Source of the DNA: Candidatus Thorarchaeota archaeon
Lineage (GTDB): Archaea > Asgardarchaeota > Heimdallarchaeia > Hodarchaeales > Hodarchaeaceae
Assembly (NCBI GenBank): GCA_048882505.1
Contig: JBHLRO010000007.1
Coordinates: 1 to 32,000 of the forward strand
Direction of reading: 5' to 3'
DNA length: 32,000 nucleotides
In this document: piece by piece, positions 1 to 32,000 of the stretch
Layout: the number at the start of each line of letters is the position of its first letter
How positions within the stretch are numbered: position 1 is the first letter of the stretch
Translations under genes and position numbers: made by a program
Notes under the pieces: model-generated
Seen by the model: only the letters and a program-made list of their open reading frames with translations
What the model was told of the DNA's origin: nothing
Databases searched by the model: none

Positions 1-2
1 AA

Positions 3-248
3 TATGGTTTCCGCTAGTTCCGGAGAAAGGCCCAACCCAAAGCCAGATGTCCCTTGTAAATAGGCGACATTGAAGTACGCGATTATGAAGGCCAATATAA
101 CGGCATTAGCGGTCGAAAAAATACCAAGAGCGCAAACGTTTCGTATTTTTTGTCTGGTATTCCGTTTTTCTCGAAGTTCTTCGGTGGTTAAGAAATCGAA
201 CTGATCTTTCGTTGGAATTTCATGAGCAATTGTTTCTCTCGTTACCAA
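3..248 (-). CDS. 5' part of a membrane protein running off the left edge (TTG start; LVTRETIAHEIPTKDQFDFLTTEELREKRNTRQKIRNVCALGIFSTANAVILAFIIAYFNVAYL...)
   Basis: Manual translation of the minus strand: open frame from TTG at 248 to the window edge, with an in-frame TGA upstream and a hydrophobic TM-like stretch; divergent from smc. Not in the ORF track because it is truncated. Confidence 0.6.
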   Translation of the reverse strand, partial: MVTRETIAHEIPTKDQFDFLTTEELREKRNTRQKIRNVCALGIFSTANAVILAFIIAYFNVAYLQGTSGFGLGLSPELAETI

Positions 249-714
249 TCTCTTGGTTCACCCAATATTATCCACGACTGGGCTCTTTCGCTTATTACAT
301 TATCAACATATGGATTTCGTTGGTGACGCCTCCGACGATTAATATAGATTTCCAGTTCTGATTCATCCGATAGAGGACTTTTGCAACATAAAATCAGCTA
401 TAAAATCCATAGAATAAACTTGAACGTGCTATGGACTATAACACCTCTTGAATCGACCTTTTTTTAAGGGCTACTTCTTTATTTTTTTAATATATTCCCT
501 CTCCGACGGCTTCAACAGAAATTTTCCACCAAGCCTTCGTAGAATTGTGGAATGAACCTAAAAAGCAATCATTTCCTCCGGTGATCGGCGAAGAAAACTT
601 CAAAAGGGCCGAGTTAATATAGACATAATTAAAAACATGCGAACGATTGTGTTCGTAGATCCCTAAAGCAATATTCTTCCTCTAATCTTAGAATAATGCA
701 ATTTGCAAAGACCC

Positions 715-724
715 ATATATAAAA
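715..724 (+). promoter_or_regulatory. Possible archaeal TATA box for smc (ATATATAAAA)
   Basis: AT-rich TATA-like decamer ending about 46 bp upstream of the smc ATG; motif and position only. Confidence 0.3.
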
Positions 725-770
725 TACCTCATCAGACACAGGATACGCAGGAACACGAGGATTCAACACC

Positions 771-3700
771 ATGGTGCATATCAAAGAAATTAAGATGACG
801 GGTTGGAAATCCTATGGCCCTAGTACCGTGCGTATGCCCTTGGCTAAAGGCTTTACATGTATCGTGGGTCCCAACGGGAGTGGGAAATCCAATAGCATAG
901 ATGCTGTAAACTTTTGTCTGGGATTGTTATCCAAGAAAGCCATGCGAGCCGATTCTATGGTAAATCTTCTTTATAATGGAATTGGCGGAAAAAAGCCTAG
1001 TGAAAAAGCAATCGTAGATATTGTATTTGATAATAGTGATTATGCCATTCCCGTTCGGGAACCTGAGATCATAGTCACGCGGGAATTGAAACGTAATGGA
1101 ACTGGAACTTACCGTTTGAATGGGAAGAGAACAACACGTACAGATATCCTTGATAAACTCCGAATCGCGGGAATCGACGTTATTAACAGCTACAACATCA
1201 TAGCGCAGGGGCAGGTTGGGGAAATAGTAGGTATGTCTCCTAATCAGAGAAGGGAACTCATGGAGAATCTTGCAGGCGTAGGACAATTTGATGAGAAAAA
1301 GCAAGCATCTCTGAAAGAGCTGGATGAAGCCAATCGTAGAATGGATGAATTACAACTTCTTGTTAATGAAGTGGGCCGACGAGTTGAGTCTCTTCGGAAG
1401 GAAAAGGAGGATGCAGAACGTTGGCAAACACTGGATACCGAAATACGAGACCACCGATCGCTTTTAATCTCTTACGGATACCATAGGAGTAATCAACAAA
1501 TTTTGGCTCTTGATGAAGAGATCGGGGGTTTTCGGAACCGACAAGAGGAGTTGATGAACGAGCGAACCAATATCGAAACCAAAATCGAGGAGGCCAATGA
1601 GAAAATTCGATCATTAGAAGACCAATTGATCCGTTTAGAAACATCGGTTACGGAGATACGAACTACAGCTGAAGAGAAAAACATCGAAAAAACCAAAATC
1701 GGGGAAAAAGTCGAGTATAATAAGAAAACCATTAATACAAACGAAAAACGTGTCACTAAACTTCAATCCCGTCTTGAACAGATAAATAAACAGATCGAAG
1801 AAGACAAAACACGAAAAGAAGAGCTGGAAGAAGAAAAGAAAAACCTCGTGAAGGAAATTGAAGAAACTCAAGCTTCGCGCGCTCAGCTTGATCTGGAACA
1901 CGAAAAAAAGAGTCAGGAGTATGAAGAAATCAAGAATGAACATGAAGATTGTGAGCGAAGACACCGCGTGGAAAATGATCGTCTAACCAAGACCCAGGTC
2001 TCTTTTGAAGTTGCTCAAAGCATGGTTGATGCATTTCAGAACAATGTGAACGAATTCGAACGCCGTCAAGGCCAGCTCGAAGAACAGATCAAAACAGCTC
2101 AAGAAAAAACTCAGGAATTGAAATCCATTATAGCAGATGACACGACTCGGTTGGAAGAAGCTAGATCCAGGATTGGGGATATAGAAGAAAAAAAGGTAAG
2201 CTTAGACGCGTTGATTGAATCCCTAGATACCCAAATCCGTGAGACAAATGATAGTTATTTGGTTCAGAAAGCTCAGATAGATACAATTTCATCTTTTCTT
2301 AAGACTGAAGCGGGAAAAGAGAATCCCGCGGTGAGCTTTATCAGTGACCGCAAAAATAACGGGGATATGCCAGGTGTTTTAGGAGAATTCCAAAACATCT
2401 CGGGAGGCGATGGTGCAGCTCTCCCGTCAGAAGTCGGCCATCTCTCTGATGCGATCATAACTGATACCGTAGATCATGCTTTAAACTGTATCCAGCTCTT
2501 AAAGGATAACGCCGTTGGCGCTGCCAACTTTATTCCATTGGAACGCTTTAAGCTCTCTCCTACAGATAAGTTCTCGAATATAATTAAGAAAGTACGCGAA
2601 CAGAATGAAATCGTTCCTGATCTGCAAGCCGCCGCCAGAGCGTGGAAAAAGTCCGGATCGACGGTGACAACTGTAGATGGCGACGTTTTTTATTCTAATG
2701 GAATCATTAACGGAGGTTTTCATCTCGCATCCGCGCAGGAGACGGTGGAAACCCTTCGTGCGGAAATGCAGACATCTCAAGACCAGCTTCAAGGCTTGAG
2801 AACACAACTGAAAGAGGAAAAAGAAAACCAAAAGAAACTTCTCCAGCTAGAAAAGACAATTAGCGAATCGATCAAGAAACTGGAAGAAAATATCCAGAAT
2901 GCTGAAATTCAGATCACTCAGCAAGAAAATCAGGTTAATTTATTACGTGAGAATCAGGAGCAAAATCAAACGGAGATTGCTCCTCTCCAGAAGCAGCTCA
3001 CAGAGAAGTCTATAGAGAGAGATGAACAAAAACAACAGATGACGTTTTTCGAGGAGAACATCGTAAAGATCTCGGAAGAACTTCAAGAGATCCAAGCCCG
3101 TCTTGAGGCCGCCGACACCAGGCCCATCTTGGAGAAAATTAATCAGGTGGAACAACAACTCGGAAAACTCCAGGGAAAGCTGGGTGGGGTCGAATCGCGG
3201 ATTGAGGGCATTGAAAATCAAAAAGAAGAACGCGATGCCCGAATTACTGAGACGAATAACGAAATCAATACTGTTCAGATGGAAACTGCCAATTTAGAAG
3301 GCGAAATCCAGGTTCTTGAGGAACAGCTAGCCCAAATTGATTCCCAACTTGAAACCATTCTCGAAAACGAGAAGCAAGTCAATGAGGAGTTCAAAGAAGT
3401 TCGCTCCGAATTAAATTCCCAGAAAAAATACCACTCCACATTGATAAAAGACAAAGAAGGTGTCAATGAAAAGTTCACTAAAGAAGAAGAAAAGGTTACT
3501 GACCTCAAACTTCAGCGTGAACGCCTAGCGGTCGAAGTCGAAAAATTGCAGGAGGAGGCACGGGACAATGACATTTCTTTTCTTCCAGCCGAGGCAGAAG
3601 AACTCAGGGATGTCGATGATAATAAGATCGGCCGGGAGATTTCTCGCAAAACGGAAGAAAAAACCCGTCTTGAACCTGTTAATATGAAGGCACTGAAGGA

Positions 3701-4376
3701 ATTTGAGGAGGAAAACACCCGCTTCATTGAACTTCTTGATCGGCGCGATATTCTGATCGAAGAACGTCAAGTCATTCTCGATTTTATTGAGGAGATCGAA
3801 ACAGAGAAATATTCCGTCTTCATGAAGGTCTTCCGATCAGTAAACAGGCACTTCGGACGGATTTTTAATGAACTTAGTGCCGGCGATGCCCGTCTTATAC
3901 TCGAAAAGGATCCCAAGAAGGGAGAGGACATCTTTGAAGGGGGTATTCTTATTGAAGCGCATCCCGCGGGTAAGAAGGTCGCCTCCCTCGAATCTATGTC
4001 CGGCGGTGAAAAGGCCTTGACTGCTCTCGCCTTTATTTTTGCGGTTCAAACCGTAGATGCGCAGCCCTTCTATATCCTGGACGAAATCGATGCCGCCCTC
4101 GACCCCATGAATGTCCGTCGCGTGGCCAAACTCCTCCATCGCATGTCCCGCCGCGTCGGCGGCACTGATGACGATGATGACGGGACAGCCGCCGCCTCTC
4201 ACCGCTCCCGCACCTCTAATGGCGCCTCTGCCCAATTCCTTGTCATCTCGCACCGGGACATCCTCATGGCGTGGGCTGATCGCTTGTATGGTTGTACAAA
4301 CGTCAAGGGTCTGTCCTCAGTGTTTTCGATCCAGATGTCGGAGGATAAACGGTTAGAACGGGATGCTGCGTTCTGA
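771..4376 (+). CDS. smc: Chromosome segregation protein SMC
   Basis: N-terminal Walker A (GPNGSGKSN), Q-loop (IIAQGQV), long coiled coils, hinge with G-x6-G-x3-GG (GDVFYSNGIINGG), PVNMKAL motif, signature (MSGGEK), Walker B/D-loop (YILDEIDAALD), H-loop (ISHR); 1201 aa. Confidence 0.97.
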   Translation: MVHIKEIKMTGWKSYGPSTVRMPLAKGFTCIVGPNGSGKSNSIDAVNFCLGLLSKKAMRADSMVNLLYNGIGGKKPSEKAIVDIVFDNSDYAIPVREPEIIVTRELKRNGTGTYRLNGKRTTRTDILDKLRIAGIDVINSYNIIAQGQVGEIVGMSPNQRRELMENLAGVGQFDEKKQASLKELDEANRRMDELQLLVNEVGRRVESLRKEKEDAERWQTLDTEIRDHRSLLISYGYHRSNQQILALDEEIGGFRNRQEELMNERTNIETKIEEANEKIRSLEDQLIRLETSVTEIRTTAEEKNIEKTKIGEKVEYNKKTINTNEKRVTKLQSRLEQINKQIEEDKTRKEELEEEKKNLVKEIEETQASRAQLDLEHEKKSQEYEEIKNEHEDCERRHRVENDRLTKTQVSFEVAQSMVDAFQNNVNEFERRQGQLEEQIKTAQEKTQELKSIIADDTTRLEEARSRIGDIEEKKVSLDALIESLDTQIRETNDSYLVQKAQIDTISSFLKTEAGKENPAVSFISDRKNNGDMPGVLGEFQNISGGDGAALPSEVGHLSDAIITDTVDHALNCIQLLKDNAVGAANFIPLERFKLSPTDKFSNIIKKVREQNEIVPDLQAAARAWKKSGSTVTTVDGDVFYSNGIINGGFHLASAQETVETLRAEMQTSQDQLQGLRTQLKEEKENQKKLLQLEKTISESIKKLEENIQNAEIQITQQENQVNLLRENQEQNQTEIAPLQKQLTEKSIERDEQKQQMTFFEENIVKISEELQEIQARLEAADTRPILEKINQVEQQLGKLQGKLGGVESRIEGIENQKEERDARITETNNEINTVQMETANLEGEIQVLEEQLAQIDSQLETILENEKQVNEEFKEVRSELNSQKKYHSTLIKDKEGVNEKFTKEEEKVTDLKLQRERLAVEVEKLQEEARDNDISFLPAEAEELRDVDDNKIGREISRKTEEKTRLEPVNMKALKEFEEENTRFIELLDRRDILIEERQVILDFIEEIETEKYSVFMKVFRSVNRHFGRIFNELSAGDARLILEKDPKKGEDIFEGGILIEAHPAGKKVASLESMSGGEKALTALAFIFAVQTVDAQPFYILDEIDAALDPMNVRRVAKLLHRMSRRVGGTDDDDDGTAAASHRSRTSNGASAQFLVISHRDILMAWADRLYGCTNVKGLSSVFSIQMSEDKRLERDAAF
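4293..4376 (+). repeat. smc 3'-end repeat, copy 0 (the functional gene end; putative attachment site)
   Basis: 84 bp TGTACAAACGTCAAG...GCTGCGTTCTGA, the last 28 codons of smc, reiterated downstream. Confidence 0.95.
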
Positions 4377-4654
4377 AATGGTAAAACGGGCTGGTTTTAT
4401 CAGATTTCAAAAGCCATTATTGCATTTGGTAAAGCAGCCATCCACCCGATGGGGAAAAATCTCCATGGAACGCAGGGGCGAGTGTTTGAGGTTGGGAAAT
4501 GCGAATCGACCAACTGAGAAGGAATTGATCAGAGATTTACGTTTGATGGCACCGATAGTCGAACCTGGTCTTGGTGGAGCTTATTAGTTTTGGAGTGAAG
4601 AAATCAGACTGACTGACCGAAATTATTTGAGAACTAGATAATTCTGTAATCCCT

Positions 4655-5317
4655 ATGGGAAAATCACCCAATTCACCGTCCACGAAAGTAGAAAAGGCAC
4701 TTTATTTAGCCAGCAGTTATACAGGTGAGGTCAAACCAGTCAATCTGGATAAAATGGATAAATCAGCGAAGTTGCATATTGAAAAGATCAAAGAATCTCA
4801 TGCTGAATCGGTCTTAGACTTCGGGTGCGGAGCTGGGGGGATCTTGTTAGCATTACAACAGGCAGGAATAAAGGAAATTCATGGTATTGATGCTTCTCCC
4901 GAAGCCATAGAGATGGTAAAAAAACGATTTGAGAAATTTGGGACTCTCGAAAATACATCATTTACTGCTGGTAACATAATCCAATTTGATCCCCCTATTG
5001 TCGAAGCGGTTTCCTCTCACTTTGTGCTTTGCTGTCATCCCGATGCAATGGGGATGGTCAATAAGGCAACAGAGAAACATCCAGAGATAGTCGTAATCAG
5101 TTTTCCGAAGGATAATTTACTCACTAAATCCGCTGCTACTTTTATAAATACCATGGTGTGGATCGTTAGCCGATTTATATCATCTCTTAGGGGGCTAGGA
5201 TGGTATGCCCATTCTACTACACTGATAAAGGCCAAATTTGAAGAAAATGGGTACCATCTGGTTTTTGCCAAAGAAAGCTTTATTTCGCAAACCCTGGTCT
5301 ATGAAAAAACGAAATGA
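4655..5317 (+). CDS. Class I SAM-dependent methyltransferase (BchM-like family)
   Basis: Motif I VLDFGCGAGG, acidic motif GIDAS, VLCCHPD resembling the BchM-like subfamily; sole gene of segment A. Confidence 0.85.
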   Translation: MGKSPNSPSTKVEKALYLASSYTGEVKPVNLDKMDKSAKLHIEKIKESHAESVLDFGCGAGGILLALQQAGIKEIHGIDASPEAIEMVKKRFEKFGTLENTSFTAGNIIQFDPPIVEAVSSHFVLCCHPDAMGMVNKATEKHPEIVVISFPKDNLLTKSAATFINTMVWIVSRFISSLRGLGWYAHSTTLIKAKFEENGYHLVFAKESFISQTLVYEKTK

Positions 5318-5660
5318 CGGAGTATAAGACGGCAATCCATCACCGAGAATATTCCTAAAAGGTATGATTTTCTCTTTTCTACTATCCTTTCTTAATACCC
5401 TCAAGCAGAATGTCAATTAAGAGTGATTCCTAAACATATAGAATACTCATCGAAAGATAGTGTAGAAGATTCTTGGATTTTTTCTTTTGGTGAACCGAAT
5501 TTTTGACTGATCAACCGGAACCCATCATTACGAGACTAATCCATTCCACCGTAATTGGGATTTTTGCGTTATCGGAAGAAATGGGAGTGAGAACGATCAG
5601 AAGTAATCTCTGAGGGATTATTTTATGAATGCTCTAGGAAATTATATGATACTTTTAGTG

Positions 5661-5744
5661 TGTACAAACGTCAAAGGACTGTCCTCAGTGTTTTCGATCC
5701 AGATGTCGGGAGACAAAAGGCTGGAACGAGAGGCTGCATTCTGA
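5661..5744 (+). repeat. smc 3'-end repeat, copy 1
   Basis: 73/84 identical to 4293-4376; translates CTNVKGLSSVFSIQMSGDKRLEREAAF*. Confidence 0.95.
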
Positions 5745-6151
5745 GGAAAGCCAAAGGACCAAGGCTAACGGTTTATTTTGATTATCTGTAACTAATTATT
5801 CTGACGCCGTAGGCGTTCAGGAAATTTCATCCTGACCGCGTGCTTTTATTACTGTATTAAACCCGTTTTGTTGTTCTTTGGCCAAGTTAATGAAGCTGGA
5901 TTTAGTCTTATTATGAACCAATGAAGGATCTTTTATATTTCGATAAGCAAGAAAACGATGAGTTCTCTCAGAACTAACACCTGTAATAACTAGCCCGCGT
6001 CTCCTGAACCCATACCTACCTCGTCTTCCTCTCTTGTTCTCCATTAGAGGGGAGTAACATTTATGGAGTCGATTGGATGCGAAATTAGGATTTGACGATG
6101 AGTAGTGACATCAACTAATCTTTCAAAGCTCATAGATGGGGAGGGACGTAA

Positions 6152-6859
6152 CTACTGCAATGAAAGGAACAGGATTATGAGGGCACCTACGCCCAGGGTT
6201 ATCAGGGCTAAAATCACTGTGATTTTATGTTCTACTAACAATGTTTTCAGCAGCTCTCGAGACATGGGCTCCATCCCTGCGGTTTTCATCACATTTTCAA
6301 GCTCGCTCTTCTCCTCGATCCTAGTGGGCTCTCTTCTACCTTTCGAGGGATCTATCAAGATAAGGGGATTATAATGAGTCCAGAGCATCCATCCGAACAG
6401 GATCGAGATTACAAAGGCCGAAATTTGGTCAAGAGAATAGATTGCTAAATCAGACAGCGGATAAATCCAGACTGGGGAGGTACGGGTCGGAAAGGGCGTG
6501 AAACTGAAGTCAACCACATCGTGAGACAGCCAGGCGAGGCTCACGGCGGCCAGCGTCCACGAAAGATCTTTGGCCCTATCGGGAAACCATTGAAAAATCA
6601 ACAGGAGGAAAATCACCGCTAAGACTGCGAAGAGAATAGGGAGGAGCAGGGAATGCCAAAACCCTCGGTGAGAGAAGAAGAATTGGAGCGTAGGACTCTC
6701 AGGAACCTGTACAAATTTAAGAATCCCATCAACATCAGGGAAGATGCCCGCAAATGCCCCGAGAACCAAAGTTTTCAGTCGATCTTTCTTGTCCCATCGA
6801 TAGAACGGGTAAGCGATCAGAAATCCCGCAAGGAAGTGAGTGGTATACCCAGGACTCAT
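6152..6859 (-). CDS. Membrane-bound metal-dependent hydrolase (YdjM-like)
   Basis: N-terminal His (THFLAG), GIFPDVD, HRGFWHSLL and SHDVVD motifs with several TM helices. Confidence 0.85.
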   Translation of the reverse strand: MSPGYTTHFLAGFLIAYPFYRWDKKDRLKTLVLGAFAGIFPDVDGILKFVQVPESPTLQFFFSHRGFWHSLLLPILFAVLAVIFLLLIFQWFPDRAKDLSWTLAAVSLAWLSHDVVDFSFTPFPTRTSPVWIYPLSDLAIYSLDQISAFVISILFGWMLWTHYNPLILIDPSKGRREPTRIEEKSELENVMKTAGMEPMSRELLKTLLVEHKITVILALITLGVGALIILFLSLQ

Positions 6860-7003
6860 CAGATAAGACTCCTTGTCTCACATTTTAATAAAAACACGAG
6901 TCAATTTCTCGCCATCCATTTACGATCTTCTGGCCAAGCTGATGACAATTTTGCCATATCACTTTCCTTTAGACCTCGTCAGTAACCCTTAATTCCCCAG
7001 TCA

Positions 7004-7492
7004 TTATTTTGGCCACGGAATTGGTCTTGGAGGCCGAAGTCGTCCAAATATGTCCGCCAGTCGCTCCTTCATCTCCTCCAGTTCTTTCATAGTACACATT
7101 ACGGCTTCCGCACCAGCTCCCCATGCTTCAAAACATTCCTCCTCCGATCGAGGCGGATCTTCGGCTTCACACTTTGCGAGAGCTGCAACATAGGATATTG
7201 TCGCTTCAAGACAAGGATCCTTCGCAAGTGAAACCTTCCCAAGAGGCGGGCAAGTCTCATCAATCACCTCTTTGAAATCGGTTAGAATTTCCTGGCTTAG
7301 GTTGGCTGTAGGTCGTCCTGCTAAGAAAATAACTCGCATCGAGTAGCCGAGCGTGACTATAGCCGCGATTTGCGTCTCATTTAGCTCTTTCAAGGGTTCT
7401 AATAAACTTCTTGACGCCTTGACAAACTCATCGAGCTCATTTGCAAGCTTCTGTCTTGCTTGCTTAAGTTCTTGTCTGGTGGTTTTTTCCAT
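7004..7492 (-). CDS. Hypothetical helical, Cys-containing protein (likely start MEKTTRQ at 7492; ORF track extends to 7573)
   Basis: 162-aa ORF with protein-like composition; ATG lies 2 nt after the stop of the upstream small ORF. Confidence 0.7.
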   Translation of the reverse strand: MEKTTRQELKQARQKLANELDEFVKASRSLLEPLKELNETQIAAIVTLGYSMRVIFLAGRPTANLSQEILTDFKEVIDETCPPLGKVSLAKDPCLEATISYVAALAKCEAEDPPRSEEECFEAWGAGAEAVMCTMKELEEMKERLADIFGRLRPPRPIPWPK

Positions 7493-7494
7493 TA

Positions 7495-7701
7495 TTACAC
7501 ATCCCCATCCTTTTCCTGATTTATCAAATCCGATTTTCTTAATCTGTTGTAGAGGAGATCTTGGAAGTTCCAACGGTAACTAAATTCTCTTGGATAAGCA
7601 TAGAGATTTGAAGATGATATATAAAAGGGTAAGGGGCAGCTTTTCACCATATTTTCAAGAAACATGGTGAATTTGCTTCCAACCACCTCTAGATCTGTCA
7701 T
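7495..7701 (-). CDS. Small hypothetical protein
   Basis: 68-aa ORF whose stop sits 2 nt before the next ATG (operon-like spacing); no recognisable motif. Confidence 0.35.
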   Translation of the reverse strand: MTDLEVVGSKFTMFLENMVKSCPLPFYISSSNLYAYPREFSYRWNFQDLLYNRLRKSDLINQEKDGDV

Positions 7702-8104
7702 TGATTCACTCTATCAATCCCCCATTTTTTCATCTTTTCCCACCTGCATGTCGAGATTCTCTACTAAGATAAATTCTTTCCCCTTTTCGATAAATCAAAC
7801 ATTTGAATGTTGTGGTCGAGTGATTGATATGTTCTTCTCCTTCAGTTAATCCTTCTTCAATCGATGGGAAGGATTAAAGGATTACAGGCGCGCTAAGGCA
7901 GAGATAACCAAGATATGGAGACTCTTCCTTTTCTCGTCTGTTGCTCCAAATGGCGAAAGCAGGCCCGATCGAAAAGAAGGATCATTGACTTTACGGCTCC
8001 TTTGGGGAAAATAGGGGGGATTGCACATTGGTTGTGGTATCATATATTTCGGGGCCAGTTTTCATACCAATTCATTGAGTTAATGTATACTGAGGTATCT
8101 TCAA

Positions 8105-8188
8105 AGTACAAACGTCAAAGGGCTGTCCTCGGTCTTTTCGATCCAGATGTCGGAGGATAAACGGCTGAAGCGGGATGCTGCGTTCTGA
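8105..8188 (+). repeat. smc 3'-end repeat, copy 2
   Basis: 75/84 identical to copy 0; translates STNVKGLSSVFSIQMSEDKRLKRDAAF*. Confidence 0.95.
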
Positions 8189-8323
8189 GAAAAAAAAATA
8201 CGTCATTCTGGAGCGTTCTACAAAGCTAGTTATTCCAGAAGAATCCCTTTGCGATAGTAACCCCTTATAGCTTTTTAAACTGATATAACCCATTCTCAGG
8301 GGTGAATTCCTTAGGGTAGGAAC

Positions 8324-9541
8324 ATGAAACGCTGGCAATCCATTATTGTTCCGATCTTTTCAGTTTTGGTTTTGGCACATATTCTATGGGATGGACAACA
8401 TTTCCTTCTGCCCATTGAACAGGAAGTTTTGGTTAGAGCCAATTTCAAGAGTCCTCCTGCTCCTAATGTCCCTGATCACATCTATACTCAACATGACCCT
8501 ATCAATATCATCGGTGACAACGATCTGAAAAATTCGTTTCCAGGCGGGGGGACGTTGAGTGACCCTATTCGGATTGAAGGGTTCAACATCACTGCAGCGG
8601 CTGAGGATTTGATTTCCATTAGCGGAACTTCGTCCTATTTCCGTATCGCAAATAACCTACTTAACGGTTATAGTGGGTTGGGTAATGGGATTTCTCTTTA
8701 TAATGTGGCAAACGGAGAAATCTGTAGCAATGTTATCTTTGGTAATAACCAAAACGGAATCAAACTATACGTTTCAAACAACAACAGTGTTCATAACAAT
8801 TTTCTATATAAAAATGGTTTTGCTGAAATAAATTTAGCCCGTTCTAGCAACAATAAGATCTCGGAAAACACCGTTTCAAAAAATAAATTTGCAGCGGGAA
8901 TATATTTTGTCAAGGATAATTTTGACAACGTTATCTCGAATAACACATTATTTAATAACGGCATTGGAATCAGATTCGAGTCAGAAGCAAACAGAAACGT
9001 AGTAATACAGAATTACTTGTATGAGAATAGAGTAGGAGTCCATCTAGAGTTTGTTAGGGATATTTCAGTTAGACAGAACACCATTAGAGATAATCTGGCA
9101 GGAATAAAAGTTACCAGCGGGGATGGATTTAGTTTTTCACGAAATATAACCATATCTAGAAATCTTATTTTTCATAATCAAGGATATGGTATGATTTTGG
9201 AACAATTTTCCAAAGATATCCTGATTTTAGGTAACAATTTTATCAAGAATAACCAGAATAAGAACTCTCAAGCATTTGATGGCGGGGAGAATAATACATT
9301 TGCCTATAATTACTGGAATGAGTGGACGAAACCCGATTATAATCAGGATGGCTTTGTAGATCTTCCTTACAATATTGACGGATCAACAAATAATCAGGAT
9401 GGTTTCTCTTGGGCTTCCCCTCCATTTCATAATACTGAGATCCCCCTGGATCACACTATCGCCGCTTCTATTCTCTTAGTTTTGATTCTTGGTACGCTAG
9501 GATTCTCGATACTTCTACAGCAACGTCGGTCACATGGGTAG
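8324..9541 (+). CDS. Secreted/membrane-anchored right-handed beta-helix protein (NosD-like repeats)
   Basis: N-terminal signal-like helix, HDPINIIGD...GTLSDPIRIEG leader, many Asn-rich I-x-x-N-x-(I/L)-x-x-N...GI repeats, N-x-W-N closing motif, C-terminal TM followed by basic residues. Confidence 0.85.
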   Translation: MKRWQSIIVPIFSVLVLAHILWDGQHFLLPIEQEVLVRANFKSPPAPNVPDHIYTQHDPINIIGDNDLKNSFPGGGTLSDPIRIEGFNITAAAEDLISISGTSSYFRIANNLLNGYSGLGNGISLYNVANGEICSNVIFGNNQNGIKLYVSNNNSVHNNFLYKNGFAEINLARSSNNKISENTVSKNKFAAGIYFVKDNFDNVISNNTLFNNGIGIRFESEANRNVVIQNYLYENRVGVHLEFVRDISVRQNTIRDNLAGIKVTSGDGFSFSRNITISRNLIFHNQGYGMILEQFSKDILILGNNFIKNNQNKNSQAFDGGENNTFAYNYWNEWTKPDYNQDGFVDLPYNIDGSTNNQDGFSWASPPFHNTEIPLDHTIAASILLVLILGTLGFSILLQQRRSHG

Positions 9542-9568
9542 AACCGAGTAATAATGAAAGATCTTTAA

Positions 9569-9652
9569 TGTACAAACGTCAAGGGCCTGTCTTCAGTGTT
9601 TTCCATCCAGATGTCGGAGGATAAACGGCTGGAGCAGGATGCTGCGTTCTAA
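9569..9652 (+). repeat. smc 3'-end repeat, copy 3
   Basis: 76/84 identical to copy 0; translates CTNVKGLSSVFSIQMSEDKRLEQDAAF* with stop changed TGA to TAA. Confidence 0.95.
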
Positions 9653-10141
9653 AAACGCTGAAAAAGATAAGGAGAAGAGTTATTTTCGAATTTGAGTTAA
9701 AGAGATCTGGAATATCGTGGAGGAAGTCCGAATGGGATGGGCGGAGACGGGATGCGGGATATTGAATACCCAGATTGGCATAAATCCTTTATCAGCGGTT
9801 AGAAGCACGTGATACGGAGCCTCGTATTTTGTGAAGCCATCGAAACCGTATTTCCAAAGGTAAACCTGTTTGGTCTTTTACAATTTCATCTTTTTCATTT
9901 AAATCGGTACTCATTGCGATCTTTCCATAACCTACAATTTTTAATGCAGTAAAAATATTTTCAACCATGTACTAAGAACATGGGATTAAAGCCGGGATAC
10001 AAAGAACGAAAAAGCCACGTCCTCCCCTAATCTGATACATACTATCAGAAAACCTCGGTAATGATAACCTGGGGTTTTGAAGCTTGAATACCTTTATCGT
10101 GGTATTAAAAGAATATCAAGACAACTGAAGGGTACCGTACA

Positions 10142-11317
10142 TTGCCAATATTTACATCTGAAGTAACCTGGGCTATCGTGATACGATTAGTAGTCTTGGT
10201 AGGCGAACTTGCATTAATATACATCGTTGCACGGAAGTACTTGAGATCAGACTATTCTCGGATTTTAATCATTCTGTTATTAGCGTTAATTGCCAATCTT
10301 GTTTCCAATGGGTTAAGTTTTAGCGCCTTATTTATTTCCGAAGCAGACCAAAGTTTATTCCATTACATAGAGACCTTGGATTTTTTGAGTATTATTCTCT
10401 CGCTTTACTTTTTTCTCTTAATCTTTGAATATTTTGAATACGAAACCCTACTTACTCAACAACAGCTGATTGGAACCGTTTTAACAACCGTTACAACTAT
10501 CTTTATCCTTTATGCGATGCCCCAAGAAAACTGGTTAATCAATGAACAGTTGTATTTCCAAAGCCTTGATTCTCCCATTCTGGTTTTCTTAAACCTATTC
10601 GGTGCTATATTAGGGGTTTTTATGATAAGAACTCTACGTAGAGGTTTGAAGGACGTCTGGATTACTCAGAGAGAACAAATAATTACAATGATTGTAAGTG
10701 TTTGTATAATTTCGTTCATTCCGTCCCTGTTTTCATTATTAGTACTCTTTTCCGCTGACCAAGTTTCCTTAATTGTGGAACCATTAGTAAGAGGAGCAAT
10801 ACTAATAGGTTATATAATTTTGGCAATTTCCTTTGGTAAAACAAATCATTACAGCCAATATAATCGACGAAAAGCAGATAAGGTCCTTGTAACAAACCTA
10901 AGTGGGATCCCGCTTTTTCATTATGATTTTAAAGAAAATGTTCATTACATAAATGAAACGCTATTTTCCGGAGCTGTAGTAGCAATCACTATGCTAATGT
11001 CAGAATCCATTAAGTCTCCATCTCCGATTGCAGAGGTATTGATGAAGAACAAATATCGGTTAATGTTAGAAACACATGCATCCTTTATTGCCTTAGTTCT
11101 GACGCCACAAGCTAATTCCTACCTTAGAGATTCGATAGAACGATTTGCGCTAGCTTTTGATCAAAAATTTTCTTCAATCATAACTTCAGGAGAGGTTTTA
11201 GACCTTAATCTTTTCGTTAAATCGGGGCTTGGAGTATTGTTTGAAAATTTCGGAATATCTACTGCCAACGTCAAGGAAATAGCAGCAGTTTTAACGTTTG
11301 AAGAGGTAATAACGTAA
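10142..11317 (+). CDS. Multi-pass (about 7 TM) membrane protein with C-terminal longin-like domain
   Basis: About 7 hydrophobic helices in the first ~230 aa, then KVLVTNLSGIPLFHYDF...LFSGAVVAITMLMSE...FALAFDQKF, a longin-like pattern; TTG start. Confidence 0.7.
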   Translation: MPIFTSEVTWAIVIRLVVLVGELALIYIVARKYLRSDYSRILIILLLALIANLVSNGLSFSALFISEADQSLFHYIETLDFLSIILSLYFFLLIFEYFEYETLLTQQQLIGTVLTTVTTIFILYAMPQENWLINEQLYFQSLDSPILVFLNLFGAILGVFMIRTLRRGLKDVWITQREQIITMIVSVCIISFIPSLFSLLVLFSADQVSLIVEPLVRGAILIGYIILAISFGKTNHYSQYNRRKADKVLVTNLSGIPLFHYDFKENVHYINETLFSGAVVAITMLMSESIKSPSPIAEVLMKNKYRLMLETHASFIALVLTPQANSYLRDSIERFALAFDQKFSSIITSGEVLDLNLFVKSGLGVLFENFGISTANVKEIAAVLTFEEVIT

Positions 11318-11385
11318 GATACCATGTCTTGGTATATAACACCAGTATGATTCGAGCTAATTTTAGAGTAAACGGACCGAGCCAG

Positions 11386-12228
11386 ATGAAAAAGATTAAC
11401 TCAAATATTATATATGGTACTGCCTGGAAAGAAGAAAAAACCGAGCCATTAACCTTAAATGCACTTATGGCAGGATTTAACTCAATCGATACTGCTAATC
11501 AACGTAAACACTATAACGAAGAAGGGGTGGGGAACGGCATACGTACTTTTATAAGAGCAACAGGAACAACCCGAGATGAATTATTTATTCAAACGAAATT
11601 TACCTACAAAGAAGGTCAAGATCACCGTTTGCCTTTTGACCCTAACGCTGACCCAGCGACCCAAGTTAAACAGTCGTTTTATAGTTCATTAGAACATCTC
11701 CAAATCGATTATATTGACTCATACCTGTTACATGGGCCCTCAACACGTTTTGGAATATCTGAGCTTGATTGGGGGGTCTGGACAACGATGGAGGAATTAA
11801 TCTCGGAAGGAAAAGTTAACCATTTAGGTATTAGCAATGTTAATGCTGAACAACTGAAGATTTTATTTGAAAAGATAGGGATTAAACCGTCTTTTGTCCA
11901 AAATCGTTGCTTTGCGAGACTTGGATGGGACAATAAAGTTCGTGAAATATGCAAAAACAATAATATCATTTATCAAGGATTCTCGTTACTAACCGCCAAT
12001 CGAGAGGTATTAACCCATCCTAGATTAGTACAAATGAGTAAAACAATAAATAAAACAATTCCGCAGATAATTTTTAGTTTTGCTCGACAAATTGGCATTT
12101 TACCCTTAACAGGAACAACTAATCGGAAACATATGGAAGAAGACCTCGAAAGCGTGAATATAACGCTTACAAAAGAACAGGTTGATAGTCTTACAAACGT
12201 TTCAATTGAAAGATCCCTTGATTATTGA
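11386..12228 (+). CDS. Aldo/keto reductase (likely start MKKINS at 11386; ORF track starts at 11329)
   Basis: YGTAW, IDTA-x4-Y, ELFIQTK, SLEHLQIDYIDSYLLHGP, LGISN, ILPLTGTTN motifs. Confidence 0.9.
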   Translation: MKKINSNIIYGTAWKEEKTEPLTLNALMAGFNSIDTANQRKHYNEEGVGNGIRTFIRATGTTRDELFIQTKFTYKEGQDHRLPFDPNADPATQVKQSFYSSLEHLQIDYIDSYLLHGPSTRFGISELDWGVWTTMEELISEGKVNHLGISNVNAEQLKILFEKIGIKPSFVQNRCFARLGWDNKVREICKNNNIIYQGFSLLTANREVLTHPRLVQMSKTINKTIPQIIFSFARQIGILPLTGTTNRKHMEEDLESVNITLTKEQVDSLTNVSIERSLDY

Positions 12229-12263
12229 AAATACCCCTTCTTCCCAGAATTTGGTATCTAGTA

Positions 12264-12347
12264 ATAACAAGCATCAAAGGTTTATCTTCTGTCTCTTCGA
12301 TCCAAATGGCGGAGAATCATTGCTGGGAAAGAGATGCTGTCTTCTGA
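12264..12347 (+). repeat. smc 3'-end repeat, copy 4 (decayed, full length)
   Basis: About 59/84 identical without gaps; translates ITSIKGLSSVSSIQMAENHCWERDAVF*. Confidence 0.85.
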
Positions 12348-12456
12348 GGAAAGCTAAAGAGCCAAGCAAATGAGCAAGAAGAAATGAAAGTCAAACGAGG
12401 CAGTTCAAGGAGATTCGAAGAATATTATAGTCCGTAGGGCTATTTTGCTACAAGGA

Positions 12457-12930
12457 TTATCCTTTTCTCAATATTACTTCTACGATCTCTTTGCCTCGTG
12501 CATTAGCATAATACTTATCGTACCCGATAACGGAAAAACCACACTTCTCTAGAACTCTTATCGATCTACTGTTATCTTTAGCTGCCCGCGCGTAAATAGG
12601 ACGAACTTCCACTTCATCCAGGAATAATTGAACTGCTTGACCTGCAATTCCTCTTCCCCAGTAGTCTCTATCAATCCAGTAAGTTATCTCAGGACGATCA
12701 AAAAGGACAAATTTTGCTACGTGACCTATAATGCTCCCTTCGTAATAAATAGTTCTAGCAATTATGTCCTTATCGGACAACAAACGATTCCAATGGTTAT
12801 CAAATGATTTTCTATTTGAAGGGTCTTCAGGAATAAACGCAGCCATATACTGGGCTTTTTTATCCTGCATATGTTGGAAAAAAAAGTCCAGATCGGAGGT
12901 TTTTACCTTCTTTAGTCTTATTTCAACCAA
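12457..12930 (-). CDS. GNAT N-acetyltransferase, RimJ/RimL family
   Basis: EITYWIDRDYWGRGIA acetyl-CoA motif and N-x-x-SIRVLEKCGF. Confidence 0.9.
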   Translation of the reverse strand: MVEIRLKKVKTSDLDFFFQHMQDKKAQYMAAFIPEDPSNRKSFDNHWNRLLSDKDIIARTIYYEGSIIGHVAKFVLFDRPEITYWIDRDYWGRGIAGQAVQLFLDEVEVRPIYARAAKDNSRSIRVLEKCGFSVIGYDKYYANARGKEIVEVILRKG

Positions 12931-13254
12931 GATAGATCCTTATCCTGTCTATTAACTTATTTCCTAATCGTTGTAGGAGAATGAAAAAATGTAATAGTAG
13001 CTTTGTCTTGTTCAGCTACACCTTTTCGAACAATGGATACTCTCTTGCTACTATTATTGATGATTCTAGGGCTAGAGTTCACCCCTTAACGTTGGCAGAT
13101 ACCCTTTTTGACAAAAGATAGTTTGAAGATCGTAGTATGAACGGTTGGAGAGGGATATTACATTCTGATAGGCTTCAGAGGCATAAAAAACTGTTATTTT
13201 TGAGCTTAAGTTAAGGTGAATCCCAATTTACAATCGAGCACATAGATCGCCGAA

Positions 13255-14184
13255 TTAAGGTTGAAAATCCTCATGATTTATTCCGCAACGAACCCCCTGG
13301 TTTTCTATTTGATAGGCGTAAGCCATACGAGGGGTATTAAACGCCAATCCAATTGCAGCAGAGGTTAAGACAATTATGCCCCCCAATCCTTTTACTTTAA
13401 GATCCAAATCATGGACTGTTAGACTAGCGGCCTCTTGGGCTGAGGAGCCAGCTTTGATGTATTGAATGCATTTATTTGTTGCCAAGATTCGGATTAAATC
13501 TTCGCCGTACCCCGTTGCTGCAGCCCCACCAATCCCCTTTTCCACGTACGCGCCAGAGCCCCATAAAGGAGTATCGCCAACACGACCAGCTCGTTTGTAC
13601 GGAGTACCTCCAGTCGACACTGCCACGCAGAAACTCCCAGCTTGATCAAGGCAGACACAGCCTACTGTTCCGTGGCGATCTGGTCTCCCTTTGTTTCTAA
13701 AGGCATCTTTAGGTTGATAATGCTTCTTCTCTTTAATCGAATGGTATCTCTCTAACTCTCGCCCAATCAAAAGATCTTGAGGTTGAACCTCAGGAACACC
13801 CATTTCTTGCGCGAAAAGATTAGCTCCTTTCCCTACGAGCATTATATGATCAGTTTTTTCCATTACAAGGCGAGCCACCTTGACAGGGTTAGTAACATTC
13901 TGAATTGCAGCGACAGAGCCGATCTTATAATCATCTGTCGCAATAATGGCATCCATTTCTACTTCAGCAATTTGGTTGACAAATGATCCTTTACCTGCGT
14001 CAAAGGTTGGATTTTTTTCCATTAGCGTGATGGCGTGTTCTGCAGCATCGAGAGCAATCCCATCTCCATCCTCCAAAATTTCACTTGCCTCAACGCATGC
14101 CCTTCTAACTCCCTTTACATGGGCATCAACAAGATTCTCTGGAATATTCCACGCACCTCCGTGGATAATTACACCATACCTCAT
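13255..14184 (-). CDS. iaaA: Isoaspartyl peptidase / L-asparaginase (Ntn-hydrolase)
   Basis: IIHGGAW, FDAGKGS, EMDA, autocleavage site HG|TVGCV, STGG, GRVGDTP, TGYGE motifs. Confidence 0.9.
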   Translation of the reverse strand: MRYGVIIHGGAWNIPENLVDAHVKGVRRACVEASEILEDGDGIALDAAEHAITLMEKNPTFDAGKGSFVNQIAEVEMDAIIATDDYKIGSVAAIQNVTNPVKVARLVMEKTDHIMLVGKGANLFAQEMGVPEVQPQDLLIGRELERYHSIKEKKHYQPKDAFRNKGRPDRHGTVGCVCLDQAGSFCVAVSTGGTPYKRAGRVGDTPLWGSGAYVEKGIGGAAATGYGEDLIRILATNKCIQYIKAGSSAQEAASLTVHDLDLKVKGLGGIIVLTSAAIGLAFNTPRMAYAYQIENQGVRCGINHEDFQP

Positions 14185-14221
14185 TCAATACACTTCTTTG
14201 ATATTCGAAAATTAGGGTCTT

Positions 14222-14269
14222 GATCAGATTTCAGTGAATCAGAGGCTGGAAGGGGGCGTATCCTTCTGA
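14222..14269 (+). repeat. smc 3'-end repeat, copy 5 (3'-half remnant)
   Basis: About 32/49 identical to 4328-4376 with one gap; ends TTCTGA; shares AGGCTGGAA with copy 1; intergenic. Confidence 0.55.
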
Positions 14270-14307
14270 GAAGAAAAGGAGAAGTCACAAGATGGAGAAC
14301 CCCCCAG

Positions 14308-15432
14308 TTAGATTTCCGTGAAGCTGTCAACTGTCTCTTGGTCCAATCTTTTTAGGATTTCAATTATCAGGGTGATTGCCTTATTAACATCAGCTAGATC
14401 TAAGATCCCGTTGTGGGAATGAATATGGCGTGTGGGAACTCCCAATACTATCGATGGACACCCTGACCCCGTTATGTGGATTATTCCTGCATCAGTTCCT
14501 CCACCCATCACGACTGAAGCTTGATAGTCAATCCCTATTTCTTTCGCAACATCGATAATAAAATGACGTAATCGAGGGTTCGGAATCATTGTCGCATCTC
14601 CTGCAAGTATAGATACCCCTTTTGACATCTCAGCGGGAGCTTTCAATTTTTCGACCCCCGGAACATCACTGGAAATATCCACTTCTAAGGCAACTCCTAA
14701 ATCGGGATTTATGGTCTGAGCTGCTGTTCGTGCCCCCCGTAGTCCTACTTCTTCTTGGACAGTTGCTACCCCAAATATCTGATTCGGGTGTGAAACATTT
14801 CCTTCCTTAATTTTCCTTACTACTTCTGCTGCGATAAATGCTCCGATTCTGTCATCAAATGCTTTTCCAACTGCCAAAGTTGTTTTTCTCTCTTTTTCTT
14901 TGCCGTTATTATCTTTCTCAATCTGAATTCGTTCCAATAGTTCAAATTTGGAATCAGGTGTAATCGGATCACCTATTTGAATTCCAAGATTCTCAATTTC
15001 CTTTTTACTTTTACAACCTACATCGATGAACATTTTTTCTTTTGTAACAACTTTTTTCCTTGTTTCAGGATCAAGAACATGGGGAGGAGGGGCAGTAATT
15101 ATTCCACGGTAGGTTTTTCCATTCCTGTTTCGAACTAACACCCTTTGCGTGAGTAAGGATTGGTCCCACCATCCTCCTATTTGATGAAAGGTCAGATATC
15201 CCAGATCGTTTATTCCTGTCACCAACATTCCTATTTCATCTATATGGCCCGCAAGCATAATTTTGGGACCTGTGTTCCCAATTTTAAAAATCAAGGAACC
15301 TGTTTTATCTTTGAATACTTCATCGGAAAATTTACTGACATATTCCTTGATAATTCTTGATACTTCAATTTCATGCCCTGGAGGTCCAAATGCGTTACTC
15401 AACTTCTCTAAAAAAGGTATTTCAATGTCCAT
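14308..15432 (-). CDS. M42 family metallo-aminopeptidase (TET/FrvX-like)
   Basis: LAGHIDEIG, GKAFDDRIG, QEEVGLRGA, GGTDAG, RHIHSH motifs. Confidence 0.93.
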   Translation of the reverse strand: MDIEIPFLEKLSNAFGPPGHEIEVSRIIKEYVSKFSDEVFKDKTGSLIFKIGNTGPKIMLAGHIDEIGMLVTGINDLGYLTFHQIGGWWDQSLLTQRVLVRNRNGKTYRGIITAPPPHVLDPETRKKVVTKEKMFIDVGCKSKKEIENLGIQIGDPITPDSKFELLERIQIEKDNNGKEKERKTTLAVGKAFDDRIGAFIAAEVVRKIKEGNVSHPNQIFGVATVQEEVGLRGARTAAQTINPDLGVALEVDISSDVPGVEKLKAPAEMSKGVSILAGDATMIPNPRLRHFIIDVAKEIGIDYQASVVMGGGTDAGIIHITGSGCPSIVLGVPTRHIHSHNGILDLADVNKAITLIIEILKRLDQETVDSFTEI

Positions 15433-15674
15433 CTGATTCTTTCTCCATTTTACGGATTCTATTTAGAATGTAAGTTGGTGAAAGGTGTAAAAGAAAAAGA
15501 TTGTGATGGGGTGAGATCACCAAATTATTACTTGATCTGGTCTCTCTACGGAAAGGGAAATCGGACAAATTAATTCTGCTGCACCTTGCCGGCCAAACGT
15601 AAACAAACAAACCTCAGCCAAAATTCCATAAAGTAATAAATGCCTCCGCCGACGATATGCAGGGTTAGTAGATC

Positions 15675-16178
15675 ATGTCACCAAGTCCGACAAGCGACAA
15701 TGAAATATTAATGCATGAAAGGGTGGTCATAAAGCGTCGCCAGCTTTGGAAAAAACTGAAGGGTCCTGATTTTCAACCTGAATGGTTTATGACCAGGATT
15801 AAACCGCATATGTGGGCTATCGATGAAATTTATCGCCATATGCTTGGCTCTGAGATTTTTTATATTCATAGCAAATTTGGAGAAAGAAGGATTCGTGATG
15901 AATGGGCCGTAGGAGCCCAATGGGTTGGAGACAGGCACTTTGGCTTTAAAGAGAAGAGACATTATTCGAGAGAAGAGCTTTTTGAACTAACTGGGCCGGT
16001 GGAACAGAAATCACGGGATTGTCTCCAGGATTTGACAGAGAACGACCTCGGCACCCCTGTAATGGCTCCTTGGGGGGAAGAAATGACCTTTAGAGAGATA
16101 ATTCATCATTGTTTTGAACATGAACATCAGCATCGAGGCCAAATCCAATACCTCATTACGTATTTTAAACAACTTTAG
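15675..16178 (+). CDS. DinB-like family protein
   Basis: Upstream His (YRHM) and C-terminal HCFEHEHQHRGQI metal-binding motif. Confidence 0.8.
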   Translation: MSPSPTSDNEILMHERVVIKRRQLWKKLKGPDFQPEWFMTRIKPHMWAIDEIYRHMLGSEIFYIHSKFGERRIRDEWAVGAQWVGDRHFGFKEKRHYSREELFELTGPVEQKSRDCLQDLTENDLGTPVMAPWGEEMTFREIIHHCFEHEHQHRGQIQYLITYFKQL

Positions 16179-16294
16179 TGCCTTCGCGATACTTCATGCA
16201 AAATCCTTGGAATCCAGAACTATGATTCTCCACCATCATTAAAGGATTGTAATCTGTCATTTCCATTCGGATGTAGGAGGATCAAGCAAAAATG

Positions 16295-17371
16295 TTATCC
16301 TACGATTTTTCCGTGCATCATGATTTTAGTAGGAGGTTTTCTTATTATTTCTATATTCTTTCTGGGATCTTCTAGGAAGAATATTAAGTTTGCATCTGAT
16401 CCTTCCTCAATACCGTTTTCACCCAAGTAATTTCTTGGTATAGTTGTCGCAGTGGCTATAGCATCTTCAACGGAGAGCCCAAATTCATACATTTTAAGAA
16501 TTTCGTTTCCCACTGATCCGTGCGGAAGCATGTCCGTACCAGCCAAAAGAGTCAGATGATCGTTTGCCAAAGGAATAAGGTTTTTCATGTTATCGAGGAT
16601 AAAAGGAATTTGTTTATCCATTCCAGTATAATTTTTTAACAAATTGATAATCGAAAGAGTGGGAGTCCAAGCAATGCCTTTTTGTGCCATCTGATCCAAT
16701 TGGTTCTTCGATAAGTTGAACCCGTGCTCTAAAGTGTCTACTCCAGAATTTATAGCGAGTCGAACACCTTCCTTATTGGTTACGTGAACACCTACTCTAC
16801 CACCTGTTTTTTGAACTGCTTTCACTGTCTGGTGAACGTTTTCTTCAGCGAAATTTAATTGAGAATTTGAGAAATCTCCTCCCTTAGGAAAGTCAATAAT
16901 AATTTTTACCCATTGGAATCCGTCTTTTACCTGATTCACTGCCCTTTTCTCTAGGTTTTCACCCTTAACTGGATCAATGAAATCAAAATAGCCATATTTC
17001 GGGGCGAGGAATGACCCCGCTGAATGGACAATTGGTAGTCCATCATTTCGTGCGAGATTAAGTGTGCTAGATTCATTCACAGTTCCAATATCTCTTAATA
17101 ATAGCGTTCCTGATTCCAGGTGAGCTCTTCTATTTGCTTGCACCAATTCCTTACTTGCTGGATTTAGGTTAAAGTTATTGAAATCGATTGTTAGATGAAC
17201 ATGGGCATCCACAAGACCTGGTGCCACAAAAACGGGTTTTTCAAACAATAAAGGAGCATCCTGCTCTTCTTCAAACGTAATCTTGTTATTTACAACCCAA
17301 AACTCTGTGATTTCGTCATCGAAGGGAAGTTCATATGCTTTAATTCGAAAACCGTTGGATTCGCTTTTCAC
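16295..17371 (-). CDS. Amidohydrolase family protein
   Basis: PGLVDAHVHL (HxH), WVKI, VGVH, DTLEHG, AGTD, GIEEGSDANL motifs. Confidence 0.9.
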   Translation of the reverse strand: MKSESNGFRIKAYELPFDDEITEFWVVNNKITFEEEQDAPLLFEKPVFVAPGLVDAHVHLTIDFNNFNLNPASKELVQANRRAHLESGTLLLRDIGTVNESSTLNLARNDGLPIVHSAGSFLAPKYGYFDFIDPVKGENLEKRAVNQVKDGFQWVKIIIDFPKGGDFSNSQLNFAEENVHQTVKAVQKTGGRVGVHVTNKEGVRLAINSGVDTLEHGFNLSKNQLDQMAQKGIAWTPTLSIINLLKNYTGMDKQIPFILDNMKNLIPLANDHLTLLAGTDMLPHGSVGNEILKMYEFGLSVEDAIATATTIPRNYLGENGIEEGSDANLIFFLEDPRKNIEIIRKPPTKIMMHGKIVG

Positions 17372-17735
17372 CGCGACCTACAAACCCCTAATCAGCTAAT
17401 GAAGCACAATACACCTCAAGTTCCCTTGGCAGATTAGATTCCTGGATACTGAGGTATACATAAAATCATGCGATTCCCTCAGCTTTCTCCTATAGAAAGC
17501 CCCTCAGGCGATTATCGGAAAAAACCACTCTTCTCGAAAAAGAGCAGTTTTATTCCTTTTTCCCTATACTTCTGCGACTTAGATTTTTCGCCATTAGAGG
17601 GTCTTTCTCCTTGATAAACACCTCTGGAAGAGCGTTTGGTTCTAGCTAGGCTTGTAGAATATATCTTAGATGCCCAAAAACAGCCAAATCGAAAAACCTT
17701 GGCTAGTAAGTAAGAAGGGGTTCCATTGCGAGCCC

Positions 17736-17790
17736 TATGGCTGCCCAGACGTCAAATGCTTGTTCTTGTGTTTCCATCCCGATATCGGTG
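17736..17790 (+). repeat. smc 3'-end repeat, copy 6 (5'-part remnant)
   Basis: About 41/57 identical to smc 4287-4343 with two 1-nt gaps (TATGGCTGCCCAGACGTCAAATGCTTG...); intergenic. Confidence 0.65.
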
Positions 17791-18070
17791 TTTGGGTTTC
17801 CTTTCAATTACGGACTCATTGAGAGTCATAAGACGATTGGTAACTAAACAAAGAAGTTACTTTAGATTATAGAAAACTGAGAGTTCTAAGATTTGCACCA
17901 TTTCTGTGAATAAACACCGAATAAATCCTAAAGAAAAAGAAAAATTTTCTACAATAGGGTGAAACTTAGCCTCAGTCCATGATTGTTGGAATGAAACATG
18001 GAAGTATTATTTAAATATTCAAGAAAGGGGCATAGAACATTATTTATCGACTTTACTGGTACTCGCCTCA

Positions 18071-18895
18071 GTGGTGGATTTGCCTGAAAATCTGTTATTA
18101 GAGGTAATTTTGATCGTATTTTTCCTTCTTTTTGCTGGATTGGCTGGTGCCGTCGGAATAGGTGGAGGAGCTCTATTTACTCCGCTATTACTTATTATTG
18201 GAGGGTTTACAGTCTCGCAGGCCATTCCCATCGCTAGTGCTACAATTGTTGGGGTCGGATTAGCCTCGACAGTTGTGAATGCACAAGAACAAACCATTGA
18301 CTACAGATTAGCGATGACTCTAGAACCTTTTACTATTATCGGGACAATCGTTGGCGTTCAGGTCTTTCTCTACGTCCCAGAAAGTCTAATATTGTTTCTT
18401 TTTGTCATGCTTATGATCTTGCTATCATTTAGAACAGGTTTGAATGCATATAAACTAAAAAAGAACGTAAATCCCTTGAATGAGAACCTAATAGACACTG
18501 ACCATTCCACTCTCACCCCGAAAAAAACTGAATTTGCCATCATAGGATCCGTAGCTGCGGGAATGATCTCTTCGATCGTTGGAATAGGAGGAGGTCTAAT
18601 AAAGGTCCCCATGTTGAGTGAACTTGGGCTATCGACTAGAATTGCTAGCGGAACAGGAAGCTTCATGGTACTATTCACTTCGTTGTCGATTGCACTTCAA
18701 TTCATCGTGTTTAGTAGACTTGAACCGTTCCTGGGCATTGCATTCTTTTCAATGGGATTTTTGGGATCATTTCTAGGTACGTATATTTCTAGAAAAAGCG
18801 GCCAACCTTATTCCCTGCAGCTCCTATTAACATTAACGATAATCTTGTCTACGATTTTTATTGTTGGAGAATCCCTTTTAGGTTTAATGATGTAG
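18071..18895 (+). CDS. Sulfite exporter TauE/SafE family membrane protein
   Basis: Duplicated GIGGG motifs (GAVGIGGGALFTP; SIVGIGGGLIKVP), about 8 TM helices. Confidence 0.9.
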   Translation: MVDLPENLLLEVILIVFFLLFAGLAGAVGIGGGALFTPLLLIIGGFTVSQAIPIASATIVGVGLASTVVNAQEQTIDYRLAMTLEPFTIIGTIVGVQVFLYVPESLILFLFVMLMILLSFRTGLNAYKLKKNVNPLNENLIDTDHSTLTPKKTEFAIIGSVAAGMISSIVGIGGGLIKVPMLSELGLSTRIASGTGSFMVLFTSLSIALQFIVFSRLEPFLGIAFFSMGFLGSFLGTYISRKSGQPYSLQLLLTLTIILSTIFIVGESLLGLMM

Positions 18896-19412
18896 CCTTA
18901 AAATCGGGAAAGGATAACAGATTGCTATTTAAACCTTCATAAACACACTAGACATCTCTTAATTAAGCATTAAAGTAAACCAAGTAGTAACCCGATATTC
19001 TGAAAGCCGAATAGTTGCAGTAGAAAATTAAAATAATTGTCTCAGAATCAGACCTGCCGTCTCAACTGAAGTTTAATCCAAGATAAGTAACATTTTATAT
19101 TAAGGGTATGTTTGGGGCGCGTACTTTGGCCTCGGGTTGTTCGGAGATAGGAAGTCTCTCCTAAATTATCCTAGGAATGGCAACAGTCAAGTTGAATAAT
19201 TAACAGCTTTTCGAATACTGCGAGCAGTGGAAGCTCTTTTGAAGAGATCAACCTGAAAGGTAACACTTGCTAATACATTAACCCAAACCACCGTTATGGA
19301 TATAGTATATCCCAGATCAAAAAAGATAAAAGAAAATGAAAAAGGGATGTCCAAACGGATCCTTATAATTACTAAGATTATCAAAATGCCGAGATGATTT
19401 GGAGGTAAAAAC

Positions 19413-19952
19413 GTGAGTAATGATCAAAGATTGTGGAAAATCGTGTTAGCGGGTGACGGGGCTGTTGGGAAAACCTCATTACGAAGAAGCTACCTAGGCG
19501 AGGGGTTCGATGCGGAATATAAAGCAACGATGGGTGCGGATTTTGCCTTGTACGACACATCTGTGGGTGATACGCAAGTTCGATGGCAGATTTGGGATCT
19601 AGCTGGACAACCTGTGTTTAGGGATGTTACAAAGGCCTACTATGATCGGATATTCGGAGGGGTGCTCGTTTATGATATCGCACGCCGAGAAACTTTGGAT
19701 AATGTAGAAAAATGGCTGAAAGACCTTTGGGCCAATTCGGGTCGAGATCTTAAAGTTCCTGTAGTTCTTCTCGCCAATAAAATAGATTTACGCGAAGAAG
19801 GAGGAGAAGCTGTCTCTACGGATGAAGGAAGAAGCTTAGCAGAACGATTAGAGATACCCAGGTTTGTTGAAACCTCTGCAAAAACGGGAGATGGAGTTAA
19901 GGTCGCGTTTGAACATCTGGGAAAAGACATCTTGAAGTATACTCGTAGGTGA
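19413..19952 (+). CDS. Rab-like small GTPase (Ras superfamily)
   Basis: G1 GDGAVGKT, G2 YKATMG, G3 WDLAGQ, G4 NKID, G5 ETSAK; no C-terminal Cys. Confidence 0.93.
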   Translation: MSNDQRLWKIVLAGDGAVGKTSLRRSYLGEGFDAEYKATMGADFALYDTSVGDTQVRWQIWDLAGQPVFRDVTKAYYDRIFGGVLVYDIARRETLDNVEKWLKDLWANSGRDLKVPVVLLANKIDLREEGGEAVSTDEGRSLAERLEIPRFVETSAKTGDGVKVAFEHLGKDILKYTRR

Positions 19953-20046
19953 ATTAGTTTCTCAATTAATGGTAGATTCCTAAAGTACCCATATCTACCA
20001 AATCTGTCCAGATTAGTTACCTTGCTCGTATTGGGAACATCTGGTG

Positions 20047-20280
20047 TTAAGGAATTAACGTAGTGGTGAAATACTTTACATAGTGTTTGATAAACCACAT
20101 ATCCTCAATTGTCGGCGACCGTGGCTCACCACTGACGTAAAGTTCGCAGTTAGTGAAATGGTATGACTCTGCTCGTTTTTCTGTCTTCACGACCTGTTTA
20201 AAGGTTCCCTTGAAAACGTTGCCGTCAATTGTATAGATGTAATAAGGTTTATCTACTTCCAATTCCGCCATTTTTAACAT
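20047..20280 (-). CDS. Small hypothetical beta-rich protein (possible Sm-like/SH3 barrel)
   Basis: 77-aa ORF with protein-like composition; YIYTIDGNVFKGTF resembles Sm motif 1. Confidence 0.6.
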   Translation of the reverse strand: MLKMAELEVDKPYYIYTIDGNVFKGTFKQVVKTEKRAESYHFTNCELYVSGEPRSPTIEDMWFIKHYVKYFTTTLIP

Positions 20281-20637
20281 CTCAAGCGTCTACTTTTCAC
20301 CCTGTTTTCGAAGTTTAAAATGACAGGGTTGAGGGAATAAACAGTTTTTTCAACCTTCAGCGATTTTAAAAGATATTTACTCTATTATTATTGCCCAAAA
20401 GTCAACTAGCGAGTTCTGGTCTTATGAAATTCCGATTATGGACCAAAAAAAATCTAAATTCAATAACCTAGTACAAAATGGAATAATTTCTACAAAAAAT
20501 CATGGGTGGCTGAGTGAAATGCAAAAAGCGAATGAAAATCCTATATTTGGCGAGAAAACAGAGACAACCATCTGGCCAACTTACTCGACCCCGAGATAAA
20601 AAAGCAATAGCTCCTCTTATGATGTAAATTATAGCGG

Positions 20638-20958
20638 CTAAACCGCCTCTTTAAGTAAAGCTTTAAGAAAATCTCTAATGGAGCGTACCCCGTGAAGATG
20701 CGTTTCTCCAATTATGGTCAGCGGGCCGTGTGAACTTAAGTCAGGTGATTCATAAACCATCAGTGGGGAATGATTCATACACATCTTTTTTGCCAAATCC
20801 AGACGCGACAGGACTAATCTCTCGTCAGAACCAAGTGATTCTTCAATACAACGCTGCCCTTTTACAGATCGAATGGTTTGATCGTAGTTAATACTATCAG
20901 AATGCGAAGGAGCCGCCTTTGAATGATTTTTCCGCTTTACTAGAACCTCTATTTTCAT
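20638..20958 (-). CDS. Hypothetical protein
   Basis: 106-aa ATG-initiated ORF; no motif recognised. Confidence 0.5.
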   Translation of the reverse strand: MKIEVLVKRKNHSKAAPSHSDSINYDQTIRSVKGQRCIEESLGSDERLVLSRLDLAKKMCMNHSPLMVYESPDLSSHGPLTIIGETHLHGVRSIRDFLKALLKEAV

Positions 20959-21703
20959 GAGGAGATTATCCCCTGGATTCTTAGTTCACAGAAGGGAGAT
21001 CAGGAATCAATTAAAAAAACCTAAGGCCCTAAATTCGCTACGCCCAGGTCGGAACCCACCACTCACTAAGAAGTGCGGAAATCACTTCTAGAGTATCGAA
21101 TAGTCTATCTATTCCAATTTTTCAGCTTATATTTTTCAGAAAAATCATGTTCCTTATCCATCCGGCATAACTCCGCTTTTTATATTTGAAAAGCTTCCAC
21201 CTATTTAAGGGGTTGAAGGGAAAGGGTGTGATCTTCGGAGAAAGGGTCAATACGATCCAATCGAAGAGCTGATCCACATGAAACCGAAACTTCGAGAAGA
21301 AGCAACTAATCTGTTTTCCCAACTCTCATGGGGTAACTTAATTTGGTTGACAGTATGGCTGCTGATCCTCTTGGTGAATGTCACCCAAGGTATGGCAAAT
21401 CCTGCTGGTGGTCCAATCCCTCCTCGCACTTAAGTATGATTTTGGCGCTATCCAGAGGATTATCGGCCGCTTTAACCATCTTACTTCCTTTTTTTTCTTT
21501 TTAAATGAAAAGGAGGTTACACATCCTATTTATATCCAGAAAGGGTTGATCAAGATTAGTCTTAACTGCAGATATCGCTCACCCTTAATTAGAATTCAAG
21601 TTGAAAGATTTCCGTAATGGTACACAATAGAAGAGGAGTAGGGCGAGAACTCGGGATGCAAATCAACGAAATTTGCGTAGAACCTTAAGATACCTCCATG
21701 TAG

Positions 21704-22912
21704 TCAGGCAGCATTCCTTTTTCTTAATACTACAAATATCCCCAGGGTCAGAATAGTTGGAAATGCAAAGAAAGGGGTGTTCAGTGGCGTGCTCAATTGA
21801 GCGTCGTATCCGATCGCAGGGATAATGTATTGATCAATCAAAGTTTGATAGAGACCTAATAACGTATCTGAATCGCCAGTGAAAACAATAACCATATCAT
21901 TATCGGGAAGAACTAGGATATATTGCCCCTTATATCCCCGTGCACTAAAACCACTTCGTGTGGGTTCTATCCACCATTGATAACCGTAAAATGATGCAAC
22001 CTCTGTCCCTCGAGTTCCCGCTGTAATCCATTCTTTGGAAACGATTTGATTTCCATCCCATGTTCCATTATGAAGAAATAAATAGCCAAACTTCGCCATA
22101 TCTCGAGGTTTTAATATGAGATTTGACCCCCCATATGGTATTCCTTGCTTATCTAATGTCCAATCAGGATTTCCTATTCCCAATGGATAAAAAAGACGAG
22201 TTTGAGCAAATTCCCCTGTCCCAATTTCCGTAACATTATCTAAAATGGCGGATAACAGGTGTGAGTTGCCTGTATTGTAATTCCAGGAACTACCTGGAAT
22301 GTTATTCATCGGTCGATCCAAGACGTATTGAACTGCATTTGGGCTGGAAATCATTTGAAAATAGTCGTTCTCTATATCATCATAATTGGATTCATCCCAA
22401 CTGAATCCAGATGTCATGGTCAGTAAATCTTCGATGGTTATTGACTCTTTCCAGGTATCACGATACTGAATGCTGTGATTGGGAAAATAACTCAAAACGG
22501 GGTCGTTAACAGAACCGATATAACCTTCCTCTATGGCAATTCCAATAAGAGTCGAAATTACGCTTTTAGTGCAAGAGAAGATATTTCTGCTTGTGTTTTC
22601 ATTCACAAGGGTCGAGAAATAATGCTCGTGTATAAGGTAACCATTACGGACTATAAGGAGCGATCTAATAGCATCTTGAAGGTTACCCAGTTCGTAGGTC
22701 GAATTCAAGTATTCATACATTTCCCGTAGCTTAATCGAACTCACGTCTCGGTCCTCTGGCGAGGAAGTTCTCCATCCCTCGGTTGGCCAATAATCAGGAT
22801 CCCTTGTAGAACTAAATGATGGAGAAATGAAGGAGAATGGACGGGAACTATTAATGAATAGAATCAGGAAGAAAAGGAGAATTAAGTAGATTTTTCCATT
22901 TAGGGCCTTCAT
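21704..22912 (-). CDS. Serine hydrolase, beta-lactamase class C-like, with signal peptide and C-terminal TM anchor (likely start 22912; ORF track to 22969)
   Basis: SxxK (FSCTKS), YxN (WNYNT), LLTMTSG, PRDMAKFG, YGYQWW, ARGYKGQ motifs. Confidence 0.9.
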   Translation of the reverse strand: MKALNGKIYLILLFFLILFINSSRPFSFISPSFSSTRDPDYWPTEGWRTSSPEDRDVSSIKLREMYEYLNSTYELGNLQDAIRSLLIVRNGYLIHEHYFSTLVNENTSRNIFSCTKSVISTLIGIAIEEGYIGSVNDPVLSYFPNHSIQYRDTWKESITIEDLLTMTSGFSWDESNYDDIENDYFQMISSPNAVQYVLDRPMNNIPGSSWNYNTGNSHLLSAILDNVTEIGTGEFAQTRLFYPLGIGNPDWTLDKQGIPYGGSNLILKPRDMAKFGYLFLHNGTWDGNQIVSKEWITAGTRGTEVASFYGYQWWIEPTRSGFSARGYKGQYILVLPDNDMVIVFTGDSDTLLGLYQTLIDQYIIPAIGYDAQLSTPLNTPFFAFPTILTLGIFVVLRKRNAA

Positions 22913-23084
22913 CTTTGCAGATTTAGATGTGATTGATTTTATATGAATATGGAATACGGCAATCGGCATTGAGAATCAAAAAAGGATTAGGTCCATATTC
23001 AATGAATGGATTTATCAAAACTGATCCTCCGATCGAGTTACGTTCTTTTTCGTTATTCTCATCAACAAAACAAGGTGCATCATC

Positions 23085-24092
23085 ATGAAATATAGAAAAA
23101 TGGGAAAACATGGATTGATCCTATCAGAGATTAGCATAGGTACCATGTATCATGGCTCATATTTTTCAGAAAAGCAATCGCACACGGTTTTAGAAGAGGC
23201 GATTAATCAAGGGATAAATTTTATTGATTGTGCGGATAGATACGGAATTCAAGATTCTGATTTGCCAATGGATCAGAGAACGTCGGCAGAGAAAATCTTA
23301 GGCGCGTTTTTGAAGATTCATGACCGGGATGATCTCGTAGTCTCATCTAAGGTCTTTAAACAACTTAGGAAATCCCCAAACAATGGCGGCTTATCCCGAA
23401 AACATGTCCAAGAATCAATCAGACAATCACTAAGATATCTACAAACTGACTATTTGGATATTTATTTTTGCCATAGAGTTGACAATCAAGTTCCACTTGA
23501 AGAAACCATTCGTACGATGACCAACCTAATAGATGATGGATTAGTACACTACTGGGGGACGTCATGGGCTCCCCCATACATCGTGGAGCGCACAATAGGA
23601 ATCGCAAAGGAAAATGGATTAATTCCGCCGTCCGTAGAAGAACCACCTTATCATATCAACGCACGTTTCATTGAAGCTGATCTTTTTTATGTCGCGGATT
23701 ACCATGGATTGGGGATTACCGCATTCGAAGCTCTGGCCACTGGTTTTTATACTGGCAAATATCTGGATGGCATTCCTGAGGACAGTCGTGGGGCTAAAGT
23801 TGAACAAATTCCTCAAAACATCATAGATGAGCGCCGAGAACAAATCTTAGCGCTAAAGGAGGTGGCTTCTTCTCTGGAGATCCCCTTGAGCCAGTTAATG
23901 TTCGCCTGGGTGCTTAGAAATCCCCAGATATCTTCAACCATCATGGGTGCTTCGAAACCAGAGCAGGTGATTGAAAACTGTGGGGCATCTGGAATTGTAC
24001 TTTCACAAGATACCCTTGAAACAATCGAGGATATTCTTGATAACAATCCCAGGAAGAAATACTACTATCGCTTTGACCAAAGGCCAGACTAG
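23085..24092 (+). CDS. Aldo/keto reductase (Tas / Kv-beta-like)
   Basis: MKYRKMGKHGL, GINFIDCADRY, SLRYLQTDYLDIYFCHR, WGTS, IMGASKPEQ motifs. Confidence 0.93.
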   Translation: MKYRKMGKHGLILSEISIGTMYHGSYFSEKQSHTVLEEAINQGINFIDCADRYGIQDSDLPMDQRTSAEKILGAFLKIHDRDDLVVSSKVFKQLRKSPNNGGLSRKHVQESIRQSLRYLQTDYLDIYFCHRVDNQVPLEETIRTMTNLIDDGLVHYWGTSWAPPYIVERTIGIAKENGLIPPSVEEPPYHINARFIEADLFYVADYHGLGITAFEALATGFYTGKYLDGIPEDSRGAKVEQIPQNIIDERREQILALKEVASSLEIPLSQLMFAWVLRNPQISSTIMGASKPEQVIENCGASGIVLSQDTLETIEDILDNNPRKKYYYRFDQRPD

Positions 24093-24982
24093 AATGTCTG
24101 GTGGTCATCATCTGAAGTATCAGTTATGGAAATTGTTCCGATTTGGGAGATTTCGTCCCAATGAACATCATATTCGATGTTCAAATGCGTTAGCAGGATT
24201 TCAAGGATTTCGGTATAAAAACAGTAAAGATGTTTCTCACATAGCTTACATTCCGCGCAATTCAGAGTAAAATCATTTTCGTTTCGTGAAACATGATTGC
24301 TTTCGATTCGCTCCAATAGTAAATCTACAAGTTGGAGGCGATGGAGGGTTTTCCAAGAGCGCCCATACGTCGAGGATTGCTTTAGTAGACGAGCTGAAAC
24401 AGTGGAAGTCCACTCTAATGGATCTATATCTTGAACTTCGTCCTCTGTGATCAATTTCTCATCGACTAACAAACTTAGAAGGTTTAAATGAGCATCCAAT
24501 AAACTAAGTTTAGCGGCGGCTTGCATTTTAAAGGGATCCAATTGAGTGACGTCAAAAACGAGAGATTCACTGCAAGTTAGAAGAACGGACGGAAACTGTC
24601 TGCAAAACGTTTCGTGAATCTCAGCCAATGGTCTTTCCACCCACTTAGATCGTACTTCCGAATCCACAACAAGAATGAAGATGATGCCCTCCTGTCTGCG
24701 AAAGAACATCTTTTCACGACTCATGTAAATGGATTCTATGGTATCTTCCTTGACTTGGGTAGTAAAGCTAACCAGAGCACTCACTAGATTGGCCTGTAAT
24801 ATGGCAGAAGGGGGAGGATCAATGTCGGGAAAAGCCAAGTGGAAAAGGAGACCCCCATGCTCAATTATTCCTATCAAAGCCTTTATTCGTGTGGTTTCGG
24901 ATTGTGTGGACTGGGAAGCAAGGTGCCGATTCAGCAGCCTTTCACCCCCTCTCACTCCTAGAGAATCCAATCTCGGGAACAT
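24089..24982 (-). CDS. Longin-like domain protein with C-terminal Cys cluster (V4R-like); true start probably downstream of 24982
   Basis: LIGIIEHGGLLF...NLVSALVSFTTQV...IESI...IFILVVD...F longin-like pattern; C-terminal CAECKLCEKHLYC. Confidence 0.65.
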   Translation of the reverse strand: MFPRLDSLGVRGGERLLNRHLASQSTQSETTRIKALIGIIEHGGLLFHLAFPDIDPPPSAILQANLVSALVSFTTQVKEDTIESIYMSREKMFFRRQEGIIFILVVDSEVRSKWVERPLAEIHETFCRQFPSVLLTCSESLVFDVTQLDPFKMQAAAKLSLLDAHLNLLSLLVDEKLITEDEVQDIDPLEWTSTVSARLLKQSSTYGRSWKTLHRLQLVDLLLERIESNHVSRNENDFTLNCAECKLCEKHLYCFYTEILEILLTHLNIEYDVHWDEISQIGTISITDTSDDDHQTF

Positions 24983-25143
24983 AAGGAACTGGAAGTTCTT
25001 TGATCATTGGTTCGTATTTTCTGATTTGACTCTGTACCATAGCACTGCAGCACTGATTCATCGTTCTCGATAGTTGAGCGGCGATTGCCTTTTTAAACTT
25101 GAAAACCAAACTGCGACAATAAAGACCTTGGCGGGAAGTTATT

Positions 25144-25761
25144 TTGAAAACACATTGGAACGAAGTATTTAGCTCCAAAGAGAACACCAATCTGGGTTGG
25201 TATGAAGAAACACCAGTAAAATGCTTGGAGTTATTGGAAAAATCAAACATTAGACATTCGGACTTGATTATAGACGTTGGGTGTGGTACGGCCTCGTTTA
25301 TCATAAATTTATTAGACCAGGGTTATACTAATCTTATTGGACTTGATATTAGTGACGTAGCCATAAATAAAGTCAAGAAGCATATGGGGGAAAAAGCAAG
25401 CCGTGTTCATTGGATAGTTGATGATATTACAAGGCCAGAACGAATTATCGAGTTTAAAGGTATAGCTTTGTGGCACGATAGGGCTGTACTTCACTTCTTG
25501 CTGACAGAAAATGAGCAGAAGAATTACCTTCGAACGTTAAAAACTGTCTTGAAGGTAGATGGTTATGTAATTATTGCTGTATTCAATCTAGAGGGTGTGA
25601 GGGAATGCTCAGGTCTCAATACCTATAATTATAGCTCTGACACTCTTGGTGATTTTTTAGGATCCTCCTTCCTCTTAAAAGAATCATTTAATTTCACTTA
25701 CCAAACTCCATGGGGAAAACCCAGGCCTTACGTCTACACACTATTTCAAAGATTCGAGTGA
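25144..25761 (+). CDS. Class I SAM-dependent methyltransferase
   Basis: IIDVGCGT motif I, GLDISDVA, WHDRAVLHFL. Confidence 0.9.
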   Translation: MKTHWNEVFSSKENTNLGWYEETPVKCLELLEKSNIRHSDLIIDVGCGTASFIINLLDQGYTNLIGLDISDVAINKVKKHMGEKASRVHWIVDDITRPERIIEFKGIALWHDRAVLHFLLTENEQKNYLRTLKTVLKVDGYVIIAVFNLEGVRECSGLNTYNYSSDTLGDFLGSSFLLKESFNFTYQTPWGKPRPYVYTLFQRFE

Positions 25762-25817
25762 ATTCTGACTTGATTTGATTGTGACCAGAGGTGGGTGATA
25801 TTTTTTTATTCAATATT

Positions 25818-26054
25818 TCAACTATTAAGCTTTTTTCTCTTGGTAGCTCTTTTGAGATCCTTAATAGAATCTCTTTGCAGTCGAGAATATGTTAGTAGAT
25901 CATCCCGCTCCTTTAGCTCTTCAAACGATAAATCGTTGCCTTTAAACATGATATTTTTGGCTTTTTCCTCAGAAATTTGAGCCATCCTTTGTTTAAACTT
26001 CCGAAGTCCATCTTTTATTCGTTCTTGATCCCGTAATGACTTGTTTCCCATCAA
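25818..26054 (-). CDS. Small basic/helical hypothetical protein
   Basis: 78-aa ORF co-oriented with neighbours, charged helical composition. Confidence 0.55.
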   Translation of the reverse strand: MMGNKSLRDQERIKDGLRKFKQRMAQISEEKAKNIMFKGNDLSFEELKERDDLLTYSRLQRDSIKDLKRATKRKKLNS

Positions 26055-26180
26055 TCGTACTCCTATTTATCGTAAATTTCCTGGTTAAACAGATAATGAA
26101 GGATCCTGTCCACCAAATACTTGTCTTCCCCCTTTCTGTATTGAAGTCTATTTAGCATTTAATCTCACCAATTCTATTTC

Positions 26181-26741
26181 CTAAACTGAGGTGAGTTCAC
26201 CTCGTTCGAACGCCTCCAAGAAGGGAAGAACGCTATAATCCTCCTTCTCTAGGATCTTTTTAAGTCTGGATTTGGTGACACGAACACATTCGAGGGATTT
26301 TGGGAAAGGCAAACTAGAGCTACCCGTAACACGACAGCAAGCTTCTGCTATTATTGCCCCCGCCCAAGTTCCAAGCTTTTCTTTTTTTAAACGCTGAAAT
26401 GCCCGTCTTAGTGAGAATTCTGTAACAATTAGATCGACTTCATTCCTAATCTGACTGATAATCATCTGATTGGTCACTTTTACAAAGGCCCATAGTATAT
26501 CCAACGTTGCCTGAAGCGTCTGAACTCGTTCGATGTGATGGCGTTGATATATTTGGCGTCTATGATCTGGGGACCTGTGTAATTTCAGGCGGGCCTCAAC
26601 TTTTCGGATACTTTTGACGGAGGTAACATATTTTCGGGCTAATTCATGGTCAAGCATTGCAGAATAATTGTGTATTACTCCGTTTTCAATGGTGGGTTTA
26701 GCCTGCAGATCAGCTTTATCTTTGGGATTCATACACATCAT
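26181..26741 (-). CDS. Hypothetical helical protein (possible cyclin/TFIIB-like repeat)
   Basis: 186-aa ORF; AGAIIAEACCRV...VTKSRLKKIL loosely resembles a TFIIB repeat. Confidence 0.65.
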   Translation of the reverse strand: MMCMNPKDKADLQAKPTIENGVIHNYSAMLDHELARKYVTSVKSIRKVEARLKLHRSPDHRRQIYQRHHIERVQTLQATLDILWAFVKVTNQMIISQIRNEVDLIVTEFSLRRAFQRLKKEKLGTWAGAIIAEACCRVTGSSSLPFPKSLECVRVTKSRLKKILEKEDYSVLPFLEAFERGELTSV

Positions 26742-26803
26742 CTACTCATCCTAGTTAGCCATTCACGCAGGATCTGGTCAGAATTTCTTCGCTGGGAGTT
26801 GCA

Positions 26804-27001
26804 TTAAGTCCAACCGAGGATGATATGAAGGAAAAACTCCCCTATATCCATGTCCGTTGATTGGGCTCTTCTGACAATGTCCTTTAATTTAGATTCCTGT
26901 ATTTTGCTTAAGTGGGCCATAACGGTACCATGATGTCGCCTAAGACGGTTAAGCAGCTGATATTGACTTATTGTATTTATGAGGGAAGAAGTATAGGACA
27001 T
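26804..27001 (-). CDS. Small hypothetical protein
   Basis: 65-aa ATG ORF divergent from the helicase and co-oriented with 26181-26741. Confidence 0.45.
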   Translation of the reverse strand: MSYTSSLINTISQYQLLNRLRRHHGTVMAHLSKIQESKLKDIVRRAQSTDMDIGEFFLHIILGWT

Positions 27002-27092
27002 TTTCTTTTTCTCCGTGACGCATATTTACCCCGGGTCGATATGCGAGCACTTTGCCAACTTTGTATTGATTTCATTTAAATAGGAGAAATGA

Positions 27093-29900
27093 ATGGCATC
27101 ATTTTCCAATATAAAAGTAAGATTTCACCCTGTTGTATGGAACCATATGACTTCAACCTCGGAAAAATTCCCCGATTTCTGGCGGCAATATGACAATATC
27201 CTAGAGGATTTGGCACAATCTCGCGATATTGAAACCGCAATCCAAGAATTAGAACAGATCGTGAAAACCAATGATCCATCTCCCCCCATCGATCTCCTCC
27301 TGGCCATTTCCAAGATCTATCTTCGGTTTAAAAGATTGTCCAGAGTAAAACGCACCTACGCACGTATTCTCCAGTTGGATCCAGGTCATCGCCAAACCTG
27401 GAAATTCTTATCCGAAATGTACTTTAAAGAAAAGGATGCCGAAAAAGGTCTTTTCTGTATGCAGAAATACTACTCATTAGGAGGTGGAAATGCTCAGATA
27501 TCCAGTACAACCAAAAAAAGGTTAGCTAGCACGGGCCGCCTGAAACAGCTCCCTTCAAACCAGCCACTGGGATTAGTGAGTGGGCGGACTGTCCAGCAGC
27601 AGTCACCTCAACAGACATTATCTGCCCAGGACTTTGAAACGCGGTTTAAACTTGATCCATCTTCTCTCCCACAAGCCCTTCGTCGAGTTTTAAACTTTGG
27701 TGAACATCAAATCGTGGATTACCGTTGTTATGATGCCCGTCCTGGAGAATTTGGAAATCCTGACCTAAATTTGATCTCAAATCCCGAGCTTAAAGCTCAT
27801 CTTTATGATAAAGGCATTACACGATTATTCAAGTTCCAAGAACAGGCATTTAAAGCAATTCTCAAAGGCGAGGATGTCTGCATCGTAGCACCAACTGGAA
27901 ACGGGAAAACTGAGGCATTTATTCTCCCTACTTTGGTAAATCTCCAGAAGTATCAAGGTTATGGAGTACAAATGGTGATCATATACCCCCAAAAGGCGTT
28001 AGCTAAAGATCAACTTCGGAAGATTGAAAACCTTGCATCCTCTATGGGTTTATCAGTCAAAGTATTTGATGGTGACACTTCGCACTATTGGCGGAAGAAG
28101 ATCTACCAAGATCCGCCCGAAATTCTTATTACAAATCCCGATATATTGCATTACCATCTCGGCATCGGCAAGAATGCCTCACGCTTTCAGAATCTCCTAT
28201 CAGGCTTGAAAATAGTCGTTTTGGACGAAGTCCATACATTTTCGGGGACATTTGGGAGTAACATGTTTTACATTTTGCAACGTTTAGAACGAGTCGTTGG
28301 GCAATCCCTGCAATATATCACGTCGTCTGCAACCATGGCCAACGCCCAAGACTTTGTATCACGCCTCATCCAACGTAATATTACGCTAATCGAGTGTAAG
28401 AATGGAAAACGAGGCCGCTTACACTTCCTGATGGTGGCTCCCTTTGAAGGGGTAAAGACGCTGGATTCTACCGTGAATTTAGTGAATACAATACGACAAT
28501 ATGGGAAAACGCTGGTGTTTCAAGACTCGCATCGGAGGGTAGAACGAATGTATCAGGCATTGGGACGTTTACCTAAGCGCGTTGGAATCCACCGAGCTGG
28601 GTTAACAAAGAAAATGCGAGAAAATGTAGAAGCTGATTTTCGAGAGGGTCAACTTGATGTTCTCGTTGCCACACCCACCATGGAACTTGGCGTAGACATT
28701 GGTGATCTCACCCACGTCATCACCCCCCCTATCTCAGTGAATCGTGCCATGCAGAGATTTGGCAGGGCAGGTCGAAAGGGGCAGGAATCCCTTGCAATAG
28801 TTGTATTGAATGCGGAAGATCCTATTTCTAATTACTATTATCAACATCCTGATCAATATTATCAAGACCTGGAGGGAGTGTTCTTTGATCCTGGGAACCC
28901 AGAAGTTCAAACACACCAATTACTTTGTGCGGCATTAGATCTCCCTATTAATAAGGATGAGTTTCCCCTATACCAACACGTCTTACAGGAGTTAGTAGCG
29001 AATCGACTCTTAGAGAAAATAGGGGATACCTATCTACCTACCGAAGCAGGTACAAAACAAGCACACAAACACTCAATCCGAGGAATAACTCATCAGATCA
29101 CCATCAAGATTAGAGAGGGCCAAACCATTGGAAAAAGGGCTCAACCCCAAGCTATGTTGGAACTTCATCCTGGGGCAATTTACTACGCTGCGGGGAGACG
29201 ATACCAAGTAGCTAACTTTTGGTTTAACGGGATTCGGGGGGGAGCCGATTTAATCTCTCCCTCTCATAAATGGGGAACCACCAGTCCCCTGTATCGAATG
29301 AGGCCTAAAATCCTTGAAATACTCAATTTGTCCGATGTTTTCAAACTTGAAACCGCATATGTAGAAACAAAGATTCTACATAGTGTGTTTGGATACGTAC
29401 TTCGAACTCCAGATCGGATTCAAACAAAGAACTTGAAAGATCCTCTTTATTATACCACACAAGGGAAAGGTCTTCTATTCCATATTCCCCAAGTTGGTAT
29501 GCAGATGGAACGGCCAGCTTATGAAAAGGCGGTTCATACGGTGGTTCATACCTTGCTACACGCAAGTCTCCCCTTCATCGGCGGACAACTCCAAGATATT
29601 GGGGGTGTTTTACTCCTCCCCTTTGGGTATATCCTTTTGTTCGACCAACCAACTGGAGCAGGAGTCTGTACTATGCTTCAAGCCCATCTTCCATCTTTGT
29701 TCGAACGAGCTCATGATCTCCTTGGATGTACCTGTAAAAATCCTATTGGTTGTCCGCGTTGCACATTTCTTCCCCGCTGTACGTCACAAAACACCAATCT
29801 GGACAAATATGGAGCAAGAGGGATCCTTCATGGTATTCTCAGTAATGTATCCATGCCACTGGGAGACCTCTACGACCAATGCACTCAAGCTTCAATGTAG
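27093..29900 (+). CDS. SF2 DEAD/DEAH helicase of the Hrq1/MrfA(SftH) type with C-terminal DUF1998 Zn site and N-terminal TPR-like extension
   Basis: Q motif FKFQEQA, APTGNGKT, DEVH, SAT, HRAGL, TPTMELGVDIGD, QRFGRAGR, C-terminal CTCKNPIGCPRC; N-terminal helical repeats (YARILQLDPGH). Confidence 0.9.
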   Translation: MASFSNIKVRFHPVVWNHMTSTSEKFPDFWRQYDNILEDLAQSRDIETAIQELEQIVKTNDPSPPIDLLLAISKIYLRFKRLSRVKRTYARILQLDPGHRQTWKFLSEMYFKEKDAEKGLFCMQKYYSLGGGNAQISSTTKKRLASTGRLKQLPSNQPLGLVSGRTVQQQSPQQTLSAQDFETRFKLDPSSLPQALRRVLNFGEHQIVDYRCYDARPGEFGNPDLNLISNPELKAHLYDKGITRLFKFQEQAFKAILKGEDVCIVAPTGNGKTEAFILPTLVNLQKYQGYGVQMVIIYPQKALAKDQLRKIENLASSMGLSVKVFDGDTSHYWRKKIYQDPPEILITNPDILHYHLGIGKNASRFQNLLSGLKIVVLDEVHTFSGTFGSNMFYILQRLERVVGQSLQYITSSATMANAQDFVSRLIQRNITLIECKNGKRGRLHFLMVAPFEGVKTLDSTVNLVNTIRQYGKTLVFQDSHRRVERMYQALGRLPKRVGIHRAGLTKKMRENVEADFREGQLDVLVATPTMELGVDIGDLTHVITPPISVNRAMQRFGRAGRKGQESLAIVVLNAEDPISNYYYQHPDQYYQDLEGVFFDPGNPEVQTHQLLCAALDLPINKDEFPLYQHVLQELVANRLLEKIGDTYLPTEAGTKQAHKHSIRGITHQITIKIREGQTIGKRAQPQAMLELHPGAIYYAAGRRYQVANFWFNGIRGGADLISPSHKWGTTSPLYRMRPKILEILNLSDVFKLETAYVETKILHSVFGYVLRTPDRIQTKNLKDPLYYTTQGKGLLFHIPQVGMQMERPAYEKAVHTVVHTLLHASLPFIGGQLQDIGGVLLLPFGYILLFDQPTGAGVCTMLQAHLPSLFERAHDLLGCTCKNPIGCPRCTFLPRCTSQNTNLDKYGARGILHGILSNVSMPLGDLYDQCTQASM

Positions 29901-29966
29901 TCTCAGAAATCTTTACACTTCAAGTATTTAAAAACTCTGCAAGATATGGAGAGTGGTCAATTATGA

Positions 29967-31088
29967 ATGGAAAATACGATTATGCAGGTAAGTCGTAGTG
30001 TCCTCGTTGCCGTTATAGGTTTCCTACTAGGCTGGCTTCTTACCCTCTACCTCAGTCTGCCAAGTCTTATCACCTTAATATTGGGTGGAATAGGTTACGT
30101 TATTGGTCTCTTTTTAGATCACGCGGATACCCAAAACCAGATATCTACATTTCATTTTACAAGTTTGAAAGGTAATATCCAAGCATATCCCCTGCAAGAT
30201 TCTCGTATCCATTATTCACCCATTGAAAACGTTACCAAGGTCTTGTTATACTTTGAGGTCAAGCGAAAGCCTGAAAACTTTCGTTTGGGGGTTCTCAAGA
30301 ATTTTGCTGATTTCGAGTACAGCATTTCGGAAGATGATTCCCGCACTCTTCTCACCGTGTTTCTGGAGTACCCCGAGTACAACTATCTCCGAGAACAAGG
30401 AAGCCGCCGTCACGAGCGATTCCTGTTCGATATTGAGCAGAAGGGTACAGAGTTCATAGCGGCGGTTGATAAGATCATACCTGGGACCATTTTACGACGG
30501 ATACATTACCCAACTCAACAAGGGGATGCCGAAGATTGGCACAGTAATAGGAGTTCACATAGTGATCGCCCTTCTTCTGGTTCGGGAATTCCCCCAGCAG
30601 AACCTGGATATTCTTTTCCTCCTACCGATGCCCGTCTAGTAACTAACCCACCAACGCATTTGAATAATCTAGTTTCCGTCATGGCCGAACCTGAAATTCA
30701 ACCAGAAATGCCGCCTTCTAATCATCCCACCCCGAAATCTGTAAATGAATCCATGATTATGGATGACCTTCTCGGGGATCGATCCACCCCGACACTTCCT
30801 CCTGAAGAGATCGCGAACCTTCAAGATTCAAATGCCCGAGCGTTAGAGGCCTTTTTGAATGAGGAACTAAATCAAAACCAAGTCAGTGAAGATAGCGAAG
30901 ACAGTGCTACTCCTCAAAAACCTGAAATGGGAGATCTGTCTCTCCCACATCCGAACAACATGGAAATATCTTCTGAAATTGCTGAAGAAGCAACAAACCC
31001 TCCAAAGGACTCGAAACTATCTACATTCGACAAACAGATTATTGACAGGATCGCTGGATTTCCCAATCGCCCCCAGCCAGACGACTAA
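29967..31088 (+). CDS. Membrane-anchored hypothetical protein with long Pro/Ser/acidic disordered tail
   Basis: Two N-terminal TM helices, a globular middle, low-complexity last ~190 aa. Confidence 0.75.
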   Translation: MENTIMQVSRSVLVAVIGFLLGWLLTLYLSLPSLITLILGGIGYVIGLFLDHADTQNQISTFHFTSLKGNIQAYPLQDSRIHYSPIENVTKVLLYFEVKRKPENFRLGVLKNFADFEYSISEDDSRTLLTVFLEYPEYNYLREQGSRRHERFLFDIEQKGTEFIAAVDKIIPGTILRRIHYPTQQGDAEDWHSNRSSHSDRPSSGSGIPPAEPGYSFPPTDARLVTNPPTHLNNLVSVMAEPEIQPEMPPSNHPTPKSVNESMIMDDLLGDRSTPTLPPEEIANLQDSNARALEAFLNEELNQNQVSEDSEDSATPQKPEMGDLSLPHPNNMEISSEIAEEATNPPKDSKLSTFDKQIIDRIAGFPNRPQPDD

Positions 31089-31090
31089 CC

Positions 31091-31600
31091 TCAATCTTGA
31101 CGAGTATTATTACATTTCAAACATTGGAGAACTCCATTGATGAAAAACTGGAGTTTGAAACACCTAGAGCAAAACATGAATGGATGATTCCACTCTTTGA
31201 TTTGACTATTTTTTTCCCCCATAATAAGACGAAAAAGCGATTCCTTTTCATACCGAGATAGAGGGGCCTTTGCAAGCTGCCAAAGCGCTTCCTGGGTCTT
31301 CCCGACTCGAAGAAGACTTTCAATCGTCATACGCATAATAGTAATATCAGTAGTAGGGAGAAGAGGGTATAAATACTTAAGTGCGGATCTTGAACTACCC
31401 TTGGCTAAATATAATTTAGCCAATTTAAAGTCTACCGCAGTTCGGAGAGAAGGAGCGGTTCTATACAGGTATTGAAGCATTTCTAGAGCTTTATCCCATT
31501 CTGCTGTGTCAATATATTGATCAGCTAGGTTAAAGAACTCTGCTTTCTTCTTATCTGTCTCATTGGCCACTTGAGTTTTTCGACGAGGAGACATGGACAC
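31091..31600 (-). CDS. TPR-like repeat protein with C-terminal Zn ribbon
   Basis: TPR-like helices (LADQYIDTAEWDKALEML; LAKLYLAKGSSRSALKYL) and CSRC-x11-CLKC. Confidence 0.75.
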   Translation of the reverse strand: MSMSPRRKTQVANETDKKKAEFFNLADQYIDTAEWDKALEMLQYLYRTAPSLRTAVDFKLAKLYLAKGSSRSALKYLYPLLPTTDITIMRMTIESLLRVGKTQEALWQLAKAPLSRYEKESLFRLIMGEKNSQIKEWNHPFMFCSRCFKLQFFINGVLQCLKCNNTRQD

Positions 31601-31615
31601 AATTCACCTTCATTC

Positions 31616-31999
31616 TTATCTTTGGTGACTCCGTTCCCATAATGGGATTGTCTCGAAGCTGAAATTGGAACGATGGCTCATAAGTCGAAGGACTTCCTGA
31701 CGTACTTCAGGCCGAGTTTCCTGAAAACGAGCTAAGCGACGCACCTGGAGCAATCCAGTTGATGTTAAGGTTATCACCCCGATTCCCGCTTCTTTGGCCC
31801 ACCTTAACTGCTGATCCTTTGTAAGGGTGTCCAAGTAGTCAAACTGGGACTCAGGACACACAAGATAACAATAATCACAAAAAAAGCGGTATAATTGAGG
31901 ATGTTGGATGTGGAATTGCGATTCTACTTCGAAAAAATGGATTGATGCATCAAGAGGATGGATACCAGCAAGATCTATTCGAACCTGACTCTGACCTAC
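31616..31999 (-). CDS. 3' part of a PD-(D/E)xK-fold protein, MmcB-like; runs off the right edge
   Basis: The frame of track ORF 31616-31861 stays open to the window end: ...QVRIDLAGIHPLDASIHFFEVESQFHIQHPQLYRFFCDYCYLVCPES...AGIGVITL. Confidence 0.6.
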   Translation of the reverse strand, partial: VGQSQVRIDLAGIHPLDASIHFFEVESQFHIQHPQLYRFFCDYCYLVCPESQFDYLDTLTKDQQLRWAKEAGIGVITLTSTGLLQVRRLARFQETRPEVRQEVLRLMSHRSNFSFETIPLWERSHQR

Positions 32000-32000
32000 T

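Follow-up and report, generated by a model that had tools for sequence, protein, structure and literature searches.

The smc gene of an Asgard (Hodarchaeales-type) archaeon is followed by a stack of direct copies of its own 3' end, and these nine copies delimit eight units of 0.77-2.6 kb each. The locus is very probably a tandem-accretion island, in which successive cassettes each replaced the end of smc. The window, meaning the whole 32,000-nucleotide stretch of DNA that was analysed, belongs to a 4.3-Mb assembly (G000), and a relative that is ~90% identical carries the same kind of smc array (G016). Both are metagenome-assembled genomes, 94.5% and ~90% complete, respectively. A sequencing run of a separate study (X2) is at least 99% alike to G000, and the smc motif was compared across the genus by searching 20 genomes besides G016, 18 of which gave a match. 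Public runs were examined as contigs.

The smc gene and its repeated end

The repeat unit is the final 84 nt of smc, corresponding to 27 codons and the stop, and the working copy starts with the palindromic hexamer TGTACA. The gene and the copies, all on the plus strand, are as follows.

771-4376, +: smc, 1201 aa in the ORF list, with Pfam SMC_N (9e-44) and SMC hinge
4293-4376, +: copy 1, the working smc end, CTNVKGLSSVFSIQMSEDKRLERDAAF then stop
5661-5744, +: copy 2, 87% identity to the smc end; 7 of 9 changed codons synonymous
8105-8188, +: copy 3, ~90% identity; 5 of 7 changed codons synonymous
9569-9652, +: copy 4, ~90% identity; 6 of 7 changed codons synonymous; stop is TAA
12264-12347, +: copy 5, 70% identity, decaying; frame and stop kept
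13121-13168, +: copy 6, decayed; right-hand part with gaps; local alignment score 40
14214-14269, +: copy 7, decayed; local alignment score 32, slightly below the 99th percentile (33) of a null of 400 random windows
16221-16304, +: copy 8, decayed; local alignment score 46; similarity to smc begins ~6 nt farther upstream (TATG..)
17736-17788, +: copy 9, decayed; left part only, stopping after ..GATATCGG; score 46

A direct-repeat search returns a single family, with copies at 4275-4379, 5643-5747, 8087-8191, 9551-9655 and 12246-12350; once aligned in register, copies of 84 nt terminate at 4376, 5744, 8188, 9652 and 12347, each with its frame and a stop codon. The coordinates originally predicted for copies 2 to 5 are thereby confirmed by repeat search and alignment, and the predicted partial copies are real though decayed, alignment placing them at 14214-14269 and 17736-17788. 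One of the nine copies is functional, four are well preserved and four decayed; all lie in direct orientation with a stop codon or its remnant at the end, no two share the same sequence, and decay rises broadly with distance from smc. The prediction that every copy is intergenic stands for credible genes, while short, probably spurious ORFs among the non-credible calls do overlap copies. A search of the 4.3-Mb assembly found no match to the 84-mer outside the smc locus, which disposes of genome-wide dispersal, and further SMC fragments were found neither in the array nor in the rest of G000.

An assembly or binning artefact has a practically negligible chance of accounting for the repeats. The genome is indeed a metagenome assembly, contigs of several relatives stop soon after smc, and Logan contigs break within repeats. 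Against this, X2 contigs (at least 99% identity) span the junctions between smc and unit 1, units 2 and 3, and units 4 and 5, as well as the copy at 14214-14269. Because contigs of an independent study bridge these four junctions, the array is no assembly artefact, as had been anticipated from the differences between copies; each copy has sequence unique to it, and five units with their flanking copies recur in G016. Contigs of the public runs show no skipping or circular joints.

Cargo of the eight units

The units carry the following genes; presence in the G016 array is also given.

Unit 1, 4377-5660, +: 74-aa ORF and class I SAM methyltransferase (4655-5317; Pfam); absent from G016 array (blastn)
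Unit 2, 5745-8104, -: 75-aa ORF, YdjM-like membrane protein (6152-6859) and unknown protein (7004-7573); absent from G016 array
Unit 3, 8189-9568, +: NosD/beta-helix protein (8324-9541); common to G016
Unit 4, 9653-12263, +: 391-aa membrane protein (10142-11317; no family match) and aldo/keto reductase (11329-12228); common to G016 from 10062 on
Unit 5, 12348-13120, -: GNAT acetyltransferase (12457-12930); G016 instead has DUF4440 and M32 carboxypeptidase
Unit 6, 13169-14213, -: asparaginase-family protein (13255-14184); common to G016
Unit 7, 14270-16220, both strands: M42 aminopeptidase (14308-15432, -) and DinB-family protein (15675-16178, +); common to G016
Unit 8, 16305-17735, -: amidohydrolase (16295-17371), its called end overlapping decayed copy 8 by 10 nt; common to G016

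With the decayed copies counted, the units measure 0.77-2.6 kb instead of the 1.3-3.5 kb first proposed. They are compact, with intact genes and just 0.3-0.7 kb of non-coding DNA. The cargo consists of one to three ordinary genes per unit, native to the lineage and without an element backbone, and no backbone gene recurs between units. Homologues of the unit 1 genes occupy other gene contexts in relatives. The unknown protein of unit 2 is called as 189 aa, and its database homologues range from 160 to 216 aa.

Turnover at the smc end

The G016 array comprises at least eight units and has units 3, 4, 6, 7 and 8 in common with the window. Where the window has units 1 and 2, G016 has a DUF5615/PIN-like unit and a NosD+TPR unit. 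G016 shows further gains or losses that are bounded by repeat copies. The M42 gene of G016 has taken up an extra unit with a 230-aa gene at its 3' end, and 1.1 kb more DNA lies exactly past copy 9. Since the distal units are held in common and the smc-proximal ones differ, the array grows at the smc end. The content downstream of smc is thus not fixed across relatives, in keeping with the original prediction, and gene turnover is measurable between genomes just ~10% apart.

Copies as former working ends of smc

The variable columns of six well-kept copies comprise 7 first, 4 second and 19 third codon positions. Synonymous changes account for 32 of 41 changed codons, where unconstrained sequence would be expected to give 23.5% (p = 3e-13) and duplication in place followed by decay ~38% (p = 2e-7). 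Even a G016 copy that differs at 20 of 84 nt retains 14 synonymous changes among 18 changed codons. Each of the 18 matching genomes of the genus has the motif once, in smc, with AGT or AGC as the Ser codon of ..IQMSE..; this codon is TCG or TCA in G000, in G016 and in the well-kept extra copies of both, a recoding limited to the array clade. The predominance of synonymous differences implies that each copy was once a working gene end, and therefore that incoming DNA brought replacement ends instead of duplicating the target in place. The synonymous signature, the recoded Ser and the smc-proximal turnover together back the earlier proposal of a replacement smc end on the incoming DNA. Direct repeats derived from the 3' end of the target gene bound each unit, and each displaced copy is a former functional end whose replacement the incoming DNA supplied, as tandem accretion has it. 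The count of at least six integrations remains a fair one, though multi-unit imports or homologous recombination between arrays may have contributed.

A similar footprint is left by insertion with long target duplication, a recombinase-free process described for restriction-modification genes with repeats of 30 bp to >400 bp, in which genes lacking mobility functions come to lie between long direct repeats that often overlap a gene 3' end (PMC2853133). Under that process the resident smc end would have been duplicated in place and then diverged, which is very improbable here. Both repeats are then target-derived and nearly identical to the empty site, whereas the smc copies differ in ways that preserve coding, so that one copy per pair was imported. 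The observed synonymous fraction far exceeds what neutral decay predicts, the diverged G016 copy included. An equal match of both repeats to the empty site was found neither at smc nor at an MFS-gene locus discussed below, where differences crowd the last 24 nt (6) and spare the first 36.

Sibling scars at other loci

Nine other loci in G000, with tfb, an MFS gene and a gene for a Hel308-like helicase among them, show the same 3'-end scar on different sequences, and G016 has an empty site at no fewer than three of these. Counting smc, duplicated 3' ends occur at ten loci and duplicated 5' ends at two. At tfb, the repeated unit extends ~140 nt beyond the stop codon and takes in a terminator-like hairpin. 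Three loci (MFS, Hel308-like and M42) have a distal copy that agrees, flank included, with the relative in which the site is empty, and a proximal copy whose tail has diverged further. G016 also has an empty site at the ALDH locus, where the two copies are about equally diverged. At the MFS locus, the two copies are identical over 36 nt and differ at 6 positions in the next 24 nt, which is how an att identity block would look. In G016, the diverged proximal copy at M42 appears to be accompanied by a diverged homologue of the flank downstream. With nine more loci bearing the scar on different sequences, and with no recombinase found to define it, the idea of a dedicated smc-targeted system is not supported.

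Search for a recombinase

As first noted, no unit encodes a recombinase. No recombinase gene was found in the window array, upstream of smc or in the G016 array; in G016, the genes found over 17 kb upstream of smc are those for MFS, Ras-like GTPase, glycosyltransferase and similar proteins. A PF00589 search yields only a XerA orthologue in each of G000 and G016, in G000 on another contig and none in the window, and neither a serine recombinase nor a Y1 transposase was found in G000. Other genomes of the genus hold one to seven additional PF00589 integrases. A XerA variant with an 86-residue insertion occurs only in the two array-bearing genomes. No free element with the 84-mer was found in the viral and genome collections searched. 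A cognate integrase in the stack or elsewhere in the cell, as expected of accretion, was thus not found in G000 and G016; since both are incomplete assemblies, such an enzyme may reside on an unbinned element.

The units could also be remnants of elements that were once complete, each with its own integrase specific for the smc 3' end, from which deletions left only cargo. Such elements typically give rise to tandem accretion with a replacement gene end, CIMEs are by definition decayed derivatives of this type (PMC7563491), and integrases of the PF00589 family are available in other genomes of the genus. Nevertheless, this origin is improbable: no integrase fragment survives in the eight window units or the at least eight of G016, XerA is the sole product of the whole-genome PF00589 searches, and the collections searched hold no element that combines the 84-mer with an integrase. 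The compactness of the units, with their intact genes and little non-coding DNA, and the lack of any recurring backbone gene also speak against it.

Site-specific or homologous recombination

In the scheme that we propose, small and probably circular pieces of DNA from related lineages would carry one to three ordinary genes and a copy of the smc end, and would recombine serially with the resident smc end by a Campbell-type single crossover. With each insertion smc would gain a new working end, and the old end would be pushed downstream with everything behind it, so that the youngest units would adjoin smc and the oldest, with the most decayed copies, would lie farthest away. This part of the scheme is well supported. 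The crossover would most likely be site-specific, at or beside the palindromic left edge (TGTACAAACG), and would be catalysed by a trans-acting recombinase, for which an integrase on an unbinned plasmid or virus and the lineage-peculiar XerA variant are candidates. Units of this kind would act like CIMEs or integron cassettes, not as self-sufficient elements, and in existing arrays homologous recombination between arrays may also shuffle them. Taken as a whole, tandem accretion together with site-specific crossover by a recombinase supplied in trans is a tentative reading, with somewhat less than an even chance. As no packet encodes a mobilising enzyme, these archaea seem to exchange genes by an enzyme acting in trans or by some other route.

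The left edge of the repeat is one ground for a site-specific crossover. Identity of copies 2-4 to smc rises from 0.1-0.2 in the preceding 40 nt to 0.97 in nt 1-10. When the most diverged copy is set aside, variation at degenerate third positions affects 1 of 8 sites in nt 1-10 and 31-50 and 12 of 18 elsewhere, which is suggestive, though only that, of a fixed crossover edge. Xer-dependent modules (IMEX, pdif modules) have at their boundaries a dif-like site with 11-nt arms and a 6-nt spacer that corresponds to the dif of the host; the best dyad around the conserved core of the smc repeat is 11-7-11 with 7-8/11 matches, which is not significant alone. In array-less relatives, the DNA of the candidate core segment is conserved no more than coding requires.

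Homologous recombination might instead suffice without any dedicated enzyme. After a founding duplication, neighbouring copies would recombine and loop out circles, each with a cassette and one copy, which would be transferred between related cells and inserted by the RadA-dependent recombination of the host into the smc end or any other copy. This agrees with the lack of a detected recombinase in two genomes and with cargo drawn from ordinary lineage genes. The same scar marks ten unrelated sequences in one genome, which would require several recombinase specificities, and the tfb repeat runs on past the stop through its hairpin. Similarity breakpoints between the window and G016 are scattered within the repeat (~nt 18, 30 and 49), as homologous recombination would give, and the flank homologue apparently carried by the M42 proximal copy in G016 points the same way. 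On the other hand, the left edge is razor-sharp in all well-kept copies of both genomes, with nt 1-10 best conserved, while random crossovers would seldom make the left end functional. Repeats of 84 nt (36-60 nt elsewhere) at 85-90% identity are a poor substrate, the acquisition of a copy by new cassettes is left unexplained, and the bias of 3' over 5' ends (10 to 2) must rest on selection. On balance, homologous recombination alone is rather unlikely.

A broader and still less likely generalisation is that Hodarchaeales-type archaea, perhaps all Asgard archaea, run a trans-acting cassette exchange at conserved gene 3' ends (such as smc, tfb and hel308-like). Mini-cassettes lacking a recombinase, each bearing a gene-end copy to match, would move from lineage to lineage, and the inserting enzyme would be one not recognised as an integrase, the XerA variant with its insertion being a candidate. 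If true, this exchange would be a functional analogue of the integron of independent origin.

Comparison with known systems

Acquired genes abound in the large genomes of Asgard archaea, yet few mobile elements have been described in them. According to a 2024 survey, aloposons were the sole non-viral integrated Asgard elements reported until then (PMC11529989). In the smc array and its sibling scars, single genes are gained or lost at defined sites behind conserved genes, with no visible mobility gene. If one enzyme is responsible, the closest relatives of eukaryotes possess a gene-capture system that is new; if homologous recombination is enough, a short gene-end duplication lets ordinary genes become mobile cassettes. 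Either way, the locus offers concrete att-like substrates and strain pairs for testing.

Like an integron, the locus lines up cassettes of one to three genes in a fixed order, each with a single site and added at one end, with the recombinase outside the cassettes and a toxin-antitoxin-like cassette present (G016 unit a). Ghaly et al. are said to have reported archaeal integrons in metagenome-assembled genomes in 2022. Unlike in integrons, each site is a copied end of a coding gene, the first lying in an essential gene, and no intI adjoins the smc array. An inverted-repeat scan of four copies for an attC-like hairpin found arms of 6-10 nt only and no long hairpin. Cassettes lie on both strands (the cargo of units 2, 5, 6 and 8 and some of that of unit 7 is on the minus strand), which means that no common promoter drives them as in integrons. 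For want of an adjacent integrase and an attC-like hairpin site, and given cassettes on both strands, the locus lacks the hallmarks of the integron to which it was originally likened.

Insertion into the 3' ends of protein genes has precedents in phages and islands: e14 and phage 21 reportedly integrate into the 3' end of icd with a replacement end. We know of no deep stacks of mini-units at such sites. When SGI1 occupies trmE (PMC8409611), an alternative and mostly synonymous 3' end keeps the protein intact and the displaced end persists as a pseudo-copy, as at smc. SGI1, e14 and phage 21, unlike the smc units, have their own integrase and measure tens of kb. The hypervariable tycheposon islands of Prochlorococcus likewise show repeated integration at one site, partial copies of the target 3' end and cargo-only segments, but their targets are tRNA genes, and intact elements with tyrosine recombinases exist in the same populations (10.1101/2020.12.28.424599). 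A C-terminal displacement array of polymorphic toxins (Rhs, CdiA orphans), in which a variable C-terminal domain with its cognate immunity gene follows the repeated segment, was considered and rejected; the smc repeat is the invariant extreme C-terminus at the stop, and the cargo consists of unrelated enzymes.

The streptococcal CIMEs at the 3' ends of fda, rpsI, rpmG and rplL are also tandem stacks of cargo-only units without recombination genes. Their units span 1-13 kb, their att repeats derive from the 3' end of a housekeeping gene, and they carry metabolic and stress cargo, as here (PMC7563491). CIMEs differ in adjoining an ICE or IME whose integrase shares the att site and mobilises them, whereas the smc array resides in an Asgard host, without an integrase-bearing partner in G000 or G016 and with no sign of conjugation genes. 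The smc array is also far deeper, with eight units compared to the two or three of CIME stacks (PMC7563491).

Layout of the smc array

As the original prediction had claimed, the last 84 nt of smc recur in direct orientation behind the gene; repeat searching and local alignment place four well-kept copies there and four decayed ones in all, the latter scored against 400 random windows as a null, whose 99th percentile was 33. Including the working end of smc, nine copies delimit eight units of 0.77-2.6 kb each, and profile searches of the open reading frames show their cargo to be ordinary genes.

Features of the smc array in the window (units numbered outward from smc)
771-4376, + strand: smc (open reading frame and profile search)
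ends at 5744, 8188, 9652 and 12347, direct orientation: well-kept copies of the last 84 nt of smc (repeat search)
13121-13168: decayed copy, score 40 (local alignment)
14214-14269: decayed copy, score 32 (local alignment)
16221-16304: decayed copy, score 46 (local alignment)
17736-17788: decayed copy, score 46 (local alignment)
Unit 1: SAM methyltransferase
Unit 2: YdjM-like membrane protein
Unit 3: NosD/beta-helix protein
Unit 4: aldo/keto reductase and membrane protein
Unit 5: GNAT acetyltransferase
Unit 6: asparaginase
Unit 7: M42 peptidase and DinB protein
Unit 8: amidohydrolase

Unassigned cassette proteins (74, 75, 189 and 391 aa, among others) match nothing in Pfam, NCBIfam or PHROGs; judged by eye, the 391-aa protein is a multi-pass membrane protein rather than a recombinase. 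The 84-mer is confined to the smc locus, being absent from the remainder of the 4.3-Mb metagenome-assembled genome (94.5% complete), and no second piece of smc is duplicated in the array or the rest of the genome. Four array junctions are spanned at ≥99% identity by contigs of an independent study, so the repeats are, as anticipated, no assembly artifact. Loose contig ends at 8106/8225, 10062 and 14297/14336 represent alternative flanks at repeat borders and nothing more.

Several local observations accompany this layout. G+C content is higher in the 3' quarter of smc (0.51 over the 1 kb at 3501-4500) than in the remainder of the gene and in the genome (0.41). The start of the window's contig, C7 (1-845), and the end of another contig of the same assembly (C12:110683-114384) are neighbors in the genome; the relative G016 is continuous across both, with a 77-nt overlap. 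The contig thus begins 770 nt upstream of smc because the assembly broke there, not because an element has its edge at that point. On contig C4 (184.6-186 kb), a further set of repeats proved to be internal to a beta-helix protein and unrelated to the smc array.

The copies as former gene ends

Read in the smc frame, each well-kept copy yields the same 27-residue peptide and stop codon. With the window and G016 pooled, six well-kept copies have variable columns at codon positions 1, 2 and 3 in the numbers 7, 4 and 19 (chi-square p = 0.002), and 32 of 41 changed codons are synonymous, where 23.5% would be expected without constraint (p = 3e-13) and about 38% for duplication in place followed by decay (p = 2e-7). 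One G016 copy differs at 20 of 84 nt, yet is synonymous in 14 of its 18 changed codons. Such a bias implies that the differences between copies arose while each was being translated. Each copy would then be either a functional smc end imported with incoming DNA or a former smc end that was later displaced.

A serine codon points the same way as this signature. The Ser of the ..IQMSE.. motif is AGT or AGC in the 18 genus genomes with a match (20 searched besides G016), each of which has the motif once, in smc; it is TCG or TCA in the window's genome (G000), in G016 and in their well-kept extra copies. A switch from AGT/AGC to TCG/TCA is unreachable by single synonymous steps.

Growth and turnover

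Extra copies of the smc end occur in only one other species representative, G016, at ~90% nucleotide identity. In a search of genome contigs with a specific 26-nt pattern, G016 was the sole match (JBHLSH010000023.1, Ca. Heimdallarchaeota TM2S.58); a degenerate 19-nt pattern proved too loose for metagenome and viral contigs, and none of the matches retrieved encodes the smc end. Three G016 contigs (C23, C97 and C40) combine into a single array that shares units 3, 4, 6, 7 and 8 with the window. The smc-proximal places of the window's units 1 and 2 are taken in G016 by a DUF5615/PIN-like unit and by one encoding an 831-aa NosD protein together with a TPR protein. Elsewhere G016 has an additional 99-aa unit, another with a 230-aa gene, DUF4440 and an M32 peptidase at the place of the GNAT unit, and 1.1 kb of extra DNA behind the last copy. 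The flanks are collinear for 9 kb downstream and 17 kb upstream with few indels. More distant members of the genus have no synteny with the window downstream of smc.

Copy decay broadly increases with distance from smc. Both this gradient and the smc-proximal turnover are predicted by successive insertion at the functional end, and on these comparisons the array turns over and appears to grow at its smc end. Taken together, the synonymous signature, the serine codon switch and the smc-proximal turnover relative to G016 give good support to the proposal that the array arose by successive integrations carrying replacement smc ends.

One event is nested within the smc array: the 3' end of its M42 peptidase gene holds a unit in G016 and is an empty site in the window. 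This G016 unit (G016 C97, L003:8600-9760; window 14230-14400) has a 230-aa methyltransferase-like gene and is bordered by a ~77-nt duplicate that takes in the end of the M42 gene plus neighboring DNA; each duplicate has a decayed smc-end copy next to it. Of the two duplicates, the distal one matches the window and the proximal one has diverged further.

Downstream of the array, a beta-lactamase-family gene (window 21704-22969) has two matching places in G016 (C40:9153-12444; 72% and 69% identity), and further G016 insertions of 0.7-1.1 kb lie at window 17788-19031. The variable zone thus reaches past the last recognizable smc copy.

Homologs of the unit 1 and unit 2 proteins in relatives stand in varied contexts, none at smc, and inspection of these contexts revealed no donor element for either unit. 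For the unit 2 protein without a profile match, neighbors differ in each of three contigs inspected; one homolog adjoins a nitroreductase gene lying between two ~90-nt intergenic repeats (JGI Ga0315289_10015305, L227:3948-4054 and 4853-4938) that are 93% and 88% identical in two reported stretches.

The same scar at other genes

A census of gene-end scars by self-comparison of G000, with the repeat 1-10 kb downstream, found 3' ends duplicated at ten loci and 5' ends at two. The 3' targets include tfb, a Hel308-like helicase gene, two aldehyde dehydrogenase genes, an MFS transporter gene and a HerA-like gene, and the cargo is again mostly single genes.

Four of the loci with duplicated 3' ends in G000
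C11:48978-59696 (L203:1979-12697): tfb array; three downstream copies, ends 51407, 57844 and 59696
C2:361747-363650 (L208): 1.9-kb unit behind an aldehyde dehydrogenase gene; 104-nt gene-end duplicate
C6:96793-98886 (L198): one-gene unit behind the MFS gene, NosD/beta-helix protein; 60-nt gene-end duplicate
C2:117968-119932 (L207): one-gene unit behind the Hel308-like gene, PMT_2-like membrane protein; 60-nt gene-end duplicate

Like smc, tfb heads a multi-copy array, the second of this type. The repeated unit there joins the 3' end of the TFB (TFIIB-family) gene to ~140 nt of the DNA behind it, including a terminator-like hairpin and T-run, and the cargo includes a P-type heavy-metal ATPase, an AhpC-like protein and several proteins of no assigned function. 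The MFS, Hel308-like and one aldehyde dehydrogenase site are empty in G016. At the MFS and Hel308-like loci, as at M42, the distal copy and flank match the empty site, with greater divergence in the tail of the proximal copy; the MFS copies are identical over their first 36 nt, with all 6 differences in the last 24. At the aldehyde dehydrogenase locus divergence is about the same in both copies, and the cargo protein, 550 aa long, combines several HTH domains with LAGLIDADG homing-endonuclease domains; a homing-type mechanism of break and repair is a real alternative there.

A scar of the same kind exists in another genome, Heimdallarchaeota LC_3 (GCA_001940645.1, MDVS01000139.1), where a 466-aa gene has a second copy of its last 300 nt 4.9 kb further downstream (L217:7169-7468 and 12038-12337; 85% identity), with ABC-transporter and MFS genes bracketed by the two.

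Crossover position and possible catalysts

The prediction that no unit carries a recombinase holds: Pfam, NCBIfam and PHROGs searches found no recombinase, transposase or replication protein among the open reading frames of either array, and no recombinase-type gene lies upstream of smc. A wider search yielded an XerA ortholog, the single PF00589 match in G000 (NF040815, 255 bits), no further PF00589 match in G000 or G016, and no match to the 26-nt pattern in viral contigs. G000 has no serine recombinases or Y1 transposases and one ordinary Cas1; other genomes of the genus carry up to seven additional integrases and G000 and G016 none, both being incomplete metagenome-assembled genomes from which extrachromosomal elements may be missing. 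The second-type integrases of four genus genomes have no convincing flanking repeats within 10 kb on either side, and none of just 19 G000 tRNAs called by ARAGORN has a downstream 3'-end copy.

The XerA orthologs of G000 (C5:210883-212124, L001:850-2091) and G016 (C16, L211) are 413-418 aa long, with a ~25-aa N-terminal extension and, separating the core-binding from the catalytic domain, an 86-aa insertion that opens with a degenerate repeat of a ..RD..ILYLL.. motif and has no match in Pfam. Elsewhere in the genus (19 of 20 genomes searched) the open frames span 288-335 aa. The two array-bearing genomes form one clade, so the coincidence of variant and array is not independent evidence.

A site-specific recombinase acting in trans is a tentative explanation, falling somewhat short of an even chance. 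Identity of copies 2-4 to smc, 0.1-0.2 immediately ahead of the repeat, leaps to 0.97 over the first ten nt, which start at the palindrome TGTACA. Third positions make up 8 of 11 variable columns in the left half; since the coding signature includes this half, the whole 84 nt must have become the functional end regularly. The sharp edge and the left-half signature would favor a fixed crossover site at the left edge. Degenerate third positions vary at 1 of 8 sites in nt 1-10 and 31-50 versus 12 of 18 elsewhere (most diverged copy excluded), a contrast that is suggestive only because the blocks were picked after the data had been inspected.

Homologous recombination alone is rather unlikely as the whole account. 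Inside orthologous copies, the similarity of the window to G016 ends near nt 30, nt 18 and nt 49, a scatter expected from homologous exchange between arrays; together with the weakness of the 11-7-11 dyad around the conserved core, it would count against one single fixed site, while the sharp left edge speaks for one. That the units are decayed classical elements is improbable; recombinase-less decayed elements do have a streptococcal precedent, discussed below. Some other process takes the remaining probability. SSV-type split integrases were rejected, as the units are too small and none of the internal copies is crossed by a long open reading frame, and so was target duplication of the casposon or transposon type, the copies being diverged and 84 nt long.

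Whatever the catalyst, the dedicated, undescribed smc-specific system originally proposed is not supported, because smc is one target among several and the searches found no recombinase that would define such a system.

Comparison with known systems

No paper was found in the literature on an smc-targeted element, or on such an array in Asgard archaea. The smc array is not an insertion with long target duplication (PMC2853133), since one copy of each pair is imported. The suggested resemblance to an integron survives in the outline of its working; every defining integron feature that could be tested fails. In streptococci, the 3' ends of housekeeping protein genes carry stacks in which decayed recombinase-less CIMEs accompany ICEs and IMEs (PMC7563491). 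The smc array differs from these in stack depth and in having no integrase-bearing partner, but such tandem accretion at housekeeping-gene 3' ends is its closest match in anatomy.

What the first reader, a model, noticed from the sequence alone, without database searches (positions are those of the whole stretch)
5661..9652. Non-coding smc-end copies diverged almost only at synonymous sites: stored interchangeable SMC C-termini
Relative to copy 0, copies 1-3 show 18 synonymous codon changes (including TGA to TAA at the stop) versus 5 amino-acid changes over 84 codons, with no indels. Intergenic DNA should not show this bias. Each copy must have evolved as a functional SMC C-terminus, either in this lineage or on elements cycling through related hosts. 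Recombination between copy 0 and any copy would delete the intervening cargo and give a working smc with a variant tail (...SGDKRLEREAAF, ...RLKRDAAF, ...RLEQDAAF), so excision would be tolerated.
Basis: partly seen in the sequence, partly recalled or inferred. Interest (0 to 1): 0.75.

Follow-up and report, generated by a model that had tools for sequence, protein, structure and literature searches.

The report
Spare smc tails mark inserted cassettes
Behind the chromosome-organising gene smc of an Asgard archaeon lie spare copies of the gene's last 27 codons that differ almost only at silent positions; they are best read as former ends of the gene, pushed aside each time a small block of foreign genes was inserted, not as a store of alternative ends.

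Summary
Copies at 5661, 8105 and 9569 match the smc tail (4293-4376) without indels. I count 18 silent codon changes against 5 amino-acid changes, dN/dS 0.04-0.12. Duplication in place followed by free decay is rejected.

The copies are part of a longer row. It includes 12264 and decayed copies at 16229 and 17742. The row separates 1-2-gene blocks of ordinary enzymes and holds no recombinase gene.

Among 24 genomes of the order, only this one and its sister MAG (G016) carry the row. In the 19 other genus members scpA follows smc directly. Here scpA lies 68 kb away.

The sister shares the distal blocks but has different blocks next to smc. The switch points between the two genomes fall inside the copies.

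The same kind of event, an incoming new tail and a displaced old tail, is seen at an M42 peptidase gene in the sister and at tfb in this genome. The process is therefore not smc-specific.

Best reading: serial insertion guided by tail homology, or by an enzyme encoded elsewhere. The closest precedent is e14 at icd/icdC in E. coli. "Stored interchangeable tails" is not supported as a function.

This scan had already noted similar tail-copy arrays behind tfb in this and another Hodarchaeales genome.

The parts
771..4376 (+). smc gene (1201 aa), intact
   Evidence: ORF; orthologues in 21 genus genomes
4293..4376 (+). copy 0: working tail of smc, last 27 codons plus TGA
4377..5660 (+). block A: SAM methyltransferase gene 4655-5317; not found in any other genus genome, including the sister
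   Evidence: Pfam; genus search
5661..5744 (+). copy 1 (87% to copy 0; 9 silent, 2 replacement differences)
5745..8104 (.). block B: YdjM-family membrane protein (6152-6859, minus strand) and a 189-aa protein of no family (7004-7573, minus strand); apart from one 132-nt match in G013, not found in other genus genomes
8105..8188 (+). copy 2 (90%); from about base 28 onward, and its right flank, it is orthologous to a copy in the sister genome, while its first 28 bases are not
8189..9568 (+). block C: NosD/beta-helix protein 8324-9541; shared with the sister genome (91%)
9569..9652 (+). copy 3 (91%, TAA stop); its orthologue in the sister genome is frameshifted
9653..12263 (+). block D: 391-aa membrane protein 10142-11317 and aldo/keto reductase 11329-12228; shared with the sister from 10062 on, where the sister has one more small block and a part-copy
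12264..12347 (+). copy 4, decayed (69%, 13 replacement differences); the left half goes with the upstream block in both genomes, while the right half and right flank differ
12348..16228 (.). further single-gene modules: GNAT acetyltransferase, asparaginase, M42 peptidase, DinB-like protein; the sister differs here by whole-gene insertions
16229..16285 (+). copy 5, decayed part-copy (E 1e-4 genome-wide), with an orthologue in the sister
17742..17789 (+). copy 6, decayed part-copy (E about 1 alone). It is supported by an orthologue in the sister and by a 1.1-kb sister-specific insert that starts exactly at its end

Best explanation
The copies are displaced former tails of smc. Small gene blocks without a recombinase were inserted again and again by a crossover inside the last 27 codons of smc. 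Each incoming DNA brought a tail that had evolved as coding sequence in a related lineage, and that tail became the new working end. The previous end was pushed downstream, where it slowly decays. Newest blocks lie next to smc and oldest lie farthest away. I think the crossover is guided by the tail homology itself, using host homologous recombination. The substrate would be either a circle carrying a tail copy or DNA from a related strain with a different array (unequal exchange). I do not think a dedicated smc-specific integrase is involved. Shown: coding-type divergence, the polarity of the array, switch points inside the copies, absence of a recombinase gene, and recurrence at other gene tails. 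Inferred: the enzyme, the form of the incoming DNA, and how a new gene first comes to lie between two copies.
For: Coding constraint holds in both halves of the copies, and in-place decay is rejected. The sister genome holds two more in-frame copies, one with 16 silent and 4 replacement differences. The array occurs only in G000 and G016 of 24 order genomes. All 19 other genus genomes have scpA directly behind smc, whereas in G000 it is 68 kb downstream. Distal blocks are shared with G016 at 83-91%, proximal blocks differ, and blocks A and B are missing from every other genus genome apart from a 132-nt match in G013. Four switch points between G000 and G016 fall inside copies, at about bases 28-57, the longest stretch of identity. 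In G016 a 1.1-kb block entered the tail of the M42 peptidase gene. The displaced tail plus flank matches G000 (84%), while the new working tail carries 3 silent and 1 replacement codon change. Tail copies with the same silent bias lie behind tfb on contig C11. Stray smc tails with other boundaries lie on G000 C5 and, 149 nt long, in G011. The only tyrosine recombinase in G000 and in G016 is the Xer orthologue found across the genus. G000 has no SSV-type integrase and no resolvase. All cargo genes are ordinary enzymes or membrane proteins. The junctions stand in contigs of two independent studies.
Against: Five copies begin at the same base, at (T)GTACA, and have weakly similar cargo ends just upstream. 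That looks more like a defined site than free homologous exchange. It could also be inherited from one founding event. Homologous exchange alone does not explain how a new gene first gets between two copies. Eighty-four bases with about 10% mismatch is a short substrate. Copy 3 is pristine in G000 but frameshifted in G016 (about 3 versus 10 lineage-specific changes by hand count on the rows, one-sided binomial p about 0.05, not run through a tool), which hints at gene conversion or maintenance that I cannot explain. No circular or deleted form was seen.
Confidence: 0.45

Rival explanations
1. A site-specific recombinase encoded elsewhere (the single XerA, or an unrecognised enzyme on an unassembled element) recombines circular cassettes at a core in the middle of the copy. 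The cassettes would work like Xer-exploiting elements or integron cassettes.
For: The best-conserved block in all copies, decayed ones included, is central. It can be written as 11-bp imperfect inverted arms (7-8 of 11) around a 7-bp spacer. The switch points between the two genomes map to it. Several copies share a sharp 5' boundary. The layout is a polar array without an integrase in cis.
Against: The inverted repeat is no better than chance: by my own estimate of roughly 500 placements in 100 nt, about 0.6 such matches are expected by chance (hand calculation, no tool run). The block is also the stretch with the least codon freedom, so it would be conserved and favoured for exchange anyway. 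The block does not recur elsewhere in the genome. Events of the same kind occur at tfb and the M42 tail, which have unrelated sequences. A fixed crossover would leave the left halves untranslated for ever, yet they too vary almost only at silent sites. There is no conserved hairpin.
Confidence: 0.3
2. A homing-type endonuclease cuts the smc tail in array-free or older alleles. Repair then copies in a cassette together with a silently recoded, cut-resistant tail, as with free-standing homing endonuclease genes and fungal mitochondrial mORFs.
For: It would directly explain silent recoding of the working tail together with a displaced old tail. Earlier notes of this scan link tfb tail arrays in Hodarchaeales to a LAGLIDADG-like protein (not verified here).
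Against: Pfam finds no endonuclease domain in any block of the G000 or G016 smc arrays. The 408-aa protein of unknown family in the tfb array of G000 has no paralogue near smc.
Confidence: 0.1
3. One reading: the copies are kept as a store of alternative SMC C-termini that the cell swaps in by recombination.
For: Copies 1-3 are intact, in frame and conservative. Any exchange with copy 0 would leave a working gene (sequence logic; e14/icd precedent).
Against: There is no diversifying signal (dN/dS 0.04-0.12). Distal copies and the orthologue of copy 3 in G016 decay. Nineteen related species carry no store at all. The same scars occur behind other genes.
Confidence: 0.05
4. Assembly artefact, or plain tandem duplication with neutral decay.
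For: Logan's k=31 contigs break at copies 0 and 1, which share a 31-base word.
Against: Cargo-to-copy junctions lie inside contigs from two studies. An independent MAG has the same design and shares junctions. Neutral decay is rejected.
Confidence: 0.02

Closest known systems
Prophage e14 (and phage 21) at the icd gene of E. coli, with the icdC pseudo-tail
   Same: The element sits inside the 3' end of an essential-type gene and supplies the working tail. The old tail remains as a C-terminal fragment at the far end. The two tails differ by a cluster of silent changes plus a few conservative replacements. Excision gives a working chimera (PMC13626634, citing Hill et al. 1989).
   Different: e14 is one 15-kb element with its own integrase. 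Here there are at least six small blocks in a row, none with a recombinase, and the switch points lie mid-copy.
Tandem accretion of genomic islands with integrase-less members (cis-mobilisable elements of streptococci; tandem SGI1 at trmE, PMC2297512)
   Same: Direct repeats of a gene's 3' end delimit several units in a row, and some units lack an integrase. The streptococcal elements are cited from my own knowledge. For SGI1 only the title and abstract were seen.
   Different: Those arrays contain or depend on a known cognate integrase. None is present in G000 or G016 apart from the housekeeping Xer orthologue.
Integron cassette arrays and attC clusters without an integrase (CALINs), reported also in archaea
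   Same: Units of 1-2 genes, new units apparently added at one fixed proximal site, and content that varies between sister genomes.
   Different: There is no IntI and no attC-type hairpin. The repeat is a protein-coding gene tail under coding constraint. Genes lie in both orientations.
Mobile endonuclease ORFs of fungal mitochondria that duplicate the host gene's C-terminus
   Same: A new working tail arrives with the insert and the old tail is left behind as a pseudo-copy.
   Different: No endonuclease gene is recognisable in these blocks.

Membership tests
Integrase-borne integrative element at a gene's 3' end (e14/icd type) | Direct repeats made of the target gene's tail, with the working gene left intact | tested here: met
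Integrase-borne integrative element at a gene's 3' end (e14/icd type) | Tyrosine or serine integrase encoded in the element next to an att site | tested here: not met
   Pfam finds none on any block ORF. Genome-wide, PF00589 gives only the Xer orthologue on contig C5; PF16795 is below cut-off; PF00239 is absent in G000.
Integrase-borne integrative element at a gene's 3' end (e14/icd type) | Excised circular form or empty site in the population | tested here: inconclusive
   Only contigs could be laid and they showed no joints. The 19 related species have the empty arrangement smc-scpA.
Integron | IntI integrase next to attI | tested here: not met
   none of the ORFs of 100 aa or more in the 10 kb upstream of smc in G016 was tested against Pfam (ORF list only)
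Integron | attC sites that fold as imperfect hairpins | tested here: not met
   Consensus fold -9.1 kcal/mol over 108 columns, covariation term -0.47
Integron | Row of small cassettes with the newest at the proximal site | tested here: met
   Proximal blocks differ and distal blocks are shared between G000 and G016; copies decay with distance.
Xer-dependent elements / dif modules | 28-bp dif-type site: 11-bp inverted arms around a 6-bp spacer | tested here: inconclusive
   Best case is 7-8 of 11 with a 7-bp spacer, not beyond chance. No sequence of an archaeal dif site could be taken from the paper's text.
Xer-dependent elements / dif modules | Host Xer recombinase present | tested here: met
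   One PF00589 gene, E 1e-47, orthologous in the four other genus genomes searched (G016, G009, G011, G007)
Free-standing homing endonuclease with C-terminal duplication | Endonuclease gene (LAGLIDADG, HNH, GIY-YIG) in or beside the insert | tested here: not met
   No such Pfam domain in any block
Free-standing homing endonuclease with C-terminal duplication | Cleavage of the insert-free allele | not testable with these tools
   needs an enzyme assay

The most novel reading that the evidence does not exclude
Hodarchaeales use the tails of conserved genes (smc, tfb, a peptidase gene and others) as landing pads for a gene-capture process. It needs no cassette-borne or adjacent recombinase, builds integron-like polar arrays, and each time swaps in a tail from a related lineage. 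[quoted passage not shown]
Probability: 0.3. Interest if true: 0.8.

Novelty: new variant of a known kind. Interest (0 to 1): 0.55.

Why it matters
If the reading is right, the silent-site pattern records how foreign genes enter this Asgard lineage. Each insertion replaces the end of an essential gene with a working end from a relative, so the gene never breaks. Here the process has also split the otherwise invariant smc-scpA pair by 68 kb. A recurrent route of gene acquisition without an integrase, in the archaea closest to eukaryotes, bears on how their large accessory gene sets are built. It can be tested with long reads from the same sediments.

Tried and rejected
1. Exact and degenerate patterns of the tail found nothing in viral contigs or metagenome contigs, and only the sister MAG in genome contigs. 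No free element and no donor allele turned up.
2. Contigs of four runs were laid on 3000-19000. No joints were seen, and only contigs were available. One X2 contig has a different left neighbour at 8106 (23 bases), resembling a G016 block end. This is too short to build on.
3. Rfam gave no match in the window.
4. There is no attC-like conserved fold.
5. The central 13-mer with one mismatch scattered over 24 places in the genome with no pattern.
6. Homologues of the block A methyltransferase (56-79% identical) exist in other Heimdall-type MAGs. Homology stops at the coding sequence and no smc tail lies nearby.
7. The 408-aa protein in the tfb array has no Pfam family and no paralogue near smc.
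8. The surroundings of the stray copy on C5 hold no repeats.
9. Weak profile hits at 13130-13168 and 14222-14269 (E 2-4) are not counted as copies.
10. Three of the apparent tail repeats on contig C6 are ordinary tandem paralogues.
Full report
THE OBSERVATION

smc is the ORF 771-4376. Its last 27 codons plus stop (4293-4376) recur without gaps at 5661, 8105 and 9569. Identity to copy 0 is 87-91%, and profile E-values against the whole 4.3-Mb genome are 1e-24 to 1e-26.

By Nei-Gojobori, the copies differ from copy 0 by 9, 7 and 6 silent and 2, 2 and 1 replacement differences. That gives dN/dS of 0.04-0.07, and 0.06-0.12 among copies 1-3 themselves. Thirteen of the 19 variable columns are third codon positions (p 0.002).

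In-frame stops lie just upstream of the copies, so none is the end of a longer ORF.

If the copies were resident duplicates decaying freely, 76% of the differences between two of them should change the protein. Observed shares are 23-33% (p 8e-5 to 8e-3). Against the working tail, 62% is expected and 14-22% is seen. The bias holds in both halves of the copy.

WHAT THE COPIES BELONG TO

The row is longer than the finding states. A decayed copy lies at 12264 (69% identity, 13 replacement differences). Part-copies lie at 16229 and 17742.

Between the copies lie blocks of one or two genes, in either orientation:
- a SAM methyltransferase;
- a YdjM-family membrane protein with a 189-aa protein of no family;
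- a NosD/beta-helix protein;
- a membrane protein with an aldo/keto reductase;
- then GNAT acetyltransferase, asparaginase, M42 peptidase, a DinB-like protein and an amidohydrolase.

None of these is a recombinase, transposase or nuclease.

Genome-wide, G000 has a single tyrosine recombinase. It is the Xer orthologue found in the four other genus genomes searched, and it lies on another contig. G000 has no SSV-type integrase above cut-off and no resolvase.

COMPARISON WITH RELATIVES

The window is the start of contig C7 of a Heimdall-type (Hodarchaeales) MAG. Of the 24 genomes searched in the order, only G000 (5 copies) and its closest relative G016 (4) carry several tail copies. G011 has one stray copy.

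In all 19 other genus genomes scpA starts within about 200 bases of the smc stop. In G000, scpA and its usual neighbours lie at C7:72.7 kb, 68 kb downstream and in the same orientation.

The G016 array can be followed over three contigs that overlap imperfectly. From copy 2 outward it shares blocks with G000 at 83-91% identity. Next to smc it holds other blocks: a DUF5615/PIN-like gene, an 831-aa beta-helix protein and a TPR protein.

It also has extra blocks at several copy positions. These include an M32 carboxypeptidase, an esterase-like gene and a creatininase.

Blocks A and B of G000 were not found in any other genus genome, apart from one 132-nt match to block B in G013. So units next to smc are the youngest and the far ones the oldest, which fits the decay gradient of the copies.

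G016 adds two more in-frame copies. One differs from copy 0 by 16 silent and 4 replacement differences.

All copies resemble the G000/G016 working tails (70-78 of 84 bases) far more than the tails of three other genus species (56-61). Any donors are therefore unsampled members of this clade.

WHERE THE EXCHANGE HAPPENS

Four junctions were compared between the two genomes.
- At copy 2 the upstream flank is unrelated and the first 28 bases are only about 60% alike, while the rest and the right flank are about 92% identical.
- At copy 4 the left flank and left half are shared, while the right half and right flank are not.
- At the copy at 17742 a 1.1-kb G016-specific insert begins right after the central block.
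- At 10062 shared sequence resumes right after the central block of a G016 part-copy.

So block boundaries lie in the middle of the copies, at about bases 28-57, and not at their ends.

That middle block can be drawn as 11-bp inverted arms (7-8 of 11) around 7 bases. This is no better than chance (by my own estimate, not a tool run, about 0.6 such matches are expected among roughly 500 placements in 100 nt). It is also the part of the tail with the least codon freedom, so it is the longest run of identity between any two copies. The motif does not recur elsewhere in the genome. The copies have no conserved fold.

THE PROCESS IS NOT SMC-SPECIFIC

In G016 a 1.1-kb block carrying a 230-aa gene sits in the tail of the M42 peptidase gene. 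The displaced tail plus its flank matches G000's tail and flank (84%). The new working tail differs by three silent and one replacement codon change, and it comes with a diverged version of the flank. This is a dated, clean instance of [quoted passage not shown].

A screen of all gene tails in G000 finds a second array behind tfb on contig C11, again with mostly silent differences, and a single case behind an MFS gene.

A decayed smc tail with deletions lies alone on contig C5. G011 holds a 149-nt decayed smc tail on another contig. Both show other 5' boundaries.

MECHANISM

The general picture is well supported: serial insertion inside the tail, replacement of the tail, displacement of the old one. 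For the enzyme I favour homology-guided exchange by host recombination (0.45), for five reasons.
- Unrelated tails are used.
- No recombinase is linked to the blocks.
- Switch points sit at the longest identity.
- Copy boundaries vary between events.
- The left halves, which a fixed crossover would never place in the working gene, also show coding-type variation.

Against this view, five copies share a sharp start at (T)GTACA with weakly similar cargo ends. Homology alone also does not explain how a new gene first gets between two copies.

A recombinase acting in trans (0.3) and a homing-type nuclease (0.1) remain open.

KNOWN PRECEDENT AND NOVELTY

e14 at icd is the textbook analogue. The prophage supplies the working icd tail, icdC is the displaced tail, and excision produces a run of silent changes plus two conservative replacements and a working enzyme (PMC13626634).

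What differs here is:
- the many small units without an integrase;
- the mid-copy boundaries;
- the recurrence at several genes;
- the host, an Asgard archaeon;
- the splitting of smc from scpA.

I found no description of smc as an insertion target.

Earlier notes of this scan had flagged similar arrays behind tfb in this and another Hodarchaeales genome. Of these I confirmed only the tfb tail copies in G000.

SOUNDNESS OF THE ASSEMBLY

Logan contigs of the likely source run, and of a run from a second study, contain the cargo-to-copy junctions at 99-100% identity. G016 is an independent MAG with shared junctions.

Noticed in passing
window 4376 to G000 contig C7 about 72640 (beyond the window): The smc-scpA pair is adjacent in all 19 other genus genomes but is split by about 68 kb in G000. 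scpA and its usual downstream neighbours follow at C7:72.7-77.9 kb. No smc tail remnant lies just upstream of scpA.
   Followed up: partly
window 4071-4376: GC3 rises to 0.64-0.70 in the last 300 bases of smc, against about 0.42 over the rest of the gene and 0.31-0.56 in the cargo genes. The rise starts about 220 bases upstream of the repeat. It could be an imported tract or biased gene conversion at a recombination hot spot.
   Followed up: partly
L059:8647-8722 and L059:9616-9700 (G016 contig C97); window 14262-14351: In the sister genome a 1.1-kb block is inserted in the tail of the M42 peptidase gene. The old tail and flank are displaced, and a silently diverged new tail is in use.
   Followed up: yes
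L063 (G000 contig C11:49000-62000): Three further copies of the last 17-20 codons of tfb lie 4.8, 7.8 and 9.7 kb downstream of tfb. They differ mostly at silent sites and are separated by unrelated genes, including a P-type ATPase.
   Followed up: partly
G000 contig C5:67699-67761; L070 (G011 contig C2, about 273000): Stray, decayed smc tail copies lie away from smc: 61 bases with internal deletions in G000, and 149 bases (72% to G011's own tail) in G011.
   Followed up: partly
window 5745-5765, 12348-12368; 8189-8215; 9653-9665: Similarity between some copies runs 10-20 bases past the stop codon and sorts them into pairs: copies 1 and 4; copy 2 with a G016 copy; copy 3 with the G016 version of copy 4. 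It is as if a piece of the donor's downstream flank travelled with the tail.
   Followed up: no
window 8106 (run X2): One contig from an independent study joins a copy-2-like sequence to a different left neighbour that resembles the end of a G016-specific small block. This hints that block order differs between strains.
   Followed up: no
window 9569-9652 versus L059:1339-1421: Copy 3 is intact in G000 but frameshifted and much more changed in G016, although both flanks are orthologous. Gene conversion from the working tail in G000 is possible.
   Followed up: partly
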